From positions 212,396 to 276,395 of the forward strand of contig CAIVQH010000046.1 in assembly GCA_903907995.1 (NCBI GenBank): a DNA stretch of 64,000 nt, written 5' to 3'. Made by a program: the position numbers and the translations under genes. Each line of letters starts with the position of its first letter. Position 1 is the first letter of the stretch. This document shows, one piece after another, positions 1-64,000 of the stretch. A model generated the notes under the pieces. It ran no database searches. It saw only the letters and a list, made by a program, of their open reading frames with translations, and was not told the origin of the DNA. This DNA comes from an uncultured Verrucomicrobiota bacterium. GTDB taxonomy: Bacteria; Verrucomicrobiota; Verrucomicrobiia; Limisphaerales; UBA9464.

Positions 1-1660
1 GCAGGCGCTTCTGTCGGAGCGTCCAGTCGGCGAACTTCTTCGGCCCCAGTTCCAGCAGCAGGTCACGCGTGCCCTTTGGCAGCGGCTCCGGGTGGCCTCC
101 CGGCCGGATGGCGGAAGCTTTCGGCGGCACCGGCGCATCGACCACCTTCGCCGGCTTGTAGCCCTTGGCGTGCGGGTTGCCGTTCACGATCACGTTGCCG
201 AGGAAGTTCAGCAGCTTGGTCGCGCGGTCGCGGCGGGTCTTGAAGGTGAAGAGTTCCGGCGAGGTGTCGATCAGCGTGGTCGTGGCCTGGCCGCTGCGGA
301 ACTGCTCGTGGCGGATGACGTTCTCGACGAAGGGAATGTTCGTCTTCAGCCCGCGGATGCGGAACTCCGAGAGCGCACGCGACATGCGGTCCATGGCGAT
401 CTGGTAGGTCTGGCCCGAGGCGATGACTTTCACGAGCATCGAGTCGTAGAAGGGTGTGATGACCGCGCCGGTGTAGCCCATCGCGCCGTCCAGCCGGATG
501 CCAAAGCCGCCGGGCGAGCGGTAGGCCAGGATCTTGCCGTAGTCCGGCATGAACTTGTTCTCCGGGTCCTCGGTGGTGACGCGTGACTGGATGGCGTAGC
601 CATTCCGCTGGACCTGGTTCTGCACCGGCATCCCGACCTCCTTCGAGTGCAAGGCATGTCCCTGTGCGATCAGGATCTGGGCGCGCACGAGATCAAGACC
701 CGTGATCACTTCCGTGACCGTGTGCTCCACCTGGATGCGCGGGTTCATCTCGATGAAGAACCACTCGTGCTTTTCGAGGTCGTAGAGGAACTCGATCGTG
801 CCGGCGTTGTCGTACTTCACCTCGCGGGCCATGCGCGCGGCGGCGTCACACAGCTCCCGAATGACATGTTCCGGCAGGCCGAAGGACGGCGCGACCTCGA
901 TGACCTTCTGGTGGCGGCGCTGCACCGAGCAGTCGCGCTCGTAGAGGTGGATGACGTTGCCGTGCTTGTCGCCGAGGATCTGCACCTCGATGTGCTTCGC
1001 ACGCGGGATGTATTTCTCGAGGAACACCGCGCCGTTGCCGAAGGCCCGGGCCGCCTCGCCCTGCGCCTCGTCGAGCAGCCCGGCGAGATCCGCCTCCTGC
1101 TTGACCACGCGCATGCCGCGTCCGCCGCCACCGAAGGCCGCCTTGATGATGAGCGGGAAGCCGATCTGCTTGGCCGTCTTGAGGGCTTCCTTGCGGTCGG
1201 AAATGGGTTCCTCCGTGCCGGGCAACACCGGCACGTTGATGCGCTGGGCAAGCGCCCGCGCGGCCGTCTTGTCGCCCATCATCTCCAGCAGTTCGGGGCG
1301 TGGTCCCACGAAGGTGATGCCGGCCTTGGCGCAGGCGCGGGCGAACGCGGGGTTCTCGCTCAGGAAGCCGTAGCCGGGATGGATGGCATCGACGCCCTTC
1401 TCCTTCGCCGTGGCGACGATGGAATCGATGTCGAGGTAGGCCGCGACCGGGCCCTTGCCCTGGCCGATGAGGTAGGATTCGTCCGCCTTGAAGCGGTGGA
1501 GGCAGAAGCGGTCCTCCTGCGCATAGATCGCGACGGTGCGGAGTCCCAGTTCGGTGCCCGCCCGGAAAATGCGGACGGCGATCTCGGAACGGTTCGCCGC
1601 CATGAGCTTCTTGAACTCACGGCGACCGGCGGGAGCGGTGGAGGCGGAAAGGTTCGTCAT
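1..1660 (-). CDS. pyc: pyruvate carboxylase, N-terminal biotin-carboxylase/ATP-grasp part (C-terminal part lies beyond the window edge)
   Basis: Minus-strand ATG at 1660 gives MTNLSASTAPAGRREFKKLMAANRSEIAVRIFRA...YLDIDSIVATAKEKGVDAIHPGYGFLSENPAFARACAKAGITFVGP...EMNPRIQVEHTVTE.... Reads >550 aa with no stop through the PC-specific linker (TLIDTSPELFTFKTRRDRATKLLNFLG), which is too long for AccC. Absent from the ORF track because no stop lies in the window. The + ORFs 92..586 and 647..2284 are antisense artefacts. Confidence 0.8.
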   Translation of the reverse strand, partial: MTNLSASTAPAGRREFKKLMAANRSEIAVRIFRAGTELGLRTVAIYAQEDRFCLHRFKADESYLIGQGKGPVAAYLDIDSIVATAKEKGVDAIHPGYGFLSENPAFARACAKAGITFVGPRPELLEMMGDKTAARALAQRINVPVLPGTEEPISDRKEALKTAKQIGFPLIIKAAFGGGGRGMRVVKQEADLAGLLDEAQGEAARAFGNGAVFLEKYIPRAKHIEVQILGDKHGNVIHLYERDCSVQRRHQKVIEVAPSFGLPEHVIRELCDAAARMAREVKYDNAGTIEFLYDLEKHEWFFIEMNPRIQVEHTVTEVITGLDLVRAQILIAQGHALHSKEVGMPVQNQVQRNGYAIQSRVTTEDPENKFMPDYGKILAYRSPGGFGIRLDGAMGYTGAVITPFYDSMLVKVIASGQTYQIAMDRMSRALSEFRIRGLKTNIPFVENVIRHEQFRSGQATTTLIDTSPELFTFKTRRDRATKLLNFLGNVIVNGNPHAKGYKPAKVVDAPVPPKASAIRPGGHPEPLPKGTRDLLLELGPKKFADWTLRQKRL

Positions 1661-1721
1661 ATCGGCGCGCCAAACCTGACAAAACCCGCCCCTGTTGGGG
1701 AAGGGAAAGAAACGCCGTCAA

Positions 1722-3371
1722 CTACCGGCCCAACCGGAACTCGACGGCACGGTCGCGCGGGGAGCCGAGGCGGTTTTTGCGGACGGCATCCTGGGCATCC
1801 GTGGCCTGCTGGCTGGCGGCGATCAGCTTTTTTGCGAGCTGGTCACGCTGTTTTTCCAGATCTCGCACCTTGGCCTCCAGCGAGCGGATGGTACGGGTGT
1901 CGGCGGCGCGCGGAGACGCGGCGGCGGCCAGTTCGGCGGACTTCAGCCGCTGCAGCAGGTCCGTCTTTTCCTGTTCGAGACGGACACGCTGGCCATCCGA
2001 CTCGGTCAGCAGGGTCTTCAGCTCGCTCTCGCGCGCAAAGCTTTCGCGCACCGAATCCCGCAGGCGCGACGCCTCGTTCTCAAGCAGTTTCAATTGCACC
2101 ACCAACGCCGGATCGGAAGCCGCCGCCGTGGCGCCGTTTTTGTCCGTGGGCGGTGGCCCGGCAAGTTTGGTCGCGGCCAGACGTTCCTCGGCCGCCTTCA
2201 GTTGGGCCTGCAGTTCGGTCCGCTCGGCCTTCTCGGCGGCCAGCGCGGTCTCGACCTGTTTGGCGGCGGCCAACTGGTCCGTGAGCGCGGTGACCCGGGC
2301 GGTCAGTGACTTGTTGTCCTCCTCCAGCCGGGTGCGGACGCCCTTCTCCTTCAGCAACTGGACGGCGACCTCCTCGGCATGCGCGTTGATGCGGCTGGCG
2401 TCGGCCCGGGCCACGGCCAGGTCGGTCTCCAGCTTGTTCAGGCGCACGATGCTTTCCTCGCTCTGGCGCGCGCGCAGGTCGTTCACCTGCTTCTCCAGCT
2501 TGCCCTTGTCGAGGATGAGCTGCTCATTTTGCTGGGAGGTTTCATCCAGCTTGGCCTGGAGCTTCGCGAGCCGGGCGGAAAGGTCGGCAATCTGTTTGCC
2601 CCGTTCCGTGTCAGACTTCAGTTCGCCCACCTGTGACTTGAGCGTGCGGTTCTCGCCCTTGAGCTGCTTGAGTTCCCCGTCCTGCAGCCGCTTTAGCTCG
2701 GCTTCCAGCGCGGCCTTCTCCTTGGCCAGCGCGTTCGCTCCGAGCTTCTGGTCGAGCAACTGGCGGTTCGCCTCGTTGAGCGCGGACTGCGCCTCCTCGG
2801 CGACGACCTTGTCCACGAGGTTTTTCCGTTCGGCCTGCTGCTGCTCCAGCGTGGCCAGCAGCACCTTGTTCGTTTCCTGAAGGGTGCCGATGCGCTCGAC
2901 CGCCTGCTGAAGTTCCTTCGGGTCCACCGGGGCCGGCTGGGCGGAAAGCGCCTCGCGCAGCCTGGCCTCCAGCAGCTTCTTGTCGCCGGCCAGCTGGGCG
3001 ATCTGGGCGTTCAGCGCGTTGAACTGGCTGATGACCTCGCCGCTGGGGGCCAGCTCACTGGCCGGAACCCCGGGGGAGGCCGGCACCACCGGATCCTTCG
3101 CCGGTTCAGCGGCGTTAGGATCGGGCGGCAGCGAGGCCAGCTTTTCAGCCACGTACCGCAGACGGTAGGCGATGACCCGCTCGTTCCAGGTCGGGTAGCT
3201 GCGGCGCAGCTCGGCCAGCTTCTGCTGCGCTTCGGCATAGGCCCGGCGCGCCACGCTGATCTGCCCCCCGTCACGCGAGGCGTCCGCCTGCTGGATCAGG
3301 TTGTAAACGACGATGAAGTCGTCATCGGCCCCCGCAAAGGCGCGGGTGGCCAGCGCGATGACAAGACCCAT
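1722..3371 (-). CDS. secreted/periplasmic long coiled-coil protein (hypothetical)
   Basis: ATG at 3371 gives MGLVIALATRAFA signal peptide; ~500 aa of heptad-like A/E/K/L/Q-rich coiled coil. The track ORF starts at a GTG at 3392. Confidence 0.55.
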   Translation of the reverse strand: MGLVIALATRAFAGADDDFIVVYNLIQQADASRDGGQISVARRAYAEAQQKLAELRRSYPTWNERVIAYRLRYVAEKLASLPPDPNAAEPAKDPVVPASPGVPASELAPSGEVISQFNALNAQIAQLAGDKKLLEARLREALSAQPAPVDPKELQQAVERIGTLQETNKVLLATLEQQQAERKNLVDKVVAEEAQSALNEANRQLLDQKLGANALAKEKAALEAELKRLQDGELKQLKGENRTLKSQVGELKSDTERGKQIADLSARLAKLQAKLDETSQQNEQLILDKGKLEKQVNDLRARQSEESIVRLNKLETDLAVARADASRINAHAEEVAVQLLKEKGVRTRLEEDNKSLTARVTALTDQLAAAKQVETALAAEKAERTELQAQLKAAEERLAATKLAGPPPTDKNGATAAASDPALVVQLKLLENEASRLRDSVRESFARESELKTLLTESDGQRVRLEQEKTDLLQRLKSAELAAAASPRAADTRTIRSLEAKVRDLEKQRDQLAKKLIAASQQATDAQDAVRKNRLGSPRDRAVEFRLGR

Positions 3372-3450
3372 CAGGGTGGCAAAACGGAGCACGGCTCAGG
3401 ATATAACGGCGCGGCGGCCGGAACGCCAGCGGCGGAAGCAAAAAGTGCGC

Positions 3451-6288
3451 TCAGGCCGGCGCCAGCCGCGAGATCGCCGCCATCAGGCGCAGCTCAATCT
3501 CCTTCTGCCGCACGGGATCGGTGATGCGTGACCCACCGACTTCGGTGACGTAAAAGCTGTCGATGGCCGCCCCCTTTTCCGTGACGATCTTGGCCAGGGC
3601 CAGGTCGAGGCCAAGCTCGCTGAACTCCGTCGAGACCGCGAAGAGAAGGCCAACCCGGTCTTCCGTCTCGATGTCGATGATGGTGCGGTTGAGCGAGGTG
3701 GAATTGTCGAAGCGGATGATGGTGCCCAGCGATTCGCCGCCCACCGCGCGATACAGCGGCTGGTAGCCGGTGCCCTTGCCCAGCAGCCGCGCGGGGTCGG
3801 CATCCCGCACCAGCACATCCAGCGCGATCTTCTCGAAGCGCTCGCGCACGGCGGCGACGGGCAGCTTGCCGGAGCGCGCGTCCACCACGAAAAAGTCGTC
3901 GAGCACGACGCCGTCGGCCCGTGTGTAAATCTGCGCGGCCATGATGTTCAGGCCGGCGGCGGCGAGGGCACCGGTCAGCTTGGCAAAGAGGCCGCTGCGA
4001 TCCCAGGTGCAGATGTGCAGGCCCGTGTAGCCCCGGTCCGGTTCGTCGTGCCAGACGAAGACCGGTTCCAGCGCCCGGTCGTCCTCGGTGAACTGCAGGT
4101 GCATGAACCGGTGCGCCAGCGTGAGGTCGCGGGCCACGGCCCGGGCGTTGTGAATCTGGAAATAACGCGGCGGCAGCCCGGTGAAATGGGCGTCGATCTC
4201 CTCGTCGGAAAAGGTCTTCGGCAGCACGTCGCGGACCTCCTCGCGCAGCAGCTCGAGCTGGCGGCGTTCAGCGCGGATGAATTCGGTGCTGCCGCCCAGC
4301 AGGTCGCGGGTCTTGCGCCAGAGCTGCCAAAGCAGCGAGTCCTTGAAGCCGTTCCAGAGCGTGTCGCTGGTGCCCATCGAATCGGCGAAGGTGTGCAGCG
4401 TCAGCAGGTCGAGCGTCTCCTGGTTTTTGATCTGGCGGGCGAACTGTTGGATGACCTCCGGATCTTCCAGATCACGCCGCTGGCTGACCTGCACCATCGC
4501 GAGATGCTGCTCAATGAGCAGGCGCAGGGTCGCGGTGGTGGCGGCGTCGAGATGCAGGCGGTTGGAGGCGCGGATGGCCAGGCGGCCACCGACAATCTCG
4601 TGCCGCTCGCCCGGGATGGCCTTGCCCGAATCGTGCAGGAGCAGCGCCAGGTACAGCACGTAGGGCCGCTCCAGCCGCTGGAAGATTTCCGTGTAGCCGC
4701 TGGCCGGAGTCGTGGCGGCCTCCCAGACCTGATCAAGCTTGGTCAGGCAGACCAGGGTATGCTCATCCACCGCGTACTGGTGGTAGAACTCGTGCTGGAC
4801 GAGATTCGTGAGCTTGCCGAACTCGGGCATGTACTTGCCGAGAAAGCCCACCTCGTGCATCGCCCGCAGCGCCGGGGCGACATTCCCGCGCGCGTTCAGG
4901 ATCTCGATGAAGGTGTCCCGCACGTGGCGGGTCATCATGAAGCTGCGGTCCACCAGGCCGGACGCCACCGACTGCCGCATCAGCTGCGCCAGGTCCGGAT
5001 GCAGGGTCAGCCCGCGCTGCTGCAGGTAGAGGAAGGCCCGCATCAGCCGGTGCGGATCCTCCCGGAACACACCACGGGAACCGGCGAGCAGCTCGCTGCC
5101 AACGACCCGGAAGCCATCCAGCTCGGTGGCGGCCACGGCTGGCGCGGCCCGGCGGCCGACAAACCGGCGCAGCCCCCAGACCGGCGACGGCACCAGCGCC
5201 AGGCGCTGCTCCAGGGTGCGGGTGATGAGATAGAGATTGCGCGCGTGCGTGTAATAGTCGCGCATGAACTCCTCAACCCGGAGCCGGGGCGAACGCGCGG
5301 AGTAACCCAGCCCCGACGCCACGGCGGGCTTCACATTGGCGGCCAGCACGTCCACCGGACGCTCGGTGACATAGTGGAGCTCGTTGCGCGTGCGGAGCAG
5401 GTAGTCGTAGGCGGCCTCCAGCTGCTTGCGCTCCGCCGCACCGATCTGCTCGGCGGCCTGCAGTTCGGCGGTCGTGCGCAGCCCCAGCTTGAAAAAGGTC
5501 ATCCAGAGCAGGTTCTGGTAGTCGCGCAGGCCGCCGCAGCCGTTCTTGATGTTCGGCTCCTGCATGGCTGCCGAATCGCCGTGCTTGGCCCGGCGGGTCT
5601 TCTGGTCGGCGAGGCGCAGCCGGATGTATTCGTCCTCATGGCCATGCACGCACTTGGCCACGAACTTCGTCTGCATCTCCTGGAACAGCTTCTCGTCGCC
5701 AGTGATCAGCCGGGCTTCCAGCAGCGAGGTCTTTGACTGCATGTCGGTGTTCGCCACGGCGATGCAGTCCTCGACGGTGCGGACCGCGTGGCCGACCTTC
5801 AGGCCCATGTCCCAGAGGGTGTAAAGCAGGCCGCTGGTCCACTCGCCCAGGGTCGTCTGGGTTTTCTTGCCCGGATCGATCCCGCCGGCGTGCAGGAACA
5901 TCAGGTCGATGTCGCTGCACGGGTTCAGCTCCCCCCGGCCGTAGCCGCCAAAGGCGACCAGGGCGATGCGCGGGGGCTTGCCCTGGGCGGGAAAGGCCCG
6001 CTGCACGGTCTCGAAGATGTGCCGGATCATCACATCCATGACCGCCGCCCGGGCGCGACAGACTGCCAGGCCGCTCTCCCCGCCGCGATGGAGGATCTTC
6101 AGGCGGTGGGATTCCTCCTTGAGGAATCCCTTGTAGCGCGCGAGTTCCTCCGCCGGCTTGCGGCCGGGAGGAACCGGCAGGCGCTTGTCGGCGTTGGCCT
6201 CAATCTTGGCGAGCAGTGCCTTCACGCGCGGCGGAAGGTGGGGGTTTCGCCGGTCGGGTTCAAGTGCGCGGGTGGTCTCCCTTCCCAA
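3451..6288 (-). CDS. glnD: [protein-PII] uridylyltransferase / uridylyl-removing enzyme
   Basis: 945-aa ORF with nucleotidyltransferase motif GGYGRGELNPCSDIDLMFL, HD domain (HLAMVQ...LLHDSGK) and two C-terminal ACT-like segments. Start is non-ATG (TTG at 6288), so exact N-terminus uncertain. Confidence 0.85.
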   Translation of the reverse strand: MGRETTRALEPDRRNPHLPPRVKALLAKIEANADKRLPVPPGRKPAEELARYKGFLKEESHRLKILHRGGESGLAVCRARAAVMDVMIRHIFETVQRAFPAQGKPPRIALVAFGGYGRGELNPCSDIDLMFLHAGGIDPGKKTQTTLGEWTSGLLYTLWDMGLKVGHAVRTVEDCIAVANTDMQSKTSLLEARLITGDEKLFQEMQTKFVAKCVHGHEDEYIRLRLADQKTRRAKHGDSAAMQEPNIKNGCGGLRDYQNLLWMTFFKLGLRTTAELQAAEQIGAAERKQLEAAYDYLLRTRNELHYVTERPVDVLAANVKPAVASGLGYSARSPRLRVEEFMRDYYTHARNLYLITRTLEQRLALVPSPVWGLRRFVGRRAAPAVAATELDGFRVVGSELLAGSRGVFREDPHRLMRAFLYLQQRGLTLHPDLAQLMRQSVASGLVDRSFMMTRHVRDTFIEILNARGNVAPALRAMHEVGFLGKYMPEFGKLTNLVQHEFYHQYAVDEHTLVCLTKLDQVWEAATTPASGYTEIFQRLERPYVLYLALLLHDSGKAIPGERHEIVGGRLAIRASNRLHLDAATTATLRLLIEQHLAMVQVSQRRDLEDPEVIQQFARQIKNQETLDLLTLHTFADSMGTSDTLWNGFKDSLLWQLWRKTRDLLGGSTEFIRAERRQLELLREEVRDVLPKTFSDEEIDAHFTGLPPRYFQIHNARAVARDLTLAHRFMHLQFTEDDRALEPVFVWHDEPDRGYTGLHICTWDRSGLFAKLTGALAAAGLNIMAAQIYTRADGVVLDDFFVVDARSGKLPVAAVRERFEKIALDVLVRDADPARLLGKGTGYQPLYRAVGGESLGTIIRFDNSTSLNRTIIDIETEDRVGLLFAVSTEFSELGLDLALAKIVTEKGAAIDSFYVTEVGGSRITDPVRQKEIELRLMAAISRLAPA

Positions 6289-6451
6289 TCATGGTCTTGC
6301 TCTTGATCTTAATCGTGGAAAGACGAGCGACGGTGATTGCGATCAGGATCAAGAGTAAGAGCAAGAGCATGATTGCCCCGCGGCCGGCGGAAATACTTCG
6401 CCCGCCCTGCAACCTTGTTGCCGTCGCGGTTTTTCACGACCCTACCTGGAG

Positions 6452-7051
6452 ATGCCCGCCCCGCCGGATGCCGATGCCGACCTGATGCTGCGTGTCAAAC
6501 GCGGCGACCGGGAGGCATTTGACGCCCTCATGCAGCGGTGGCAGCAGCCGGTGATCAGCTTCGTTTACCGCACCCTGCCCGATGCGGACGAGGCGGAGGA
6601 CCTTTCGCAGGCGGTGTTTGTTCAGCTGTGGAAAAGCGCCGGCCGCTACGAGGTTTCGGCCCGGTTCAGCACTTTTCTCTTCACCATCGCGCGCAACCTG
6701 TGCCTCAACGAGCTCCGCCGCCGCGCCCGGCATCCGGCCGATTCGCTCGACGAGGCGCCCCCGGACGACGAGGCGCATCCCTACCGCCAGATCGAGGACC
6801 GCCGGGAAGCCTCCGCCAGCGACGCGACCCAGAGCGCCGAACTCGTCACCAAGGTGCAGGAAGCCCTCGACGCGCTCCCCGAAAAGCAGCGCACCGCCAT
6901 CCTGCTCTGCCGCGAGGGCGAATTGAGCTACGAGGAGATCGCCGACCTGCTCGGCACCTCGCTCCAGGCCACCAAGTCCCTCATCCACCGCGGCCGGGAA
7001 ACCCTCAAGGCGCGGCTGAAGCCGTACCTGCGCACCGGAGAGTGGTCATGA
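6452..7051 (+). CDS. RNA polymerase sigma-70 ECF-family sigma factor
   Basis: Region 2 (FVQLWKSAGRYE...FSTFLFTIARN) and region 4 (LPEKQRTAILLCREGELSYEEIADLLGTSLQATKSLIHRGRETL) signatures; ATG start. Confidence 0.85.
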   Translation: MPAPPDADADLMLRVKRGDREAFDALMQRWQQPVISFVYRTLPDADEAEDLSQAVFVQLWKSAGRYEVSARFSTFLFTIARNLCLNELRRRARHPADSLDEAPPDDEAHPYRQIEDRREASASDATQSAELVTKVQEALDALPEKQRTAILLCREGELSYEEIADLLGTSLQATKSLIHRGRETLKARLKPYLRTGEWS

Positions 7052-7100
7052 CACATTGCAGCAACTTTTCCCCCACCCCGGTTTTTGACAGGAGGCTCGC

Positions 7101-7601
7101 ATGAACACGCCCGATCCCAATGCCGACTGGCTCGACGCCATCGAAAGCCGCCGGCTGACGCCGGCCGAGGCCGAGGCGCTGCGTCGCCGCTTGGAAAACC
7201 ATCCGCGCGAACGCGCCCGGTTGGCCGAGGAACTGGCCCTCAACGCCGCGTTGGAAGCGCTGCCGGCACCCCCCGCCCCCACTAATTTTGCCGCCCGGGT
7301 CTGGGCCGACATCGAGCGCGACGAACGCGCCGCCCGCCGTCGCCCGACTGGCTGGCTGGGCTGGCTCGGCCGCCTGCGTCCGGCCCGGCTGGTCGGTTTT
7401 GCCACTCTCATGGTCGCAGTCGCAGGTGGCTGGTGGCAGATCCAGCTCCACGAGCATTCAGTGCTCGCCGCCAACGCCGCCGAACTGGCTCAGACCGTCC
7501 CCGATGTGGATCTTTTGCGTGATTTCGAGGCGATTCAGGCCCTGAGAACCGCGCCCAAGGCCAGCGATGTGGACCTGATGAGTGCCCTGGCCCAGCAGTA
7601 A
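7101..7601 (+). CDS. putative anti-sigma factor (single TM)
   Basis: Directly follows the ECF sigma; GGAGG SD 5 nt upstream of ATG; one TM helix (LVGFATLMVAVAGGWW) after an Arg-rich cytoplasmic N-terminus. Assignment is positional. Confidence 0.55.
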   Translation: MNTPDPNADWLDAIESRRLTPAEAEALRRRLENHPRERARLAEELALNAALEALPAPPAPTNFAARVWADIERDERAARRRPTGWLGWLGRLRPARLVGFATLMVAVAGGWWQIQLHEHSVLAANAAELAQTVPDVDLLRDFEAIQALRTAPKASDVDLMSALAQQ

Positions 7602-7624
7602 GCGGCGAAACCCCACTGGCGACC

Positions 7625-8578
7625 ATGAACCTCCGTTGGCGAACCCTGTTTCCGCTCTTGCTGGCCGCTGGCCAGATGGCCCTGGCGGAACCGGCCTCGC
7701 CGATGTCGCAGCCACCACTGCCGCCCCTGGCCAAGTCGCTCGCGGAACAGTTTCGCGAGCTGCTCGCCGCCAACCCGGCGGAACGCCAGCGGCTGCTCGC
7801 CGGCCGTACTCCCGAGGCCCGCGTGGTGATCACGGCCAAGCTCAAGGAATTTGAGACTCTCTCATCGGCCGAGCGCGAGGTGCGCCTGCAGGTTGCCCAG
7901 CTCCAGTTTTACCTGTCGTCTTTGCTCCGGGCGGAACCGGAGGCCCGCACCAATCTCCTGAGCCGCGTCCCCGCCGAGGATCGCCCCCTGCTCGAGGAGC
8001 GGTTGAAGGCCTGGGATGCGCTTAGCCCGGAAGCACGTCAGGACATTCTCGACAGCGAGAAGTCGCTCTCCCATTTCGTCCGCCAGGAAAGCGCCGATCC
8101 CCAGCAGCTTTCCACCGCGCTGACCAAGGTGCCCGCTCCCGCCCGCCCGGAAATCGAGGCCCAGTTCGCCCGCTGGAGCGCCCTGCCCGCCGAGGAACGC
8201 GCCCGGAAGACGGCCAATTTCCAGCGCTTCTTCGATCTGAGTGAAAGCGAGCGCAACCGCACCCTGAACCGGCTGCCTGACACCGAGCGCCGGCAGATGG
8301 AGGTCGCGCTCGCCCGTTTTGCCGGCCTGCCGGCCGAGCAGCGCGACCGCTACCTGCGCGCCTTCCACCGCCTGGCCACCCTGTCGGCGGAGGAACGGGC
8401 GGAGTTTCTCGGCAACGCCGCCAAATGGCAGGCCATGTCCGCCGACGAGCGCAAGGCCTGGCGCAACCTCGTGCAGAACGCCCTGCGCCCGCCGCTGCCG
8501 CCGCCGCCGCTGCCGTTGCGCCGGACCGGAACGTCTTTGGTGGCCACGAACACCCCGGCGCAACACCTGCCAAACTGA
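7625..8578 (+). CDS. periplasmic repeat protein (DUF3106-like), third gene of the ECF module
   Basis: Signal peptide MNLRWRTLFPLLLAAGQMALA; repeated ~35-aa units (...LS..ER......F..L...ER...L...), the pattern of DUF3106 proteins commonly downstream of ECF/anti-sigma pairs. Confidence 0.55.
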   Translation: MNLRWRTLFPLLLAAGQMALAEPASPMSQPPLPPLAKSLAEQFRELLAANPAERQRLLAGRTPEARVVITAKLKEFETLSSAEREVRLQVAQLQFYLSSLLRAEPEARTNLLSRVPAEDRPLLEERLKAWDALSPEARQDILDSEKSLSHFVRQESADPQQLSTALTKVPAPARPEIEAQFARWSALPAEERARKTANFQRFFDLSESERNRTLNRLPDTERRQMEVALARFAGLPAEQRDRYLRAFHRLATLSAEERAEFLGNAAKWQAMSADERKAWRNLVQNALRPPLPPPPLPLRRTGTSLVATNTPAQHLPN

Positions 8579-8637
8579 AGGCGGTTTGAAGAAACCAGTT
8601 TCACCGTGAGTCGGTGTGGTTCAGACTGAACGCATCC

Positions 8638-9498
8638 ATGAAACACATTCTCGCCCTGCTGCTGGCCGCCCTGGCTGTTTTCCCCGTCCGGGCCGACAAA
8701 TCCATCGTGCTGATCGCCGGCACCCCGAGCCATGGCAAGGGTGAGCACGAGTTCCGCGCGGGCTGCCTGCTGCTGGCCGAGTGCCTGAACAAGGTTCCCG
8801 GCATCCACGCCAGCGTGGTCAGCAACGGCTGGCCGGAAGATGTCTCCATCCTCCGCTCGGCGAACGCCATCCTGCTCTACGCCGACGGCGGCGACGGCCA
8901 TCCCGCGATCAAGCCCGACCGCCTCAAGCTGCTCGACGAGCTGGCCTCCAAGGGCGTGGGCATCGGCGCCGCGCATTACGGCGTGGAAGTCCCGGCGGGC
9001 GATCCGGGCTTCGCGATGTTGCACTGGACCGGCGGCTATTTTGAGACGTTCTGGAGCATCAATCCGACGTGGAAGGCGGATTTCACCGGCCTGCCGTCGC
9101 ACCCGATCACCCGCGGCGTGCGGCCCTTCGCGATCAACGACGAGTGGTATTACCACATGCGCTTCGCCCCGGAGATGAAGGGAGTCACACCCATCCTCAG
9201 CGCGGTCCCACCAAAGAATACGGTCGGCCCGAACGGCCCGCACAGCGGTAACCCCTTCGTGCGCTCCGAGGTCGAGCGCGGCGAGGAGCAGACCCTGATG
9301 TGGGCCTTTGAACGGCCGGGTGGCGGGCGCGGCTTCGGCTTCACCGGCGGCCACTACCACTCGAACTGGGGCAACAACAACTTCCGTAAGGTCGTGCTGA
9401 ACGCCCTCGTCTGGATCGCCAAGGGCGAGATCCCGGGCGGCGGCGTCGAATCGACCGTCACGCCGGAACAGCTGAAGCTGAACCAGGACACGAAGTAA
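8638..9498 (+). CDS. ThuA-like (trehalose-utilisation, class-I glutamine-amidotransferase-like) secreted protein
   Basis: ATG at 8638 gives signal peptide MKHILALLLAALAVFPVRA; body ...SIVLIAGTPSHGKGEHEF...LLYADGGDGHP...GIGAAHYGVE...FTGGHYHSNWGN... resembles the ThuA family. Confidence 0.65.
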   Translation: MKHILALLLAALAVFPVRADKSIVLIAGTPSHGKGEHEFRAGCLLLAECLNKVPGIHASVVSNGWPEDVSILRSANAILLYADGGDGHPAIKPDRLKLLDELASKGVGIGAAHYGVEVPAGDPGFAMLHWTGGYFETFWSINPTWKADFTGLPSHPITRGVRPFAINDEWYYHMRFAPEMKGVTPILSAVPPKNTVGPNGPHSGNPFVRSEVERGEEQTLMWAFERPGGGRGFGFTGGHYHSNWGNNNFRKVVLNALVWIAKGEIPGGGVESTVTPEQLKLNQDTK

Positions 9499-9580
9499 CG
9501 GGGGCGCCTGGAGGGTTCGTGGGACTGTCGATGGGCTGGTGCTTGTGAAACTTGGCGGCCCCTTCTAGCTTTCCGCCCCG

Positions 9581-9955
9581 ATGTCGCCGTTCCAGATCAT
9601 CTTCAATCCCACCAGCGCCGCCGAGCTGGCAAAGCTGCCCAAGGATCTCCAGCTCCATGTGCTCGGTGAGTTCCGGGGATTGCCCCGTGAGCTCCAGGGC
9701 GACGGCGCGGATTTCGGGCATCTCACCCGCGCCCAGCGCACGCTTACGCGCTACCGGCTGGGCGACTACCGGGTCTATTTCGAGCGGCATCCGCTCGGCG
9801 TGGTCGTCCACCGCATCCTCAGCAAGCACACGCTGAAAGATTTCCTCTTCCGCTCGAACCTCGACGGCAACGGGGAAGACGCCAAGCTGCAGGACAACCC
9901 AAAGTTCTGGGAACTGATCGAGCAGGCCAAGGGCGCAGCGAAAAAGGCTTCCTGA
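9581..9955 (+). CDS. RelE/ParE-family toxin-like protein with ~30-aa C-terminal extension; no adjacent antitoxin seen
   Basis: MSPFQIIFNPTSAAELAKLPKDLQLHVLGEF...YRLGDYRVYFERHPLGVVVHRILSKHTLKD matches the RelE/ParE fold signature (..YRiRvGDYRiiY.id......vlrIghRkd). Flanks are only 83 and 200 bp and contain no small ORF. Confidence 0.5.
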   Translation: MSPFQIIFNPTSAAELAKLPKDLQLHVLGEFRGLPRELQGDGADFGHLTRAQRTLTRYRLGDYRVYFERHPLGVVVHRILSKHTLKDFLFRSNLDGNGEDAKLQDNPKFWELIEQAKGAAKKAS

Positions 9956-10154
9956 AACGCCACGAACCGGAAATCCGGTTTCGCGAAAAGCAGGAAGCGG
10001 ATTGGCAAACGAAGGCGGGCTGATTCCTGCGGTTCGCAGCCGCCGAGCGCCTGCAGAAGGTTATTCACCACCCAAACGGGGCACTTTGTGAACAACTCTT
10101 TACCGCATCGCCATTAGGACGTCACTGACCCGTCGCAACTTTGGGAGCGAAGCG

Positions 10155-12143
10155 ATGAAAAAAGTGCTCATCCTGACGGCCGGTTTCGGCGAAGGCCACA
10201 ATGCCGCCGCCCGCAACCTGCGCGACGCGCTCGAACTCGAGTCGGACGAGGTAAAGGTCGAGATTCTTGACCTGATCGAGAGCGCGTATGGGCGCATCAA
10301 CACGCTCGTCAAAAGCACCTATCTCAAGGTCATTGATTACGCGCCGTTCGTGTGGAACGGCATCTACGGCTGGCTCAATTCCTCGTCGTGGCCCAATCCC
10401 GAGGGCCAGGTCGGCTTGGCCCGCCTGCGGCAGCATCTCGCCGACGTCCTGCGCGCCACCGAGCCGGACGTCGTGGTGACGACCTACCCGATTTACGCCC
10501 CGCTCATCCAGCAGCTTTACCGTGACCATTCCGAACGGCCTTTCCGGCTCATCTCGGTGGTGACCGACTCGATCACCGCCAACTCGATCTGGTGGCGCGC
10601 CCCGAGCGACGCCTGGATCGTGAGCAACGAGGCCACCGCCGAGGCGCTGCGGGCCGGTGGCGTGCCGGCGGACAAAGTGAAGGCGCTGGGTTTCCCGGTA
10701 AGCCCGCGCTTCGCCGAGCTCACGGATATCGAGGTGCTGCCGCCGGATGTGGGCACGACGCGGCGGATTCTTGTCATCGTCAACCACAACAAAAAGAAGG
10801 CGGCGCGGACGGTGGATGAGCTGCTCGAAATCCCCGACACGCACCTGACCATCACGGTCGGTCGCGATGCCGAGCTGAAGGCGAAGCTCGCCGAACGCAC
10901 CCGCAAGGTCTCGGACCGCGTGACCTTGCTCGGCTGGACGAACGTGATGCCGCGCCTGCTGGTGGATTCGCACCTGGTCGTGACCAAGGCCGGCGGTGCC
11001 ACCGTACAGGAGGCCGTGGCCGCCCGCTGCCCCATGATCCTCAACCACATCCTGCCCGGCCAGGAGGAGGGCAACGCCCGGCTCGTCACCGAGTACGGCC
11101 TCGGCGCGATCGCCGAACGGCGGCGCGAGATCGCGGAACTGGTGGAGGACGCCTTCAAGTACCAGGGACGGCGCTGGCGCGAATGGCGGCACAACATCGC
11201 GAAACTTTCCAAGCCGGACGCCGCCCTGCAGCTCGCGAAGCTCGTGCTCGATTTCTGCGACTCGGGCGAACGCCCGCGCAAGACCATCCCGCTCTTTGGC
11301 GACGGCCACGACCGCAGCCCGGTAAACACCTCGGCCGCCGTCGTTTCAGGCGAGTCGAAAATGCTGCTGTGCGACTTCCACACGCACACCAACTACTCCG
11401 ACGGCAAGCTGTCCGTGCCCGATCTCGTGGATTTTTATGGGCGCCGCGGTTTCGACTGCCTGTGCGTGACCGACCATCTTGCCGACCCGCGCCGCCTGCT
11501 GGGCAAACTGGCGCGGCTGACAAACCTCACGCTCGCGCCCGATCAGCTACCGGAGTACTTCGACGTGCTAGAACGCGAGCGCCGGCGCGCGTGGCGCAAG
11601 TATTCCATGCTCCTGATGGCCGGCATCGAGTTCAACAAGGACGGGCTCACCTCGAAATCCTCCGCGCATCTGCTGGGCATCGACCTGCGCTCACCGATCA
11701 ATCCCGCGCTCGACCTGCCAGAGACCATCGCGCAGATCCACACGCAGGGCGGCCTCGCCGTGGCGTCGCATCCCCACGTCATGAAGAGCGAGTGGGGCAA
11801 GAACACGCTCTATCTCTGGGGAAACCAGACGCAGTTTGCCCCGCTCATCGACGCCTGGGAAATCGCGAACCGCAACGACATCTTCACCCCGGTCGGGCAC
11901 AAGCGCCTGCCGTTCCTGGCGAACAGCGACTTCCACAAGCCCAAGCACATCGAGTCGTGGAAGACGCTGCTGCACTGCGAGAAGGATGCCGAGGCGATCA
12001 AGGACTGCATCCGCGAGAACCGGCACGTCGCGATCACGTTTTATCGTGATGATGGGGCGGCCCGGGTGCGGCAGCTTGTGGACCCGATTGGGGAGCCGCT
12101 AGCCCCCGTCCGACAGCCGGAACTGCTCGTGGCAAGATCGTAA
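10155..12143 (+). CDS. fusion protein: UgtP/MGDG-synthase-like GT28 glycosyltransferase (N) + PHP-domain metal-dependent phosphoesterase (C)
   Basis: N-terminal KKVLILTAGFGEGHNAAARNL..., ...ISVVTDSITANSIWW..., ...VTKAGGATVQEAVAARCPMILNHILPGQEEGNA... align to UgtP/MGDG synthase motifs. Residues ~390-650 LLCDFHTHTNYSDGK...CLCVTDHL...ASHPH...SDFH are PHP-type His/Asp metal ligands. Single uninterrupted 662-aa ORF; GGGAG SD before the ATG. Confidence 0.8.
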   Translation: MKKVLILTAGFGEGHNAAARNLRDALELESDEVKVEILDLIESAYGRINTLVKSTYLKVIDYAPFVWNGIYGWLNSSSWPNPEGQVGLARLRQHLADVLRATEPDVVVTTYPIYAPLIQQLYRDHSERPFRLISVVTDSITANSIWWRAPSDAWIVSNEATAEALRAGGVPADKVKALGFPVSPRFAELTDIEVLPPDVGTTRRILVIVNHNKKKAARTVDELLEIPDTHLTITVGRDAELKAKLAERTRKVSDRVTLLGWTNVMPRLLVDSHLVVTKAGGATVQEAVAARCPMILNHILPGQEEGNARLVTEYGLGAIAERRREIAELVEDAFKYQGRRWREWRHNIAKLSKPDAALQLAKLVLDFCDSGERPRKTIPLFGDGHDRSPVNTSAAVVSGESKMLLCDFHTHTNYSDGKLSVPDLVDFYGRRGFDCLCVTDHLADPRRLLGKLARLTNLTLAPDQLPEYFDVLERERRRAWRKYSMLLMAGIEFNKDGLTSKSSAHLLGIDLRSPINPALDLPETIAQIHTQGGLAVASHPHVMKSEWGKNTLYLWGNQTQFAPLIDAWEIANRNDIFTPVGHKRLPFLANSDFHKPKHIESWKTLLHCEKDAEAIKDCIRENRHVAITFYRDDGAARVRQLVDPIGEPLAPVRQPELLVARS

Positions 12144-12300
12144 TGACCGGAGCTCTTCGTCCTTCCACAAGTAGGACGGTGCGGCTCGCCCGTCCTCTAT
12201 CTTTACTTTTCAGACGGCAAAGCAGCGGGCCTCGCAGAGCGAGGCCATGAAAATAGCCGTGGGCATCGCCCACGGAAGAAGTCCGCATGCCGAAGAGTTT

Positions 12301-12365
12301 CGTCGCGTAGCGACGGTTGAACGGTCAGCTTCGGCTTCCAAGATTTCAAACGTCGCTACGCGACG
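12301..12365. repeat. 15-bp perfect inverted repeat (cgtcgcgtagcgacg / cgtcgctacgcgacg) with 35-nt loop in a low-GC convergent intergenic region
   Basis: Direct reading of 12301-12315 and 12351-12365; region 12150-12560 is ~50% GC in a 65% GC genome. Confidence 0.6.
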
Positions 12366-12513
12366 CGCGGTAACGGCAATCCACACCGTGGGCTGCCGCC
12401 CACTTTCATCCGGTCGCTCCGCGACCAAGTGTCATTCCCCGCCCCATTCCCAAGCCATTACAAAAACAGACAGTTTGTTGCCCCTCTCATTTTCTGAAAT
12501 GGCTCGAGTGCAT

Positions 12514-12554
12514 AAAAAGACCCGGCGGCTGGATAGCGCACCGGGTCGAAAAAT
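12514..12554 (-). terminator. rho-independent terminator candidate for the glutathione peroxidase gene
   Basis: Stem gacccgg(12519-25)/ccgggtc(12541-47) preceded on + strand by AAAAA (a U-run on the minus transcript), 16 bp downstream of the GPx stop. Confidence 0.5.
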
Positions 12555-12569
12555 GGAGGAGGAAGATTA

Positions 12570-13121
12570 TTACTTCGCCTTCAGCGCCGCCTCGATGGCC
12601 GCGATGACCTCGGGCGCGTCGGGCTTGGTCTTGGGGCTGAAGCGTTGGAGCACCGTGCCGTCCTTGCCGACGAGGAACTTGCCGAAGTTCCATTCGATGT
12701 CGCCGGGGAACTTCGCCTCCGGTCCGGTCAGCGCCGCGTAGAGGGGATGCTGTTCCGCGCCCTTCACGTGGAGCTTCTCCATGAGCGGGAAGGTCACGTT
12801 GTATTTGGTCGAGCAGAAGGTCTTGATCTCGGCGGCGGTGCCGGGTTCCTGACCGGCAAAGTCATTGCAGGGGAAGCCGACGATGACGAAGCCCTGCTTC
12901 GCGTACTTCGTGTAGGTGGCTTCGAGCGCCTCGTACTGCGGGGTGAGGCCGCACTTGGAGGCGACGTTGACGACGAGCACGACCTTGCCGTTGTAGGCCT
13001 TCAGCGAGGTCGCCTTGCCATCAATGTCTTTCAGGGGGATGTCCCGGATGGTCGGGGCGGTGGCAGCAAGGGCAGTCATGGCCAGAACCAATGAGGTCAG
13101 GAGCGGTTTGAGGGGCTTCAT
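12570..13121 (-). CDS. glutathione peroxidase (secreted)
   Basis: Signal peptide MKPLKPLLTSLVLAMTALAA; GPx signatures LVVNVASKCGLT, GFPCNDFAGQEPG, WNFGKFLV. Confidence 0.85.
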   Translation of the reverse strand: MKPLKPLLTSLVLAMTALAATAPTIRDIPLKDIDGKATSLKAYNGKVVLVVNVASKCGLTPQYEALEATYTKYAKQGFVIVGFPCNDFAGQEPGTAAEIKTFCSTKYNVTFPLMEKLHVKGAEQHPLYAALTGPEAKFPGDIEWNFGKFLVGKDGTVLQRFSPKTKPDAPEVIAAIEAALKAK

Positions 13122-13172
13122 GCGGGTGGGAATATGACCAAGCGGACGGGGCTGTCAAATCGGCTGAAACCG

Positions 13173-14009
13173 TCAGTCATTCACGTGCAGACCGAGCTTC
13201 TTCCAGCCGGAAATCAGCTTCTTGCTGGCTGAGGAGTACGGGTTGCCGTGGAGATAGAGATTCACGAACGGCGCGAAGTTGTTCGGTCCGGCCAGATCAT
13301 TGGTCAGCGCCGTGTTGAGCGGAGCCAGGTCCTTGATCCGGTTGTCATCGAAAAAGAGGAAGGTCGGCGCCCGCAGCCCGGTGACGGGCGTAAGATCGGT
13401 GATGCGGTTGTGGGACACGGACAGGATGCCGAGACCACGGCAGCCACCGATCGCGGCGAGGGAATCGATCTGGTTGTACTCGGCGTGCAACGTGACCAGT
13501 CGCGGCAGACAGCCAAGCGACAGGATCGAGGCGATCTGGTTGTTGCCGATGTAAAGGCTCGTGAGGTTGGTCAGCCCGCCCAGCGGACCCAGGTCGGTGA
13601 CCTGGTTGCGCGAGAGTTCCAGGTACTGCAGGGCCGGCACGGAGGCGAGCGGTGCCAGGTCACGGATGCGGTTCGTGGCCAGGTTCAGGAACTGGAGCTG
13701 GCGCAAGCCCTTGAGCGGGGCGAGGTCGGTGATCTGATTGCCCGCGAGATCGGCCGAGGCCAGCGCCTTGCAATGTTCCAGGCCGGCGAGGTTCGTGATG
13801 CCGCGCCCATTGGCGTTGAAGGTCGAGACATTGACCACATCGGCGGCGGTCAGCGGCGAATTGGTCTGACGCTTGGAAAAAACCTGTTGGCGCACCGCGT
13901 CCTCCAGCCGCTTGTCGGCGAAGATGGAAGCCTCGTTGGTGGCATCGGCGGCACGGGCCGGCGTTAGGAAGGCCAGCACCGCAAAGAGAAGGGCAAACGA
14001 CCGGTTCAT
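13173..14009 (-). CDS. secreted leucine-rich-repeat (internalin-like LRR) protein
   Basis: ATG at 14009 gives MNRSFALLFAVLAFLTPARA; then ~9 tandem 22-aa LxxLxxLxLxxNxIxDLxPL repeats. Confidence 0.7.
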   Translation of the reverse strand: MNRSFALLFAVLAFLTPARAADATNEASIFADKRLEDAVRQQVFSKRQTNSPLTAADVVNVSTFNANGRGITNLAGLEHCKALASADLAGNQITDLAPLKGLRQLQFLNLATNRIRDLAPLASVPALQYLELSRNQVTDLGPLGGLTNLTSLYIGNNQIASILSLGCLPRLVTLHAEYNQIDSLAAIGGCRGLGILSVSHNRITDLTPVTGLRAPTFLFFDDNRIKDLAPLNTALTNDLAGPNNFAPFVNLYLHGNPYSSASKKLISGWKKLGLHVND

Positions 14010-14070
14010 GGATATTGCTTTGTGACGAGCGTCGGGTGAAAGAGCAAGACGCAGCCGCACCCTGGATCAT

Positions 14071-14901
14071 TCAGCCCTTCAACGCCGCCTGCAGTCTTAC
14101 GAACTGCGCAAGCAGCTTCGGCATGTCGGCCAGCGGGATCATGTTGGGGCCATCGCTCATGGCCTCGTCCGGATTCGGATGCGTTTCGATGAACAGACCG
14201 TTGGCCCCGGCGACGATCGCGCAGCGCGCCAGCACGGGCGCGAATTCCCGCTGGCCGCCCGATTTGTCCCCTGCCCCGCCGGGCAGCTGTACGGAGTGCG
14301 TCGCGTCGAACACCACTGGATACCCGAGCGCGCCCATGATCGGCAGCGAGCGCATGTCGGCCACGAGGTTGTGGTAGCCGAAGGTGGTGCCGCGCTCCGT
14401 GAGGAGCAGCTTCGGCTTGCCGTCGGGCGCGGCTTCGGCGGCCTTCTTGACCACGTTGCCCATGTCCTGCGGAGCGAGGAACTGGCCCTTCTTGATGTTC
14501 ACGATCGCACCCGTCGCCACGGCGGTGTGGATGAGATCGGTCTGCCGGCAGAGAAACGCGGGAATTTGTAAGATGTCCACGGACTTGGCCGCCGCGATGG
14601 CCTGCGCCTCGTCGTGGATGTCGGTGAGGACCGGCACACCGACCTTTTCCCGGATGCGCGCGAGCGTCGCCAATCCTTCCGCGATGCCCGGTCCGCGAAA
14701 CGATTTGCCGGAAGAGCGGTTCGCCTTGTCGAAGCTGGCCTTGAACACGTACGTGATGCCGAGCTTGGCGCAGGTGGCCTTCAGCTTGCGGGCGATCTGG
14801 AGGCAGAGCGCCTCACTCTCGATCACGCACGGGCCGGCGAGGAGAAACAGATGGCGGCGATCATTGAGCGCACGCCAGAGGGTGGCGGAAGAATCAGGCA
14901 C
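14071..14901 (-). CDS. kdsA: 3-deoxy-8-phosphooctulonate (KDO-8-P) synthase
   Basis: [16 protein letters not shown]...[40 protein letters not shown] match KdsA; GTG start at 14901. Confidence 0.85.
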
Positions 14902-15005
14902 GGCAGGAGATTGCGGGAAGATGGCGGTGACGGCGACGGCAAAAACAAACCCGCGTCCGGGGAAACGGACGCGGGTTGTAAGAAAAACTTTGGCGGCGGT
15001 GGCGC

Positions 15006-15629
15006 TTACTTGGCGGCGGCGTAGAGCGCGGCAACCTTGGTCCAGTCAACGACGTTCCAGACGGCCTTCAGGTAGGCGGCGCGGAGGTTCTGGTACTTCA
15101 GGTAATAAGCGTGCTCCCAGACATCGATGCCGAGGATGGCCTTGCCTTCGACACCGGCGACGGCCTTGCCCATGAGCGGGTTGTCCTGGTTGGCGGTCGA
15201 GACGACCTCGAGCTTGCCGCCGTTGACGACGAGCCACGCCCAGCCGGAGCCGAAGCGGCCCACACCGGCGGCCTCGAACTTCTCCTTGAAGGCGTCGAAG
15301 CTGCCGAAGCTCGCGGTGATCGCCGCCGCGAGGTCGCCCGTTGGCGCACCGCCGCCCTTGGGCGAAAGGATGTTCCAGAAGAAGGTGTGGTTCCAGTGAC
15401 CGCCGCCGTTGTTGCGGACGGGTCCACGGATCGCATCAGGCACGCCGGCCAGGTCGCTGATGAGGGCTTCGAGCGACTTCGCCTCGAGCGGCGTGCCGGC
15501 GATGGCCTTGTTCAGGTTGGTGACGTAGGCGGCGTGATGCTTGCCGTAGTGGATGCCCATGGTGGCCGTGTCGATGTGCGGTTCGAGGGCGTCCTGGGCG
15601 TAAGGGAGGGGTGCGAGTTCAAAGGCCAT
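15006..15629 (-). CDS. sod: Fe/Mn superoxide dismutase
   Basis: ATG at 15629: [32 protein letters not shown]...[11 protein letters not shown]...DVWEHAYYL. The track ORF extends 100 codons upstream through junk. Confidence 0.9.
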
Positions 15630-15816
15630 AATCGTAGGAGGTAAATGGTGCGTGTGACGAACGGCCATAACGATACCTGATACCAGCCAAGCGGCAAGTA
15701 CGGGGTTCTGCGGAACCGGTTCCTCCGCTGGCGACAACCAATCGACAGCCGAGCGCAATCCACCGACAACCGGCTTTCTTGCCTGACCGGGGTGGTATGA
15801 CCTAGGTTCCCCGCAC

Positions 15817-16113
15817 TTGAGCAAGCCTGTTCCAGTGCCGGTTCCGCCTGCCACGACGCCCCCCGCATCGGGGTTGTCGCCGCTCAGCCGTGTCCGCGCC
15901 GGATGCGTGGTCATCGTGAAGCAGCTCACGGCGGATCATGAGGTAAACCAGCGCCTTCGCGAGATGGGTTTCGGCGAGGAGCAGCGCATCAAGGTCATCA
16001 CGCTCCAGAACAATGTCCTGTGCCAGGTCTGCAACGCCCGCCTCGGCCTCAGCGCGAAGCTGGCGGAAAACATCCTCGTGCAACCGGTCGCACCGATGCG
16101 GCTGGCGGCGTGA
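15817..16113 (+). CDS. feoA: FeoA-family protein (first of two); start codon uncertain (TTG at 15817 or GTG at 15907)
   Basis: [34 protein letters not shown]... is an SH3-like FeoA domain; no in-frame ATG. Confidence 0.6.
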
Positions 16114-16120
16114 GCGGAGC

Positions 16121-16205
16121 TGAATTCAAAATTTGAAATTCGGAATTCAAAATTTCCAAGCACGCCCGGGTACGTCTCATTTTGAATTTTAAATTCCAAA
16201 TTTTG
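16121..16205. promoter_or_regulatory. AT-rich palindromic repeat element between the two feoA genes (candidate operator/attenuator)
   Basis: gaattcaaaatttgaaattc-ggaattcaaaatttcc ... gcccgggtacgtctc ... ttttgaattttaaattccaaatttt: inverted AT-rich arms around a GC core, 8 bp upstream of the feoA2 ATG. Confidence 0.4.
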
Positions 16206-16213
16206 CGTCTGGC

Positions 16214-16447
16214 ATGAACCCCCTCCCGCTGTCCTCCCTCACCCCCGGCACGAAAGCCGTCGTGACCGAAATCCGCGTGCCGGTGGAGCACCGCGGCCGG
16301 CTGCTCGAGATGGGCCTGCTCGTCGGCACCACGGTGGAGCTGGTACGGTTCGCCCCGATGGGTGACCCGGTCGAGATCAAGATTCGGGGATACAACCTCT
16401 CGCTGCGGAAACACGAGGCGGAGCAGGTCATCGTGAAACCACAATAA
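16214..16447 (+). CDS. feoA: FeoA-family protein (second copy)
   Basis: MNPLPLSSLTPGTKAVVTEIRVPVEHRGRLLEMGLLVGTTVELVRFAPMGDPVEIKIRGYNLSLR, a canonical FeoA. Confidence 0.75.
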   Translation: MNPLPLSSLTPGTKAVVTEIRVPVEHRGRLLEMGLLVGTTVELVRFAPMGDPVEIKIRGYNLSLRKHEAEQVIVKPQ

Positions 16448-16460
16448 TCCGGAGGGTTGC

Positions 16461-16763
16461 ATGACTTGGCGCGTTGCAATTTGGCTGATTTTTGTGGTGC
16501 CGGGATTCCTATGTGCCGCGCTCAATAGCTGGTTGGCATTTGGCCGGCCAATTAGCCTAAAGCTTCAGCGAATGGATGCAGGCTTTGTGTCTCCATTGCC
16601 TCTTCTCGGAGCCGTACCCTTGCTTGTGGGATTGATTAGCGTTCCGATTTTGAAGGCGAAAATACCAGCTGCTGTGGTCGTGGGGATTTCGTGTCTCGGC
16701 CTGATGGATTTGCTGGCGCTAATGCTCGCGAATTCTCTTCACGCCTGGAGCCAACGGCGTTGA
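16461..16763 (+). CDS. small hydrophobic membrane protein (hypothetical, low-GC)
   Basis: 100 aa, three predicted TM segments, ~52% GC; lies between feoA2 and the IS element. Confidence 0.3.
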   Translation: MTWRVAIWLIFVVPGFLCAALNSWLAFGRPISLKLQRMDAGFVSPLPLLGAVPLLVGLISVPILKAKIPAAVVVGISCLGLMDLLALMLANSLHAWSQRR

Positions 16764-16943
16764 CGCAATATGGTTTCATTCTCTCTTCAAGCATCTAAGC
16801 GATCTGAGGCAGTTCCACCTTCGCCGCCATCCCCACCGGCACTCCGATTACGCGGAAGGACCATGCTTTTCAAGGCCCTTACTTGGCAGCACTTTACTCT
16901 GGAAGACTGACCGCGCCCCGATGCCTCCAGATTTCAATCACCA

Positions 16944-17612
16944 AGCGCTGAAAGCGCGTCCAAGTATTGCCTGGGGTGAAGCCCCAGGTTTGCGGCCCCG
17001 AAAACAGACCAAGGGCTGAAGGCCCGTCCGAACCATGTCGCAATCCCTCGCCAACAATCTGATTCACCTGGTCTTCTCGACCAAGGTGCGCCGGCCCCTG
17101 TTGCGCGATGACGAGCGCGACGGACTCCACGCCTACATGGGTGGTGTGCTCAAGAATCACGATTGCCACTCGTTGGAAATCAACTCGGTAACCGACCACG
17201 CCCATGCCCTTTTTGTGCTGAGCAAAAACCTCGCCTTGGCGAAGGCAATCGAACTGGTCAAAGGGCTTTCCTCAGCCTGGCTCAAGGACCAGGGCGCTTG
17301 GTATTCGGACTTCCACTGGCAGACCGGCTACTGGGCTTTCAGCGTGAGCCAAACCCATGTCGGACCTCTGCGCCGCTACATTCGCGGCCAGCAGAAACAT
17401 CATGAGAAAATTAGCTTCCAGGATGAGGTGCGTCGCCTGAGCCAGAAGAACGGAATCGAACTCGATGAGCGCTATGCGTGGGAGTGAATTTACGGCGCCG
17501 ATATTCTCGGACGGGCCTTCAGCCCTTGCCAACTTACTGGGGCCGGGTACCTGGGCCTTCGCTCGCGATGCTCGCTCCAGCCCAGGCATTACTCGGGTGG
17601 GCTTACAGCCCG
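16944..17612 (+). mobile_element. IS200/IS605-family (Y1 HUH transposase) element with REP-like GC hairpin ends, inserted between feoA and feoB
   Basis: tnpA ORF flanked by inverted sequences gggctgaaggcccgtccga (17013-31) / tcggacgggccttcagccc (17507-25) and by distal hairpins gcctggggtgaagccccagg (16969-88) / cccaggcattactcg (17581-95). Both ends recur without the ORF at 50736-50962. Confidence 0.6.
17035..17487 (+). CDS. tnpA: IS200/IS605-like Y1 (HUH) transposase TnpA
   Basis: 150 aa: LIHLVFSTKVRRPLL (N-terminal beta strand), HUH motif DHAHALFVL, GYWAFSV, catalytic-Tyr helix YIRGQQKHH; same order and spacing as IS200 TnpA. Confidence 0.75.
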   Translation: MSQSLANNLIHLVFSTKVRRPLLRDDERDGLHAYMGGVLKNHDCHSLEINSVTDHAHALFVLSKNLALAKAIELVKGLSSAWLKDQGAWYSDFHWQTGYWAFSVSQTHVGPLRRYIRGQQKHHEKISFQDEVRRLSQKNGIELDERYAWE

Positions 17613-17673
17613 AGCTTAGCTTGTTCGGAGCCGCTGTGAATCACGTCCTGGTTGTGACCTTGTTCAAAAATCG

Positions 17674-19965
17674 ATGAGCACGGCCTCTTCCACCTTCACC
17701 GCTGTCCTGACCGGCAACCCAAATTGCGGGAAGACCACGCTCTTCAACGCGCTCACCGGGTTGCGCGCCCGGGTCGGCAACTACGCAGGCGTCACGGTCG
17801 AGCGTAAGGAGGGGGCGATGCTCGGTGCGAACGCGGCGCATCCGGTCACGCTGCTCGATCTGCCGGGCACCTACTCGCTCAGCCCCCAATCGCTCGATGA
17901 GCAGATCGCGCGCGATGTGTTGTTCCAGCGCTTGGCCGACGTCCCCGAGCCCAGCCTCGTCATCGTGGTCGTGGACGCCTCGAACCTGCAGCGCAACCTC
18001 TACTACGCCACGCAGGTCATCGAGCTCGGCCATCCGACCTTCCTGGCGTTGAACATGGTCGATGTAGCCCGCGCCAACGGCCACGAGATCGACCTTGAAA
18101 GCCTGTCCACCGCCCTGGGTGTGCCCGTGTTCCCCCTAGTCGCCAGCGAGAACGAGGGGATCACGGAGCTGAAGGAAGCAGTAAACCGGGCGGCCAGTAA
18201 GCCAGCCGGCCAGAAAGCCAGCGGGCCAGCGACGTCCGGTGCCGAGTCTGGCTTACTGGCTCACTCCCCTGCTGGCTTACTGGCTGACTCGCTCAGCGAG
18301 CCGCGTTCTTTTCAGGAGCTTCCGGAAAATTTCGGCCACGAGGCGCAGGTCATCGAGGAGATGCTGGAGAAGTTTTTCCCGCACCGAGAACGGCTGGCCT
18401 CTGCCGAGGCGCTGCTCATCCTGAGCGACGACAAGGTGCTGAACGCGCAGCCGGATCTCTATCCCGCCGCGATTCGCGAGGCGGTCACGGCGGCGCGTGC
18501 GCGGTTGGAGGCCGCGGGCGTGGATTGGCGCAGCGCGGCCATTGAGGCGCGTTATGCGCGCGTGTTCGCCATCGCCCAGCACGTCACCACGGAGACGGTC
18601 GTCGAGGGCGAAAATTTTTCGGACCGGCTCGACCGCATCCTGACCCACCGCGTGTGGGGTCTGCTCATTTTCATCGGCATCATGGTGACGATGTTCGTCT
18701 CCATCTTCTTCTTCGCGCAGCTGCCGATGGACGCGCTCGATGCCGGCGTGGGCTGGCTCGCCAGCCATGTCAGCGCCGCCCTCGGCCAGGGCGATCTGCA
18801 GGATCTGGTGGCCAACGGCATCATCAAGGGCGTCGGAGCGGTCGTGGTGTTCCTGCCGCAGATCTGCCTGCTGTTCATGTTCATCTCGCTGCTGGAGGAT
18901 ACCGGCTACATGGCCCGCGCCGCGTTCCTGATGGACCGCCTGATGTCGCGCGTGGGCCTGCATGGCAAGAGCTTCATCCCGATGCTCTCGTCGTTTGCGT
19001 GCGCGATCCCCGGCATCATGGCGACGCGGACTATCGAGTCACCCAAGGACCGCCTGGTGACCATCCTCATCGCCCCGCTGATGAGCTGCTCCGCGCGCCT
19101 GCCGGTTTACACGGTGCTCATCGCGGCGACCATCGGTGGCGGCGCCCTGCGACGCGGGCTGACAATGACCGCGATGTATCTGCTCGGCATCGTGGGCGCG
19201 CTGGGCATGGCGTGGCTCTTCAAGCGCACCCTGCTGAAGGGCGAGCCGCCGCCACTCATCCTGGAACTGCCCCCCTACAAGCGTCCCGTGCTGAAGGTCG
19301 TGCTGCGCCACATGTGGGACCGCTCGAAACTCTTCCTCCGGCGCGCCGGCACGGTGATTCTGGGCATCAACATCCTGCTCTGGTTCCTGGTGACGTATCC
19401 GAAGTCCCCGGAGGTTGCGCAACGCTACGCCCAGCAGCGCGCGATGTTCGAGAGTTCCGCGTTCGTGAACGACGAACAACGGAAAGCCCATGACGAGGCT
19501 GCCGACCAGCTCGCGAAAGAAGAGTCAGGCGAACTGCTCCGTCACAGCTTTGCCGGCCGGCTCGGCCACGCGATTGAACCGGTGATCCGGCCGCTCGGCT
19601 TCGACTGGAAGATCGGCATCGGCATCGTCGCCTCGTTTGCGGCGCGGGAGGTGTTCGTGAGCACGATGTCGGTGGTTTATAATGTCGGCGAGGTGGACGC
19701 AAAGGATTCCACCGCCACCGCCGGACTGGCCGGCGTCATGCAGAAGGAGCGGCGGGCTGACGGCACTCCGGTTTACACCGCGCTGACCGGCATCACGCTG
19801 ATGGTCTTTTACGTCTTCGCCATGCAATGCGTCAGCACCGTGGCCATCGTGCGGCGGGAGACGAACTCCTGGAAGTGGCCGGCCTTCCAGTTTGCCTACA
19901 TGACGGGACTCGCCTGGGTGCTGGCTTTGGTCTGCCATCTGGGTGGGCGCCTGCTCGGGTTCTGA
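17674..19965 (+). CDS. feoB: ferrous iron transporter FeoB
   Basis: N-terminal G-domain GNPNCGKTTLFNALTG, DLPGTYSL; large polytopic C-terminal permease; 763 aa. Confidence 0.9.
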   Translation: MSTASSTFTAVLTGNPNCGKTTLFNALTGLRARVGNYAGVTVERKEGAMLGANAAHPVTLLDLPGTYSLSPQSLDEQIARDVLFQRLADVPEPSLVIVVVDASNLQRNLYYATQVIELGHPTFLALNMVDVARANGHEIDLESLSTALGVPVFPLVASENEGITELKEAVNRAASKPAGQKASGPATSGAESGLLAHSPAGLLADSLSEPRSFQELPENFGHEAQVIEEMLEKFFPHRERLASAEALLILSDDKVLNAQPDLYPAAIREAVTAARARLEAAGVDWRSAAIEARYARVFAIAQHVTTETVVEGENFSDRLDRILTHRVWGLLIFIGIMVTMFVSIFFFAQLPMDALDAGVGWLASHVSAALGQGDLQDLVANGIIKGVGAVVVFLPQICLLFMFISLLEDTGYMARAAFLMDRLMSRVGLHGKSFIPMLSSFACAIPGIMATRTIESPKDRLVTILIAPLMSCSARLPVYTVLIAATIGGGALRRGLTMTAMYLLGIVGALGMAWLFKRTLLKGEPPPLILELPPYKRPVLKVVLRHMWDRSKLFLRRAGTVILGINILLWFLVTYPKSPEVAQRYAQQRAMFESSAFVNDEQRKAHDEAADQLAKEESGELLRHSFAGRLGHAIEPVIRPLGFDWKIGIGIVASFAAREVFVSTMSVVYNVGEVDAKDSTATAGLAGVMQKERRADGTPVYTALTGITLMVFYVFAMQCVSTVAIVRRETNSWKWPAFQFAYMTGLAWVLALVCHLGGRLLGF

Positions 19966-20077
19966 TGAGCCCAAAAACCTGGCCGGAGCGCCGGTCTCCG
20001 ACCCGGCGCGGATAAGATCGAAAACGCAACCACGCGCCGGATCGGAGATCGGCGCTCCTAACAGGAACAGCCAGCGC

Positions 20078-21688
20078 TCAGTAATCCTGCTTTTTGTTCA
20101 TGAGAGGCGAGCTGTACTGGCCCTTCTGTCCCGGCGTGTTGATCCGCGGCGGGGCGTCGATCGGCGGCCCCTGAAACTGCGGCTGCATCTGGCCCGGCTG
20201 CTGGCCGCCAGGCTGCTGCCCGGATTTCTGCGCCTGGTCGGCCAGCTTCTGGCGCACGCCGTCGAGCTTCTTGCCCACCTGTTCCGCCTTTTCGGAGGTC
20301 TTTTCGGAGGGACTCAGGGACTGCAGTTCGTCGAGCGCCTGCTCCGCCCCTTCGAGCCGGGCGGCCTGGGCTTCGAGCGACTCCTGACCTTTCGGGTCCT
20401 GCATCAGCTTGTCCGCCAGCTTGTCGAGGACCTTCTCGAGCGCTTCCTGCGTCTTGGCAGCCTTCTGCGGCAGCCGCGCCTCCTTCGGTTGCAGCTCGGT
20501 CGCCTGTTGATAGAAATCCAGTGATTGGCTCAGATTCTGGGCCTGCTGCTCCAGATTGGCCTGCTGGCTCTGCTGCACCAGCTCATCCGCCCGGTCCTCC
20601 ATGACCGCGGCGAGCCGGCGGTTCACCTCCGCCAGAGTTTCCTTCGCCTGCTGGTGGTCTGGTATCTTGTCGAGCGCCTTTTCTACCTGCTCCTTGGCCA
20701 TGCGCAGCACGGCCAGCTTTTCACTGGGCCAGGGCAGCCGCTCCTCCTGCGCCATCAGCTCGCGCGCGTGCCGTTCAAAGGCGTCGGCCATGCGGCGGCG
20801 CGCCTCTTCGAGGGCCTTCTCAATGGGCTGGTCCTGCGGCTCCAGCGTGTGCGCGTCTTCGAGCATGGCGACGCCCTCCTCAATCTGCTTGAAGTCGGGA
20901 TGCGGGATCGGCGCCTCGTACGGCTTGGGGCCGACCAGCTGCTGCGTCTGGGACTTGCGGGTGCCTTCCTTGGCCAGGGCCTGCGCCAGGGCGTCGCGGG
21001 ACTGCGCCTCGCCGCCGGACGCATCCTGGTTTTCGGGCGCAACCTCCTTGGCGTCGGTGTATTTGTCGAAGGCGTTGCGCAGCTTCTCGATGGCGGCGGC
21101 AGGCGGCTGGTTGGTCTGAAGGCCGGCCTGCAGGTTTTTCTTCGCGTCGTCGAGGAGCAGCGTGAGGAGCTGCTTTCGCACGAAGTCAAAATTTGCCTCG
21201 GCTTTGGGGTCCTGCTCGGCCTTCAGCGCCTCGGCGTAGAGGCGGACGGATTCCTTCCAGTGCGAGATCGTGTCGTCGAGATTGGCCGACTTGGCCGCCA
21301 GACCGACCCGGAACTCCGCGTTGCCCTTCTGGAATTTCGCCCGCCGGGCCAGCGCCGGTTTGCCGAGCGACTCCGCGCGGTCCAACGAGAGCAGCGCATC
21401 GTCGTACCGGCCTGCCACGTAGGCCGCCACGCCGTGATCGTAGAGCAGCCGCGCGTTGTCGGGATCCTTTTCAAGCGCCGCCGAAAGCTGGTCCGCCGCC
21501 TCTTCGGCCTTCCCTGAGCTGACCAGGTTTTGCAGCGGCACGATGTCGAGCGGTGCGGCCTGGGAAAGCTCCAAGGGCCAAGCTCCAAGCACCAGTGAAA
21601 CTCCAAGCAACAACCGGCACGAAATCCCCCGAAGCTCTCCATTTGTACTGGGAGCTTGGAGTTTGGGATTTCTTTGGCGCTTGTTCAT
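20078..21688 (-). CDS. secreted TPR/coiled-coil protein, last gene of the Bat operon (BatC/BatD-like)
   Basis: Signal peptide, N-terminal TPR-like repeats (AEEAADQLSAALEKDPDNARLLYDHGVAAYVAGRYDDALLS...), long charged coiled coil, Q/P/G-rich tail. Confidence 0.55.
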   Translation of the reverse strand: MNKRQRNPKLQAPSTNGELRGISCRLLLGVSLVLGAWPLELSQAAPLDIVPLQNLVSSGKAEEAADQLSAALEKDPDNARLLYDHGVAAYVAGRYDDALLSLDRAESLGKPALARRAKFQKGNAEFRVGLAAKSANLDDTISHWKESVRLYAEALKAEQDPKAEANFDFVRKQLLTLLLDDAKKNLQAGLQTNQPPAAAIEKLRNAFDKYTDAKEVAPENQDASGGEAQSRDALAQALAKEGTRKSQTQQLVGPKPYEAPIPHPDFKQIEEGVAMLEDAHTLEPQDQPIEKALEEARRRMADAFERHARELMAQEERLPWPSEKLAVLRMAKEQVEKALDKIPDHQQAKETLAEVNRRLAAVMEDRADELVQQSQQANLEQQAQNLSQSLDFYQQATELQPKEARLPQKAAKTQEALEKVLDKLADKLMQDPKGQESLEAQAARLEGAEQALDELQSLSPSEKTSEKAEQVGKKLDGVRQKLADQAQKSGQQPGGQQPGQMQPQFQGPPIDAPPRINTPGQKGQYSSPLMNKKQDY

Positions 21689-21713
21689 TGGAACTTGGAG
21701 CTTCTACCCACGA

Positions 21714-22757
21714 TTACTCCGTAGCCGCCCGCACCGCAATGGCCGGCAGTTTCCGCGTCGTCGCAAAACGGTCCGCCCCCAGCAGCACCTTCGCCAGCAG
21801 GCACAGGAGCGCCAGGGCGAGCGGCGCCTGATACAGCTCGGCGTAGTTCTTCAGGTCCTCGTGCGCCGCCGCCTCGGCCATCGGCGTCAGGATCTCGGAC
21901 CGAAGTTTCTCGAGCGCCTCGCCCGCCTCGTCGAGCCGGTAGTAGCTGCCCCCGGCGGCGGCGGCGAGCCGTTGCAGATTGCTCTCGTTCAGCCGCGAGG
22001 TGACTTCCTGGCCGAACGTGTTCTTGGCGACGCCGCCATAGTAACGGTTCACCGGCACCCGCGCGCCGCCCGGCGTGCCCACACCCACGGTGCAGATGCG
22101 GACCTGCTGCTGCCGGTGGATGCGTCGCGCGACATCCACCGGATTGCCAACGAGGTCCTCGCCGTCCGAAACGATGATGACGAGCCGGGGAGCAACCTGG
22201 TTGCTCACGAAATATCGGCTGGCGCGCTCCAGAGCGGAGGCGAGCGAACTGCCGGGATCTTCGAGCACGTTGGGATCGAGGTAGCGCAGCGTCGTCCGCA
22301 GCGCCGTGGTGTCGAAGGTGAGCGGCGCGTTCAGATAGGCCACGCCGCTGAAGCTGATCAGGCCGATCCGGTCGGCCTTGGTGTTTTCCAGAAAACGGTC
22401 GAGCGCATTGGTCGCCACCGCCCAACGGCTGGGGCGGACATCCGTCGCCATCATCGAGCGCGAGGCGTCCAGCGCCACGAGATAGGGCACGCCTTCCAGC
22501 TCGTTGGCCTCGGTGCGACGGTAAACCAGCGGCCGCGCGAGCGTCAGTCCGAGCATGATCAGGCCCAGGAGGGTGAGCAGCAGATCCAGCCGGCGACGCG
22601 AGGTGGAAAAATTCGGCTTCGCCCAGGCCCGGCCCGTGCCGCCGGCAAAGGTGGCCACCAGCCGTGCCTGCCGCCGCCGCGCCAACGCCAGCCCAAGCCA
22701 CAGCGCCCCCACGAACAGCGGGGTCAGATAGAGCAGGATGGGATGGGCGAATCTCAC
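21714..22757 (-). CDS. batB: BatB-like von Willebrand factor A (VWA) membrane protein
   Basis: GTG start overlapping the batA stop (GTGA); two N-terminal TM helices, then VWA: YLVALDASRSM...RIGLISFSG...VIIVSDGE. The track ORF carries a spurious 177-aa upstream extension. Confidence 0.75.
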   Translation of the reverse strand: MRFAHPILLYLTPLFVGALWLGLALARRRQARLVATFAGGTGRAWAKPNFSTSRRRLDLLLTLLGLIMLGLTLARPLVYRRTEANELEGVPYLVALDASRSMMATDVRPSRWAVATNALDRFLENTKADRIGLISFSGVAYLNAPLTFDTTALRTTLRYLDPNVLEDPGSSLASALERASRYFVSNQVAPRLVIIVSDGEDLVGNPVDVARRIHRQQQVRICTVGVGTPGGARVPVNRYYGGVAKNTFGQEVTSRLNESNLQRLAAAAGGSYYRLDEAGEALEKLRSEILTPMAEAAAHEDLKNYAELYQAPLALALLCLLAKVLLGADRFATTRKLPAIAVRAATE

Positions 22758-23719
22758 GGCAGCCTCCTTCGCAGCAGTTGCGTGCCCAGCAATCCGACCA
22801 GCCAAATGGCCGCCGCTGCCACCACGAACCACGGGAACAGCTCGCGCCACGACACGTAGCGCTTCTGCACCAGCTCGCGTTTCTCCAGCTGGTCGATGAG
22901 CTGGTAGATGCCGGTGAGCGCCCGCGCGTCGTTGGCCTGGAAGAACTGACCGCCAGTCATGCGGGCGACCTTGTTCAGCTCGTGGTTCGCCGCCATGGTC
23001 GGCGTCACCATCTCCGGTCCGATCAGGATTGTGTAAACCTTGATGTGCTCCCGCACCGGCAGCGGGGCCATCTCCAGCGGACGCGGCCCGGACGAATTTT
23101 CGCCGTCGGTGATGAGGATGATGACCTTGCTGCGGTTGCTGCTCTTCTTTAGGAAAGTGGTGCTGGCATTGATCGCCCAGCCGATGCCGGTGCCGGTCGC
23201 CAGCTCGGCCTCCCGCATCGCGTTCATCGCCCACTCGTGATCCAGCGTGAGCGGGCTGACCAGCCATGGCGTGCGGGCGAAGCAAACGATGCCGATGCGG
23301 TCATTCACGCGGCCCTTCACAAAATCGGTGGTGACGTGGACCAGCGCGTCCTTGCGGCTGACGCGGTGGCCGTTCAGCCGGAAATCCGTCTCCGCCATGG
23401 AGCGCGAGTAGTCCAGGGCCAGCATGATGTCGATGCCCTTGCTCGGGTCGGGAATGTCACCCCGGGGCAGTCGTGGCCGCGCCAGCGCCACGATGATGAG
23501 CGCCAGCGGCAGCAGCAGCCCGAACCACCGCCACGCTCCGGAATGCCGGCTCGCCGGCGTCCCCAACTGCGCGATGCCGCGCAGCGTCGGCACCGGTACC
23601 GAGGGCAGCGGACCGCGCCGGCCCAATCGCCACGCAAGCACGGGCAGGAGGAGCAACCCGAGCAGGACCCACGGATTCAGGAATTCCAATCCACCGAGGA
23701 GGGCCAATGACAGCGTCAT
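22754..23719 (-). CDS. batA: BatA-like VWA membrane protein
   Basis: MTLSLALLGGLEFLNPWVLLGLLLLPVLAW...IDIMLALDYSRSM...RIGIVCFAR...VIILITDGENS. Confidence 0.8.
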   Translation of the reverse strand: MTLSLALLGGLEFLNPWVLLGLLLLPVLAWRLGRRGPLPSVPVPTLRGIAQLGTPASRHSGAWRWFGLLLPLALIIVALARPRLPRGDIPDPSKGIDIMLALDYSRSMAETDFRLNGHRVSRKDALVHVTTDFVKGRVNDRIGIVCFARTPWLVSPLTLDHEWAMNAMREAELATGTGIGWAINASTTFLKKSSNRSKVIILITDGENSSGPRPLEMAPLPVREHIKVYTILIGPEMVTPTMAANHELNKVARMTGGQFFQANDARALTGIYQLIDQLEKRELVQKRYVSWRELFPWFVVAAAAIWLVGLLGTQLLRRRLP

Positions 23720-24243
23720 ACAGCGGCTCCTTTCGGCGTGGATCCCTGCCGGATGAATGCCTCGGCCGTGTCGAGAAGATGATCCTGCTCGGCGAGATCG
23801 GCCCCGCGCCGCGCAAATTTCACGAGGTCACAGAAACTGAGAAACGCGCCGAGCGCCTTGCGTTGTGTCTCCGCCAGGGCGGTGTTCTGTCGCGCCGATT
23901 CCAAAAATTCCCGTGTGGTCTGAAAGCGGATCGCCAGCTGGAAACGCCATTCCAGATAATCGCGCAGGATGTCGGAGCAACCCACCGCCAGATCGTAGGC
24001 GGAAAGCTGCGCCCGCCGGCTGCGAAGTTCGGCCAGACGCCGCAAAAACTCGGGATGCAAATCAGGCTGCAGCGGCGGCGGGCTCAGCGCCACGATCTCA
24101 CGGCGGAAAACGCGGCGCAGCATCCAGACCAGAAAAACCAGCGCCACCAGCGCCAGCACGAAGCCGGTGATGGCCCCGGGTGACTGCCACCAGGGCGGCA
24201 GCGGCACGAGCGTCAGGTCGTCGATGAGGTTCGTGCGGTTCAT
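23716..24243 (-). CDS. DUF4381-like membrane protein of the Bat operon
   Basis: ATG at 24243 overlaps the DUF58 stop (ATGA) and its own stop overlaps the batA ATG; single TM (ITGFVLALVALVFLVWML) then helical domain. Confidence 0.55.
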   Translation of the reverse strand: MNRTNLIDDLTLVPLPPWWQSPGAITGFVLALVALVFLVWMLRRVFRREIVALSPPPLQPDLHPEFLRRLAELRSRRAQLSAYDLAVGCSDILRDYLEWRFQLAIRFQTTREFLESARQNTALAETQRKALGAFLSFCDLVKFARRGADLAEQDHLLDTAEAFIRQGSTPKGAAV

Positions 24244-25157
24244 GCCACGCGACGCTTCGCCGCCTGATCGAGAAATTTCTGCAGCCGCTGGGGCCACGCG
24301 GATTCCCGGGTGTCGGTGCGGAGATCAAGTTCCGGCACGCCGCTCAGGCGGCAGAACACCTTCAGCTCCGCCAGCCGCTCTTCCCCGGCCGCGGCGTAGG
24401 CGGCCCGCACCTCGGGATCGCTGGTCTCCAGCTCGATCACCTCGCCCGTCTCGGAGTCCTGCACGAGCGCGAGTCCGACATCGGGCAGCTCCAGCTCGCG
24501 CTGGTCCACGGTGCGGAGGGCGATCATCTCGTGCCGCTGGTTGCTGGCCCGCAACGCCCGCCGCCACGCGGCCTCGTCATGGTCGTGGAAGTCGGACAGC
24601 ACGAACACGAGCGCGGAGCGGTGCAGCAGGTTGTTCAGGAAATTCAGCGCGGCATTCAATGAGGTGCCGGAAGATTTCGGCTCGGTGAAGAGGAGTTCGT
24701 GCAGCAGGCGCGTGACGTGGGCGCGCGATTTCTTGGGTGGCACGAAGCGCTCGATGCGGTCGCTGAACAGGATCATGCCCACGCGGTCGCCGTCGCGGAT
24801 GGCGCTGAAGGCGAGCGCGCCGGCGAGCACAGCGGCGAGCTCGCGCTTCGTGTCCGCCTGGGCATCGCCGCCGGGTGCGGTACCGAAGTGGCCGCTGGCC
24901 GAAACATCCACCAGCAGCATGACCACCAGCTCGCGCTCCTCGATGTGGCGCTTGATGTACGGCTTCCGCAGCCGCGCGGTGACGTTCCAGTCAATGCGCC
25001 GCACGTCGTCGCCGGGCACATATTCTCGGACGTCGGCAAAATCCATCCCGCGCCCCTTGAAAACGCTGGTGAGCCGCCCGCCCATGAGCTGCTCGCTCAC
25101 GATCCGCGCACGGACTTCGACCTGCCGGAGGCGTTTGAGATAGTCGGGGGGGAGCAT
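24240..25157 (-). CDS. DUF58 (VWA-like) protein
   Basis: ADVREYVPGDDVRRIDWNVTARLRKPYIKRHIEERELVVMLLVDVSAS is the DUF58 signature region. Confidence 0.8.
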   Translation of the reverse strand: MLPPDYLKRLRQVEVRARIVSEQLMGGRLTSVFKGRGMDFADVREYVPGDDVRRIDWNVTARLRKPYIKRHIEERELVVMLLVDVSASGHFGTAPGGDAQADTKRELAAVLAGALAFSAIRDGDRVGMILFSDRIERFVPPKKSRAHVTRLLHELLFTEPKSSGTSLNAALNFLNNLLHRSALVFVLSDFHDHDEAAWRRALRASNQRHEMIALRTVDQRELELPDVGLALVQDSETGEVIELETSDPEVRAAYAAAGEERLAELKVFCRLSGVPELDLRTDTRESAWPQRLQKFLDQAAKRRVA

Positions 25158-25160
25158 TGA

Positions 25161-25652
25161 TCACTCCATCTTCCGGCGAATCCATAAGCGCAGGCGGTCC
25201 ACCGGATGGCCTCGCAGGGCCAGCAGCGCCCTGTCGGCATCCGGTCCACCATCCCCGTAGCGGGCGACGATGTCGGTGAGCATCCGACGGCTCTGTTCCG
25301 GATCGGGCACCGGCACGCCTCCCGCCTCCTTCACATACTGAACACCGGCGAGGATCTGGTCGTAACGACCCGCGGCGGATTTCGGCAGCAGGAACTTCTT
25401 CTCGGTCCCCTTCGCATCCGTCAGGGCAATACCGATCGCGCCGCCCTCGGCCCCGTAGTAGTCGATTGAGACCTTGCGGTAAGGTTCCTGCAATCCCTGC
25501 AAATCCGCGGAGACCTTGGCGGGATCGTACCGGCACGGCTCCCGCAGGGTGTAGTAAGTGAGCCCCGCCACGAGGAGGGCGAGCACGACCACGATGACGC
25601 GGATCTTGTTGCGGAGGCTCATGGCGCGCTTCGTGTTAGGGTGATCGGGCAA
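25161..25652 (-). CDS. hypothetical membrane-anchored protein inserted between moxR and DUF58
   Basis: 163-aa ORF (alternative start MSLRNKIRV at 25622), one N-terminal TM helix; no recognisable domain. Confidence 0.45.
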   Translation of the reverse strand: MPDHPNTKRAMSLRNKIRVIVVVLALLVAGLTYYTLREPCRYDPAKVSADLQGLQEPYRKVSIDYYGAEGGAIGIALTDAKGTEKKFLLPKSAAGRYDQILAGVQYVKEAGGVPVPDPEQSRRMLTDIVARYGDGGPDADRALLALRGHPVDRLRLWIRRKME

Positions 25653-25662
25653 CCCAGCCCCA

Positions 25663-26661
25663 TCACGGCACCTTCACCTTGCCCAGCAGCGTCTGGACGA
25701 TGCTGGCGGTCGTCACTTCCTCGGCCTCCGCCTCGTAGGTGAGCAGGATGCGGTGGCGGAGCACGTCGGGGGCGATAAGCTTGATGTCATCGGGGGTGAC
25801 GTGGTCACGCCCTTCCAGCAGCGCACAGGCGCGCGCGGCCAGGGTGAGATTGATCGTGGCGCGCGGGCTGGCGCCGATGCGCACGAGGCGCTTCAGCTCC
25901 GGGGCGACGCCCTGACCGGTGGCAGCCTCGCGGGTGGCGATAACCAGGCGCACGACGTAATCCTTCACCAGCGCATCCACGTGGATCTGGTTCACCAGCG
26001 ACTGGTAACCCAGAATCTCTTCCGGTGATACGACGGCATTGAGGGAAAGGTTCGGGGCCGTCGAGGCCATGCGGTCGAGGATGACCAGTTCCTCCGACGC
26101 GCTCGGGTAGCCGACGATGACCTTCAACATGAAGCGGTCCATCTGCGCCTCCGGCAGCGGATACGTGCCTTCCTGCTCGATGGGATTCTGCGTCGCCAGC
26201 ACGAGGAAGGGCTTGGGCAGCGCCCACGTCTGGTCACCGATCGTCACCTGTCGTTCCTGCATCGCCTCGAGCAGAGCCGACTGAACCTTGCTGGGGGCGC
26301 GGTTGATTTCGTCGGCCAGGACGAGGTTGGCAAAGATGGGGCCCTGGCGCGTCGAATATGTGCCCTTCAGCGGGTCGTAAATGAGCGAGCCGGTGATGTC
26401 GCCGGGCAGCAGGTCGGGCGTGAACTGGATGCGCGAGAACTGGCAGTGCGTGGCCTGCGCGAGCGCACTGACGCTGGCGGTCTTGGCCAGACCGGGCAGC
26501 CCCTCCAGCAGCACGTGGCCGCGCGCGACCAGCGAAACCAGGAGGCGGTGGATCAGTTCGCGCTGGCCGACAATGACCTTGCCGACCTCCGCACGGACAA
26601 GGGCGAGGTGTTCCGCGGCAGCCTTGAGCTGCGTGTTCAGTTCCGGGGACGAGTTGGACAT
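25663..26661 (-). CDS. moxR: MoxR-family AAA+ ATPase
   Basis: VIVGQRELIHRLLVSLVARGHVLLEGLPGLAKT (Walker A), ...LVLATQNPIEQEGTYPLPEAQMDRF (sensor/arginine-finger region); 332 aa. Confidence 0.9.
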   Translation of the reverse strand: MSNSSPELNTQLKAAAEHLALVRAEVGKVIVGQRELIHRLLVSLVARGHVLLEGLPGLAKTASVSALAQATHCQFSRIQFTPDLLPGDITGSLIYDPLKGTYSTRQGPIFANLVLADEINRAPSKVQSALLEAMQERQVTIGDQTWALPKPFLVLATQNPIEQEGTYPLPEAQMDRFMLKVIVGYPSASEELVILDRMASTAPNLSLNAVVSPEEILGYQSLVNQIHVDALVKDYVVRLVIATREAATGQGVAPELKRLVRIGASPRATINLTLAARACALLEGRDHVTPDDIKLIAPDVLRHRILLTYEAEAEEVTTASIVQTLLGKVKVP

Positions 26662-26716
26662 ACGTGTTGCCGACGGTCCGGCGGGCGCACAGCCAAGCAG
26701 GCGCAGGGCCGGGTAG

Positions 26717-28138
<1,422 letters not shown>

Positions 28139-28184
28139 GGAACCGCGGTTCGGCGCTAGGAGCGCCTCGCCAGCCATCAAGAAA

Positions 28185-28222
28185 CCGGAAGCCAGCAAAC
28201 TGGCTTCCGGTTTTTTGTTTTT
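28185..28222 (+). terminator. rho-independent terminator after eno
   Basis: ccggaagccag-caaa-ctggcttccgg followed by ttttttgttttt. Confidence 0.75.
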
Positions 28223-28374
28223 GCCCGCTCGCCGGGCCGGGGTCCCTCGGCCTCAATTCATCCCACTTAGGTGGTGTGCAGGTACATCAGCGACCTTCGG
28301 GCGGGGCTATAGGGGCAGTCGCAGATTCTTTGAACCTGGTGCGGGTTTCCAAACACTCTTGTCTTGGCCATCCG

Positions 28375-28968
28375 ATGGATACCCGCCCCCCACCATCACC
28401 GCCAGTCACGGAGCCCGAGCTGCGCGACCTGGACCGCTTGCAGGAGACCCTCTGGGTCGCCCAGGCCCGCGAGGGCGACGCCAATGCTTTCGCCTGCCTC
28501 GTGGCGCGGCACGAACGGCCGCTGTACTATTACCTGCGGCGTTTCATTCCGCAGCCCGAAGCCGCGCTCGACGCGTATCAGGATGTCTGGCTGGACGCCT
28601 TCCGCGGGCTGCGCCAGTTGCGCGCCCCGGAAGCGTTTCGTGCGTGGCTCTACCGGATCGCCCATGACAAGGCCATGCGAAGCCTCCGGCGGGAAATCCG
28701 GCATGAGCGCCAGACCGAACCGCTGGTTGAGGCCCACGAGGCGGTGGCTGAAGCCGCCGAGGAACCGCACGACGCCGAAGCGGTCCATCAGGCACTGAGC
28801 CGGTTGCCTCCGCTTTGGTGCGAGGTCCTGACCCTGCACTACCTTCGCGACCTGTCCCTAGAGGAGATGGCCGCGGTGATCGGCTGCCCGGTGGGCACCG
28901 TCAAATCCCGGCTCCACCACGCGCGCCTCTCCCTGCAACGCCTGCTTGAAAGAAACCGCCATGAATGA
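28375..28968 (+). CDS. ECF-family sigma factor
   Basis: ATG at 28375 (MDTRPPP...); region 2 AYQDVWLDAFRGL, region 4 LPPLWCEVLTLHYLRDLSLEEMAAVIGCPVGTVKSRLHHARLSL. Confidence 0.8.
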   Translation: MDTRPPPSPPVTEPELRDLDRLQETLWVAQAREGDANAFACLVARHERPLYYYLRRFIPQPEAALDAYQDVWLDAFRGLRQLRAPEAFRAWLYRIAHDKAMRSLRREIRHERQTEPLVEAHEAVAEAAEEPHDAEAVHQALSRLPPLWCEVLTLHYLRDLSLEEMAAVIGCPVGTVKSRLHHARLSLQRLLERNRHE

Positions 28969-30145
28969 CCCCCAGCACCACGCCGATTTCGTCAGGAAAC
29001 TCCTCGCTCAGGAGCCGGGTCTGGACGCTCCGGTCTTCGCCGAGCGACGGGTCCTGCTCCTCGCCCGAATCGTGAGCGCCGAACGGCACGAACGCCGCGC
29101 CCGGCTGATCGCGTTCGCGGCGACCACCATTGCCGCCGTCGGAGTTTCCCTGCTCTATGCCGCCGCCATGGGCCGGTTCGGTGAAGCGGCCTTGTGGCCG
29201 GACTGGGCCAAGTATCTCGGCGGCGTCTCGATGATCCTCCTGCCGTTCCTGTCGCTGCTCCTCGTCGCGCTCTATTTCTTCCGGCACCGGCGCGAGTTGC
29301 ACGCCGCCCGTGACGAGGCGTTCCGCGCCAGCCTGGAAGACCTGCCGCGCCAGATCGGCGAGCTTGGTGCCGAGCTGGACCGGCTACGTGCGCGCCTGGA
29401 ACCACCAGCCGGTTTGGCTGAGGGCAAAAAACCTGACCGACGCGCGTTCACGCTGATCGAGATGATGACCGTCATCGCGATCATCGGAGTGCTGGCCGGC
29501 CTTCTTTTGCCTGCGCTCAGCCGGGCCCGAGCCAAAAGCCAGTCATTGGTCTGCGGGAGCAATCTCGGACAGGTTGGCAAGGCGCTCACCCTCTATGAGC
29601 ACGACACCGGGTCCTATCCCGGTGCGGGTTGGTCAGCGCAAGTCACCAGCCAGAGGGTGGTGATATCGCCCGACTCATGGGACATGCGGGTCCGCCCCGA
29701 TCTCAAGGGCAGCACCAACGTCTTTTCCTGCCCCGCATATCAGCCGCCGGATTTCGCCGGCGCCACCGCACCCGCCTACGGTTACAATGCCGGCGGCAGC
29801 TCACCCACCTATGACTTCAGACGGGTGCTCGGCCTGGGCTACGGCGGCGCCTTGCCCGGCTCGCCTCGGGTCCGGTCCGATGACGTGCGCGCTCCCGCCG
29901 ATATGGTGGCCATCGGGGATATCCAGACGCCGCCGGGAGTCTGGTTGAACACCATCACTCCCAACCTGCCCCGGCGGATGGGTGGCCTGGACTCGATCGT
30001 GCCCGATCGTCACAACGGCGGGGCGAACATGGTATTCTGCGACGGCCATTTTGAGTCGGATCGCCAGAGGAATTGGACGCGGCCCACGGAGACGGCTCGC
30101 CGGCGCTGGAACCTCGACGGGCTGCCGCACCCCGAAACGTGGTGA
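28961..30145 (+). CDS. anti-sigma-factor-like 2-TM membrane domain fused to a prepilin-type (DUF1559 / H-X9-DG) pseudopilin-like domain
   Basis: ATG overlaps the sigma stop (ATGAATGA). Residues 1-160: two TM helices plus coiled coil. Residue ~165: KKPDRRAFTLIEMMTVIAIIGVLAGLLLPALSRARAKSQ (prepilin N-terminal methylation motif with Ala, not Gly, at -1). C-terminal ...PDRHNGGANMVFCDGHFESD (H-X9-DG motif). One continuous 394-aa ORF. Confidence 0.65.
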   Translation: MNDPQHHADFVRKLLAQEPGLDAPVFAERRVLLLARIVSAERHERRARLIAFAATTIAAVGVSLLYAAAMGRFGEAALWPDWAKYLGGVSMILLPFLSLLLVALYFFRHRRELHAARDEAFRASLEDLPRQIGELGAELDRLRARLEPPAGLAEGKKPDRRAFTLIEMMTVIAIIGVLAGLLLPALSRARAKSQSLVCGSNLGQVGKALTLYEHDTGSYPGAGWSAQVTSQRVVISPDSWDMRVRPDLKGSTNVFSCPAYQPPDFAGATAPAYGYNAGGSSPTYDFRRVLGLGYGGALPGSPRVRSDDVRAPADMVAIGDIQTPPGVWLNTITPNLPRRMGGLDSIVPDRHNGGANMVFCDGHFESDRQRNWTRPTETARRRWNLDGLPHPETW

Positions 30146-30300
30146 CGGAGAACCAGCAGGCCGGCTGCCTGTTCTTCCGCGCAGCGGTGAACCAGAAATG
30201 CGTTCTTTGGGAATGCCACCCTCACCCGAACGGAGTTTGGACCCTGGCTGTGAAGGGGGTTGAGGTTGACACTGGCAGCTCGGCCAGCGAGAGCATTGCC

Positions 30301-31032
30301 ATGCTGCGCCAGCGCCAGAGGACTTGGATTCCACAACGATTTGCGAACCTTTGGTTCCTCGGGTTTTTGCTTCTTTCAGGCGTGGCGCAGGCCGGTGATC
30401 TGCCCGTACCCGTTGGCTGGTGGCCGGGCGATACCAGCACCATAAATCTGGCGGGGACCAACTCGGCGGTTCTCGGCGGGGGCGGCTATGCCGGCGCGGT
30501 CTTTGGCAAAGGATTCAGTTTTGACGGTCGAAGCAATGTCGTGTCGGTGCCGGACGATCCGAGCCAGCATTCGCCCCGGATCACGGTCGCGTGCTGGGTT
30601 AAGTTCAACGAGCTGCTCACGCCCGGCGCGGCGACTCCGGGCCTGCAGTACCTGATGTTCAAAAGGAGGCCGGCGAACAGCGGCTTTGAGGGTTTTGCCC
30701 TCGTCAAGGACCGGCTGACCGGCGCGGACCGGTTCAAGATCGTCCTCGCGAATGGTCCCGGCACGGCGAACCAGGTGGTGACCCCGGGGATGACAATCGT
30801 GGAAACCAACCGGTTCTACTTCGTGGCGGCCACGGCCGATGGCAGCCACGTGCGCCTCTACGTGGACGGAATGTTGGAAGGCACATCACCGGCGGCCTTC
30901 CCGGTCCAGTGCGGCAGCCAGCCGATGTTTTTCGGATCTTCCGAGGAGTCCTACAACGGACGCTTCAGCGGGGCGCTGGACGAGCCGCAGCTGTTTGACC
31001 GGGCGCTGAGCCAAACGGAAATCCAGGCGTAG
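30301..31032 (+). CDS. secreted LamG/concanavalin-A-like lectin-fold protein
   Basis: ATG at 30301: MLRQRQRTWIPQRFANLWFLGFLLLSGVAQA signal; ...VACWVKFNEL...FYFVAATADGSHVRLYVDGML...GALDEPQLFDRALSQTEIQA is a typical LamG jelly-roll. Confidence 0.6.
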   Translation: MLRQRQRTWIPQRFANLWFLGFLLLSGVAQAGDLPVPVGWWPGDTSTINLAGTNSAVLGGGGYAGAVFGKGFSFDGRSNVVSVPDDPSQHSPRITVACWVKFNELLTPGAATPGLQYLMFKRRPANSGFEGFALVKDRLTGADRFKIVLANGPGTANQVVTPGMTIVETNRFYFVAATADGSHVRLYVDGMLEGTSPAAFPVQCGSQPMFFGSSEESYNGRFSGALDEPQLFDRALSQTEIQA

Positions 31033-31111
31033 AGGACGCCATGCCATCCGTTTCAAAAAGAACGCCCCGGAAGGTGACTTCCGGGGCGTTTTGCTTTTCC
31101 TCCCGTGCGTT

Positions 31112-32890
31112 TCAGGCCGCTAATGCGGTTTCCTTCTTCAGCATGGTGCCGAGCAGCCCCTCGACCAGGCCGGCGTTGGCGCCGGTGCCGTTCACGGCCA
31201 CATCGGGCACGATGCGGACGTGCTGTTCGCCCACGATCTGCATCAGCTGCATGAGCGTGTAGCCCTGCGCTCCGAGCGCCTCGACGCCGGCGCGGTAGGC
31301 CTGTGCCTTGGCGCTGCCGGTGGCGCGGATGGCTTCGGCCTCGCCCAACGCGCGGAGGCGCACGCCTTCGGCCTCGCCGGTGGCCTGCTTGATGTGGGCG
31401 TCGGACTTCAGCTCGGCGATGTTCACACCCTGCTCGGCCCCGACGACCTGGGACTGGATGTCCGCCACCGCCGTCTCGCGGACAAGCTGCTGGCGCTGCT
31501 TCTGCGCTGCCTCCTGCACCTCGTAGGTCTTGCGCTGTTCCTCCGCGATCTTGCGGTCGGTCTGGGTCTGCATCAGCTCGGCCGGCGGGTGGATGTCGCC
31601 GATGAGCGTGTCGATGGCCTGCACGTCATACGCGCCGATGGCGGCCCGGATGTGCTCGGTAGCCTCCGTCTGCCGCTGGCTGCGAGCGCTGAGGAAGTCC
31701 AGCACCGTGCAGGACTGCGCGGAGTTGCGGAAGTAGTTGCCGACGATCGGCTGGAGCGCGTGGTCCACCAGGTTCTGCATGGAGCCGATGCGAGAGATAA
31801 CCTTCGGCGCATCGAGCGCGCCGACGTGGATGATCTGGGAAACATCCAGGTTGAAGGCAAAGCCGTCGCGTGAACGCACGGTGATCGAGCTGAGCTTCGC
31901 GTCGAAGTTGTGTGACTCGGTGCGCGAGGCCCAGTTGAGGACGATGTTGGTGGTGGGCACGCGCTCCACCCGCATCACGCGGGTGTTGAGCGGATGCTTG
32001 CCGGGATAGAGCGGCGTGACCCACACGCCCTTGTGGCCGACGTTGACAAGATCGCCGTGCTTGAAGTCCGTGCCGCTCACGTCCTCGTGCGCGGCACCGA
32101 CGAACGAGATCACGACGCCCACGGAACCGATGGGTACTTCGACCATCGGCACCTGCTCGACCTGGGCAAACCACGGGTTGAGGTTCCAGCTGCCGCTGAG
32201 CAGCACCTGCTCCTGCAGGCCGCGCCGGCCGCCGCCCGTGAGGAACGCCTGGGCATCCTGGAAGTTGTCGTGATGCGCGATGGTCGGGCCGGCGATCTCG
32301 CCCGCCTCGATGGGGCAGCCATCCAGCGTGGTGACAATGCCGACCTTGTCCGGATCGACGCGCTGCACGAACAGCGCCGCCGTCTCCATGCCAAAGGCGG
32401 GCGCCTGCGCCGCGGTGATGACGTTGAAGAGCGCCGTGTTGATGCGGTAGGTGCCGGCGGTGATGATACCGAGCTGCCGGCCGCGTTCGCCGCCGCCCAC
32501 GAGGAATTTCCGCGCGTCTTGGAAGCTGTCGCAATCCACGACGCGGCCGAGGATCCGCTCGGCTGGGATAGGCGCGCCATCCGCCGCGACGACGAGGGCA
32601 ATCTCGCCGGGTGCGACCTCGGTAACGGGCATCTTGAGCACCTGATACTGCCAGCGCCAGTAGCCGAAGTGAAGGCCGGGCGCGAGCGTGTCGGCCTGGT
32701 AGCCGGCCTCTCCGTTGAGCGCGAGCAGCCGCCCGGGCGGCAGCGAACGTGAGCCGAAGCGCTTGATGACCACGCCGACCTGGCGCTCATCGATGAGCAC
32801 CGCTCCGACCAGCAAGTGCAGGAGTATCAGGCCGAAGAGGACCGAGGCGGCGGTGATACCGGCGCCGACGAGAGTGATGGCAGCATTCAT
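31112..32890 (-). CDS. flotillin-like SPFH/band-7 protein (YqiK-type) with N-terminal TM and internal duplication
   Basis: N-terminal TM; duplicated segments FQDARKFLVGGGERGRQLGIITAGTYRIN / FQDAQAFLTGGGRRGLQEQVLLSGSWNLN; C-terminal long EA-rich coiled coil (flotillin tail). Confidence 0.8.
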   Translation of the reverse strand: MNAAITLVGAGITAASVLFGLILLHLLVGAVLIDERQVGVVIKRFGSRSLPPGRLLALNGEAGYQADTLAPGLHFGYWRWQYQVLKMPVTEVAPGEIALVVAADGAPIPAERILGRVVDCDSFQDARKFLVGGGERGRQLGIITAGTYRINTALFNVITAAQAPAFGMETAALFVQRVDPDKVGIVTTLDGCPIEAGEIAGPTIAHHDNFQDAQAFLTGGGRRGLQEQVLLSGSWNLNPWFAQVEQVPMVEVPIGSVGVVISFVGAAHEDVSGTDFKHGDLVNVGHKGVWVTPLYPGKHPLNTRVMRVERVPTTNIVLNWASRTESHNFDAKLSSITVRSRDGFAFNLDVSQIIHVGALDAPKVISRIGSMQNLVDHALQPIVGNYFRNSAQSCTVLDFLSARSQRQTEATEHIRAAIGAYDVQAIDTLIGDIHPPAELMQTQTDRKIAEEQRKTYEVQEAAQKQRQQLVRETAVADIQSQVVGAEQGVNIAELKSDAHIKQATGEAEGVRLRALGEAEAIRATGSAKAQAYRAGVEALGAQGYTLMQLMQIVGEQHVRIVPDVAVNGTGANAGLVEGLLGTMLKKETALAA

Positions 32891-32926
32891 GACAGGGTTC
32901 CTTTCAAACGGAGGTTCAGGTTGGGT

Positions 32927-33169
32927 TCACAGCGGTTGCCAGCGGGGCGAGGTGCGGAGCTTCGCCAAGGCGGCCGGTGCGGCGTAGTAGCGGATCAGGC
33001 CGCAGTCGGCACAGACCCGGATTTGGACCTCGGCATAGGTCAGGAAGCTGCCGAGCCCGGGAAGCAGGAGGTTCGCATGCGGGGTGCCGGCCCGGCCGGT
33101 GGTTTGGTACAGGGAATGCCCGCCGCACTCGGGGCAGGTGCTCAGGACAGGCGGTTGCAGTTCACTCAT
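32927..33169 (-). CDS. small zinc-ribbon protein upstream of the flotillin gene
   Basis: CPECGG...(30 aa)...CADCG four-Cys ribbon; 80 aa; same strand, 37 bp upstream of the flotillin gene. Confidence 0.5.
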   Translation of the reverse strand: MSELQPPVLSTCPECGGHSLYQTTGRAGTPHANLLLPGLGSFLTYAEVQIRVCADCGLIRYYAAPAALAKLRTSPRWQPL

Positions 33170-33622
33170 AGGTCAGCCACGCGCCGTGCCTTGACGGCAC
33201 GGTACGTTGGTGCGCGACGGCACGGGGCCGTCACGCGGTTTCATACGGGGTGAACGTGGGGTTCCTGCACACGCAGGATCCCAGAGGATCGCCCTTCCAG
33301 GTGCCGACGGAGTTAGCTGACGGGCTTGGTCTTGGAAGTGACCTTGGCCCCCGGTTACCCGGTGCCGTGCGCCCCCTCCCCGACTTGCGTCGGGGAATTT
33401 GGTTCCCCCGCGCCGGCTTGCAGGAAGGCAAACCGGCTTAGGCTGCTACAGACGGCCGACGAGTGTCACCGGCCGGCCCGCCTGTCAATGGCAATCGGGA
33501 CAAGGCATCAAGCCTGCGCATCCACTGTCGGCTTCTACGCTGGAACTCCCGTCTCCTGAATCCTGTCTCCTGTCTTCTTCCGATTGAACCTTTGCTCGCC
33601 CGCCGCATTCCACTGGATACAA

Positions 33623-34174
33623 ATGCTGGAAGTGGCCGAGTGCGAACAACTGCCCGTGCGGCAAGCCAGGTCCGGATCACCGGAAGCCTGGGACGCGCTG
33701 TTCCGTCGCTACCAGCTGCCGCTCTACGTCTATGTCTTCGAACTGGTCCACCACGAGCAGGTCAGCTTGGATATCGTTCAGGAGACCTTCATCAACGCCG
33801 TGCGCCACCTCGGCAGCCTGCGGGAGGACGCCAAGTTCGGCAGCTGGCTCTTCGGCATCGCCCATCAGAAGTGCATCCAGCGATGGCGCAAACAGGGCCG
33901 TGAGGACCTCCTGCGCGAAGAGTTCACCGGGGCTCCGCCGGAGTTTGAGGAGGGCCCGGACGATCTGCTCATCCGGCAGGAACAGGAGGCCGAATTCATG
34001 AAACTGCTCCAACAGCTCCCGCCGCCGCAGCGTTCCGTGCTGCTGCTGCATTACGTGGAGGATTTTTCGCTCGGAGAGATCGCCGCCGTCACCGCCACGC
34101 AGCCTGGCACGGTGAAGTCACGGCTGCATTACGCCCGGAAGGCCCTGCGCAAATTGGTGGAGGAAACCCCATGA
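33623..34174 (+). CDS. ECF-family sigma factor
   Basis: ATG at 33623; LPLYVYVFELVHHEQVSLDIVQETFINAVRHL, ...LPPPQRSVLLLHYVEDFSLGEIAAVTATQPGTVKSRLHYARKAL. Confidence 0.8.
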   Translation: MLEVAECEQLPVRQARSGSPEAWDALFRRYQLPLYVYVFELVHHEQVSLDIVQETFINAVRHLGSLREDAKFGSWLFGIAHQKCIQRWRKQGREDLLREEFTGAPPEFEEGPDDLLIRQEQEAEFMKLLQQLPPPQRSVLLLHYVEDFSLGEIAAVTATQPGTVKSRLHYARKALRKLVEETP

Positions 34175-34599
34175 AAACCCCGCGTGAAGTTCTGTTCGCC
34201 CGTCATCACACCGCCCAAGCCGGGCTGGATGCCCTCCGGCAGGAAGTGCTGGCGGATTTGCCTGGAAAGCCCGCAGCGATGCCGGCCGACGCCGGAGTCC
34301 GGCCCGGGGTGCGCTGGTCGCTCCGGGAATTTCTCCGGCCGTTCCGCTGGCATCTGGCCGGGTTGAGCGCGGCCTGGTTGCTTGTGGCGATCTTGAACTC
34401 CGAGCCGAGCAGGGCCACGACGCCCGCATTCGCCAGCCAGGACACTCCACCACCCCGCCAGCTCCTGATGGCCTTTCGGGAACACCGGCGCCAACTGTGG
34501 GAACTGCTCCAGCCCCCCGTCGCGGCCGTCCCGACCGTGCCGCATGCATCGGTACCACGGCGCCGAAATGATCCCGCCGTTTCACTCTTCATTGCCTGA
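34171..34599 (+). CDS. putative anti-sigma factor (single TM)
   Basis: ATGA overlap with the sigma stop; one TM (LAGLSAAWLLVAILN); positional assignment. Confidence 0.5.
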   Translation: MKTPREVLFARHHTAQAGLDALRQEVLADLPGKPAAMPADAGVRPGVRWSLREFLRPFRWHLAGLSAAWLLVAILNSEPSRATTPAFASQDTPPPRQLLMAFREHRRQLWELLQPPVAAVPTVPHASVPRRRNDPAVSLFIA

Positions 34600-34602
34600 C
34601 TT

Positions 34603-36135
34603 ATGGACACACCCACTCCGCCGACCGCCTGGGAGCGCACCACCACCCGCCGCCTGCTCCGCTGGGTTTTCCGCTGGCAGACCGTGCGAAGCTCGCTGAT
34701 CGCCCTAGCCTGGGTGGTGACACTCATCGCCCTGCTCTACGGCGAGGAGAACTGGCGTGGACGCCGCGCCTGGAACAAGTACCGGCAGGAACTGGAGGCA
34801 CAGGGTGCGCAGCTGGACCTGCAGGCGTTCATTCCCCCGCCAGTCCCGGACGAACAGAATTTTGCCGCAACACCGTTTGTCATGTCGTGGTTCCCCAGAA
34901 GCGGTGGCGGCTGGGATGACAATTATTCGAAAGCGGCTGAAAAACTTCCGAGTCAGGACACCAGCCGACAGCAGTTCCTGGACTTGGCAGCCTGGGGAAC
35001 GGCTCTGAAAGCCGTCGAAGCCGGCACACTGAAATCGTACCGTCATATCGATACGGGAAAACCGGATGCCGAGTCCCGCACCCAGGCGGCCCCGGCCGTG
35101 CTGGCAGGACTGCAGGCCGACGAGGCGATCTTCCAGGAACTCCGGGCCGCCAGCCTGCGGCCCCATGCCCGCTATCCTGTGATTTACAACTTGGACAATC
35201 CGTGGGGCATCCTCTTACCGCACCTGGCCAAGATCAAAGCCACCTGCTACCGCCTGCGCCTCAGGGCCTGTGCCGAGTTGGCCGTCGGCCAATCCGACCG
35301 GGCACTGGAAGATCTGAAGCTGCTGCTCTACATGGCCGACTCGCTGAAGAATGAGCCGTTCCTGATCTCCTATCTGGTGCGTATTTCCTGCCTGGAACTC
35401 GCCACCCAGCCGGTTTGGGAGGGCCTGTCCGAACATCACTGGACGGCGGGCCAGCTCGAGGAACTTCAGGGCCGGCTTCAACGCTTCGATCTCCTGAACG
35501 ACCTGAGCCGGCCCCGGGCGGCCGAGCGCGCATGCATCATTCTGACCGCCGAACTCCTTTACCGGCAAAAATACCGGCTGAGCGAACTGGCCGAGCCCCA
35601 GTCCGGCTTATCCCCTTCATTGTGGGGAGGGGATTTTGCCAACCTGCTCGGGCGGATCGCGCCGCACGGCTGGTATTATCTGGAGCAGGTCAATGCCTGC
35701 CGTTTCTATCAGAACCAATCGCCCGGGGCCTTCGATCCGGTCCAAAAACGGATCTCGCCACGCCTGCTTGCCGCCGACGCCAAAGAGATGGAACAACAGC
35801 TTTCCAGCCAGATCCTCGCCAGGTTGTTCCAGCCCGTTTTCGCCAAATTCCCGTTCAAGGCGGCGGCGGCTCAGGCCTTGGTGGATCAGGCCGCCCTCGC
35901 CTGCGCGCTGGAACGGTGCCGGCTGGCCGAGGGTCGGTTCCCCGAGAAGCTGGAGGCGCTCGTGCCGCGCTTCATGGCCGATTTGCCCAAGGACGCGCTC
36001 ACCGGCGAACCCTACCGGTATCGCCGTGTCACCGACGCCCAGTTCCTGCTCTATTCCGTCGGGTGGGACGAGAAGGACGACGGCGGCGTATCCGGCAAAA
36101 CGCAGTTTGACGAACAGGGCGACTGGGTCTGGTAG
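34603..36135 (+). CDS. membrane-anchored periplasmic protein with GspG/pseudopilin-like C-terminal motif (third gene of the ECF module)
   Basis: N-terminal TM (SLIALAWVVTLIALLY); C-terminus ...TGEPYRYRRVTDAQFLLYSVGWDEKDDGGVSGKTQFDEQGDWVW resembles the GspG C-terminal segment (...PWGNPY.Y.....D..L.S.GADG..GGEG). Confidence 0.5.
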   Translation: MDTPTPPTAWERTTTRRLLRWVFRWQTVRSSLIALAWVVTLIALLYGEENWRGRRAWNKYRQELEAQGAQLDLQAFIPPPVPDEQNFAATPFVMSWFPRSGGGWDDNYSKAAEKLPSQDTSRQQFLDLAAWGTALKAVEAGTLKSYRHIDTGKPDAESRTQAAPAVLAGLQADEAIFQELRAASLRPHARYPVIYNLDNPWGILLPHLAKIKATCYRLRLRACAELAVGQSDRALEDLKLLLYMADSLKNEPFLISYLVRISCLELATQPVWEGLSEHHWTAGQLEELQGRLQRFDLLNDLSRPRAAERACIILTAELLYRQKYRLSELAEPQSGLSPSLWGGDFANLLGRIAPHGWYYLEQVNACRFYQNQSPGAFDPVQKRISPRLLAADAKEMEQQLSSQILARLFQPVFAKFPFKAAAAQALVDQAALACALERCRLAEGRFPEKLEALVPRFMADLPKDALTGEPYRYRRVTDAQFLLYSVGWDEKDDGGVSGKTQFDEQGDWVW

Positions 36136-36207
36136 GGCCTGAGCAGGATCGGATTCGTGCGAATCTCTGCGTAGCGACCCACCGCTGAAGGGCAAAAGGG
36201 CGCCAAC

Positions 36208-37722
36208 TCAGTTCTTCACCAGGTCCCAGTACTCGCTCGGGATGCTGGCGAGGCCGGGGAGAAGCTGGCGGTCCAGCGCCTTTTGCAGTTCCTCGGGGGT
36301 AAGCTCCCGGCCCGCTTCTTCCGCCGAACGGACCAGCGCCTCGATCTCGGCCCGGATCTGGCCAACGAAGTTCGAGCACTGGAACTTGTAGGCTTCAGCC
36401 AGGTCATCCGCGTCGGAGCCGGTGATCGTGAGGATGATCTCCTTGTTGGGCCGGTTGAACATGGGCAGCACCAAGGTGTTGGCCTCGCTGCGCAGGTCGT
36501 CCACCGACTTTGCGACCATGGTGTCGATGTCGATGAGAAAGACGTTCTTGGCGTCGTCGCGGTATTGCCGCAGCTGGGTTTCCACGCTCATGCCCTTGAG
36601 GTTGTTGAGGCGGTCCTCCCATTCCTTAAACTCGCAGAGCATCTCCTTGGTGCCGGGGTCCACCGGACCGTAGAACTTCCCCCGATGGCGGCTGACGAAG
36701 TCATTGAAGCTCGCCTCGGTGCGGGCGAGCACCCACGAAAGCCGCTCCAGTGCGTCATGTGCGAACTGCTCCGCGTCGTCGCGGCAGCCGCCCGAGGCCT
36801 GCGCGGAACTCCAGCTGTTCAGGCTGTCGTTCGCCTTCGGGTAAAGCTCCTTGGCCTGGTCGAAGCCGTTGGTGCGGATGAATTCCTGCGTGTCCTTGTA
36901 GGTGCGGCCATAGAGGATCAGCACGCCGCCCTCGTTGGCCACGAGGCTCCGGTATTCCGCCACGCGCCGCTTGAAGTCCTCGTTCATCTGGAGGTAGGCC
37001 CGCAACGCCTCCTTCGCCACCTTCTGCGCCGTGCTCACCGCGAAGCCAGTCTTGAGCTCGAGCAGATATTTGATGGCCGAGATGGCGGCCGAGACGCTGA
37101 AGGAACCGGTGATGCCGCCGGGCGAAATCTTCTTCTTCCAGTCGAGCACATCGAGCACGGCGGCGGCGACCTGCTCCTTCATGGTGCCATGCGCGGCGGA
37201 CACGGCGTTGAGGCCGACGCGAAAGTTCTCCTGCATCTGCTGGTAGATCGCCTTTTCCCGCTCGTCGATGGAACTGTCGTTGGACTCGACGGTGCGCCAT
37301 TTCTCCTCCAGCTCGGTGGCCAGCGCCTCGAGCTTGAGCCGGATGGCGGTGATCTGGTCGCGCTTCTCCGCCACCTTGATTTCCTTCAGGCCCTCCCAGA
37401 AACGGTTTTCATCGTTGAGCACCAGCGCCCGGAAGGCAAAGAGCCCCGGGCTGGGGTCGCTCAGGCCGCTCAGCAGATCGCCAATGTAGCGGTTCAGGTC
37501 ATCCCGCATCCGGCCCACGCGGTCGCGCCATTGGTTTTCCTTGTCGGTGGCGGCACCGACGTCGTCGAGGAGCTTCTGCAGATCGTCGAGCGCCGCCTTG
37601 CGGGCGTCGAAGTAGCTGAACAGCGCCTGCCGGACCTTGGGCCGCTCGTTCTCCGGCAGCTTGGGTTCGAGCTCCTGGAGGCGCGTGATCAGTTCGCCGG
37701 TGCGTTTGAGGTAGTCGGGCAT
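36208..37722 (-). CDS. uncharacterised 504-aa cytoplasmic protein, coiled-coil rich
   Basis: ATG at 37722 (MPDYLKRTGELITRLQ...), 13 bp after the upstream gene stop; no signal peptide or known motif. The track ORF has a 160-aa junk N-terminal extension. Confidence 0.5.
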   Translation of the reverse strand: MPDYLKRTGELITRLQELEPKLPENERPKVRQALFSYFDARKAALDDLQKLLDDVGAATDKENQWRDRVGRMRDDLNRYIGDLLSGLSDPSPGLFAFRALVLNDENRFWEGLKEIKVAEKRDQITAIRLKLEALATELEEKWRTVESNDSSIDEREKAIYQQMQENFRVGLNAVSAAHGTMKEQVAAAVLDVLDWKKKISPGGITGSFSVSAAISAIKYLLELKTGFAVSTAQKVAKEALRAYLQMNEDFKRRVAEYRSLVANEGGVLILYGRTYKDTQEFIRTNGFDQAKELYPKANDSLNSWSSAQASGGCRDDAEQFAHDALERLSWVLARTEASFNDFVSRHRGKFYGPVDPGTKEMLCEFKEWEDRLNNLKGMSVETQLRQYRDDAKNVFLIDIDTMVAKSVDDLRSEANTLVLPMFNRPNKEIILTITGSDADDLAEAYKFQCSNFVGQIRAEIEALVRSAEEAGRELTPEELQKALDRQLLPGLASIPSEYWDLVKN

Positions 37723-37735
37723 GGCGGGGAAAAAT

Positions 37736-39397
37736 TCAGATGCCGCTCTCGGTGACGACCCGCCAGGGGCCGCCATCCACCCGCTGGAGGGTCCACACGC
37801 GGGTGAGGCCGACGTTGCAAAAGCCGTAATAGCCGCCATTCCGTTCGCCGACGTGCTCCACTTCGAGGAGCACCTCCTCGATGCGCGGTAGCCCCGGATA
37901 TTCATCGCCGCGCACCACCGCGCGCGGCACGTCGGCCCAGAGCACAGGGATGTCGCAGACGCGTTCCTGGAGCTTGCGGCGGGCATCCTCCCAGGTGGAA
38001 TCCAGCGAAGGGGAATAATGCGGGTAGCAGATCGGCGGGCCGCCATCGTTTCGGACCGCGCGCCAGGTCGCGAACAGGTCCAGCCAGGCCTCCTTGTCCG
38101 CCACCTTGAGGGCCGCGAACAGCGCTTCGAGCACCGCCTGCGGCGACGCGTCAGGCGCGGGTGGTTCCGAACGGGAGCGGGTGACCTTGTCTTCCCCTGC
38201 AAACGGCGACTGGCCGTCAGTCACCACCGTCAGATCCACGAAGAAGCGGTCGCCCACGGTGGCGCCGATGGCCTCGAGTTCGAGCCCGATCACGCCCCGT
38301 CCGTTCACGACGACCAGTTTGGGCTGCGCCCCGATGCGACCGATGATCGCGTAGTCCTCGCGCAGGTTCGGCGTCACAAACTGCTGGTAGCGCCGGGTGG
38401 CGAGCTGCATCCGCTGCGCCGCGTCGGCTTCGGTGTCCACAAAGCACCAGATGTTACCGACCTGTGTGGCGAAGTAGTTGTGCATCGACTCCGTCACCCA
38501 TTCGCGTGGAGTGATGGGCGGCAGCACGAGAACCTTGCCGGTCAGTTCCGTCCGCTGGGGCGACAGGGGATCGATGGAAGGCACCGTTTCCAGGATATCG
38601 GCGACGAACCGGCCCAGGAATTCCGTCCGCGCCGCCTCCAGAAACCCGCGCACCTCGCTCACGCGTTCCTCATCCAGCCGGCGGAAGGCCAGGGCCTCGG
38701 GAGTCAGCTCATATTTCGTCCCCTCCAACAGGGAACGGGCGGCGGCAAAATCGGCCACGATCGCGTCGGTAAAGGGCCTGGGATACTTCTCCTGCAACAC
38801 GGGCAGGCGCGGCTCGCTCTCCAGCAGTTCGCGCAGCAGGGATTCGCTGGTAAACGTCCCGCTGCTCTGCCCCCACCGGTCGAGCACGCGTTCAGCCAGC
38901 CGCTGGAAGTTTTCCAGCCAGGAACTCCAGCAGGGCGAAAATCCGTCGTACCCCATCTCTTCCGGCCCGCCCGGCCCGAGCGTCGCCCGGTTGTTGGCGT
39001 TGAGATGATTGCGGAGCAGCCGCAGCGGGCCGCTGAACTCCAGGGTCTCCCAGCCGACGGGCGGCGAGCGCCGCACCACCGTCAGCCTCAGCATCGCGCC
39101 TTCGGCCAGACCGAGCTTCTGCCATTGCTGGTTCTCGGCGTACTGCCCCACCGCGATAGGGGTGGCGCGTTGCAGTTCCTGAAGGTTCTCCGGCCGCCGG
39201 ATCGGTTCGCCATTCACCGCCGTGATGAAATCGCCCACACAGAGTCCCGTGCCGCGAAATCCGCTGTGCCAGTGGAGCCACGTCACCCGCAGGCCGGGCG
39301 TGGGATTGTCGAACATCGTCCGGGTGACGAGCCCACTGTTCAGGGTGTCGGCACGGACAAAAACCTGGCCGGGGGAGGAGGAGGCGTCAGCGGGCAT
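37736..39397 (-). CDS. uncharacterised 553-aa protein with N-terminal PDZ-like domain
   Basis: GLRVTWLHWHSGFRGTGLCVGDFITAVNGEPIRRPENL fits a PDZ fold; no signal peptide; remainder has no recognisable motif. Confidence 0.5.
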   Translation of the reverse strand: MPADASSSPGQVFVRADTLNSGLVTRTMFDNPTPGLRVTWLHWHSGFRGTGLCVGDFITAVNGEPIRRPENLQELQRATPIAVGQYAENQQWQKLGLAEGAMLRLTVVRRSPPVGWETLEFSGPLRLLRNHLNANNRATLGPGGPEEMGYDGFSPCWSSWLENFQRLAERVLDRWGQSSGTFTSESLLRELLESEPRLPVLQEKYPRPFTDAIVADFAAARSLLEGTKYELTPEALAFRRLDEERVSEVRGFLEAARTEFLGRFVADILETVPSIDPLSPQRTELTGKVLVLPPITPREWVTESMHNYFATQVGNIWCFVDTEADAAQRMQLATRRYQQFVTPNLREDYAIIGRIGAQPKLVVVNGRGVIGLELEAIGATVGDRFFVDLTVVTDGQSPFAGEDKVTRSRSEPPAPDASPQAVLEALFAALKVADKEAWLDLFATWRAVRNDGGPPICYPHYSPSLDSTWEDARRKLQERVCDIPVLWADVPRAVVRGDEYPGLPRIEEVLLEVEHVGERNGGYYGFCNVGLTRVWTLQRVDGGPWRVVTESGI

Positions 39398-39502
39398 GGC
39401 GTCAGGGCGAACGAAACCGGAATACGCCGACTCTCCAGCCCAGGGCCAGTCAAAAGACAGGCCGCCCTCTCGGCGTGATGCAGGCCGGGACGGAATCCCC
39501 GC

Positions 39503-39739
39503 TCAGAAAATCCCGCGCCGGTAGAGCCACCACGTCAGGCCGATGATCGCCAGGGCGATCAGGGACATCACCCACCAGCTCCCCACCACGTAGGACACCA
39601 CGATCAGCGCGAGGCCGGCGAAAAAGGCCGGCGGGGACTTCTGCCGCCAGCCGTACACCAGGTAACCCGAACCCACCGCGCCCCAGACCAGCGAAGCCCA
39701 CAGGAAACCTTCAGAAATCGCGGCAATCATGGGGTTCAT
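39503..39739 (-). CDS. small (78 aa) two-TM membrane protein
   Basis: Strongly hydrophobic with aromatic/W-rich helices; tightly placed between the TPR and PDZ genes on the same strand. Confidence 0.4.
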   Translation of the reverse strand: MNPMIAAISEGFLWASLVWGAVGSGYLVYGWRQKSPPAFFAGLALIVVSYVVGSWWVMSLIALAIIGLTWWLYRRGIF

Positions 39740-39764
39740 GGGACGTTGAAATCCTCCGTCCCGA

Positions 39765-41468
39765 TCAGAGCCATTCCTTGATCAGCTCGCGTTCCTCGGT
39801 GCGGAGCTGTTTGAGATCCAGCTTCCGGGCAATCTGGCGGGCGGCCTCACGCTGCTCGTTGGCGCCCAAGGCGGCGGCGTACACCACTTTCAGGCGCGGT
39901 TCGGCCCGGTTCCAATCCACCTCGGCGGATTCGATCAGGCTCAGGGCACGAGCGGGGTTGCCCGCCCGCAGTTCACCGAGCGCGAGCACGGAACGGTAGA
40001 GGCGGTCGGCGGGCTGCTCCTTCACCCGTTTTTCCAGCAGGGCCCGCGCTTCCGGCATTTTTTCGCCCAGCAGAAAGCCGAAATAGGTGCTGGCCAGGAA
40101 GATCGGTTCATCGCCGGGCATGAACTGCTCCAGCCGGCGCAGCACCTCGCGGCTCTCCTTGGCGTCGTCCAGAGGGCTGAGCAGCCGTAAAATCTCGCGC
40201 CCTGAGCTGTAGGTGAGCGGCGGCCAGACCATCAGCCGCTCGTAGGCCGCGATCGCCGCGCGGGGCTGTCCCGTGCGCTCGGCGTAGCCGGCGACGAACT
40301 GCAGCTTGGCGGGATTGTTGGTACAGGCGGCCAGCGCGCTCTGGAGGTGCCCGATCACCACCTGCGGGTGGCCGGATTTCTGCGCCACCAGCGCCTGCAG
40401 GCAGTGCAGCATGTAGGGCTCGACCGGCGGATTTTCCATGTCAAGGTAGGGCTGCACCTCGTCGAGCCGATTTTTCTCGAGCAACGCCTGCAGCCGCGCG
40501 GTCAGGAGTACCGGTTCCTTGGCGACTTTTTCCGCCGGCAGCAGATCCAGCACCCGGTCCACGTCGCCGTGATCGGCAAACCAGGACGCCGCCTCGGCGA
40601 GCGCCGCGGGAGTTCCTGTGGCCTTGGCGGAGCGGGCCAGCTCATCCGTCAGCTCGGCCTTTCGCTCAGGCTCCAGCTTAAGGCGGAGATTGAGGATGGC
40701 AGCCCGCCGGTCCGGCCGGTCGGCCAAGGACTTGAGCAATAGCTGGCACTCCGCCGGGGTCAGGTCCGCCAAGGATACCAGGGCATCCACGGCGGCGGCA
40801 TGCTGTAGCCCCTGCCCTACCGCCAGCCCCCAGAGCAACCGCCGGCCCTCACCCCGCTCCTCGGTCTGCGGGGATCCGATCAGCATGGTGCCGAGCGCGA
40901 GTTGTGCTTCCTCGTCGCCCGGGCGGTTGTTCAGCCAGATGCGGCCTGCCTGAAGGGCCGCTGCCGGCGGTGCGCCCGCCTGCAGCGCCCGGACGTAAAG
41001 CCGCAGCAGGTCGGGATCATTGTGGTTTGTCGCCAGCAGGCTCTCCAGCTGCGGCACCACGATGTCGGTCCGGTTGAAATTCAGGCAGAGCTCCAGATAT
41101 TTCAGCAGGTCCTGCCGGGTCGATCCGGGCTTGTGGAGCAGCATCTGCCAGTAGTTGATGCCCTCCACCATGGAGCGCTGGGTGCAATATTCGGCGGCCA
41201 GCCGGATGATCCGTGGCTCGGTGGGGGCCAGTTCCAGCACGACCTTCAGGCCGCGCACCACCTCGTCCCATTTGCCGGCCTGGAGATTGGCCTCCACCTC
41301 GTCGGCCATCCCGAGGGCGCGCTTGGTCTTGACGAACTTATAGATGGGCCGGGCCGAAAAGAAACCGATCAGGCCGAGCACCAGCAGCACCACCAGCAGC
41401 CAGATGAAACGCTTGGAGGTGTCCTTGAACTCGGCCACCGGGGGCAGTGTTTCGTCGTAGGCATCCAT
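39765..41468 (-). CDS. TPR-repeat protein with N-terminal TM anchor
   Basis: N-terminal TM (FIWLLVVLLVLGLIGFF) followed by ~12 TPR-like helical pairs across 567 aa. Confidence 0.6.
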   Translation of the reverse strand: MDAYDETLPPVAEFKDTSKRFIWLLVVLLVLGLIGFFSARPIYKFVKTKRALGMADEVEANLQAGKWDEVVRGLKVVLELAPTEPRIIRLAAEYCTQRSMVEGINYWQMLLHKPGSTRQDLLKYLELCLNFNRTDIVVPQLESLLATNHNDPDLLRLYVRALQAGAPPAAALQAGRIWLNNRPGDEEAQLALGTMLIGSPQTEERGEGRRLLWGLAVGQGLQHAAAVDALVSLADLTPAECQLLLKSLADRPDRRAAILNLRLKLEPERKAELTDELARSAKATGTPAALAEAASWFADHGDVDRVLDLLPAEKVAKEPVLLTARLQALLEKNRLDEVQPYLDMENPPVEPYMLHCLQALVAQKSGHPQVVIGHLQSALAACTNNPAKLQFVAGYAERTGQPRAAIAAYERLMVWPPLTYSSGREILRLLSPLDDAKESREVLRRLEQFMPGDEPIFLASTYFGFLLGEKMPEARALLEKRVKEQPADRLYRSVLALGELRAGNPARALSLIESAEVDWNRAEPRLKVVYAAALGANEQREAARQIARKLDLKQLRTEERELIKEWL

Positions 41469-41558
41469 GAATGTAGAGGGCCGGAGACATTATGCGTCAC
41501 CCGTTTCCGACAACAAGCCCCGCGAGAAGAATCCGGGCCGCCGAATCCGCCGAAGCTC

Positions 41559-44500
41559 TCAGCGGGCGGCCACCTCGCCGGTCTCGATCCGCAGGTCGGC
41601 CCAGTAACCGAACTCGTAATGCCAGTTGTTGGCGGCATTTTCGAGCCGCAGCACGACCACCCGTCCCCCGAACTGGCTGAGATCGAGCGACACATCCTTC
41701 CAGCGCGCCCCGTCGTGGGTGACGAGCTGATGATGCAGCAGTTCGCCATCGGCCTTGATCCGCAGTTCCCAATCGCCCTGTTCATGCGCGGCCACGCGGA
41801 AACGCAGCGTCGCCTTGCGACCGGCGGGCAGCATCAGCTTCTTCACCAGGGCGGCGGGCGTGCGTTCGTCCACCGGATGGGTCATCAGCACGTTCGCCTG
41901 GCCGGCGAACTCCGGGTACTTGCGCGGTGCGCCCTCGAAGGCCGGACTTTCCACGCGCCAATCCGGATTCCACAACGCGACCGATTCGCCATCGGAAGAA
42001 CCGGCGGGATCGGCGAGCGCCTGGTCGGGATTCGTGCCGATCAGCTCCAGCTTCCGCTGCTCGGTGAGCGGCTGGTTGTCGCCGGGCGGCGCGAGGATGA
42101 ACCAGATGAGGTTGCGGAAGTCGCCATCGGGCATCTGCTCCAGGCCTTCGGGCATCACGGAATTTTCCGTCACGCGCAGCGACTTCACCCTGGCCTTGTC
42201 GATGATCATTTCACTGGGGCCGGCCATCACCAGCTTCACGTGGGTCGCGACGTTCTCGGTCATGCGCCCGCTGAAGGTCTGGTCGTCCTTGGTCTCGACC
42301 TCCACCTGCTCGTAGCCCTGGCCGATGATCTCGTTCGGATTGATCACGTTGTGCAGCAGCGCGTCGAGCGAGCTGCGGCCCACGCCCGTGAGGTCGGGCC
42401 CGATCTCCGCGCCCTCGCCGTAAAGCTTGTGGCAGACGAAGCAGGTCTTTTTCGCGACCTCATGCCCGGCAGCAATATCAACAGGGCCGCTCACCACGAC
42501 CTTCCGCTTCGCGGCGATGACCTTGAGCTTCTCCGCGCTCGACGCCTGGACCTTGCCGAAGATCTGCACGGCGCGTTCGCGCTCGTTCACATTCTGCGAG
42601 GTGGCCAGCGCCCGGACGACGGTGGGTGGAACGTCACCGCGCTTCACCGCACCCGCCTCAATTGCGCGGTAGAAGGGCCACTTCCAGCTGCTGCGCGTGG
42701 TGCACAGTTCCGCGACGGCGGAACGCACGGAAGGCGTCAGGCCGCCCCATGCCTCCAGCAATCCTTTCACGGTATCGTCCGCTCCCACATCCGCCAGGCC
42801 GCGCACGGCCTCGACCCTGAGTTTGTCCGAGGCATTGCTGCGGAACACCGTCAGCAGCGCCTCGCGGGTGTCATCGGTCTTAAGCCGGCGGGCGATGCGG
42901 ATGGCCGCGATGCGGTCGGCCTCGCTGGCCGAAGTGTCCGTGACCCGCGCCAAGCTGGCCTTGATGGCCGTGGCGTCGCCCCAGAGCGAGCCGATCTGCT
43001 GCGCGGTCTTGGCGATGTCGCCGTTGGGTGATTGCGCGAGCTTGGACACGACCGCAACCGCCGCAGGGTTGGGCGTAAGCGCCTTGCCGCGCTGGCCCTC
43101 CAGCAGCCCCTGCAAACCCGCCACGATCGCCGGCGTGGCGTCGGCGGGAATCTTGCCAAACTGTAGCACGGCACGGCTCAGCATGTCCTCGTCCCGCAGG
43201 TCGCAGGTGCGGCGCATGATTTTGGTGAGAATCATGGCCGAGAAGGGCAGCTCGCGTTGTGCCCCGTCGCCTTCGTAAGCGCCGATGGCGTGAACCGGAT
43301 CGAACGCGACAATCGGTTCCAGTGCCATCCAGTAGAGGAATTCCAGCGTAGGATCGTTTTCGCCCTTGGTGCGATCGCGATAGCCGACGAACAGCGTGCT
43401 GAGCAACGGACCGGTGATGACTTCAGTGATGGGGATCCGGGGCGGAAGGTCCACGGTGAGCGCCCCGGAAACAAACTGCCGGGCCGCCACGGCCACGGCA
43501 AGGCGCACCGTGGGATCAGCATCACGAGCGAGAGTCGTGAGGCGTTCCAAGGCAGTGCCCAACGGATAGCCGCGTTCGCCGGTGAGCCGTGCGGCCCACG
43601 AGCGGACGGCCGGGTCCTTGTCCTTCGCCACCTCGTCCAGAAAGCTGTCCTCTAACAGACCCATGCCGTGCAACGTCCACAAGGCGGCCAGGCGGGCTTC
43701 CATCGTGGCCCCAGTTTTCGCCATTTCATGGATCGGCGTCTCAGCGTGAAGTTGGGACGGCCCAAAGGCGCTGAGACCGCGTCCGGTGAGGACCCGCTGG
43801 GCCATGCGACGCTGCCACACGTTGGGATGCGCGAGGAGCTTGGCCAGTTCGCCGCTGGAAAGCTTCGTGAGGTCCATGTCCTTCGACGGACGCGAGGGCA
43901 CGGGCTTGTTCGCCTGGTCGCCAGTCCACACCACGCGCCAGATGCGGCCGCGTTCGCGGTCCACGCCGGCGGGATCGGCGTTGGCGTTCTGGTAGCACGG
44001 ATACTTGTCATACCAGTCCATCACCCACACCGCGCCATCCGGCCCGGTCTGCGTGCTCACGGGCATGAACCAGCCGTCCTTCGTCGTCATGAAATCACCG
44101 CTCTCGGTCCATTTGCTGGCGACAAAGCTCGATCCCTTCGGTGTGAGCCGGTCGATGTTGATCGCATTTTGATGGATGTTGCCATGCAACGCCGCGCCCT
44201 GCCATTCCGCCGGCCACTGGTCGCCCTGATAGATGTCGATGCCGGCGTAGGCGGCCATGTGGTGCTTGTGATCCACGATGCTTGGGAGCTCGCCGTAGGC
44301 ATAGGGGAACGGCGGCTGACCGGCCTGGCGGGAATAGAGGCCGCCGGGTGTGAGGTGAAAGAGGTGGTCGATCACGCACGCGCTCACGAAGGCATTGCCC
44401 TTGGAGTCAAAATCCACACCCCACGGATTGCTCGTGCCCTCGGCCCAGACCTGGAAGTTGCGCGTCTTCGTATCCAGCCGCGCCACTCCGGCGCTAACGA

Positions 44501-45176
44501 TCACCGGCACCGCGTTCGGATTGCCCGGGTCCTTGGCCTTGGTGGCGGTGAAGACGCCATGCGTCATGTAAAGTCCGCCATCCGGCCCCCAGGTGAAGCC
44601 GTTCAGCAGTTCATGCCGATCTTCGAGACCAAAGCCGGTCAGCACCTCGGTCTTTTCATCCGCGACATCGTCGCCGTTCGTGTCGCGCATGAACCACAGG
44701 TGTGGTGCCTCGCCGACATACACGCCGCCGTCGCCGACGAGCAGCCCCGTGGCCAGCGACATGCCATCAGCGAAGACGGTCACCTTGTCCGCGACGCCAT
44801 CCCCGTCGGTGTCCTCCAGAATCTTGATGCGGTCGCGGCCCTTCTCGCCGGGCTTGGCGCCGAGCGGATACTCATAAAGCTCCAGCACCCACAGCCGCCC
44901 GCGCTCGTCGAACGACATCGCGACGGGATTCACCACTTCCGGCTCGCTGGCAAACAGGCGCACCTGGAAACCCGGCGGCACGACGAACGACTTCTGCTCG
45001 TCCGCGGGCGAAAGTGCGGGATTGTCCGCCGGCTTGTGCTGACCCACCAGCTGCTTGCCCGAGGGCGCGTTGGTGTAGATGGGAAAGCCGAACTTGGGAT
45101 GGACCGTCTGCGCGAGCGCGGCGGAAGCCACGGTGAACAACAGCACGGCGGATGACAGGGGCAGGGGCAGCTTCAT
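41559..45176 (-). CDS. large secreted PVC-type protein: glucose/sorbosone-dehydrogenase-like beta-propeller + HEAT repeats + cytochrome c domain
   Basis: ATG at 45176 gives signal MKLPLPLSSAVLLFTVASAALAQ. N-terminal propeller segments (GRLWVLE..., DGGLYMTHG...). Central HEAT-like repeats (DPAVRSWAARLTGE..., DPTVRLAVAVAAR...). CxxCH heme motif CFVCHKLYGEGAEIGPDLTG. C-terminal ~250-aa beta domain. Confidence 0.7.
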   Translation of the reverse strand: MKLPLPLSSAVLLFTVASAALAQTVHPKFGFPIYTNAPSGKQLVGQHKPADNPALSPADEQKSFVVPPGFQVRLFASEPEVVNPVAMSFDERGRLWVLELYEYPLGAKPGEKGRDRIKILEDTDGDGVADKVTVFADGMSLATGLLVGDGGVYVGEAPHLWFMRDTNGDDVADEKTEVLTGFGLEDRHELLNGFTWGPDGGLYMTHGVFTATKAKDPGNPNAVPVIVSAGVARLDTKTRNFQVWAEGTSNPWGVDFDSKGNAFVSACVIDHLFHLTPGGLYSRQAGQPPFPYAYGELPSIVDHKHHMAAYAGIDIYQGDQWPAEWQGAALHGNIHQNAINIDRLTPKGSSFVASKWTESGDFMTTKDGWFMPVSTQTGPDGAVWVMDWYDKYPCYQNANADPAGVDRERGRIWRVVWTGDQANKPVPSRPSKDMDLTKLSSGELAKLLAHPNVWQRRMAQRVLTGRGLSAFGPSQLHAETPIHEMAKTGATMEARLAALWTLHGMGLLEDSFLDEVAKDKDPAVRSWAARLTGERGYPLGTALERLTTLARDADPTVRLAVAVAARQFVSGALTVDLPPRIPITEVITGPLLSTLFVGYRDRTKGENDPTLEFLYWMALEPIVAFDPVHAIGAYEGDGAQRELPFSAMILTKIMRRTCDLRDEDMLSRAVLQFGKIPADATPAIVAGLQGLLEGQRGKALTPNPAAVAVVSKLAQSPNGDIAKTAQQIGSLWGDATAIKASLARVTDTSASEADRIAAIRIARRLKTDDTREALLTVFRSNASDKLRVEAVRGLADVGADDTVKGLLEAWGGLTPSVRSAVAELCTTRSSWKWPFYRAIEAGAVKRGDVPPTVVRALATSQNVNERERAVQIFGKVQASSAEKLKVIAAKRKVVVSGPVDIAAGHEVAKKTCFVCHKLYGEGAEIGPDLTGVGRSSLDALLHNVINPNEIIGQGYEQVEVETKDDQTFSGRMTENVATHVKLVMAGPSEMIIDKARVKSLRVTENSVMPEGLEQMPDGDFRNLIWFILAPPGDNQPLTEQRKLELIGTNPDQALADPAGSSDGESVALWNPDWRVESPAFEGAPRKYPEFAGQANVLMTHPVDERTPAALVKKLMLPAGRKATLRFRVAAHEQGDWELRIKADGELLHHQLVTHDGARWKDVSLDLSQFGGRVVVLRLENAANNWHYEFGYWADLRIETGEVAAR

Positions 45177-45278
45177 GCGGAGAACTTCCCACACACTGAC
45201 GAAGAAGCCCCGGCGGTCAATTCACGACTCGCCGGGGCTGGGAAAAGATTGTGGTGGCGGTGTCGGACAGGACCGCGT

Positions 45279-46058
45279 CTACCACCAGAAGTATGGCGTG
45301 CCGGTTTCGATTTTCGTGCGGACCACCATTTTCGGGAATTTCACGAACTCGGCATGGCCATCCAGCATCAGTTCGTTACCGCCGATCGGCAGCCCGTGGT
45401 CAACATGAGGCGAGGAATGCGGAATTTTTTTTCCTTTGGCATCCTGCCAGCCGCCGATGATCTGGGTGAAGTTGTTGCCCTTGGGATCCCGGACATTGTA
45501 GTTCGACAACGTTCCGTCGGCGGCGACGACGCGCGCCGACGGTCCCGGGTCGAATTCCGCCCCGCCCGTCATTTTCCAAGCCTTGGGATTGAGCGACTCC
45601 GTGATGTTTGTGTCGTGTACCCGCCCGGCACCCTTGAACGCCACGGCATAGCCGATCACGCGGTAGCCGACTGCATTGTCCTTGGCGATCTCGTTGGTCG
45701 TACCCACCGTGAAGGACCACAGCGAATTGTCGTTTTGCTTGGCGAATGAAGGACAATACAGAATGTTCCGCTGGCCGCCGTTCTTCACGAACGCGTTGGC
45801 GGCGGATGCCGGAAGGTCCCAGGGCCAGACCGCGCCAGTGCAGTCGGGGAACTGCTCCTTGTTGTCGTCCGCATACATGCGGATGGCGATGCCCAGCTGC
45901 CGTATGTTGCTGTTGCACTTGACCTGAAGCGCCTTGGCCTTCGCCTTGGCCAGAGCCGGCAACAGCATCCCCGCCAGGATGGCGATGATCGCGATCACGA
46001 CGAGCAGCTCAATGAGCGTGAAGCCCCGGCGGACCGGACGGAAAAAATGAGCATTCAT
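45279..46058 (-). CDS. prepilin-type N-terminal cleavage/methylation domain protein (DUF1559 / H-X9-DG family)
   Basis: ATG at 46058: [43 protein letters not shown] (canonical G-1 F+1 ... E+5); C-terminal ...[17 protein letters not shown]. Confidence 0.8.
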
Positions 46059-46236
46059 AAACGATCTGACCACAAACCCGTGTGGGCACGCCAAGACGTG
46101 TCGGTTTTGCGGGCTACGCTCACAAGGAAGCACCGGCTACCTTGAGCGTCCATGAGCTTGCGCGTAATTCTGCTGAAATTTTTCACGCGCGAACTGCCGT
46201 CTTCAACGTCACCCCATCCTCGGCTATAGAGCCTCC

Positions 46237-47403
46237 GTGCATCGCCCCCCGAAGGTCACCCTGCTGGTTGAAACGTCGAACGCCTACGCGCGCGAGCTGC
46301 TGCATGGCGTGCGGGCGTGGCTGCGGGAGCACGGGCCGTGGAGCATCTGGCTCGCGGAGGCGGGACGCGGCGCGGCACCGCCCGCGTGGCTGCGCGACTG
46401 GAAGGGCGACGGCATCATCGCACGCATCGAAACGCCCGCGATCGCCCGCGCGGTGGCGGCGGCGAAGCTGCCCACCGTGGATGTGAGCGCGGCCCGGCAG
46501 CTTCCCGACGTACCCTGGCTGGAGACCGACGACCGCGCCATCGCGCGGGCGGCGGCGGATCACCTCCGGGAGCGCGGGTTCCAGAGCTTCGGCTATTACG
46601 GCGACGCGCGCTTTAACTGGTCCCGCTGGCGGGGCGAGGCCTTTGCCGCCCAGGTGGCCGAGCACGGCCAGGCGCTGCTCTGTTCGGTGTTTGTCGAACC
46701 GGTCCATCGCCGTGGCACCAGCCCGCCGGATGGCGAGGCCGAGGCGGCCGCCCTGGCCAAGTGGATCCGCTCGCTGCCGAAGCCGGTGGGCATCTTCGCC
46801 GGCTACGACATCCGGGGGGTGCAGGTGCTGGAAGTCTGCCGGCGCCTGGGCCTCGCCGTGCCCGATGAGGTCGCCGTGGTGGGCGTGGACAATGATGAAC
46901 TGCTTTGCGACCTGGCCGACCCGCCGCTTTCGAGCGTGATTCCCGACGTGCGCCGCACAGGCTATGAGGCGGCAGCACTTCTCGCCCGGCTGATGCGCGG
47001 GGACAAGATCCGGGGCGAAGGCCGGCTCTTCGCCCCCCTGGGTGTCGCCACGCGGCAATCCACCGACGTGGTCGCGGTCGAGGACAAGAACATCTCGGTG
47101 GCCGTCCGCTACATCCGCGAACACGCCTGCGAGGGCATCAGCGTGGCCGACGTGCTCAAGGTGGCCCCGCTGTCACGGCGCGTGCTGGAAACCCGCTTCC
47201 AGAAGCTGCTGGGTCGCTCCCCGCATGCGCAGATCCTCGGCGTGAAGCTGGAGCGCGTAAAACGGCTGCTGGGCGAGACCGACCTGTCGCTCTCCGCCAT
47301 CGCCGACCGGACGGGCTTCGCCCACGTCGAATACCTGAGCGTGGCCTTCAAGCGGAACGTGGGCGTGACGGCCAGCGAGTACCGGGCGGGGAAGCGGTCA
47401 TAG
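46237..47403 (+). CDS. XylR-like AraC-family transcriptional regulator (periplasmic-binding-protein-like sensor + AraC HTH)
   Basis: N-terminal sugar-binding-like domain (KVTLLVETSNAYARELLHG...GDGIIARIETP...); C-terminal AraC HTH (ISVADVLKVAPLSRRVLETRFQKLLGRSPHAQI...LSLSAIADRTGFAHVEYLSVAFKRNVGVTASEYRA). Confidence 0.75.
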   Translation: MHRPPKVTLLVETSNAYARELLHGVRAWLREHGPWSIWLAEAGRGAAPPAWLRDWKGDGIIARIETPAIARAVAAAKLPTVDVSAARQLPDVPWLETDDRAIARAAADHLRERGFQSFGYYGDARFNWSRWRGEAFAAQVAEHGQALLCSVFVEPVHRRGTSPPDGEAEAAALAKWIRSLPKPVGIFAGYDIRGVQVLEVCRRLGLAVPDEVAVVGVDNDELLCDLADPPLSSVIPDVRRTGYEAAALLARLMRGDKIRGEGRLFAPLGVATRQSTDVVAVEDKNISVAVRYIREHACEGISVADVLKVAPLSRRVLETRFQKLLGRSPHAQILGVKLERVKRLLGETDLSLSAIADRTGFAHVEYLSVAFKRNVGVTASEYRAGKRS

Positions 47404-47411
47404 GTAAGCGA

Positions 47412-47765
47412 ATGAGGGCCAACCCCCTGCTTCACGCACCAGACACCATGAAGCCACTTGTACGTTGGTTATTTGCACTCTCCGCCCTGATCACGTTGAC
47501 TTGGCCAGTCTCAGTCTTCATGAGCGTGTTCATTTTTGATGCGCCCTTGCATAGCACGTTCGATGGGTTGAGGCGTACTGCGCTCGCTTTGCTAATGACC
47601 ACTTACCCATGGGGATTTATCTGGGCGGTAATCCGATTCTTCCGACGGCGTAAAACCCAAAATTTCTACACCGAATCCACGGCGGTTCTGCTTACCGCTC
47701 CCCTCATCCAGATTTTAATGACGGCCCTTACGCTGGCATTCATCTTCAGCATGCACAAAAACTGA
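47412..47765 (+). CDS. hypothetical small membrane protein (low-GC ORFan)
   Basis: 117 aa, 3-4 hydrophobic helices, ~48% GC, starts 9 bp after the regulator stop. Confidence 0.35.
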   Translation: MRANPLLHAPDTMKPLVRWLFALSALITLTWPVSVFMSVFIFDAPLHSTFDGLRRTALALLMTTYPWGFIWAVIRFFRRRKTQNFYTESTAVLLTAPLIQILMTALTLAFIFSMHKN

Positions 47766-47839
47766 GGGAAAGCGTGACAAGTATCCCCGGGAGGCCGGAG
47801 GTCGCCGACACCTAAAGGTTTCTTTGTTTAGCAACACTG

Positions 47840-49096
47840 TCACTCCGCCGGCCCCGCCGGATCGGGGATCGAAGGATCGCCGCGCTTGAGGCCGATGTTC
47901 TGCTCGTAGCTGCCCAGCTTGATCGTCCGCGGCTGGGATTTGGCCTTGGCATCGAGCCCCAGCAGGCCCATGCGCGACCGCGCCTGGTCCGCCCAGTGGC
48001 TGCCGGGATATTTCTGGAGGATGCGCTCCAGGGTGAGCCGCGCCGCCGCCGCGCCCGCCGGTGAATTGAGCTGCACGTCCGCGAGGTCGTTCAGCCAGTT
48101 CACGATCTGACGCGTGGGGGCGCTGGGCTGGCTGATGAGCCGCTCAAACTGGTCCGCCGCCAGGTCCGGACGCTTCCAATGGTCCAGATACAGGCGCGCC
48201 AGTTTTTCCCGGGCTTCCCAGTCGTCGGGGAACTGTTCGAGGTGGGCCAGCAGCCGGTTTGACTCCGCTCCCTGTACCGCGTCGTCCGCCGGCGGCTGGT
48301 CGGCGCCCAGATCTCCGCTCAGGCCGAGCTTTTCCTCATGGTGCGTGACCACGAGTTTGGCCCGCTCCGTCCTTTGGGCGAGCTGTTCCGCTCCCGGCAG
48401 ATGCGCGAGCTGCTGCCGGGCGGTCAGCGCCGCCTCGGTGTTGGGGAATTCCGTCGCGAGCCGCTCATAGGTGGCGCGGGCGGCGGCAAGGTCGCTGAGC
48501 CGGTTGAGCTGCAACGAAGCCAGCCGGCTCAGGGCGAGGGAGACTTCACCGCCCGGCCGGCCGGGCGTGTTGATCAGTTCGGTGAGCACGGCGACGGCGG
48601 TGGAGTAATCCTTCAGGTCATCGGTGTGAATCTCGGCCAGCAGCATCAGCCCTTCGATATTTCCGGGGAAGATCACCAGCTGACGTTGCACTTCGGCGAC
48701 GGCACCGGCGTAGTCGCCCCGCTTCCGCAGGGCGATTGCCCGCGAGTAAAAGGGCCGCCGCTCCACCTGCTCATTGCCGCCAGTCAAAGAACTGAGAAAC
48801 GGCGTCAGCAGGAAGGAGCCGAAGTGAGGCAGCCAAAGAATGCCCAGGGGCACGCCGACGACCAGGGTGACCACGACGGCAAGCCAACCGCCGCCCTCTT
48901 CGGCGTGGCGCCGTGCCCAGATGAACACGAAGCCGATGAGCCCCAGCGCACCGAGGGAAAACAGCCCCTTGCCCGGCAGGGACATCATGTCCTCCGAGCT
49001 GCTCGTCTTGCCGATCCGGTGGCAGAAGATCCCCAGCAGCACCAGCAGGATGGCTCCGCCGAGAAACCCGGCTAAAATGGAAAGGGCATGCGGCAT
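47840..49096 (-). CDS. membrane-anchored TPR-repeat protein
   Basis: ATG at 49096; four N-terminal TM helices, then TPR-like repeats (RAIALRKRGDYAGAVAEVQRQL..., EGLMLLAEIHTDDLKDYSTAVAVL...). Confidence 0.55.
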   Translation of the reverse strand: MPHALSILAGFLGGAILLVLLGIFCHRIGKTSSSEDMMSLPGKGLFSLGALGLIGFVFIWARRHAEEGGGWLAVVVTLVVGVPLGILWLPHFGSFLLTPFLSSLTGGNEQVERRPFYSRAIALRKRGDYAGAVAEVQRQLVIFPGNIEGLMLLAEIHTDDLKDYSTAVAVLTELINTPGRPGGEVSLALSRLASLQLNRLSDLAAARATYERLATEFPNTEAALTARQQLAHLPGAEQLAQRTERAKLVVTHHEEKLGLSGDLGADQPPADDAVQGAESNRLLAHLEQFPDDWEAREKLARLYLDHWKRPDLAADQFERLISQPSAPTRQIVNWLNDLADVQLNSPAGAAAARLTLERILQKYPGSHWADQARSRMGLLGLDAKAKSQPRTIKLGSYEQNIGLKRGDPSIPDPAGPAE

Positions 49097-49383
49097 GGTC
49101 TTTTGCTGAATCTGACCGGAACCAAGCACACTCGGCACGGTCAGTCTATGACGATTTCCCGGGAGCGTCGAAAAATAGGCCGGAAGCCAGCCCATCGACA
49201 CCGAGTTTGCCACCGCCTCGCGGTGTCCGGTGGCGCACGGATCGGTCGTTACGCCTAAAAGCCGACACGATGCGATAGGAGTTTGGGCTTATAGCCATCC
49301 GCAGGTTGGCGAATTCCGAACAGGGAGGGTAACATGCGCCACTTTTGCCCATACCTTGCGCCTCCTGAAGGGTGCAAACGCAA

Positions 49384-49424
49384 AAGCCCGCCCGGCGCGA
49401 TGACCGGACGGGCTTTGCGTGAAA
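49384..49424 (-). terminator. candidate terminator hairpin downstream of asd
   Basis: aaagcccgcccgg...ccggacgggcttt inverted repeat, 30 bp past the asd stop; T-run is weak. Confidence 0.35.
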
Positions 49425-49454
49425 TAGGACGCTGTGTCGAGGGCAGTTACGCAG

Positions 49455-50459
49455 TTACTTCAGCAATTCCTCGGCAATCTGCACGGCGTTGAGCGCGGCG
49501 CCCTTGAGGAGCTGGTCGCCGGAGACCCAGAAGCACAGGCCGTTGTCCAAAGCGCAGTCGAGCCGTAGGCGACCCACGGCGCAGTTGTAGCGGCCGGAAA
49601 GGTCGAGCGGCATCGGGTAGGCCTTGTTGGCGGGATCATCCACCACGTCAAGCCCGGGGGCCTTGGCCAGCACGGCGCGGGCGGCCTCGACCGTGACGGG
49701 CTTTTCAAATTCGGCGCTTACCGCCACGGAATGGGCCCGGAACACGGAGACGCGCACGCACGTCACCGAGGCGCGCAGGCCCGGGTGATGCATGATCTTG
49801 CGGCCCTCGTTCTCCATCTTCATCTCCTCCTTGGTGTAGCCCGTTGGCAGGAACGAATCCACCTGCGGGATCACGTTGAAGGCGATCTGGTGCGGATAGA
49901 CCTCCTTGGTGATCGGCTGGCCGGCAGAGAACTGCCGCACCTGCTGGTCGAGTTCCTCCACGGCCTTGGCCCCGGTGCCGGATACGGCCTGGTAGCTGGA
50001 GGCGATGACGCGCTTCACGCCGAAAGCCTGGTGCAGCGGATACAGCGCCATGAGCGTGATGATCGTGGTGCAGTTCGGGTTGGCGATGATGCCCTTGTGG
50101 AGCTTCACGTCGCCCGGATTGATTTCGGGCACCACGAGCGGCACATCCGGGTCCATGCGGAAGGCGGAGGAATTGTCCACGACCACGCAGCCGGCGGCGG
50201 CGGCGATGGGGCCGAACTCCTTGGAAATGCTCCCCCCCGCGCTGAACAGGGCGATGTCGATGCCCTTGAACGAGTCTTTGGTCAGCTCGGTGACGGTGTG
50301 CTCGACGCCCTTGAACTTGAGTTTTTTGCCCACGGAACGGGCGGAGGCGAGCAGCGTGAGCTTCCCGACCGGGAAGTTCCGCTTCTCGAGCGTTTCAATC
50401 ATTTCCACGCCGACGGCGCCTGTGGCGCCGACAACGGCCACGTGCGGAGTGCGATTCAT
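49455..50459 (-). CDS. asd: aspartate-semialdehyde dehydrogenase
   Basis: VAVVGATGAVG (NAD(P) fold), ...NPNCTTI (active-site Cys), ...SSYQAVSGTGAKAVEEL. Confidence 0.9.
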   Translation of the reverse strand: MNRTPHVAVVGATGAVGVEMIETLEKRNFPVGKLTLLASARSVGKKLKFKGVEHTVTELTKDSFKGIDIALFSAGGSISKEFGPIAAAAGCVVVDNSSAFRMDPDVPLVVPEINPGDVKLHKGIIANPNCTTIITLMALYPLHQAFGVKRVIASSYQAVSGTGAKAVEELDQQVRQFSAGQPITKEVYPHQIAFNVIPQVDSFLPTGYTKEEMKMENEGRKIMHHPGLRASVTCVRVSVFRAHSVAVSAEFEKPVTVEAARAVLAKAPGLDVVDDPANKAYPMPLDLSGRYNCAVGRLRLDCALDNGLCFWVSGDQLLKGAALNAVQIAEELLK

Positions 50460-50735
50460 AAGGGAGGCGGAGACTAGGAATCGCCGGCCGACTGTCGAGG
50501 GGAAGTTTTCGGGAATTTGGGGGCGCCTGTTGCCTCAAAAGTAATGACACCGGGGGGAGGCGGCAGGGGGAGGCAGGATAAGGACGTTGACTCAAAAAGG
50601 ATGGCACCGGCTACGGAAAGGCATGTCGATGAGCCGAAAGGTAGCCGAGGAACTGTTGCCGCGACTGCGGCAGCGGTACGTGGAACGCGGGCCGTGCTCC
50701 CTGCCCATGAACCTTCCATACATCTCAGGGGCCGC

Positions 50736-50962
50736 AGCGCTGAAAGCGCGTGTGAGTAATGCCTGGGGTAGAGCGAACACCGTGAGCGGAGCCCCAGGGA
50801 GAAGCTCCTTTGGACTGGTCTGAGGGCTGAAGGCCTGACTCAAGTGCCCCACCGCTCTCGGACGCGCTTACAGCGCTCGACCCTTTTGGCTCAGTTAATC
50901 TGGGGCTGCGCTCGCGCGGCTCGCTCCACCCTAGGCATTACTCGAACAGGCTTTCAGCCCTA
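50736..50962. mobile_element. MITE: transposase-less copy of both ends of the IS200/IS605-like element at 16944-17612
   Basis: Left part (agcgctgaaagcgcgt...taatgcctggggtagagcg...ccccaggg...gagggctgaaggcc) matches 16944-17031. Right part (ctcggacg...ttaatctggggctg...cgctcgc..gctcgctccaccctaggcattactcg..ggctttcagccc) matches 17507-17612. ~470-bp tnpA segment absent. Confidence 0.55.
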
Positions 50963-51106
50963 CCGATGGGACGACAAAGCGTGTGGCGATGTCGCTGAAT
51001 AAAAACCCATTCGAGCAGGCCAGCATCGCCAATCCTGCAGCCTCCACGAAGGCAAGCCCGAGGATGGCCAGGTGTGGAGTTCGATTCATGACCGGCAGGG
51101 AACGCT

Positions 51107-51328
51107 TCAGGATTTTCTTCCTGATACCAGGGCGACAATTACCGCCACGACGGTCAGCACGCCGAGCGCGATCCCGGCGAAACGGAACAATCGGGAGTGG
51201 CGCTGGAGAAACTGACCCACCCGCTCCGCGGCATCCGAATCGGAGGAGGCAGAGTGCGAGGATGAACCCGGCTCATCATCATTATCGTCCGGCGGACGCT
51301 TCATGTAGTCTCGGTCTTGGATACCCAT
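51107..51328 (-). CDS. small protein with C-terminal TM helix (hypothetical)
   Basis: 73 aa; acidic/Ser-rich N-terminus, C-terminal FAGIALGVLTVVAVIVALV. Confidence 0.25.
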   Translation of the reverse strand: MGIQDRDYMKRPPDDNDDEPGSSSHSASSDSDAAERVGQFLQRHSRLFRFAGIALGVLTVVAVIVALVSGRKS

Positions 51329-51382
51329 AAAGAAATGCCATTCGTTCTAACGCGGATTGAAACCTGATACCTGCCACCCGAC

Positions 51383-51604
51383 TCAGCGCGAGCCCCAGCC
51401 TTGGCGTATGAGCCAGAAAATGGTCAGCGCAAGGGCCACCCCAATGATCAGGGCGCCAACCAGCCAGAGATCCTGCTGGCGCTGCCTCCGGGTCTTAGGT
51501 TTCTCCGGTCGCTTCGGGCGGGCCACCTGGACCGCCCCCGTCACGAGGTCGGCCACGGCAGAGACGATGACGATCAGCAGGTTCATGTGCGGCGGACTAC
51601 CCAT
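51383..51604 (-). CDS. small two-TM membrane protein (hypothetical)
   Basis: 73 aa; two hydrophobic helices separated by a Lys/Arg-rich loop. Confidence 0.3.
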   Translation of the reverse strand: MGSPPHMNLLIVIVSAVADLVTGAVQVARPKRPEKPKTRRQRQQDLWLVGALIIGVALALTIFWLIRQGWGSR

Positions 51605-51793
51605 GCCTACAGGTCCAGAGTGATGCGCAGGCCATGGTTGGCAGCTGTCATATGGTTTGCCCTAAACGCACCCTGACATGAACCGAGCCCTGGTGCCATG
51701 AGCTAGGTGGGTATTTTGACCGGCTGGTATTCGAGCAGTTTAAAGGCTGACCGGAAAATATCTGTCCGACATGATCCCCGCAACCAAGCCGCC

Positions 51794-53428
51794 ATGAAAA
51801 TCACTCGCCGCGATTTTTGTCAGCTCACCACCCTCGGTGCGGCCGCCCTGGCCACGCCGGGCTGCTCCACCGCCACTCCTGACCACTCGGTGGCCGCTTC
51901 GGCCGAAGGCCTTCATCCCTTTGCGCTGGAGGAGGCCACCATTTCCGGGCTGCAGCAGCGCCTGGCCTCCGGCGAGCTCACGGCCGTGTCGCTCACGAAG
52001 CAGTATCTGGCCCGCATCGCGGAACTCGACCAACGGGGGTCGACGCTCCGGAGCGTGATCGAGCTGAACCCGGATGCGCTCGCCATCGCTGCGGCCCTGG
52101 ATCAGGAGCGCCAAGCCAAGGGGCCGCGCGGGCCGCTGCACGGCATTCCCATTCTCATCAAGGACAACATCGCGACCCATGACCGCATGACCACGACCGC
52201 CGGGTCGTTGGCCATGGTCGGCTGCCTCGCCCCGCGCGACGCCTTTCTGGTGGAGCGGTTGCGCGCGGCCGGGGCGGTCATCCTCGGCAAGGCCAACCTC
52301 AGCGAATGGGCCGGCCTCATGGGCGATCCGCACACGACCGGCTTCAGCGGACGTGGCGGGCAGGCCCGCAATCCTTACGTGCTCGACCGCAACACCTCCG
52401 GCTCCAGCGCCGGTTCGGCGGTGGCCGTGGCCGCCAATCTCTGCGCCGTCGCCGTCGGCACGGAAACGAACGGCTCGATCCTTTCGCCCTCGCGCTTCAA
52501 TGGCATCGTGGGCCTGAAGCCGACGGTCGGCCTCGTCAGCCGTTCCGGCGTCGTCCCGATCTCGCGCACGCAGGATACCGCCGGTCCCATGGCGCGAACA
52601 GTGACCGATGCGGCCATCCTGCTCGGCGCGCTGGCGGGTGAAGACCCGCGTGACCCGGCGACCGCGGCCAGCACCGGGCGGGCGCCGCGCGACTACACGA
52701 AATTCCTCGACGCCGACGGACTGCGCGGCGCGCGCATCGGGGTGGCCCGCGCCACCTTCAATGGCCACCCGGGAGTGGCGCCGCTGATGGACCGGCTCGT
52801 GGCCGAGTTGAAGGCCCGGGGTGCCGTGCTCATCGATCCCCTCGAACTGCCGCCCGACTCCGCCTACGAAACTGCCGAGTGGGACGTGTTGATGTATGAG
52901 TTCAAGGCCGGCCTCAACGAATACCTCGCCGCCCTCGGTCCTGCGGCGCCGGTCCACACGCTCCGGGAGGTCATCGCCTTCAACGCGCGCCACCAGCCGC
53001 CGGAGACGCCCTGGATGAACCAGACCAATCTGCGGCTTGCCGAGACCAAGGGGCCGCTTACGGATCAGGCGTATCTCGACGCCCTCGCCAAGTGCCGGCG
53101 GCTCACCCGCGACGAGGGCCTCGACGCCCTGATGGACCGGCACCAGCTCGACGCGGTCTTCGCCTCGGGAGGTGGGCCAGCGGGCGCGCTGGACTACGTC
53201 CATGGGGATCGCGATACGGGGGGCGGGGGCATCAGCCTCGCGGCGGTGGCCGGTTATCCGAGCATCGCAGTGCCGGCGGGCTTTATTCTGGGCCTGCCGG
53301 TGAGCGTCTTCTTTTTGGGCCGCGCCTGGAGCGAGCCGACGCTGCTGCGCCTGGCCTACGCCTTCGAGCAGGCCACCAAAGCCCGTCGCCCACCCCGGTT
53401 CAGGCCCGGCATTACCGCTGGGCCATGA
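51794..53428 (+). CDS. amidase-signature (AS) family amidase with Tat signal peptide
   Basis: ATG at 51794: MKITRRDFCQLTTLGAAALATPGCS (twin-arginine signal); GIPILIKDNI, GGSSAGSAVAVAANLCAVAVGTETNGSI (Ser-cisSer-Lys signature). Confidence 0.85.
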   Translation: MKITRRDFCQLTTLGAAALATPGCSTATPDHSVAASAEGLHPFALEEATISGLQQRLASGELTAVSLTKQYLARIAELDQRGSTLRSVIELNPDALAIAAALDQERQAKGPRGPLHGIPILIKDNIATHDRMTTTAGSLAMVGCLAPRDAFLVERLRAAGAVILGKANLSEWAGLMGDPHTTGFSGRGGQARNPYVLDRNTSGSSAGSAVAVAANLCAVAVGTETNGSILSPSRFNGIVGLKPTVGLVSRSGVVPISRTQDTAGPMARTVTDAAILLGALAGEDPRDPATAASTGRAPRDYTKFLDADGLRGARIGVARATFNGHPGVAPLMDRLVAELKARGAVLIDPLELPPDSAYETAEWDVLMYEFKAGLNEYLAALGPAAPVHTLREVIAFNARHQPPETPWMNQTNLRLAETKGPLTDQAYLDALAKCRRLTRDEGLDALMDRHQLDAVFASGGGPAGALDYVHGDRDTGGGGISLAAVAGYPSIAVPAGFILGLPVSVFFLGRAWSEPTLLRLAYAFEQATKARRPPRFRPGITAGP

Positions 53429-53629
53429 CGTTCTTACCGCAGTAGGTCAGGCTACCAGCCTGACATGTAGGACGGGCTGGCAGCCCGCCTTAGGTAAAGC
53501 ACTCCGCCTGGCGACGCGCCAGCCCAGCCTTTCTCTGCTTCAAACTGGTCCACCGCCGGAGAACTTGACGATGCTGTCTTCTCCGCACTCCCCGTGAGGG
53601 CATTTCCTGCCCTAAGGCGGAACTTTTTA

Positions 53630-53884
53630 CCGGTCACGGTTGGGGTTCCAGATGACGTCCTGGTTGAACTTTTCCTCCAGGGTCGCATTGCTGTTCGTGA
53701 CGTAGGCGCGTGTGTAGAAGCGGGCGTGGCCATCCATGAACATGAGGTTGCCGCCCGCGCGCGACCCGCTGCCGTGGCGCGCGGCGAAACGCTGGCTCCG
53801 CGCGGCCGGGAGAGCGCCATTGGATTCGGCCTGGAAAGGCAGTGGAGCGACGACGCAGAGCCTGCTCTTTTTGGACGCTAAAAG
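53630..53884 (-). pseudogene. 3' remnant of a DUF1559/H-X9-DG prepilin-like gene (no start, N-terminal part missing)
   Basis: Hand translation of the minus frame ending at TAA 53627-29: ...PLPFQAESNGALPAARSQRFAARHGSGSRAGGNLMFMDGHARFYTRAYVTNSNATLEEKFNQDVIWNPNRDR*. Matches the C-terminal GG.N..F.DGH motif of the two intact DUF1559 proteins in this window. Upstream in-frame stop at 53885-87; no Met and no prepilin N-terminus. Confidence 0.5.
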
Positions 53885-53961
53885 TCAATTCCAAACCGGG
53901 CAGTGGTGGCCTTCAGAACGCATTTTTTCATCGTGGTCTGCGTTGGGCTCCGGGTGCGTGG

Positions 53962-54033
53962 TGGGGCGAGCGTCCCCGCGAGCCGGGCTGCCCCAGACCG
54001 AGGCAGCCGTGGCTCGCGAGGACGCTCGCCCCA
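53962..54033. repeat. 23-bp GC-rich inverted repeat (1 mismatch) with nested palindrome in the spacer
   Basis: tggggcgagcgtccccgcgagcc ... gggctgccccagaccgaggcagccgt ... ggctcgcgaggacgctcgcccca. Confidence 0.6.
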
Positions 54034-54172
54034 AAGGGTTTTCTCTCGGCCGCCAGCACCAGATCTCACCGGGACAGAACAGGTTTGTCGGAAGAGCCAA
54101 CCATGGTAAAAAGATGCGCCCCGGTCTCGAAAGCACCGCTATTTTTCGCCGTAGCGCATGACAATCAGCGAA

Positions 54173-54751
54173 TTAGGGCACCAGCCAATCCCCTGCCCAC
54201 CTTTCGCCAGCCCAACGAAGCCGGGCGCGCCGGTGCCCAGCCGGGTCCAACCAGAGCCAGTCCAGCTCATGGACGGTGGCGACGACCACGGCGAAGTGGG
54301 AAGGCACGTCAGAATTATCCGGATGCCGGTCCGAATCCGGCCGGCTTAGAACCGTACCGGGAGGTTCTGTTCCCAGGTAATTGGTCCGGTTCGGCGGCGG
54401 TACGGCCGTCCAGGCCGCGCGTGCCACCTCGTCGTCCTGATGAATCTGTACCTCCGAGACCGCCCGCAGCTGCAACCCATTGGATGGATCGTGGAACAGC
54501 CATTGTGCCCGGGAATCGCGCCGCAGTTCATCCACCTTGGGTGAACGCGAATCCGTCCAAGCCACCAACCGGCGGGCGGAAGGCGTCACCTCCCGCAGCA
54601 CTATAGTACGGGCTTGCGGTCCTGCCTCGCCAATGGTTGCCAAGGCGGGCAGGCGCCACGGCTCACCCGGGTGCTGGCTGGCCCAGGTCAGGCCGGCCCA
54701 GATTTCGTCGCCCAGACCGGCCAGCGAATCGGTGCGCCAGTTCCGTTGCAT
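54173..54751 (-). CDS. pyridoxamine 5'-phosphate oxidase-like FMN-binding split-barrel protein
   Basis: ...GPQARTIVLREVTPSARRLVAWTDSRSPKVDELRRDSRAQWLFHDP...RAVSEVQIHQDDEVARAAWTAVPPPNR... is the typical PNPOx-like pattern. Confidence 0.6.
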   Translation of the reverse strand: MQRNWRTDSLAGLGDEIWAGLTWASQHPGEPWRLPALATIGEAGPQARTIVLREVTPSARRLVAWTDSRSPKVDELRRDSRAQWLFHDPSNGLQLRAVSEVQIHQDDEVARAAWTAVPPPNRTNYLGTEPPGTVLSRPDSDRHPDNSDVPSHFAVVVATVHELDWLWLDPAGHRRARLRWAGERWAGDWLVP

Positions 54752-54755
54752 CCGC

Positions 54756-55727
54756 TCAGTGCGCGAGGATCTGTTTCACCTGCTCGAGCGGGTTCGCGCC
54801 TTCGCGGTGGTAGAGCGTGTAGGTGTTGGTCGCACTGATGCGATCACCGACATTGAGCGTGTGGAGCGGCCCGAGCGTTTCCAGTTCCACGTAGGGTACC
54901 GGGTCGCCATTGGTGTAGATCTCCGTGCTGCAACCGCCATCCGGATATTTCCCCTCCGCCTCGCGCGCGATGTCGATGCGCAGCACCTCGTGCGCGCCGA
55001 CCCAGACAATGCTCGACGCGTCGTTGCCGATCTTGTGCGAGTCCTTCAGATCCCGCCCCAACCGCACGATGCCGTCCTTCAATTCGGACTGATCTTTCGG
55101 CAGGCCGCCCCATTCCTTGGACGAACCTTCGGGGAACTTCGTGTCTTTCGGCACCGGCAGATACACCCCCACCGGGTCTTTCGCCTGCGTGATGATCCAC
55201 ACGCCGGTTTCCGTGGGCGGGCCACTGACCTTCTCGTAGGTGGTGACGATCTGCAATTTGGGAGCGTCCGGCGAAAGTGTGAGCCGGCGCTCGGTGCGAA
55301 TGCCGAAGCGGGCGCTCACGGGCGAGGTCAGCACTACGGTCTGGTCCGCCTCGACCTGGAAGGCTAGCGGCGCGGCGTCGAAAACATCGGGCGGCGGCCA
55401 GTTCCACTGGCTTTGCGGGGCCGGCCAGGTCTTGTCGCCGCCAAAGCTGCCGTGCGCCGCTTCCCAGGGTTTCTCAGGCATCGGCTTTCCGATCAGTTGC
55501 GGATTTTCCCAGATGGGGCCGTCAACGGCGGTGGCGAAACGGAACTGCATCAGACGTCCGACGGAAGGCACGACCACCGCCTCGACGTGGCCGTTGTTGA
55601 GCACGACGGCATCGGTCCAGCCCCGATGATTCCGGGCGGTTTTTACGGTGACTTTGCCGGCGGCACTGGCGGACAGCACCAGGCAGGCGGCAGCCGTGAC
55701 GCTCACGGCGAGACGAAGCGAGGACAT
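54756..55727 (-). CDS. secreted hypothetical protein (beta-rich)
   Basis: ATG at 55727: MSSLRLAVSVTAAACLVLSASAAG signal; no recognised catalytic motif. Confidence 0.5.
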   Translation of the reverse strand: MSSLRLAVSVTAAACLVLSASAAGKVTVKTARNHRGWTDAVVLNNGHVEAVVVPSVGRLMQFRFATAVDGPIWENPQLIGKPMPEKPWEAAHGSFGGDKTWPAPQSQWNWPPPDVFDAAPLAFQVEADQTVVLTSPVSARFGIRTERRLTLSPDAPKLQIVTTYEKVSGPPTETGVWIITQAKDPVGVYLPVPKDTKFPEGSSKEWGGLPKDQSELKDGIVRLGRDLKDSHKIGNDASSIVWVGAHEVLRIDIAREAEGKYPDGGCSTEIYTNGDPVPYVELETLGPLHTLNVGDRISATNTYTLYHREGANPLEQVKQILAH

Positions 55728-55924
55728 GCGCGCAGCGTCGGAGCGAAAGGCCCCGCCTTCAAGCCCGGAACGCAGCACCCCGGCAGCTGACTTTGACGAT
55801 GACGCAGAAGCGACGAAAACTTTGGTGGGCTAGAAAGTATCCGCTCGGTCGTATCTGCCATTCACCCGAGAAGAGACAGTCACCGGTCCTTGACGCTGCC
55901 AGCCCCACCCCGAAACTTGGCGAC

Positions 55925-56431
55925 ATGCCGATCTATGAATTCGCCTGTCCGCGCTGCCGGCGCATCTACAGCTTCCTCTCGAAGCGAGTGAATCCCGGCC
56001 ACACGCCCACGTGCCCGAAGTGCGGCGAAAAGAAGCTGACCAAGGAGATCAGCGGCTTTGCGATGATCCGGGGTGCGGCCGAACCCGCCGCTCCCTCCGG
56101 TGACGATGGTGGCCAGCCACCCATGCCCGACCTCGACGACCCGCGCGTCGAGCGGGTCATGTCGGAGATGGAGCGGGACATGGATCACCTCGACGAAAAC
56201 AACCCGAAGCACATGGCCCACATGCTCCGCAAGATGAAGGACATCATGCCCGAAGGCACCATGCCCAAGGAGATGGAGGTCGCCATCAAACGCCTCGAAG
56301 CCGGCGAGGACCCGGACAAGATCGAGGCCGACATGGGCGATGTACTGGGCGACATGATGGGTGGGGAAGGCGGTCCGGGGGCCGGAGGCGGAGGTGGCTA
56401 TTCCAAGGACAGCGGCCTTTACGATTACTGA
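55925..56431 (+). CDS. FmdB-family zinc-ribbon protein with acidic/Gly-rich C-terminal tail
   Basis: ATG at 55925: MPIYEFACPRCRRIYSFL...TPTCPKCGEKKLTKEISGF (CxxC...CxxC FmdB ribbon), then a Met/Asp/Glu-rich helix and a GGEGGPGAGGGGGY tail. Confidence 0.65.
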   Translation: MPIYEFACPRCRRIYSFLSKRVNPGHTPTCPKCGEKKLTKEISGFAMIRGAAEPAAPSGDDGGQPPMPDLDDPRVERVMSEMERDMDHLDENNPKHMAHMLRKMKDIMPEGTMPKEMEVAIKRLEAGEDPDKIEADMGDVLGDMMGGEGGPGAGGGGGYSKDSGLYDY

Positions 56432-56450
56432 ATGCACCTATGCCAATTTT

Positions 56451-56609
56451 TGAACGTCCAACGTCCAACGTTGAACGTTCAGGGCCCGGTATCCCGGTTC
56501 AGTAACATTCGTGCGAAGGGGTCCTATTCTGTTCTAATTCCGAAGGCGCGTGCCGATGGACTTTCCGCTCTTTGAACGTTGAGCGTTCAACGTTGGACGT
56601 TGGACGTTG
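56451..56609. repeat. two inverted heptanucleotide tandem arrays, (aacgtcc)n / (ggacgtt)n, flanking a 90-bp GC-rich core
   Basis: Left array tgaacgtccaacgtccaacgttgaacgttca (56451-81); right array gaacgttgagcgttcaacgttggacgttggacgttg (56574-56609) is its reverse complement. Confidence 0.65.
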
Positions 56610-56752
56610 CCGAGGCGCAGTCAGCCGCGTTCCTGCAAAGATGCCTGCCTGCCTAAAGGCATCCCTGTTCCGGTTTTCCTGATTTCCAAATTGGATCACT
56701 CCCAAAAAACAGTTTGCCGCCCGGCGTCACCTGTCTAGCTTCCGCGCGCCAT

Positions 56753-56826
56753 TGGCCGATGGTGTAATGGCAGCACAGGCGACTTTGACTCGCCTAGCCA
56801 TGGTTCGAATCCATGTCGGCCAACCA
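56753..56826 (+). tRNA. tRNA-Gln (anticodon UUG), CCA encoded
   Basis: Manual fold: acceptor tggccga/tcggcca (U1-A72), D-stem gtgt/gcac, anticodon stem ggcga/tcgcc with loop ctTTGac, T-stem catgg/ccatg with loop ttcgaat, discriminator A, CCA. Confidence 0.8.
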
Positions 56827-56925
56827 TGCTTCCGTCGTCGTCGCCGGAGCGGTTTTCAAACTTCACCCAAATGTCGCGGGGAAAGTTTGACCTGCCCCTG
56901 CCCGGCTGGAAAGTTAACGGCTTAC

Positions 56926-57345
56926 ATGACTCCGAATCGTATCTTACCCGACCTTCAGTGCTCCCTGCTGTGCGACGACGTGCGGCAGGAGGTCAGCGGC
57001 AACCTCATCATTCTCGGTGTGATCGGGCTCATCCGCGTGCCCGGTGTGCCGATCGCGGCCCCTAAGCTCTGCGTGATCAACCGCTGGACCGCCGGCGTGG
57101 GCCAGTTCACCGAACAGGTCCGCCTCATCTCGCCCGACGGCACCACGGTGCTGCGCAAGAGCTCCGCCAAGCTTGCCCTGCCCGACCCTTCGCAGAACGT
57201 CACCAACGTGAGCGTGTTCGGAAACATCGAGTTCCCCACCGCCGGCGTTTATTACGTCGAGGTGCTGGTGGATGACGTCATGAAACTGCGCTATCCCGTA
57301 CCCTTGGTCGTCGTGGCGCAGCCCGGCCAACCGCCGGTCGCCTGA
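56926..57345 (+). CDS. hypothetical protein (139 aa)
   Basis: ATG at 56926 (MTPNRILPDLQCSLLCDDVRQEVSGNLIILGVIG...); the track ORF extends upstream through the tRNA and is therefore trimmed. Confidence 0.4.
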   Translation: MTPNRILPDLQCSLLCDDVRQEVSGNLIILGVIGLIRVPGVPIAAPKLCVINRWTAGVGQFTEQVRLISPDGTTVLRKSSAKLALPDPSQNVTNVSVFGNIEFPTAGVYYVEVLVDDVMKLRYPVPLVVVAQPGQPPVA

Positions 57346-57433
57346 ACCGCCGGCATCCGCCGATTTTCATCGTCTCCGGCCAGCGCGGGATTTTTTCCTT
57401 CGCTGGCCGTTGTCTTTTCCCTGAACTGTCCCC

Positions 57434-58357
57434 GTGGCCGATGCCGACCAACCGCCCGCTCCCGCCGTCCGCCCGGCGCGTTCCTGGCTGCAGTGGGGAG
57501 CGTGGCAGCCGTTGACTGGCGGTGGTGTGGCGGCCTTCGGTGCCGCCACAGCGACACGTACGGTCGCTTTCCAGCTTCTGTTCGCCTTGCTGGCTGCGGT
57601 GGTGGTCACCTGGAGCGCCCGACGGGCCTGGTATCCGCCCTTCCAGACCGCGCTGACGCAGCTGCCGGAGCGCGCCGCCGAAATCCGCGCCGGCCGGCTT
57701 TTCTGGCCGGACACCAATGCGGTGACGCTCGGCGAAAATCCCCAGCTCGCCCTCGCCGTGGATCCCACTGGCACGGGGGAACTCGGCCGTAGTGCGGACC
57801 TTCAGCTCGAACTGCGCGCCAAGGAGATCCGGTTCAACGGCCTGTTCGGCGAACAGTTCCTGCCCTACCCGCCCCAACTCCAAGTCTCGCTCGATCACAC
57901 GGGCGGACCGGCGGCCTGGGGCGCATGGAACTGGGTCGGTCTCGTGTTCATCGGCGCCGCCGTGCTCCTTAGCCTGCTCGCCGTCTGGTGGCTGACGGGG
58001 ATCGTCCTGGCTCCGTTCGTCTGGCTGGCGGCGTTCATCCTGCGCCGCGAAGTCACGCTGGGTGGGGCCGGGCGAATGATCGTGACTGCCTGGCTGCCGG
58101 CAGGCGTGGTGCTCGTGGCAGGGATTCTCCTGTACGCCCTCGACTGGTTGCGGCTGACCGGCCTCGCCTTCACCACCGCCGCGCACCTGGTGGTAATGCC
58201 GCTCTGGCTCGTATGGGGGATCTTCATGCTCCCCGACCGGACGCGGAAGAAGTCGCCGAAGAATCCGTTTAACCCGGAGGCCACGAAGTCGTCGACGAAG
58301 CTGTCTTCATCCAAGAAACCGACAAAGCAAAACCCCTTCGGCAAAGCGGACGAATAG
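57434..58357 (+). CDS. hypothetical polytopic membrane protein
   Basis: GTG start; ~6 hydrophobic helices; Lys/Ser-rich C-terminal tail. Confidence 0.45.
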   Translation: MADADQPPAPAVRPARSWLQWGAWQPLTGGGVAAFGAATATRTVAFQLLFALLAAVVVTWSARRAWYPPFQTALTQLPERAAEIRAGRLFWPDTNAVTLGENPQLALAVDPTGTGELGRSADLQLELRAKEIRFNGLFGEQFLPYPPQLQVSLDHTGGPAAWGAWNWVGLVFIGAAVLLSLLAVWWLTGIVLAPFVWLAAFILRREVTLGGAGRMIVTAWLPAGVVLVAGILLYALDWLRLTGLAFTTAAHLVVMPLWLVWGIFMLPDRTRKKSPKNPFNPEATKSSTKLSSSKKPTKQNPFGKADE

Positions 58358-58377
58358 AGCGGAAAGAGCACCGGTAA

Positions 58378-58445
58378 TTGAATTTGGAAATCAGGAAAAC
58401 AGGAAAAGGCAGATCCGGTTCCGCTTTCCTGATTTCCAAATTCAA
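58378..58445. terminator. 21-bp perfect inverted repeat between two convergent stop codons (bidirectional terminator candidate)
   Basis: ttgaatttggaaatcaggaaa ... 26 nt ... tttcctgatttccaaattcaa, located between stop 58355-57 (+ gene) and stop 58453-55 (nadB, -). Confidence 0.55.
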
Positions 58446-58452
58446 AACCCGC

Positions 58453-60069
58453 TCAGTGACGCGCACGCCGCACCACGGAATCGCGCTGGGCCCAGGCGGG
58501 ATCCAAGTCCGGGAAATCCAAGTTGTAGTGCAGGCCCCGGCTCTCCGGCCGCTGCAGGGCGCACGCCACGATCAGTTCGGCCACGGTCGCCAGGTTGCGG
58601 AGCTCCAGCAGGTCGGCCGTCACGGTGAAGTCCCAGTAGAACTCGCGGATTTCCTCCTGCAGGTGGCTCAGCCGCTTTTCCGCGCGCAGCAGCCGCTTCT
58701 GCGTGCGGACGATGCCGACGTAGTCCCACATCAGCCGCCGGATCTCATCCCAGTTGTGCGATACCACCACCAGCTCATCCGGATCGGTGGCACCACCGGT
58801 CTGCCAGGGTGGGATGGCAACCTCAATGGGCGAGGGCCGTTCCGCGAGGATGCGTTCCGCCGCGCGATGCGCACAGACGAGCGCCTCCAGCAGTGAATTG
58901 CTCGCGAGCCGGTTCGCGCCATGCAGGCCGGTGCAGGCCACCTCGCCGACGGCGTGGAGACCGGCGATCCCGGTCGCACCGTTTACGTCGGTGACCACGC
59001 CACCGCACTGGTAGTGAGCGGCGGGCACGACCGGGATCGGCTCGCGGGTCATGTCGATGCCGTACTCCAGGCACTTCGCGTGGATGTTGGGGAAATGGCT
59101 CAGGATAAAGCTGGCCGGCCGGTGCGAGATGTCGAGAAACACGCAGTCCGCACCCGTGCGCTTCATCTCCGAGTCGATGGCCCGGGCCACGATGTCGCGC
59201 GGCGCAAGTTCGGCCCGCGGATCGTAGTCCGGCATGAAGCGCGCCCCGTCCTTGCCGCGCAGGACCCCGCCTTCGCCGCGCACTGCCTCAGTGATCAGGT
59301 ACGTCTTGGCCTTCGGATGGAACAGGCACGTCGGATGGAATTGCACGAACTCCATGTTGGCCACCGCTGCGCCCGAGCGATAGGCCATGGCGACGCCGTC
59401 ACCGGTCGCGATGTCGGGGTTGGTCGTATAAAGATACACCTTGCCGCTGCCCCCGGTGGCCAGCACGACGACCGGCGCGGCGAACACTTCGACGCGGTTC
59501 TTTGGCCCGTCCAGCACGTACACTCCCGCGATCCGGTTCGGCCCGGCCGCGCCGAGTTTTTCGGTCGTGATGAGGTCAATGGCGTGATGATTCTCAAAGA
59601 CGCTGATGTTCGGCTGGGCGGCGATGGCGGCGAGGAGCGCACGCTCGATCTCCGCACCCGTGGCGTCCTTGGCGTGCAGGATGCGCCGCTTGGAATGGCC
59701 GCCTTCGCGGGTCAGGTCGAGCTCATGCGCGCCGGGGGTCTCGGGCGTCTCGCGCTCGGAGAAGTGCGTGCCGAGCTGGATCAGCTCCGCGATGCGGGCC
59801 GGTCCCTCCTCAATGATGGTGCGGACGACCGCCTCTTTGCACAGCCCGGCCCCGGCTTCCAGCGTGTCGCGGACGTGCAGCTCAAACGAATCCTCCTTGC
59901 TGGTGACGCTGGCAATGCCGCCCTGCGCCCAGTTCGTGTTGGAATCCGCCCGGTTCTTCTTGGTGATGATTGCCACGCGCCCGTGCAGCGCGACCCGCAG
60001 GGCAAAGGTCAGCCCGGCGATGCCGCTGCCCAGTACCAGAAAATCAAACGGACGCGTCTCGGAGGCCAT
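58453..60069 (-). CDS. nadB: L-aspartate oxidase
   Basis: FDFLVLGSGIAGLTFAL (FAD fold)...NWAQGGIA...; 538 aa collinear with NadB/fumarate-reductase flavoprotein. Confidence 0.9.
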   Translation of the reverse strand: MASETRPFDFLVLGSGIAGLTFALRVALHGRVAIITKKNRADSNTNWAQGGIASVTSKEDSFELHVRDTLEAGAGLCKEAVVRTIIEEGPARIAELIQLGTHFSERETPETPGAHELDLTREGGHSKRRILHAKDATGAEIERALLAAIAAQPNISVFENHHAIDLITTEKLGAAGPNRIAGVYVLDGPKNRVEVFAAPVVVLATGGSGKVYLYTTNPDIATGDGVAMAYRSGAAVANMEFVQFHPTCLFHPKAKTYLITEAVRGEGGVLRGKDGARFMPDYDPRAELAPRDIVARAIDSEMKRTGADCVFLDISHRPASFILSHFPNIHAKCLEYGIDMTREPIPVVPAAHYQCGGVVTDVNGATGIAGLHAVGEVACTGLHGANRLASNSLLEALVCAHRAAERILAERPSPIEVAIPPWQTGGATDPDELVVVSHNWDEIRRLMWDYVGIVRTQKRLLRAEKRLSHLQEEIREFYWDFTVTADLLELRNLATVAELIVACALQRPESRGLHYNLDFPDLDPAWAQRDSVVRRARH

Positions 60070-60252
60070 TGAGTGGCGGAAGAAAGCACGCTTTCAGCGG
60101 CCGGCGCAAAGCTCAAAGCGAGGGAGCGAAGGCAAAAGGAAAAAGGTAAAAGGCAAAATGAGGAGCATCCGTTCCGGACGGCTGACCATTGGGCGGCCAG
60201 GACAAACAAAACCGGCCCGCACGTATCCCACTTATTCGAAAGCCCGTGTTTT

Positions 60253-60301
60253 GGACTTCGGACTTCGGACTTCGGACTTCGCACCTTGGACCTTGGACCC
60301 G
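60253..60301. repeat. heptanucleotide tandem repeat (ggacttc)x4 + (ggacctt)x2-3
   Basis: ggacttcggacttcggacttcggacttcgcaccttggaccttggaccc in the nuoA-nadB intergenic region, 185-230 bp upstream of the nadB ATG. Confidence 0.7.
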
Positions 60302-60312
60302 GGACTCCCCTT

Positions 60313-60696
60313 TTAACGCGTCCAGTCAAACGCGCCTTTCTTGAGCGCGTAGAGGTAGCCGGCAAAGAGGATGCCCAGGAAGCTCACCATGCCCCCGAGG
60401 ATCAGCGCCGCGTTCTGGTGCAGCAGCTCCTTGTACACGACCGCCCACGGATACATGAACACGACCTCGATATCGAAGAGCACGAACAGGAGCGCCACGA
60501 GGTAGAACTTCACCGACAGTCGCGAATTGCCGGGCCCTTCGGGCGGCATGCCGCACTCGTAGGGCATGTCCTTCGTCTTGGTGCGGCGGCCCAGCTTGCC
60601 CGCGACGGCGGAGAAGGCGAGCGTGCCGCCGGCGAAGCCGATCGTCACGAAAACGAACAGAAGGACCGGAAGGTATTGCGACAACTGCGAATCCAT
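60313..60696 (-). CDS. nuoA: NADH-quinone oxidoreductase subunit A (NuoA/NdhC)
   Basis: ATG at 60696 (GTG alternative at 60738): MDSQLSQYLPVLLFVFVTIGFAGG...YECGMPP...RLSVKFYLVALLFVLFDIEVVFMYPWAVV (three TM helices, conserved FDIE motif). Confidence 0.8.
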   Translation of the reverse strand: MDSQLSQYLPVLLFVFVTIGFAGGTLAFSAVAGKLGRRTKTKDMPYECGMPPEGPGNSRLSVKFYLVALLFVLFDIEVVFMYPWAVVYKELLHQNAALILGGMVSFLGILFAGYLYALKKGAFDWTR

Positions 60697-60751
60697 GTCG
60701 GGACGGAGCGTAGGCAGGCCGGCGGCGTTGGCAAGCACCGTGGCGCACCGG

Positions 60752-63733
60752 CTATTCGGTCGCCACCAGCCGGTAGAATTTCCAGAGCTCTCCCGGCGCC
60801 ACCGGGTCCGTCACCGTGAAAAACTCCGTGTCCGGTGTGACGGTCGGGCCCGGGGTCCACGTTTTCAGGTCGGTGGAATGCTCCACCTGATATGTGACAC
60901 CGGGCAGGCCCTGCACCTGGAACTGCACCCCGCCAGCCGCGCTCACGACCGTCGTGCCAGACACAATGACCGGCGGCCGTTCCAGCAGCAGATTCAGCGT
61001 GAAGCCGCCCGAGTGGCCGCCGTAGATGTTGCCATCCACCTCGATCTGGTAGGCGGTGCCCGCAATCACGGGAAAAGTGACGTGGCTCGAATAGTCGAAC
61101 GGCGTGCCGCCCTGGTTGTCATTGGACGCGACGAATTGGAGCTGATCCAGCGCGTCCCCGGTGAAGACCCCCAGGCGCGTGTCGAACGTGATGTCCGAGG
61201 TGAAGATCTTCACCCGCCCATTGGTCGGGGCGGTCCAGGTCCACCACACCGAATAGCCGGCGCTGTTGATATCCACGTTCCCGGTGGTGCTGTTGGTGAA
61301 CGTGAGGAGCTTTTCGCCCGCGGCGGTCTCGGTGGTGGCGTTGATGCTGGAGGCCTTCACCGTCGCAAAGAAACCCGTGAGCGGGAACCGGTCGGCGAAG
61401 TTGTCGTTCAGCGGGGGATCACCCGGGAAAATGCTCAGCTGGATCGCGCCCGTGTCGGAATAGTAGCCATCCACCACGATCAGGTAGCGTGTACCGAGCG
61501 TGGCCGTGAAGGTGACCTGGCTGGTCTGGTCGGCCCCGGCCTGGTTCAGGTAGTTGTCATTGCTCCTCACCTCCTGCAGCGCATCCAGTGCGGTGCCGGT
61601 GTAAACGCCGAGCGTGGTGTTGTAGGAGCTGCCGGAGGTGCTGATGGCCACCACCCCGTTGGTGGGCGAGGTCCATTCCCACCAGACCGACTGGCCACCG
61701 GGGACGCCGGCACGACCGGCATCGTCGCGGCTCTCGGCGGTGGCGTTCACATTGGCACCGGTGGTGGTGACCGGAAAACCGGTCAGCACGATGCGGTCGG
61801 CAAAGTCGTCATTGGGCGGCTGTGAAAAGGTCAGGGTCAGCTTCACCTCGCCGGTCGCGCCATCCTTGCCATCCACGGCGATCAGGTAGGTGACACCGCC
61901 CGTCACCGGGAATTTCACCAGTCCGGTCGTGACGCCAGGCCCGACATCGTCATTGGCGGCGATGGCGGTCAGGGCGCCGGGAGCATCACCGGTGTAGGCC
62001 GCGAGCAGCGTGTCAAAATCGCTGCCCTCGGTGCTGAGCGTGAGCCGGCCGTTTGTGGGCGCGGTCCAGCTCCACCAGAGCGAGGCGCCGCCGGGGTTGC
62101 CGGCGTGATCCGGCTCGCCCGGCTGCTTCGTGGCGCCGACGCTGTGGCCCGTCGTGGTGATCCGGCCGCCCACAAGCGGCAGGCGTCGGGCGAAGTCGTC
62201 GTTTGCCGGCAATCCGGGCATGTCGGTGAGGCGCGCCACAAACGCGTCGAAAATTCCGCCCCCGAACACCGGCTGCGCGGACCCGCTGGTCGTGGGCAGG
62301 TACGGCGGCAGAAATGGCCGGTTGGCCTGGCCCGTGATCCACGCCCCACCCTGACCGTCGGACGCGAGACCGAAATTGTAATCGTCGCCCAGGCTGCCAA
62401 AGAAGCTCAGCCAGATCAGCCGGTCGCCAGCGGCGCTCAGCTTCGCGGCAAAGGCTTCAATGCCGCCCGATCCGACCGCTTGGGCGTCCGGCCAGTTGTT
62501 GGCTCCGGTGATGCCGCTGACGAGCACGTTGCCGCTGGGATCCAGCGCGAGACCGCCGGTCTCGGTGAGCAGGCTGGTGTCGCTCACGTACTCGCCGCCC
62601 ACGGTGAACCCGCCGGCATATTGCGAGTCACCCAAGGTATCCTCGCCGGCGGTGCCCAGATACGTGCAAAACGTAAGCGCCCCGCCCTCCGGCGTGAGCC
62701 GGGCCACGAACAGGTCGCGCGAACCGCGATACGCGGGCTGCAGCACTCCGGGCGTGGTCGGGAACTGCGCCGACTCGGTCTGCCCGAGGATCACGGGCGA
62801 ACCGTCGGTGGCCAGGACGACCCGCGCGGCCGCGTCGTCCCCTTCGCCCGCGATCACCGACAGGTAATCCACGCTCTGGCCATTGGCACTCAACCGGGCC
62901 ACGTAGGCATCGAAAGACCGCACGTTGGAACCAAACCGCGTCGGATTGGGAGCGCTGAGGAAATTGGTCGAAATCGTCCGCCCCACCACGACCGCCCGGC
63001 GCTGGGAATCCAGCGCGAGCGCCGCCCCGGATTCAAAGCCGGTTCCCCCGAGGTAGGTCGCATAGATGAACTGGGTCCCATCCGGATTGAGTTTCGCCAC
63101 AAACGCGTCGAACCCGCCGCCGATCACGGTTTGGGCGGCCCCGGCGGTGACCGGGAAATTCGTCGATGTGGTCCAGCCCACAATGTAGGCGTTGCCGTCC
63201 GGATCCACCGCGATGCCCCGGCCCAGTTCAAGATCACCGCCGCCCAGATACGTCGCGTAGGCGGCCGACTTGCCATCCGGATTCAGCTTCAGCACGAAGG
63301 CGTCGTAGCTGCCGCCAAAATCGGCCTGCGCGGAACTGGTGCCGGGCAGCGAACCGCCGGTTTCGCCCGTCACATAGACGCTGCCGGCACCGTCCACCGC
63401 GAGGGCGCGACCGCCCACGCCCGAAATGAAGGTGGAATACACCAGCGTCTTCCCGTCCGCCGAAAGCTTGGTCACGAACGTGCCGTAGCCGCTGTCGAAT
63501 CCGCCGATGACGGCGGTGTGTGGAAAGGGCTCGGAGGTGGTTTGGCCGAGCACATACACGGAGCCGTCGCCACCCACCGTCACGGCAAAGCCCGTATCTC
63601 CGTTGTACCCGCTGCCCCCGCCCCCGAGGTAGCTCGCATACGCCGTGGAGGCGGTCGGCGCCGGTTGCGCCGTGGATCGCAAAGGGAGGCCAAGCCAAGT
63701 GACACTCAGCAGGACCGTGAGAAATTGCTTCAT
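60752..63733 (-). CDS. large secreted surface protein: N-terminal SBBP (beta-propeller) repeats + three tandem ~120-aa PPC-like repeats
   Basis: Signal MKQFLTVLLSVTWLGLPLRSTAQ. Repeated YATYLGG.G.D.G.GIAVD..GN.Y..G.T.S.NFP units (SBBP-type). Three copies of ...P.NDDFADR..L.G....T..N.ATAE...GQSVWWEWT.PTNG......S...DT.LGVYTG.AL..L....NDN.......V.F....G..Y.I.VDG. Confidence 0.7.
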   Translation of the reverse strand: MKQFLTVLLSVTWLGLPLRSTAQPAPTASTAYASYLGGGGSGYNGDTGFAVTVGGDGSVYVLGQTTSEPFPHTAVIGGFDSGYGTFVTKLSADGKTLVYSTFISGVGGRALAVDGAGSVYVTGETGGSLPGTSSAQADFGGSYDAFVLKLNPDGKSAAYATYLGGGDLELGRGIAVDPDGNAYIVGWTTSTNFPVTAGAAQTVIGGGFDAFVAKLNPDGTQFIYATYLGGTGFESGAALALDSQRRAVVVGRTISTNFLSAPNPTRFGSNVRSFDAYVARLSANGQSVDYLSVIAGEGDDAAARVVLATDGSPVILGQTESAQFPTTPGVLQPAYRGSRDLFVARLTPEGGALTFCTYLGTAGEDTLGDSQYAGGFTVGGEYVSDTSLLTETGGLALDPSGNVLVSGITGANNWPDAQAVGSGGIEAFAAKLSAAGDRLIWLSFFGSLGDDYNFGLASDGQGGAWITGQANRPFLPPYLPTTSGSAQPVFGGGIFDAFVARLTDMPGLPANDDFARRLPLVGGRITTTGHSVGATKQPGEPDHAGNPGGASLWWSWTAPTNGRLTLSTEGSDFDTLLAAYTGDAPGALTAIAANDDVGPGVTTGLVKFPVTGGVTYLIAVDGKDGATGEVKLTLTFSQPPNDDFADRIVLTGFPVTTTGANVNATAESRDDAGRAGVPGGQSVWWEWTSPTNGVVAISTSGSSYNTTLGVYTGTALDALQEVRSNDNYLNQAGADQTSQVTFTATLGTRYLIVVDGYYSDTGAIQLSIFPGDPPLNDNFADRFPLTGFFATVKASSINATTETAAGEKLLTFTNSTTGNVDINSAGYSVWWTWTAPTNGRVKIFTSDITFDTRLGVFTGDALDQLQFVASNDNQGGTPFDYSSHVTFPVIAGTAYQIEVDGNIYGGHSGGFTLNLLLERPPVIVSGTTVVSAAGGVQFQVQGLPGVTYQVEHSTDLKTWTPGPTVTPDTEFFTVTDPVAPGELWKFYRLVATE

Positions 63734-63814
63734 GGTGAAAAAGGAAGTTTGGGCGTGAAGCTATCACCGGCATGGGAGGCTCAGCCGGCCATTCCGGCAA
63801 CGGCAAAGTCGGGG

Positions 63815-63877
63815 CGAGTTACGAGTTACGAGTTACGAGTTACGAGTTACGAGTGATGAGCGATGAGCGATGAGGAC
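63815..63877. repeat. heptanucleotide tandem repeat (cgagtta)x5 degenerating to (cgagtga)(tgagcga)x2
   Basis: cgagttacgagttacgagttacgagttacgagttacgagtgatgagcgatgagcgatgagg, 80-145 bp upstream of the SBBP surface-protein start codon (63733, minus strand); followed by a C-rich low-complexity stretch (tctcccatctcccatc). Confidence 0.7.
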
Positions 63878-64000
63878 ACCGGATCGCAGAGCCTAGACCC
63901 CAAACCCCAGATCCCAGACCCCATTCCGCCTCTCCCATCTCCCATCTGCCGCCGTTGCATAATCGCGCCCCGTCCGCATCCTCCGCGCCGTGCAAACTTT

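Follow-up and report, generated by a model that had tools for sequence, protein, structure and literature searches.

Among the main strategies of bacteria faced with scarce phosphate is the replacement of phospholipids by lipids that contain no phosphorus. To our knowledge, no route other than PlcP, which is mainly proteobacterial, has been well defined for supplying the diacylglycerol that this replacement needs. Verrucomicrobiota are a dominant phylum in soil and freshwater. PlcP has been reported to be absent from verrucomicrobial methanotrophs (PMC9239053), leaving room for a non-PlcP route. In the PlcP-Agt system of marine and soil Proteobacteria (PMC4796936, PMC9239053), a calcineurin-like metallophosphoesterase (i.e. 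PlcP) is genetically coupled to a GT4 glycolipid glycosyltransferase (i.e. Agt), is associated with phosphate stress and gives a net conversion of phospholipid to glycosyl-diacylglycerol. Pgt of Agrobacterium and Mesorhizobium, a characterised bacterial GT21, is a processive enzyme that glycosylates diacylglycerol (DAG) or ceramide; it forms DAG glycolipids when phosphate is lacking, and a Pho box has been predicted for it (PMC3972451). The GT28 enzymes MGD1 and UgtP (PDB 4WYI/4X1T, 9WDE) lack a phosphoesterase domain. TM0559 of Thermotoga maritima (PDB 2ANU) is a soluble, stand-alone structural-genomics protein that was deposited as hypothetical in 2005 without an assigned function, and a literature search for its function found no functional study.

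The gene described here lies in a window of 64,000 nucleotides (i.e. the whole stretch of DNA that was analysed) and joins a GT28 glycosyltransferase (GT) to a PHP-family domain in a single polypeptide. Judged by its folds, i.e. PHP with GT28 (or GT21 in relatives) rather than a calcineurin-like enzyme with GT4, the fusion is analogous to PlcP-Agt, neither homologous to that system nor a member of it. The likeness lies in the genetic coupling of a phosphoesterase to a glycolipid glycosyltransferase, and would extend to an association with phosphate stress and to the net lipid conversion, which for the PHP version are putative. The ORF runs uninterrupted from an ATG start to a TAA stop (12141-12143) and encodes 662 aa, divided as follows.

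10155..12143, + strand: complete GT28-PHP fusion gene (intact ORF; same architecture in >100 homologs)
10155..11267, + strand: glycosyltransferase half, aa 1-371 (Pfam, alignment with MGD1 4WYI, invariant residues, Foldseek)
11268..11360, + strand: variable interdomain linker, aa 372-402, predicted to be disordered (pLDDT, identity)
11361..12050, + strand: PHP phosphoesterase domain of TM0559/2ANU type, aa 403-632 (2ANU match, invariant ligands, Foldseek)
12051..12140, + strand: variable C-terminal tail, aa 633-662 (identity, low pLDDT)

As proposed in a preliminary description of this DNA, the two halves form one fused ORF, the frame being read through to the TAA codon with no frameshift or stop near 11300-11350. 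The GT28 and PHP assignments made there also held, with Pfam models PF06925, PF04101 and PF02811 all matched above their gathering cutoffs (GA). The N-terminal match to MGDG_synth (PF06925; aa 15-182, 71.2 bits versus GA 25) covered the full model of the acceptor-binding N-lobe (positions 1-169 of 169) and was followed by a match to Glyco_tran_28_C (PF04101; aa 217-296, 24.6 bits versus GA 22). Plant MGD1 (E 6.7e-24, ~21–23% identity) and a processive DAG beta-glucosyltransferase (E 2.3e-23) were the top matches in both sequence and structure. The GT region of the AlphaFold (AF2) model, with a pLDDT mostly of 80–95, had a GT-B fold superimposable on that of MGD1 (Foldseek E 2.2e-19, target-normalised TM 0.80). 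A GEGH motif ending in H15 aligned with GGGH of MGD1, and PGQEEGN (aa 301-307) aligned with AGQEAGN; the G-x-G-H histidine and GQEEGN are features in common with MGD1 and UgtP. H15 is the predicted catalytic His and PGQEEGN the putative C-lobe motif for binding of the nucleotide-sugar (UDP-sugar). In the family alignment H15, K278, G302, G306 and N307 were invariant, and Q303, E304 and E305 were conserved at ≥90%. Of the earlier label 'UgtP/MGDG-synthase-type', the second part stands, whereas the UgtP equivalog model (NCBIfam NF010135; cutoff 500) gave 141.3 bits, and the GT half is on this score a relative rather than a UgtP ortholog. Hexose transfer from a UDP-sugar to diacylglycerol would be its reaction, an acceptor to which family resemblance points. 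Across the whole protein, the group-1 GT models PF00534 and PF13692 were matched only below cutoffs and Metallophos gave no match, while Pfam and NCBIfam searches found neither a GT20/GT4/GT81-type transferase nor a HAD-type phosphatase. Many homologs are auto-named 'UDP-GlcNAc:LPS GlcNAc transferase' in source databases.

For the C-terminal half, the PHP model (PF02811) was matched at aa 407-494 by a narrow margin (29.1 bits versus GA 26.4) over the first third of the model only. TM0559 matched this half along its full length (E 7.5e-57, the query of 268 aa being covered at residues 6-239), the 2ANU structure gave Foldseek TM values of 0.78–0.79 with the domain, and both carried DAWE and SWKT, the signatures of the clade. 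The His/Asp pattern noted earlier (i.e. HTH...DH...H...DFH) was present as CDF-H409-T-H411, TD-H441, H505, H539 and D592-F-H594, with D416 and E492 in addition, and the set was shared with TM0559 and invariant in 37 aligned homologs. These nine residues we take to be the metal ligands of a trinuclear site, following the PHP family alignment and not a metal-bound model. Together with the Pfam match and the 2ANU homology, this ligand set argues against a C-terminal region of some other type, which the preliminary description had named as a refuting finding. Over most of the domain the best NCBIfam match was the CehA/McbA metallohydrolase family (NF038032; 45 bits versus a cutoff of 80), and weak matches were obtained to pAp phosphatase, histidinol phosphatase and RNase. 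Characterised PHP enzymes have soluble phosphoesters as substrates; we know of no PHP-family enzyme that acts on lipids, and a literature search combining PHP domain and glycolipid found no paper linking the two.

Conservation was unevenly distributed along the protein. The PHP domain was the best-conserved part (mean identity 80%, 98 of 230 columns invariant), while mean pairwise identity fell to 27% in the linker (1 of 31 columns invariant) and to 19% in the tail (0 of 30), the latter with low pLDDT. On these alignments, both domains appear catalytically complete and under purifying selection, with the PHP half the more constrained. In the whole-protein AF2 model (pTM 0.55), pLDDT was <50 over aa 372-400 of the linker and residues 540-598 were of low confidence; a search of this model for interdomain geometry or facing active sites gave nothing reliable. 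Because of the disordered linker, the low-confidence segment and the pTM value, we make no claim of an interface, and the unreliable interdomain geometry leaves channelling without structural support.

The spread of the fusion was examined in 80 species-representative Verrucomicrobiota genomes, i.e. the best species-level genomes out of at least 555 encoding a relative. In 78 of the 80, the GT was in frame with the PHP domain, as the preliminary description had asked of related genomes, and the same architecture was seen in >100 full-length homologs of ~660 aa with 60–94% identity. Neither chance nor an assembly error could plausibly account for conservation on this scale. Far from being peculiar to this genome, the fusion is the usual form of the gene across hundreds of Verrucomicrobiota species. 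A search of 79 loci for families that recur beside the fused gene found none that was conserved, the commonest flanking family occurring in 11 of them; together with the intact fusion in 78 of 80 genomes, this suggests that the fused unit is functionally self-sufficient. The locus search used a narrow PHP alignment and returned Verrucomicrobiota only, taxonomy beyond this phylum being drawn from source names and metagenome loci.

The closest stand-alone relatives of the PHP half were from Nitrospirota and Desulfobacterota (~47% identity). In 76 of 83 such loci, a GT21 gene was located directly downstream on the same strand with a median gap of 28 bp, counts that overstate independence because the loci are phylogenetically related. 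GT21 enzymes are integral-membrane lipid glycosyltransferases with a fold unrelated to GT28, and this PHP sub-branch is thus genomically coupled to two unrelated lipid-glycosyltransferase families. The partner GT21 belongs to the Glyco_transf_21 family, as does Pgt, a likeness at the level of Pfam family and not of direct sequence comparison; Pgt is non-homologous to the GT28 half and has no PHP partner described in the review concerned (PMC3972451). Among the 28 stand-alone loci of ≥10 kb, 19 had pstS, pstCAB, psiE or alkaline phosphatase (phoA) within ≤8 kb, and in 8–9 stand-alone loci the GT21 gene was followed by OlsF-like aminolipid synthase and flippase-like genes. In a WOR-3 genome (locus L169), the PHP gene was found within a pstS...pstCAB-phoU operon without a GT. 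The fusion's PHP domain represents a sister sub-branch to TM0559. The TM0559 branch proper had a GT in 0 of 7 contexts and Pho genes in 1 of 7, TM0559 itself having neither as neighbours, and these mostly negative linkages limit the functional inference to the sub-branch that includes the PHP half of the fusion. An apparent PHP-GT21 fusion (P0189) was rejected; its PHP part ends at about residue 157 without the D-x-H motif, and it is probably a mis-joining of adjacent PHP and GT21 genes.

The intergenic regions on either side of the fused gene contained four elements.

9963..9983, + strand: hairpin CGAACCGG-AAAT-CCGGTTTCG just past the upstream ORF at 9581-9955 (sequence reading)
10061..10068, + strand: TTATTCAC, a conserved word within a second promoter element that is enriched
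10088..10136, + strand: candidate Pho-box-like array of five half-sites in an 11-bp register (sequence reading, matrix)
12173..12210, + strand: terminator-like hairpin AGGACGG / CCGTCCT with a 10-nt loop and a T-rich tail (sequence reading)

The array half-sites (GTGAA at 10088, TTTAC at 10099, GCCAT at 10110, GTCAC at 10121 and GTCGC at 10132) form a degenerate version of the family consensus GTGAA-N6-TTMAC-N6-GTCAC-N6-GTAAC, and a TTAAC/GCCAT/GTCAC sub-variant also occurred at five further loci (L018, L024, L040, L056 and L072). Upstream of 67 fused genes, half-sites were spaced by 11 bp in 55 pairs (2.1 expected) and by 22 bp in 50 pairs (1.1 expected), with the repeats situated 30–75 bp ahead of the start codon. 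The pstS and psiE genes of the stand-alone loci served as a motif reference, and these bona fide Pho genes were preceded by the same 11-bp repeat. A matrix built from the pstS/psiE boxes alone gave the fused-gene promoters a median score of 9.9 and the 402 control promoters one of −7.3; the control 95th percentile was exceeded by 50 of the 67 fused-gene promoters. On the window's own array, the pstS-trained matrix scored only 1.2 bits, at the 92nd percentile of controls. With the lineage matrix, the top match on both strands of the whole window was at 10093-10131 (10.9 bits; second match, 4.6 bits). No Pho genes were found in the window among 20 scanned ORFs, all within its 1.7–50.5 kb part. 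A promoter scan found no sigma-70 −35/−10 consensus upstream of the fused gene, as is expected of an activator-dependent promoter.

We propose that the fusion is a self-contained, phosphate-starvation-inducible enzyme for remodelling of membrane lipids, with diacylglycerol provided by its PHP domain, an explanation to which we give about an even chance. Under phosphate shortage, binding of a PhoB-type regulator to the repeat array, which would stand in for the −35 element, would switch the gene on. The PHP domain, as a trinuclear-metal phosphoesterase, would cut the phosphoester of a membrane glycerophospholipid. Its activity would be that of a phosphatidate phosphatase or would resemble that of a phospholipase C, which splits phospholipid into diacylglycerol and a phospho-head-group; in both cases phosphorus would be released and diacylglycerol would stay in the membrane. 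The GT28 half, a monotopic GT-B enzyme, would then transfer a hexose from a UDP-sugar to that diacylglycerol to produce a phosphorus-free glycolipid, with the flexible linker holding both active sites at one membrane patch. Beyond the domain identities, intact catalytic residues, conserved fusion, coupling of the PHP sub-branch to two unrelated lipid-glycosyltransferase families, Pho-regulon neighbourhoods and Pho-box-type promoters observed above, we infer in this scheme the PHP substrate, the sugar, the acceptor, the order in which the two reactions occur and the identity of the array-binding protein as PhoB. More tentatively, with somewhat less than even confidence, the PHP domain would be the first lipid-active member of its superfamily (i.e. 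a phospholipase C or phosphatidate phosphatase) and the fusion a one-polypeptide exchanger of phospholipid for glycolipid head-groups. The preliminary description had suggested that a phosphatase step is coupled to glycosyl transfer in phosphate-sparing lipid synthesis. That idea gains independent support from the GT21 operons among Pho-regulon and phosphorus-free-lipid genes and from the Pho-box-type promoters, the exact phosphoester cleaved being as conjectural as before.

The PHP half could alternatively be a phosphate scavenger acting on a soluble substrate (e.g. phospho-head-groups released by another lipase, glycerophosphodiesters, sugar phosphates or nucleotides), in which case two Pho-regulated and loosely coupled halves would be joined for co-expression only. 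The GT-less pst operon of L169, the TM0559-branch genes without GT neighbours and the soluble phosphoesters favoured by characterised PHP enzymes and by the weak NCBIfam matches all fit such a role, and the TM0559-branch contexts indicate that the ancestral substrate may have been of this kind. A separate metallophosphoesterase (Metallophos) gene in 7 stand-alone operons also fits, as its product could be the real DAG-forming enzyme. However, GT21 adjacency in 76 of 83 loci and a stable GT28 fusion in hundreds of species exceed the needs of co-regulation, and the GT partner is constant whereas other nearby Pho genes vary; we regard soluble scavenging as unlikely. Hydrolysis of the UDP by-product or of the UDP-sugar, which would pull the transferase forward and recycle phosphate, carries a very small probability. 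Removal of product would explain physical coupling to two different UDP-sugar-dependent transferases, and the weak matches show relatives that act on nucleotide phosphoesters, but little phosphorus would be saved, the GT-less pst operon would be left unexplained and no precedent was found.

Other readings alter the order or chemistry of the two steps. In trehalose-6-P synthase/phosphatase and glucosyl-3-phosphoglycerate synthase/phosphatase, a phosphorylated acceptor is glycosylated and the product is then dephosphorylated; fusions of a GT to a phosphatase that follow this logic occur commonly, and the domain order of GT then PHP would fit it. Those systems combine HAD-type phosphatases with GT20/GT4/GT81 enzymes, none of which is present here, whereas this GT is of the DAG-glycosylating MGDG-synthase family, for which the acceptor hydroxyl is the phosphate-bearing position of phosphatidate, and the alternative partner is the integral-membrane GT21, making the reversed order quite improbable. 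There is a similarly slight likelihood that the PHP-like domain trims the glycolipid product by deacetylation, as HpnK acts after HpnI on a GlcNAc-lipid, or as a carboxyl/carbamate esterase. The CehA/McbA carbaryl-hydrolase family was the best NCBIfam domain match and HpnI the best model for the partner GT21 (254 bits), but both fell below their cutoffs (80 and 310, respectively), all nine phosphoesterase-type ligands are invariant, and the Pho-regulon context and Pho boxes favour phosphorus chemistry. A MurG-like GT28 with a polyprenyl-linked or lipid A acceptor, the PHP domain trimming the carrier phosphate or pyrophosphate, would accord with the automatic names of homologs and with the MurG matches (NCBIfam 27.9 bits, Foldseek TM 0.74). 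Set against this are an N-lobe that fits MGDG_synth end to end, the top rank of MGD1 and the DAG glucosyltransferase and a MurG score far under its cutoff of 250, and we give such an acceptor little credence.

The relatives and promoters of the fused gene point to a role in exchanging phospholipid for sugar-lipid under phosphate scarcity, by a route so far undescribed. The gene family is a testable candidate for the missing diacylglycerol step in Verrucomicrobiota, as are the PHP-GT21 operons for Nitrospirota and Desulfobacterota. If the PHP domain is indeed lipid-active, its clade would also carry out this step for GT21 enzymes in Nitrospirota and Desulfobacterota, PlcP-independent, phosphate-sparing lipid renovation would be widespread among bacteria that are abundant in soil and freshwater, and the clade of the orphan structure 2ANU would have its first functional lead. 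The gene family and the Pho-box model could be used together as a marker of phosphorus stress in metagenomes.

Other high-scoring motif matches in the Verrucomicrobial flanks lay upstream of ExbB-type, prepilin-type and secreted-looking proteins, labels taken from reading the sequence alone, and are non-diagnostic. The hairpin at 9963..9983 would fit transcription of the fused gene as a separate unit, and is weak evidence because it was absent from the terminator-scan output. The hairpin at 12173..12210, situated 30 nt past the stop codon, has a loop above the limit of that scan and was unlisted by it. For the second promoter element, TATTCACA and its variants were present in 30 of the 67 upstream regions, as compared to 0.8 expected.

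The fused gene lies exactly where the preliminary description placed it, at window positions 10155..12143 (+), and encodes 662 aa from ATG to TAA as a single uninterrupted gene whose reading frame contains no break. All three predicted Pfam domains exceeded their gathering cutoffs in the translated protein:

aa 15-182, MGDG_synth (71 bits)
aa 217-296, Glyco_tran_28_C
aa 407-494, PHP

The UgtP-type label held for relatedness and not for orthology: the NCBIfam diglucosyl-diacylglycerol synthase models aligned along the whole of the N-terminal 370 aa, but the score of 141 bits fell far short of the 500-bit cutoff, indicating that the fused protein is a relative of UgtP and not an ortholog. Among solved structures, the glycosyltransferase (GT) half matched Arabidopsis MGD1 (E 6.7e-24) and a processive diacylglycerol (DAG) beta-glucosyltransferase (E 2.3e-23), and the C-terminal 268 aa gave a full-length match (E 7.5e-57) to T. 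maritima TM0559 (PDB 2ANU), a stand-alone PHP protein with a structure and no assigned function. Foldseek with the AlphaFold model agreed with these matches (TM 0.80 to MGD1 and 0.78-0.79 to 2ANU). The GT half belongs with the GT28/MGDG-synthase enzymes, and the C-terminal half falls in the TM0559 clade of the PHP superfamily.

The fusion, whose conservation the preliminary description had left to be surveyed, proved to be the norm in this Verrucomicrobiota lineage. Among 5.8 billion proteins searched, there were >100 full-length homologs of ~660 aa with 60-94% identity and an identical two-domain architecture, with source names of Verrucomicrobiota, Pedosphaera and Opitutaceae MAGs. When one genome per species was scanned, at least 555 genomes encoded a protein related to the PHP half. 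Apart from a few evidently mislabelled bins, the best 80 of these were Verrucomicrobiota throughout, predominantly Limisphaerales or 'subdivision 3', and 78 of the 80 carried the GT half upstream in the same frame as PHP; one exception was stopped by a contig end and the other had a GT remnant alone. A PHP-only ORF of ~310 aa with a GT remnant (aa 341-381) in a Verrucomicrobial MAG (L052:4852-5889) reflects either a transferase that was lost secondarily or a fault of assembly. MAGs titled Klebsiella, Bifidobacteriaceae, Bifidobacterium or Akkermansia muciniphila (loci L013, L019, L029, L034, L057, L058, L061 and L068) contained a typically Verrucomicrobial fused gene at 66-78% identity, and the records appear to be taxonomically mislabelled.

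Conservation within the protein was examined in a 37-sequence alignment. On the GT side, the catalytic His15, K278, G302, G306 and N307 were invariant, the last three being part of a PGQEEGN motif in which Q303, E304 and E305 were at least 90% conserved. On the PHP side, the nine PHP-type metal ligands (H409, H411, D416, H441, E492, H505, H539, D592 and H594) were likewise all invariant. By mean pairwise identity, the PHP domain is the best conserved region of the protein (80%, with 98/230 columns invariant), ahead of the GT lobes (63-67%) and the linker (27%). Neither half is a decaying passenger. No conserved neighbours were found across 79 fused-gene loci, the commonest flanking family being present in 11/79, and the fused gene behaves as a single-gene functional unit. 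A distant GT28-PHP fusion (P0155, 660 aa; PHP half 40% identical) has lost several metal ligands (SGG for SDG, DT for DH, and N for the D of the D-x-H motif), and the PHP domain is probably inactive in that lineage.

A sensitive search of 1.84 billion cluster representatives with the PHP half alone delimited a small clade (413 representatives at E ≤ 1e-10) of fused (~650 aa) and stand-alone (~240 aa) forms, as well as a handful of proteins that join the domain to response-regulator/histidine-kinase modules. In P0153 (646 aa) and P0148 (642 aa), the clade domain is N-terminal to response-regulator/histidine-kinase or dCache-histidine-kinase modules, which suggests that it can also act as a sensory or output module. 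An apparent PHP-GT21 fusion, P0189, was set aside as its PHP part is truncated; it led to the PHP-GT21 locus evidence. The nearest stand-alone relatives (~47% identity) derive from Desulfobacterota, Nitrospirota and Gemmatimonadota. A GT21 gene was located 4-20 bp downstream of the PHP gene in 3/3 loci that were looked up. With 80 metagenome loci added, GT21 was directly downstream on the same strand in 76/83 (median gap 28 bp); as just 75 of the 83 have at least 600 bp of downstream sequence, this represents approximately every locus able to show GT21. The GT21 fold differs from the GT28 fold, so this PHP sub-branch is linked to two lipid glycosyltransferase families that are unrelated to each other, to one by fusion and to the other by operon. 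This dual coupling is the best evidence that the sub-branch shares a pathway with its lipid transferases. A characterised bacterial GT21, Pgt, glycosylates DAG or ceramide under phosphate deprivation, and a Pho box is predicted for it (PMC3972451).

A GH1 gene (cytoplasmic, beta-glucosidase family) was present immediately upstream of the PHP-GT21 pair in 59/65 loci with enough upstream sequence, 55 of the 59 on the same strand (L003-L005, L086-L165; e.g. L092:6632-7933). It could be a transglycosidase resembling plant SFR2; another idea is glycolipid turnover. The other recurring neighbours were annotated with Pfam and NCBIfam:

PstS, 17 loci (318 bits with TIGR02136, above its cutoff of 207)
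ABC permease and PstB-like ATPase, 8-9 loci
PsiE, 9 loci
OlsF-like bifunctional aminolipid synthase, 9 loci (399 bits with NF052615, short of its cutoff of 620)
alkaline phosphatase, 8 loci
flippase-like protein (LPG_synthase_TM), 8 loci
metallophosphoesterase, 7 loci

A canonical Pho gene was found within 8 kb in 19 of the 28 stand-alone loci of at least 10 kb. The OlsF-like and flippase-like genes follow GT21 at L113:4330-6186, L138:11920-13053 and 7-8 similar loci, and with it form a compact phosphorus-free lipid cluster. In a WOR-3 genome (L169:3617-10699), a pstS-MGS-PHP-pstC-pstA-pstB-phoU operon is followed by phoB/phoR-like genes; its TM0559-branch PHP gene and the gene for an MGS-like domain are two extras between pstS and pstC.

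Upstream of 67 fused genes, the words TATTCACA and CCGTAACA, among others, were at least 30-fold enriched. Half-sites matching [G/T]T[A/C/T]AC occurred in 55 pairs exactly 11 bp apart (2.1 expected) and in 50 pairs 22 bp apart (1.1 expected), concentrated 30-75 bp ahead of the start codon. Together they give the consensus GTGAA-N6-GTGAA-N6-TTMAC-N6-GTCAC-N6-GTAACA, with a TAnnnT -10-like element after it; the half-site resembles CTGTCAT, the classical Pho-box half-site of E. coli. A lineage matrix built from these sites had 78 matches in ~1 Mb, 58 of them directly upstream of a fused gene. The stand-alone loci served as an independent control: 11-bp-periodic TGTAACA repeats were present in the promoters of bona fide pstS (n = 18; 36 pairs) and psiE (n = 9; 22 pairs) genes, as compared to ~1 expected, and also upstream of stand-alone PHP genes. 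On a matrix derived from the pstS/psiE boxes only, fused-gene promoters had a median score of 9.9 versus -7.3 for 402 control promoters of the same loci, with 50/67 above the control 95th percentile and 28/67 above the 99th.

The window gene has five half-sites in register, read from the sequence at 10088, 10099, 10110, 10121 and 10132, and no sigma-70 consensus promoter upstream. This array is the best lineage-matrix match in the 64 kb, at 10.9 bits as compared to 4.6 for the runner-up, but scores just 1.2 bits on the cross-phylum pstS/psiE matrix (92nd percentile of controls), making the Pho-box case weaker for this copy than for fused-gene promoters at large. An additional conserved element, TTATTCAC ... 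GTGAATAAAAATGTGAA, precedes the three core repeats at window 10061-10092 and at equivalent sites in L006-L085; its two GTGAA units share the 11-bp register, and it may represent either more sites for the regulator or the site of a second factor. Further strong matches at L037:3258-3296(-), L025:1854-1892(-) and L010:2505-2610 precede genes read, on sequence inspection only, as ExbB/MotA-like, prepilin-type (DUF1559-like) and large secreted proteins, possibly further members of the same Verrucomicrobiota regulon.

The most economical reading is that the fused gene encodes an enzyme of lipid renovation that is under Pho induction. Its PHP domain would strip phosphorus off a membrane glycerophospholipid, in the manner of phospholipase C or through phosphatidate phosphatase activity, and the GT28 domain would then glycosylate the leftover DAG. 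A 'Pho-regulated glycolipid synthesis module' is a description in which we have high confidence; the full statement, including a DAG-supplying PHP step, has about an even chance of being correct. The PlcP-Agt pair (PMC4796936) is functionally equivalent to this proposed conversion, but the folds of the fused protein are unrelated. Lacking the defining folds, it is not a member of that system, although it probably works like it. PlcP is reported to be missing from verrucomicrobial methanotrophs (PMC9239053).

This reading has several weaknesses, and rival explanations stand beside it. No PHP enzyme acting on lipids is known in the searched literature, and the domain might instead be a non-phosphoesterase hydrolase. 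In the TM0559 branch proper, a GT was found in 0/7 contexts and Pho genes in just 1/7, so the ancestral PHP substrate may be soluble; a loosely coupled phosphate-scavenging esterase and a domain that hydrolyses UDP are further alternatives. An extra metallophosphoesterase in some PHP-GT21 operons weakens the case for PHP as the supplier of DAG. The GT and PHP steps could also occur in reverse order, and substrate channelling between the halves is something that the AlphaFold model cannot show. Finally, DAG is the predicted GT acceptor from family resemblance only, and another acceptor is an alternative.

The searched literature contained no experimental or bioinformatic description of the GT28-PHP fusion, the PHP-GT21 operon or the promoter motif, and public records give generic labels only ('PHP domain-containing protein', 'phosphotransferase', 'processive DAG glucosyltransferase'). 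The fused gene and PHP-GT21 together constitute a well-supported, directly testable candidate for an undescribed phosphate-sparing lipid route in several abundant phyla.

Upstream of the fused gene, the window contains the following ORFs, the first two identified by reading of the translation only and the others by Pfam:

6452-7051, ECF-type sigma factor
7101-7601, probable anti-sigma factor
7625-8578, DUF3106 protein
8614-9498, ThuA-like protein

The large window ORFs at 1722-3392, 34603-36135 and 36208-38202 had no Pfam match. An 'aerotolerance (Bat)'-type cluster at 22754-26661 (-) comprises a MoxR-type AAA ATPase, a DUF58 protein and a VWA/BatA protein, and a 1210-aa protein encoded at 41559-45194 (-) combines DUF7133 (298 bits) with HEAT repeats.

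Follow-up and report, generated by a model that had tools for sequence, protein, structure and literature searches.

A probable old, locus-bound REPtron-like unit in the feo operon of an uncultured Verrucomicrobiota bacterium

Results

Organization of the feo locus

We analyzed a 64,000-nt stretch of DNA from an uncultured Verrucomicrobiota bacterium (GCA_903907995.1, CAIVQH010000046.1:212396-276395), referred to here as the window. At its feo locus, feoA1 is followed by an AT-rich palindrome, feoA2, a 495-nt variable segment with the ORFan ORF100, a gene for a Y1_Tnp protein (tnpA) and an intact feoB. The features discussed below are listed with coordinates counted from the first letter of the window.

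15817-16113, + strand: feoA1 (Pfam FeoA, 4e-11)
16121-16205, no strand: AT-rich imperfect palindrome in the feoA1-feoA2 spacer, with 27-nt arms and a 25-nt loop; GAATTCAAAATTT occurs twice
16214-16447, + strand: feoA2 (Pfam FeoA, 4.7e-22)
16448-16812, + strand: lineage-specific variable slot, 52.6% GC, holding ORF100
16461-16763, + strand: ORF100, a 100-aa hydrophobic ORFan that may not be coding
16813-16882, + strand: decayed relic of the feoB 5' end, approximately codons 5-28, with indels (direct repeat and local alignment)
16943-17031, + strand: left REP-like unit, short form (inverted-repeat and hairpin analysis)
17035-17487, + strand: tnpA, encoding a 150-aa Y1 HUH/Tyr protein, a putative endonuclease (Pfam Y1_Tnp PF01797, 6.6e-21)
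17507-17612, - strand: right REP-like unit in its long form, in inverted orientation to the left one
17613-17673, + strand: 61-nt spacer ahead of feoB, 49% GC, partly conserved in lineages L006 and L008
17674-19965, + strand: feoB, intact (TIGR00437, 1.8e-160)
50732-50965, no strand: tnpA-less inverted doublet, REPIN-like, in the intergenic gap after asd

Profile matches bore out the layout proposed in an earlier note on this DNA, in which two feoA genes are followed by an ORFan, tnpA and then feoB. The start codon of feoA1 is uncertain, gene callers giving 68 to 92 aa; its amino acid identity is 98-100% in L006 and L008. The GC content of 16448-17673 is 56.4%, the lowest of any 1.2-kb stretch in the window (mean 64.9%, s.d. 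2.2). The value of ∼52% given previously applies to the ORF100 part alone and is too low for the stretch as a whole.

The measured distance from the right repeat arm to the start of feoB is 61 nt, in agreement with the 60 bp first estimated. The operon had been described as disrupted. This description does not hold: feoB is full length and constrained (dN/dS 0.12-0.15), and it stays functional. Because the gene is intact and constrained, iron transport is probably little affected. The hairpin ends had also been suggested to act as terminators, or the element to provide an outward promoter. A scan of the + strand for terminator or promoter consensus found neither, the hairpins lack T-runs, and a search of the 17613-17673 spacer found no consensus promoter. 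Since the genes lie on one strand and no terminator was found, we infer that transcription from the feo promoter most likely still runs across the unit into feoB.

tnpA is an apparently single-copy gene for a conserved Y1 protein

In alignments with the PDB structures of ISDra2 and IS608 TnpA, the HUH residues H55 and H57 (in DHAHALF) and the catalytic tyrosine Y115 (in RRYIRGQ) matched their counterparts. Among 31 homologues of uniform 150-aa length, D54, H55, H57, W95, Q96, Y115 and H122 were invariant and Q119 and H123 nearly so, which confirms the intact HUH motif and catalytic tyrosine first read from the gene. The family of uniform 150-aa proteins gave 1,611 matches at E ≤ 1e-10. With a dN/dS of 0.09-0.13, tnpA is under purifying selection, as is feoB, and its dS against L006 (0.44) is close to that of the neighboring genes.

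The exact protein occurs on 18 contigs, in the same feo context on all of them. No second tnpA copy was detected in the window by tblastn, and in the metagenome-assembled genome YR3_bin-1454 the feo locus is the only one of four repeat loci to carry the gene. Homologues were present on 2 of 72,556 plasmids, with an identity of at most 35%. There is no tnpB with this element. The best-scoring NCBIfam model was that for IS200 (NF033573), yet its 51.8 bits lie under the cut-off of 55; the REP_Tyr_transpos model (NF047646) failed with 24.1 bits against a cut-off of 80. The catalytic motif, YIRGQQKHH, is of the class 1 form Y---Q, not the Y---NP of known TnpA-REP.

The gene is flanked by inverted three-hairpin repeats

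Each end of tnpA consists of one whole unit of ∼105 nt with three hairpins, and the two ends are inverted copies of each other. The GC-rich hairpins seen earlier at the ends are thus genuine inverted repeats, but they are not isolated hairpins. In the left unit, H1 (GCGCTGAAAGCGC) is followed by a 12-nt linker containing GTAT, by H2 (CCTGGGG..CCCCAGG) and by H3 (GGGCTGAAGGCCC), which ends 9 nt ahead of the tnpA ATG. The inverted arms (16978-17031/17507-17560 and 16947-16982/17574-17609) are 78% complementary. Across three species the right unit is 90-95% identical, and most of the differences fall in the H2-H3 linker.

We aligned 24 units from 11 loci. The three helices were 95% paired and eight pairs had changed on both sides, a level of covariation matched in 0 of 500 shuffles. 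A GTAN tetranucleotide precedes helix 2 by 2 nt in 17 of the 24 units, and one unit has the canonical GT[AG]G foot. Inverted structured repeats lie beside the gene in every lineage examined; even homologues only 54-65% identical (L011, L012, L021, L022 and L025) have inverted repeats with the same H1 and H2 motifs alongside.

A copy of both arms at 50732-50965 had been overlooked in the earlier note. This doublet is 87% identical to one in a sister species (L013), in a non-syntenic context. Further tnpA-less doublets, L014 and L018, are dispersed at non-syntenic sites; the sites are varied, and no common flanking sequence was found around the doublets. In total, the window holds four units against zero expected by chance. 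There is one orphan doublet in the 64 kb, and a strict exact pattern gave three in the 90-contig sister genome YR3_bin-1454. Copies of classical REP/REPIN families number in the tens to hundreds. The present family is low in copy number by comparison, so any active mobilization is putative.

A hypervariable slot and a feoB duplicate lie left of the unit

ORF100 matched no Pfam or NCBIfam family, and among 5.8 billion proteins its sole match was itself, in line with its earlier description as a 100-aa hydrophobic ORFan. It is absent from L008, and unrelated ORFs are found instead in L006 (ORF94), L031 (ORF89) and both L016 and L019 (ORFX). The low-GC DNA left of the unit is a separate hypervariable slot together with a decayed duplicate of feoB.

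This duplicate, at 16813-16882, had previously escaped notice. Its local alignment with feoB scored 51, compared with a maximum of 25 in 500 shuffles (0/500). Undecayed duplicates of the feoB 5' end are present in L016 (126 nt) and L019 (98 nt). They are direct, cover codons ∼5-47 and abut the left arm. The left junction is identical in the two lineages (after GNYAGV/codon 47); the spacing of the window relic is compatible with it, and by this spacing the relic once reached approximately codon 47, adjoining the left arm. In L016, L019 and the P0005 contig, a truncated feoB' ORF reads through the left arm without interruption and stops shortly ahead of the tnpA start. Decay of the upstream feoB' copies is slower than neutrality would predict.

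The unit is orthologous in position and patchy in distribution

The unit occupies the same site in the same orientation in six other lineages (L006, L008, L020, L016, L019 and the P0005 contig), whose FeoB is 70-88% identical to that of the window. In this TnpA lineage it is always at the feo site (seven lineages). Homologous genes with the same repeats are found at unrelated loci, for example downstream of MFS genes and beside cellulase genes. The uninterrupted locus that the earlier note proposed to look for in close relatives was found in L027 and L028, where feoA-feoA-feoB is continuous with a 3-nt gap; L030 and L031 also have empty sites. Therefore, the unit is an insertion in evolutionary terms.

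Two non-sister FeoB clades carry the element, and their sister clades do not. L031 has no element although its flanks are 92-96% identical, and the window and L008 have a common 450-nt tract of 96-100% identity. Because of this patchiness among close relatives and the shared tract, the unit is not simply fixed and vertically inherited. An ancient fixed feature had been envisaged as the same tnpA in the same place, at high identity and with normal GC. Species with 88-91% DNA identity do carry the same gene at this position, which agrees with that picture in part; its GC is not normal.

The palindrome between the feoA copies is confined to close relatives

The arms of the AT-rich palindrome (16127-16153/16179-16205, 27 nt) are 85% complementary, and the motif is unique to this spacer. 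It is confined to the immediate clade of the window: L008 and L031 have it, and L006 has both arms changed in ways that keep them complementary. It is absent from L019, L027 and L028, and L020 has an unrelated GC-rich palindrome at the same spot. A metal-responsive operator had been proposed here. We ranked the window against four consensus sequences; no Fur, DtxR or Zur consensus matched the palindrome above background, and it was not among the best window-wide matches. With no consensus match, and with the palindrome missing or replaced in these four lineages, the proposed operator finds no support.

Discussion

Origin of the unit

The segment is probably a REPtron-like unit that is old and bound to this locus: it would have come in at the 5' end of feoB, and recombination would since have led to its loss or exchange. 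According to this interpretation, the product of the single-copy gene is a single-strand DNA endonuclease of the Y1 HUH/tyrosine type, and the ∼105-nt repeat that brackets the gene in two inverted copies is cognate to it. Judging from IS608, ISDra2 and TnpA-REP, this enzyme would presumably cleave and rejoin the repeat hairpins in single-stranded DNA. Doublets could thereby be mobilized in trans, the gene itself not multiplying. Entry into the feo operon would have taken place long ago, after about codon 47 of feoB, and a direct duplication of the feoB 5' end would have come with it; such a duplication would explain why a complete feoB lies downstream of the unit. Thereafter the unit may have been inherited with the locus, at times deleted and at times exchanged between relatives by homologous recombination. 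Target duplications are not known for Y1 transposases, so the 100-130-nt feoB duplication counts against this reading.

IS200/IS605 insertion sequences occur in multiple near-identical copies, often with tnpB, and their left and right ends differ from each other and lie on one strand. An insertion sequence of this family, recently transposed into feo so as to disrupt or uncouple feoB, would fit the Y1_Tnp domain with its intact HUH motif and tyrosine, the top rank of the IS200 model, the GC content of the element (∼57% against 65% for the host), the empty sites in relatives and the near-identical 450-nt tract in two species. However, the score is below the IS200 cut-off, the 18 contigs show one locus, tnpB is missing and a single unit, inverted, forms both ends. 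The orthologous position extends down to lineages with FeoB 70-71% identical, and the lowest such identity is 70%; dS against L006 equals that of the neighbors, dN/dS is ∼0.1, and feoB is intact and constrained. The single locus, the inverted-unit ends, the orthology and the neighbor-like dS largely refute a recent IS200/IS605 insertion. We regard it as quite improbable, and the original designation of an IS200/IS605-like element is not supported.

That the unit was instead co-opted for feo regulation seems unlikely. In the mRNA its hairpins might fix the feoA:feoB ratio by acting as stabilizers, attenuators or processing sites, or recombination between the feoB 5' direct repeats might switch it on and off as a cassette, tnpA being expressed when iron is limiting. 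The common strand, short gaps and missing terminator are consistent with such a role, as are the constant feo site, the open feoB' ORF and the slow decay of the feoB' copies. The hairpin stems are moreover 90-95% conserved among species with a synonymous divergence of ∼0.4. Yet the same repeats occur with homologous genes at unrelated loci, so the conservation of the hairpins is explained by enzyme recognition, and close relatives manage without the unit. It is also very improbable that the unit targets the feoB 5' region and entered more than once, duplicating each time, as might be suggested by its presence in two non-sister clades and by the common left junction at codon 47. The tnpA-bearing unit was not seen inserted anywhere else, and orphan doublets lie at varied sites without a common flank. 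Loss through recombination of the direct repeats, or transfer by homologous recombination as in the 450-nt tract, explains the pattern with no new mechanism.

Relation to known systems

REPtrons were reportedly described by Nunvar in 2010, Bertels and Rainey in 2011 and Ton-Hoang in 2012. In these systems (for reviews see PMC5581495 and PMC6006769), REP/REPIN sequences lie on either side of a TnpA-REP/RAYT gene. Like them, the window unit combines a single-copy Y1 HUH/Tyr gene, not multiplying and under purifying selection, with flanking inverted structured repeats that are also dispersed as a handful of gene-less inverted doublets, and its taxonomic distribution is patchy with losses. Unlike them, its protein has Y---Q--HH (class 1) and fails the REP_Tyr_transpos model, its repeat is a 105-nt three-hairpin composite without the GT[AG]G foot and of apparently low copy number, and the unit lies inside an operon, adjoining a duplicated gene fragment.

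TnpA-Y1 subclass 1.2 is characterized by DH[IV]H, WQ and Y---Q--HH, a median length of 148 aa and low copy number; no REP association was reported for it, and it was found mainly in Cyanobacteria and Bacteroidetes, with Verrucomicrobia not mentioned (Quentin, Siguier, Chandler and Fichant 2018, PMC6006769). Placed by this published signature, the window protein resembles subclass 1.2 in DHxH, W95-Q96 and Y115...Q119..H122-H123, in its length (∼148-150 aa), conserved C-terminal tail and low copy number, and in having no IS200-type ends. It differs in the middle HUH residue, which is Ala (DHAH) instead of Ile or Val, and in its surroundings: inverted structured repeats bracket this gene and also five homologues more remote from it. 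With IS608 and ISDra2 (subclass 1.1) it has in common the fold and catalytic residues, by alignment, and hairpins beside the gene; near-identical multiple copies, distinct ends and tnpB are lacking in the window unit.

The unit ties a Y1 subclass reported as REP-less to a family of structured, covarying repeats; its phylum lies outside the published surveys. Pipelines label the family 'IS200/IS605 transposase' or 'RayT', neither of whose curated models was passed, and an IS annotation would wrongly flag the feo operon as disrupted. The relatives form a natural allele series for studying the persistence of such units at one locus: empty, unit only, unit with an intact feoB duplicate, and unit with a decayed relic. 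A broader proposal is speculative and, in our opinion, rather unlikely. It holds that subclass 1.2 enzymes in Verrucomicrobia have their own composite three-hairpin REP family, here as a locus-bound cassette, and that the 100-130-nt duplication preserved feoB and provided direct repeats for precise loss or transfer, such that a Y1 element could persist without transposing.

Finally, two short G+C-rich hairpins ∼12 nt apart are also characteristic of the Acido-Lenti-1 RNA motif (Rfam RF01687; Weinberg et al. 2010, PMC2864571). The minus strand of 16944-16988 (H1-linker-H2) aligns over the full 46-nt model, but its 28.4 bits fall short of the gathering score (37) and exclude membership. The similarity hints no more than that Acido-Lenti-1 might also be a repeat of broadly this type.

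Organization of the feo locus

The earlier note had described the region as feoA-feoA-ORF100-tnpA-feoB, and this order was largely borne out by Pfam and TIGR00437 matches and by the inverted repeats around tnpA. The features in the window are as follows, with each repeat unit given as the whole unit, extended from the inverted repeats.

15817-16113, +, feoA1 (Pfam FeoA, 4e-11)
feoA1-feoA2 spacer, 100 nt, 39% GC, containing an imperfect palindrome
16127-16153 and 16179-16205, palindrome arms, 85% complementary
16214-16447, +, feoA2 (Pfam FeoA, 4.7e-22)
16448-16942, 495-nt stretch with ORF100
16461-16763, +, ORF100, within the 495-nt stretch
16943-17031, left repeat unit
17035-17487, +, tnpA (Y1_Tnp gene, 150 aa, 6.6e-21)
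17507-17612, right repeat unit
17674-19965, +, feoB (TIGR00437, 1.8e-160)

The interval 16448-17673 is the lowest in GC of any 1.2-kb stretch in the window (56.4%; mean 64.9%, sd 2.2). The figure of about 52% given earlier for the whole interval holds for the ORF100 part only (52.6%). A consensus scan of the region found neither promoter nor terminator on the + strand, which speaks against the proposal that the hairpin ends act as terminators or that the element provides an outward promoter. With the genes on one strand and no such signal between them, read-through from the feo promoter to feoB would be the simplest expectation. We found nothing that links the TnpA enzyme functionally to iron uptake.

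The ends of the element are inverted copies of a structured repeat

The two ends of the element are inverted copies of one structured repeat of ≈ 105 nt. Each unit consists of hairpin H1 (GSGC-TGWAA-GSSC), a 12-nt linker, H2 (CCTGGGS...SCCCAGG, which in its long form encloses GGAGCGAGC..CGCGAGCG), a variable linker and H3 (GGGC-TGAAG-GCCC). The left H3 ends 9 nt upstream of the tnpA ATG and the right H3 begins 25 nt past the tnpA stop codon. Since single-sequence folding was unremarkable (z from -0.6 to -1.5 for the repeat arms, -0.8 for the AT-rich palindrome of the window), structure was judged by covariation. In an alignment of 24 units from 11 loci, pairing across the three helices was 95.3%, and 8 of the 15 helix pairs varied on both sides, for example from G-C to C-G in nine sequences at two positions. 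Neither the pairing nor the covariation score was reached in any of 500 shuffles, and sliding the registers made pairing collapse to 9-52%. Selection has therefore acted on the hairpin structure of the repeats, at the level of single-stranded DNA or RNA. An Rfam scan of the region and the whole window matched the repeats to Acido-Lenti-1 (RF01687) below threshold only (16944-16988, minus strand, H1-linker-H2, full model length; 28.4 bits vs a gathering score of 37). Acido-Lenti-1, an orphan RNA motif, may itself be a comparable kind of repeat.

TnpA carries the signature of TnpA-Y1 subclass 1.2

Alignment with TnpA of ISDra2 and IS608 placed the HUH motif at H55/H57 and the catalytic tyrosine at Y115, followed by Q119; the earlier reading of an intact HUH motif and catalytic Tyr was thus correct. 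The protein scored below the cut-off of both the NCBIfam IS200 model (51.8 bits, cut-off 55) and the model for REP-associated tyrosine transposases (24.1 bits, cut-off 80). A search of 5.8 billion proteins gave 1,611 matches at E ≤ 1e-10, named in the sources 'IS200/IS605 family transposase' or 'REP element-mobilizing transposase RayT'; nearly all of the best 120 of these are exactly 150 aa long. D54, H55, H57, W95, Q96, Y115 and H122 are invariant in 31 aligned members, and Q119 and H123 nearly so. TnpA-Y1 subclass 1.2 is defined by DH[IV]H, WQ and Y---Q--HH, with a median length of 148 aa and 1.7 copies per genome; it is described chiefly from Cyanobacteria and Bacteroidetes and listed without REP, and Verrucomicrobia are unmentioned (Quentin et al., PMC6006769). 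Judged by this signature, the window TnpA belongs to subclass 1.2, for which no link with REPs had been described.

At five loci of remoter homologues (54-65% identity; L011; L012, from a Limisphaerales MAG; L021; L022; and L025), the gene is surrounded by inverted repeats that share the H1/H2 motifs. Homologues were present on only 2 of 72,556 plasmids, at ≤ 35% identity. In L022 and L025 (1-3453), from another clade, the homologous gene stands in a conserved DUF6786-MFS-tnpA order in two lineages, so that this TnpA family offers a second instance of inheritance tied to one locus.

Repeat doublets without tnpA

BLAST and nhmmer searches against the window revealed an inverted pair of repeats without tnpA.

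50732-50965, orphan doublet, no gene
49455-50459, minus, asd

The doublet is inverted like the feo pair, with only ∼ 30 nt between its two H3 hairpins, and lies within the 1.2-kb gap after asd. A strict pattern derived from the four arms had 4 matches in the window vs 0.00 expected. With one genome per species, exact matches to a strict repeat pattern occurred at only six loci, a lower bound and not a copy number; four of the six are in MAG YR3_bin-1454, namely its feo locus and the orphan inverted doublets L013, L014 and L018. The window doublet and L013, from a sister species, are 87% identical and their flanks have nothing in common; doublets therefore occupy different sites in different species, as would be expected of elements mobilised in trans. 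Scanning metagenomes with TnpA peptides yielded only three loci.

The unit is old and bound to the feo locus, yet patchy

The exact TnpA protein was found on 18 contigs from several samples, in identical context in all. Proteins of 98% identity (L008-L010) and 89% identity (L006, L007 and L015; MAG YR3_bin-1454, 'uncultured Verrucomicrobia') are encoded in the same place and orientation as in the window, and the sister-species loci share 88-91% DNA identity with it over kdsA, sod and feo. L006 has an extra SMI1_KNR4-family gene beside kdsA (95-712) that the window lacks. The earlier note had stated that the same tnpA in the same place, at high identity and normal GC, would mark an ancient fixed feature; place and identity were as described, but the GC content was not normal, tnpA having 57% GC (GC3 0.72) vs 65% (0.85) for its neighbours in all three species. 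By Nei-Gojobori estimates, dN/dS was 0.09-0.13 for tnpA and 0.12-0.15 for feoB, which is intact and under constraint; dS relative to L006 was 0.44 for tnpA and 0.19-0.46 for neighbouring genes. More distant bearers (L016, L019 and L020; TnpA 81-83%) also have the unit between feoA2 and feoB. FeoB identity with the window is 70-71% in L016 and L019; the L020 contig stops short of feoB. L016 (contig JBIIUN010000078.1) was binned as Candidatus Kapaibacterium (Bacteroidota). Its feo locus, TnpA (82.6%) and repeats are typical of the verrucomicrobial clade of the window, and the contig is probably mis-binned.

Four relatives are without the unit. An uninterrupted feoAB, which the earlier note had proposed to look for, is present in L027 and L028 (FeoB 75-78%), where the order is sod-feoA1-feoA2-feoB with just TGA-CGC-ATG between feoA2 and feoB. 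L030 (FeoB 72%) has a 55-nt gap. In L031 (FeoB 86%), the flanks match the window and L008 at 92-96% identity; an unrelated 89-aa ORF occupies the slot between feoA2 and feoB, and both repeat and tnpA are missing. Fixation of the unit in the genus was considered and rejected, being overturned by L031. A tree of FeoB places the bearers in two groups that are not sisters of each other; each has a sister that lacks the element. A tract spanning the left arm and most of tnpA (window 16951-17400, L008 5917-6366) is 96-100% identical over a background of ∼ 88-90%, and accounts for the low tnpA dS of 0.097 between the two. Such a tract points to a recent exchange between the two species, by recombination or gene conversion. 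From the element-free relatives, the two bearer groups and the tract, we conclude that the unit is old and tied to the feo locus, yet not fixed; it has been lost and/or passed among relatives by homologous recombination.

A duplicated feoB 5' end and a variable slot flank the unit

A truncated feoB is found in both L016 and L019. Its ATG overlaps the stop codon of a preceding ORFX (TGATG), and it runs for 47 codons to GNYAGV and directly into the left-arm H1; beyond the right arm, feoB is present in full. The duplication measures 126 nt in L016 and 98 nt in L019.

L016 5085-5227, minus, intact feoB 5' direct duplicate, immediately upstream of left arm
L019 3617-3765, intact feoB 5' direct duplicate, immediately upstream of left arm
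Window 16813-16882, decayed feoB relic, 71 nt, two indels (score 51 vs shuffle maximum 25)

The relic lies 60 nt from the left arm, the distance expected had the copy reached codon 47. No relic was detectable in L006 or L008, and the L016 and L019 duplicates, compared for concerted evolution, offered too few informative sites. From these comparisons, the unit appears to have gone into feoB, and its clean deletion would follow from recombination between the direct repeats of feoB. Y1 transposases are not known to make target duplications, let alone one of 100-130 nt. In three lineages (L016 4856-5227, minus; L019 3617-3997; P0005 contig), the truncated feoB frame remains open across the whole left arm, its stop lying 1-13 nt upstream of the tnpA start; this could be translational coupling or chance in G+C-rich DNA.

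The segment left of the unit is a separate variable slot, empty in L008 and L020 and differing in content by lineage.

Window 16448-16812, ORF100
L006 3097-3381, ORF94
L031 2719-2988, ORF89 (89 aa)
L019 3192-3617, also in L016, ORFX (141 aa; weak DUF4279 match, E = 0.11)

These small ORFs are low in GC (∼ 53-55% for ORF100, ORF94 and ORFX) and mutually unrelated: no homology was found among the four or between the window slot DNA and ORFX DNA, and a homologue search with ORF100 returned only itself (ORFan).

Comparison with known systems

The best-supported account is that of a REPtron-like unit, drawn by analogy from the known chemistry of IS608, ISDra2 and TnpA-REP (PMC6006769, PMC5581495) and from the anatomy found here. 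The Y1 enzyme would act on single-stranded DNA, recognising its own hairpins and mobilising the doublets, the tnpA gene itself staying put. With its gene between inverted repeats, the unit has the architecture of a REPtron or RAYT-REPIN system; the REPIN analogy is weakest in repeat copy number, which appears low, a handful per genome. Unlike class 2 TnpA-REP, the unit has no Y---NP motif, fails the corresponding NCBIfam model and carries a GT[AG]G foot in only 1 of the 24 repeat units. The IS200/IS605-like identity proposed earlier did not hold: copy number (a single, invariant context on all 18 contigs), ends that are inverted copies and an IS200 score below cut-off set the unit apart from that family.

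The AT-rich palindrome and other features

The AT-rich palindrome between feoA1 and feoA2 is shared by the window, L008 and L031. L006 has changes in both arms that leave them complementary, and L019, L027 and L028 lack the palindrome. The palindrome motif has no further occurrence in the window or the compared loci. At the same feoA1-feoA2 position, L020 (404-505) has a strong, unrelated GC-rich palindrome with 33-nt arms (-63.7 kcal/mol, z = -8.3), so that two unrelated hairpins share one intergenic position. Scans with Fur, DtxR and Zur consensus sequences gave no signal at the palindrome, nor did Rfam match it in the region or whole-window scan. Its absence from three relatives and the silent scans argue against the metal-responsive operator suggested earlier; a conserved operator of this kind fits less well than would a hairpin-forming insertion or a structural transcript element.

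Elsewhere in the window are two RNA features.

33287-33454, minus, c-di-AMP riboswitch (ydaO/yuaA type, RF00379; 47.3 bits, above gathering score of 38)
56753-56823, tRNA gene (Rfam tRNA, 62.8 bits)

Follow-up and report, generated by a model that had tools for sequence, protein, structure and literature searches.

At positions 28375-31032 of the window, the 64,000-nucleotide stretch of DNA from an uncultured Verrucomicrobiota bacterium that was analysed here, the gene following an ECF sigma factor encodes a two-transmembrane (2-TM) helical domain and a complete type IV pilin-like domain in one polypeptide. Comparison with related sequences shows that this fusion is genuine and conserved. We consider it reasonably probable that a conserved, Verrucomicrobiota-type ECF module, consisting of a sigma factor, a 2-TM regulator and a DUF1559-type pseudopilin, is present here in fused form, with the fusion protein being cleaved and the regulator reading the pilin. 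The data show the fusion, its split homologues, the linkage to the sigma factor, a conserved cleavage motif, the pilin fold and a conserved promoter-like motif; that the N-domain binds the sigma factor, that the fusion is cleaved, and what the signal is and in which direction it acts are what we infer.

Organisation of the locus and conservation of the fusion

The features of the locus are as follows.

28178-28217, plus strand: terminator-like hairpin at the end of the upstream enolase gene, 18-bp stem followed by a T-run; 5' boundary of the unit
28329-28356, plus strand: putative autoregulated ECF promoter, with -35-like TTTGAACC (28329-28336), a 14-nt spacer and -10-like AAACAC (28351-28356)
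28375-28968, plus strand: gene for an ECF (group 4) sigma-70 factor, 197 aa; ATG at 28375, TGA at 28966-28968
28961-30145, plus strand: fusion gene, 394 aa plus stop; ATG at 28961, overlapping the sigma stop codon by 8 nt (ATGAATGA)
28961-29395, plus strand: N-domain, aa 1-145, from hydropathy, K/R counts and AF2 helices
29396-29446, plus strand: linker, aa 146-162, with the leader-like KKPDRRA at its end; AF2 pLDDT below 50 for aa 146-163
29447-30142, plus strand: pilin-like domain, aa 163-394, with FTLIE and a hydrophobic alpha1 helix, a globular head and the C-terminal tail RRRWNLDGLPHPETW
30005-30049, plus strand: H-X9-DG motif, aa 349-363, RHNGGANMVFCDGH; TIGR04294 23.7 bits (cut-off 19)
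30301-31032, plus strand: gene for a secreted LamG/concanavalin-like protein, 243 aa; Laminin_G_3 E=4e-22, signal peptide
31059-31092, both strands: bidirectional terminator-like hairpin whose 15-bp stem has T-runs on either strand; 3' limit of the unit

The first gene encodes a protein with sigma regions 2 and 4 only, as in ECF group 4, which matched Sigma70_r2 (PF04542; E=5.5e-14, 52.1 bits) and Sigma70_r4_2 (PF08281; E=1.8e-13, 50.4 bits) and scored above the family threshold with TIGR02937 (84.6 bits, cut-off 42.9). It is not a member of the Rhodopirellula/Verrucomicrobium subfamily TIGR02989, for which its score of 71.5 stayed below the cut-off of 124.55. An orthologous sigma gene lies upstream of the second gene in all related loci. 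The exact ATGAATGA overlap between the two genes that had been described in the initial annotation agrees with the coordinates, the second gene starting at 28961 and the sigma gene ending at 28968. A TTTGAAC(C)-N15-17-(C)GAC(AC) motif is found 610-633 nt 5' of the second gene in 8 of the 8 loci having upstream sequence, and from this conservation we infer that the GAAC-type motif upstream of the sigma gene is an autoregulated promoter. TTTGAACC is present as a single copy in the window; a scan of the window for more copies of the promoter motif returned none, so no regulon members could be named.

The fusion ORF is uninterrupted across 28961-30145 and holds the 2-TM helical N-domain and the complete pilin-like domain, including its N_methyl and H-X9-DG motifs, in a single frame of 394 codons, as the initial annotation had proposed. 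It had also raised the possibility of a frameshift joining two genes. Such an artefact, whether by a frameshift, by a missed stop codon or by production of the pilin from an internal start codon, could be imagined because the corresponding genes of split operons overlap by ATGA, so that one indel would fuse them, and several metagenomic relatives are visibly frame-broken (L019, L020). However, the same uninterrupted 394-aa product occurs in a cluster of at least 90% identity that was found on 11 contigs, and the frame is kept by full-length orthologues of 72, 66, 54, 52 and 38% identity and by all 15 fused clusters at the 50% identity level. A conserved internal start codon is likewise missing from the linker, and at L017 and L018 the last 30 codons hold no in-frame start. 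We give this explanation practically no weight; conservation together with the lack of a conserved start codon in the linker dismisses both the frameshift and the internal start for this locus.

The third gene does encode a secreted LamG protein, as had been stated, with its Laminin_G_3 match and signal peptide. Its GC3 of 0.79 is similar to that of the sigma and fusion genes, and as no terminator was found between it and the fusion gene it is probably co-transcribed with the latter at this locus. Its proposed place in the module did not hold, since none of the other loci examined has a LamG gene downstream; a chorismate synthase, a beta-lactamase-family gene, a permease-like ORF, a lipase/DUF7133 protein, or an unannotated ORF followed by Fic are found in its place. 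LamG was therefore discarded as a third component.

The N-domain and its coupling to the sigma factor

Hydropathy gave three hydrophobic segments in the fusion protein (aa 47-71, 83-109 and 161-190). The N-terminus has 9 lysine and arginine residues, the 14-aa loop has 1 and the segment following TM2 has 11. These values fit a predicted topology with the N-terminus inside, the loop outside, the following helix inside and the pilin-like domain outside. In the N-domain thus laid out, two cytoplasmic helices make up the N-terminus (aa 1-46); a TM hairpin follows (aa 47-71 and 83-109), with a short periplasmic loop containing WPDW, and then a cytoplasmic helix (aa 110-145). In the AF2 model, which for the whole fusion is of moderate confidence (pLDDT 65.7), helices of the N-domain cover residues 5-16, 24-69, 81-126 and 128-145. 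Foldseek with the full-length model gave no usable match, in keeping with its moderate confidence and long helices.

The N-domain forms a family of its own with 55 cluster representatives, mostly stand-alone proteins of 140-160 aa. The broad alignment of this family was too diverse for patterns to be read, and scanning the genome collection with the N-domain returned one locus only, L009. Searches against Pfam and NCBIfam showed no anti-sigma family at E<=1 and a profile search against PDB no anti-sigma chain even at E<=10; across the three there was no family match, only generic TM and coiled-coil noise. Some 2-TM hairpin families, Holin-X and PspC-TM among them, resembled the N-domain weakly and below threshold. 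The N-domain had been called anti-sigma-like by position and architecture, which stands for the two TM segments and the coupling to the sigma gene; homology to a known anti-sigma domain did not emerge from the Pfam, NCBIfam and PDB searches.

Coupling of the N-terminal 2-TM module to an ECF sigma factor in other genomes, which the initial annotation had made a point of comparison, was found wherever sequence was available, the orthologous sigma gene overlapping each time. The sigma gene lies immediately 5' with an overlap of 4-17 nt at L001-L009, L012, L014, L017 and L018. Three relatives have the module as three overlapping genes encoding the sigma factor, the 2-TM protein and the pilin. In the split operons L010-L015 an N-domain protein of 152-153 aa is followed by a pilin of 242-245 aa, whose gene overlaps by 4 nt, and the sigma and N-domain genes overlap by 8 nt at L012-L015 and by 4 nt at L010. 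The pilins of these operons have leaders of 5-7 aa (MKTRA, MKRNA and MKRTYFA; for example MKTRA followed by FTLVE) and share the RRRWNNDHxPHxETW tail with the fusion. The 15 fused clusters and the adjacent, overlapping split genes support the view that the link between the N-domain module and a DUF1559-type pilin is under selection. A metagenome scan gave four loci only, and none of the four was a clean split operon of the close clade. Within the fused clade, some members that look stand-alone come from assemblies with a broken frame (L019, L020), which makes it uncertain how many times fusion or fission took place independently.

From its position, the N-domain would be the anti-sigma factor of the adjacent sigma factor. 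It could instead be a dedicated membrane partner of the pilin, for instance a docking factor or a chaperone for insertion or assembly, with the sigma factor merely transcribing the operon and being controlled otherwise. The lack of similarity to known anti-sigma domains would agree with such a role, as would the resemblance to Holin-X and PspC-TM hairpins, weak and sub-threshold with nothing stronger beside it, and the physical fusion to a pilin fits a pilin-centred function. We nevertheless hold it to be quite improbable, in view of the 4-17 nt overlap with the sigma stop codon in every locus and of the roughly 100 conserved, Arg-rich cytoplasmic helical residues, which are unexpected for a purely periplasmic or membrane chaperone. 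Against it also speaks L023 of the basal clade, where on one short contig an N-domain gene without a downstream pilin overlaps by 8 nt with an upstream ORF, of which the contig holds just 26 nt, too little to identify it. In P0151 the same N-domain is joined to a third TM segment and a different, unrelated extracytoplasmic C-terminal region. L023 and P0151 fit an anti-sigma core having exchangeable partners.

The pilin-like domain and the junction

The pilin-like part of the fusion protein carries a class III motif, which is defined by G/A at -1, F/M at +1, E at +5 and some 20 hydrophobic residues in a row, and has the pilin fold in which a long alpha1 helix is packed on a beta-sheet. Residues 160-183 matched N_methyl (PF07963; 29.6 bits, cut-off 21.2) and TIGR02532 (27.8 bits, cut-off 16.3), and the profile of the pilin segment aligned to mature PulG from residue 1 (E=2.9e-13). 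C198 and C257 in the globular head are invariant, as are H351, D361 and H363 of the H-X9-DG region. Of the three profiles suggested for defining the domain, TIGR02532 and TIGR04294 exceeded their cut-offs, whereas PF07596 (DUF1559) matched aa 189-229 only, with 18.6 bits against a cut-off of 23.3, although most close relatives and orthologues carry precomputed PF07596 matches.

Prepilin peptidase is predicted to cut between A162 (29444-29446) and F163, which puts Ala at -1 before FTLIE. The initial annotation had taken this Ala for a degeneration that disfavours cleavage, as free-standing members of the family were said to carry Gly. In this subfamily the latter is wrong: among the 116 closest relatives Ala is at -1 in 102 and Gly in 14, and among the 92 with the motif in their first 40 residues Ala is found in 80. 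Free-standing pilins with Ala at -1 have classical short leaders, for example MKPKRA followed by FTLIE. The pilin used for the comparison, given as 45279-46058, actually spans 45279-46133 on the minus strand. Since Ala is the norm among free-standing relatives and Gly occupies -1 in 9 of the 15 fused clusters (50% identity level), the substitution is not a degeneration particular to the fusion that would keep the pilin tethered; the orthologue comparison upheld the conservation of the fusion and not that of a fusion-specific Ala. On the residue counts in these 116 relatives, and on the evidence of both split operons and fused clusters, we reject Ala-1 as a fusion-specific cleavage block.

The linker is predicted to be disordered in the AF2 model. 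When 16 fused sequences were aligned, positions -12 to -2 were hypervariable and gapped, -1 was A or G only (9 and 7 of 16), and F+1, T+2, L+3 and E+5 were present in 16 of 16, F163 and E167 being invariant. The cleavage motif is thus the best-conserved part of a hypervariable junction, which argues for cleavage and not against it, and together with Ala-1 as the subfamily norm and Gly in fused clusters this favours cleavage by prepilin peptidase. Conservation of F1 and E5 could also serve intramembrane contacts without cleavage.

Known class III leaders are hydrophilic and 6-26 aa long, and prepilin peptidase cuts on the cytoplasmic side (PMC4471445). By topology, the predicted site of the fusion would also be on the cytoplasmic side; in place of a short leader, 162 residues including two TM segments precede the motif. 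We know of no precedent for a 162-aa leader with two TM segments as a prepilin-peptidase substrate. Among the 20 neighbouring ORFs scanned at approximately 14-50 kb of the window, no gene for a prepilin peptidase, type II secretion or type IV pilus machinery was found.

These observations bear on a reading, in essence that of the initial annotation, in which the fusion is never cleaved and a three-TM anti-sigma factor has the pilin-like domain permanently attached as its periplasmic sensor, signalling by ligand binding or regulated proteolysis of that domain. A 2-TM 'leader' of 162 aa, far beyond the 6-26 aa of prepilin-peptidase substrates (PMC4471445), would be expected from it, and so would the stability of the fusion over 15 clusters, the lack of pilus or secretion machinery among the ORFs scanned and the architecture of P0151, in which N-domain, third TM segment and unrelated extracytoplasmic region follow the usual modular design of anti-sigma factors. 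Its key argument fails, however, as Ala-1 is normal in free-standing relatives and Gly-1 is found in 9 of 15 fused clusters. Conservation of -1, +1, +2, +3 and +5 beside a hypervariable linker would be needless at an uncleaved junction, and the split operons have both parts as separate polypeptides, the pilin with a normal short leader. We regard a permanently tethered sensor as unlikely, though it deserves to be kept in mind.

A proposed pilin-reading ECF pathway

In the cleaved, pilin-reading module that we prefer, the split form has three translationally coupled genes and a pilin carrying an ordinary short class III leader. In the lineage studied here genes 2 and 3 would have merged, the old leader becoming a disordered cytoplasmic linker with an intact site, G or A followed by FTLxE, at its end. 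The precursor would most likely be inserted via its three TM segments and cut at the cytoplasmic face after A162, which would yield a 2-TM regulator of about 160 aa and a mature pseudopilin, as in the split operons. The cytoplasmic helices of the 2-TM protein would hold the sigma factor, and its TM hairpin would read the alpha1 helix of the partner pilin, i.e. its membrane pool or processing state. When the pilin is depleted or drawn into a type IV filament or pseudopilus, the sigma factor would be released and drive the operon from its own TTTGAACC-type promoter.

In several respects the locus resembles sigmaE-RseA, sigmaV-RsiV and CnrH-CnrY, where a two-domain ECF sigma factor is co-transcribed and coupled with a small membrane protein whose N-terminus is cytoplasmic; a GAAC-type promoter-like motif 5' of the sigma gene is likewise shared with sigmaE-RseA-type pairs. 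The two-helix cytoplasmic N-terminus of the N-domain recalls CnrY, a minimal class II anti-sigma factor. Unlike the membrane proteins of those pairs, the N-domain resembles no anti-sigma domain of Pfam, NCBIfam or the PDB in sequence or profile, it forms a TM hairpin with both ends in the cytoplasm where they have one TM segment and a periplasmic domain, and its extracytoplasmic partner is a type IV pilin-like protein, encoded by the adjacent gene or fused via a class III junction. The main text of the ECF reclassification paper does not mention pilin contexts.

Reading of a pilin by a membrane regulator has been described elsewhere. PilS of the PilS-PilR system of P. aeruginosa, as summarized in PMC6058289 citing Kilmury and Burrows 2016, reads the PilA pool through the N-terminal helix of the pilin for transcriptional feedback, and in Caulobacter the alpha1 helix of the pilin PilA is read by TM segments of the regulator PleC (PMC7196804). 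By analogy, our proposal also has a membrane regulator that would read the inner-membrane pilin pool via a hydrophobic helix. The output here would be an ECF sigma factor instead of a histidine kinase and response regulator, and the sensor a 2-TM protein of a new family, with the pilin in the same operon or polypeptide. No HisKA or HATPase domain was found in the fusion protein or its neighbours, so that the likeness to PilS and PleC concerns the proposed mechanism only.

The FlgM/sigma28 export checkpoint ties sigma activity to the state of a surface-filament machine. A truncated PilA activates AlgW-MucA-AlgU, and a pilin can thus influence an ECF anti-sigma pathway (PMC3684759). FlgM differs in being soluble and itself exported, and in the AlgU case the C-terminus of a mutant pilin acts on a periplasmic protease; unlike the present locus, neither has a sigma operon with its own dedicated pilin gene, nor a fusion. 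With GspG/PulG and type IVa pilins the pilin-like domain shares the class III motif (G or A followed by FTLxE) and the subsequent hydrophobic alpha1 helix. It differs in its larger head (about 180 aa), the H-X9-DG motif and the RRRWNxDHxPHxETW tail, as well as in the fused 162-aa 'leader' with two TM segments and in that machinery genes were not found nearby.

More tentatively, and as a possibility that we would not put higher, prepilin peptidase may be the processing protease of an ECF regulator. It would cut a three-TM pro-protein with a polytopic 'leader' of 162 aa at a class III site into a pseudopilin destined for filament assembly and a 2-TM anti-sigma factor, sigma activity then reporting pilin processing or the DUF1559 pilin flux through a type IV filament machine. 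If true, this leader would be by far the longest of class III known; no ECF pathway before it would have been gated by pilin biogenesis, and the hugely expanded DUF1559 family would gain its first functional handle. For pilus biology the question is whether a 160-residue two-pass membrane protein can act as the 'leader' of a substrate that prepilin peptidase processes, and for ECF signalling the locus offers a candidate anti-sigma family unlike the known ones, plus a new kind of input. Few gene families have expanded as much in Planctomycetes and Verrucomicrobia as the DUF1559/H-X9-DG pilin-like proteins; our literature search found them rarely mentioned since 2015 and returned no assignment of a function. 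One subfamily is now tied by a conserved operon, and in some lineages within one polypeptide, to an ECF sigma factor and a new family of 2-TM regulators, which gives the testable hypothesis that such bacteria may monitor the membrane pool or processing of a pilin transcriptionally.

Sigma gene, putative promoter and neighbouring genes

The region comprises the following features (a slash marks the predicted prepilin cleavage point).

Features of the sigma-fusion locus and its surroundings
22754-26661, minus strand: BatA/VWA, DUF4381, DUF58 and MoxR-type AAA+ operon, upstream of enolase
28178-28217, plus strand: terminator-like hairpin, bracketing the three genes on the 5' side
28329-28356, plus strand: promoter-like motif of the conserved pattern TTTGAAC(C)-N15-17-(C)GAC(AC)
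28375 (ATG) to 28966-28968 (TGA), plus strand: ECF sigma gene (ORF reading)
From ATG 28961, plus strand: fusion ORF of 394 codons (ORF reading)
30301-31032, plus strand: LamG-type secreted protein (domain match)
31059-31092, no strand assigned: terminator-like hairpin, bracketing the three genes on the 3' side
33584-34174, plus strand: sigma gene of a second ECF unit (ORF scan)
34171-34599, plus strand: 142-aa single-TM ORF of that unit, with an ATGA overlap with its sigma gene
34603-36135, plus strand: 510-aa ORF next in that unit, lacking a Pfam match and with a TM segment at its N-terminus
45279-46133, minus strand: free-standing pilin of 284 aa (RRG/FTLIELLVV; only N_methyl scores)

The sigma protein contains regions 2 and 4 only and scored 84.6 bits against the general ECF model TIGR02937 (cut-off 42.9). 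Its ATGAATGA start/stop overlap with the second ORF proved genuine (8 nt, the next ATG being at 28961). At every fused locus with sufficient sequence (L001-L004, L005/L006, the contig of the related protein P0005, L007, L009, L017 and L018) a sigma gene lies immediately 5' of the fusion gene; the two genes overlap by 4-17 nt, and the orthology of the sigma proteins is clear. The sigma gene 5' of P0002, a 72%-identical orthologue of the fusion protein, is frame-split in two assemblies, one NCBI MAG and one Logan assembly (L005 1307-1804, L006 159-750), so that either the gene is decaying or both assemblies carry the same error. The TTTGAAC motif was found 610-633 nt 5' of the second gene in 8/8 loci, and TTTGAACC, which lies within it, occurs once in the whole 64 kb window. 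The motif resembles a typical autoregulated ECF promoter, its activity being predicted from the pattern.

No terminator-like hairpin was found between the sigma, fusion and LamG genes, all of which have a GC3 of 0.79-0.80 (28375-31032) compared with 0.93 for enolase and 0.89 for the SPFH gene. Joint acquisition could account for this, as could a lower expression class. As the LamG gene shares the lower GC3 and has no terminator-bounded unit of its own, it is probably co-transcribed with the other two here. Its proposed membership of the module did not hold, because no LamG gene was found downstream at any other locus examined. The neighbours are the BatA/MoxR/DUF58 operon, enolase, an SPFH protein and the second, conventional-looking ECF unit (33584-34599); the neighbouring ORFs scanned (~14-50 kb of the window) include neither pilus or secretion machinery nor a prepilin peptidase.

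Fusion protein and its domains

Three stretches of the fusion protein are hydrophobic (aa 47-71, 83-109 and 161-190). Lys and Arg together number 9 at the N-terminus, 11 in the part that follows TM2 and 1 in the loop of 14 residues between TM1 and TM2, a distribution that gives a clear predicted topology, with the N-terminus inside, the short WPDW loop outside, a ~50-residue cytoplasmic helix and a third span leading to a periplasmic remainder. A class III (prepilin) signal motif makes up the third span; in it N_methyl (PF07963) and TIGR02532 scored above threshold (aa 160-183), as did the H-X9-DG model TIGR04294 at aa 349-363; both motifs named by the initial annotation are thereby confirmed. 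DUF1559 (PF07596) stayed below its gathering score in the fusion protein itself (18.6 against 23.3) but is present in most relatives. In an AF2 model of moderate confidence (pLDDT 65.7), helices run to residue 145 and a disordered stretch (146-163) precedes the long pilin helix.

A profile built from the fusions aligns with mature PulG/GspG from residue 1 onwards (5wda, E=2.9e-13), as it does with many type IV pilins. Modelled with 65 relatives, the pilin domain reached a pLDDT of 90.4, with Foldseek significance for the helix only. Its two invariant cysteines, C198 and C257, fit a periplasmic head.

Profile searches with the N-domain gave no Pfam or NCBIfam family, no PDB relative and no match among anti-sigma factors even at E<=10; sub-threshold matches were to 2-TM hairpin families only. 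The designation as a putative anti-sigma factor therefore rests on the invariable coupling to a sigma gene, ~100 conserved cytoplasmic helical residues and the topology.

A near-identical 394-aa protein belongs to a cluster found on 11 contigs from three sources, and full-length orthologues at 72, 66, 54, 52 and 38% identity each cover 99-100% of the query. With only the N-terminal 159 residues as query, a search of 1.84 billion cluster representatives gave 55 relatives, mostly stand-alone proteins of 140-160 aa; together with the matches of a profile search, these include 15 clusters of N-domain/pilin fusions, 383-430 aa long or present as truncated fragments. No in-frame start codon in the linker is conserved among the loci compared, and at two loci the last 30 codons contain none. 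The fusion is thus real, and a sequencing artefact or internal initiation is excluded.

Split operons and the origin of the fusion

In all three split operons inspected on long contigs (L010/L011, L012/L013, L014/L015), an orthologous ECF sigma gene is followed by genes for a 2-TM protein (152-153 aa) and, after a 4-nt ATGA overlap, a pilin-like protein (242-245 aa). The sigma and 2-TM genes overlap by 8 nt at L012-L015; at L010, which has a fragmented sigma gene, the overlap is 4 nt. The pilin leaders are short and ordinary (MKTRA/FTLVEML, MKRNA/FTLVEML, MKRTYFA/FTLTELL), and an ARRRWNNDHxPHxETW tail is common to these pilins and the fusion protein. Judged by the identical arrangement and the tail, the window gene corresponds to the second and third genes of a conserved three-gene operon, fused into one. 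A DUF7133/HEAT protein lies 3' of the operon at L012; the free-standing pilin at 45279-46133 adjoins a 1211-aa DUF7133/HEAT/cytochrome c protein (41559-45194).

In a neighbour-joining tree of N-domains the basal clades hold the all-split forms. The fusions share a single mixed clade, where at least some apparently stand-alone members (L019, L020) are frame-broken fusions. In these degraded relatives the pilin part is present in broken frames (L019 77-1240, L020 64-919). Another degraded relative, L016 (195-876), has a stand-alone N-domain followed by only a pilin-tail remnant (..NENAPHLETW).

At L023 (1-829), in a basal clade, the N-domain gene (P0149) shares 8 nt with the end of the ORF upstream of it (ATGAGTGA); the 26 nt of this ORF on the contig are too short for confirmation as a sigma gene, and downstream there is a minus-strand gene and no pilin. 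P0151 (388 aa) has the N-domain, then a third TM segment and, in place of a pilin, an unrelated C-terminal region of ~230 aa, an architecture that points to a modular regulator core. L023, a single 829-bp contig, and P0151 together suggest a sigma/2-TM core that the pilin joined later. The free-standing P0008 and P0010, of the same tail subfamily, are not adjacent to sigma genes, so the paralogous family is larger and the sigma-linked pilins form a specialised subset within it.

The prepilin junction and its proposed processing

The initial annotation was largely right in its observations, the fusion, the overlap and the motifs being upheld, and erred over the residue before the cleavage site. 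It had regarded Ala at -1 as degenerate and Gly as the rule in free-standing relatives. Of the 116 closest pilin relatives whose motif is recognisable, 102 carry Ala and 14 Gly at -1, and Ala occurs in 80/92 of those with the motif inside the first 40 residues (e.g. MKPKRA/FTLIE) as well as in the split-operon pilins; canonical Gly is found in 9/15 fused clusters. The free-standing pilin it cited does carry Gly (RRG/FTLIE), at 45279-46133 on the minus strand rather than 45279-46058. An alignment of 16 fusions (34-72% identity) shows no variation at F+1, T+2, L+3 and E+5 and nothing but A or G at -1, next to a hypervariable, gapped stretch from -12 to -2. The argument that Ala-1 prevents cleavage and keeps the pilin tethered does not hold in view of the free-standing relatives, the split operons, the fused clusters with Gly and this conservation. 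PilD-type enzymes tolerate Ala at -1, and from its dominance in free-standing relatives we infer that the cognate prepilin peptidase accepts it.

The predicted cleavage site faces the cytoplasm, the side on which prepilin peptidase cuts (PMC4471445). The reading we favour, with a little better than even confidence, is that the fusion is a cleavable pro-protein yielding a 2-TM regulator and a mature pseudopilin, the same products as the split operons. The main alternative, a never-cleaved anti-sigma factor with the pilin-like domain as its sensor, seems rather unlikely to us. Under the favoured pro-protein reading, the 2-TM regulator would keep the sigma factor bound and sense the state of its partner pilin in the membrane, analogous to PilA-PilS and PilA-PleC (PMC6058289, PMC7196804).

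A functional link between the ECF sigma module and the pilin is strongly supported by the fused and split loci with a sigma gene upstream. In the literature we searched, we found no account of an ECF module joined to a pilin, whether by linkage or by fusion. The locus may be seen as a variant of the ECF sigma/anti-sigma module, with an unusual junction that is open to testing.
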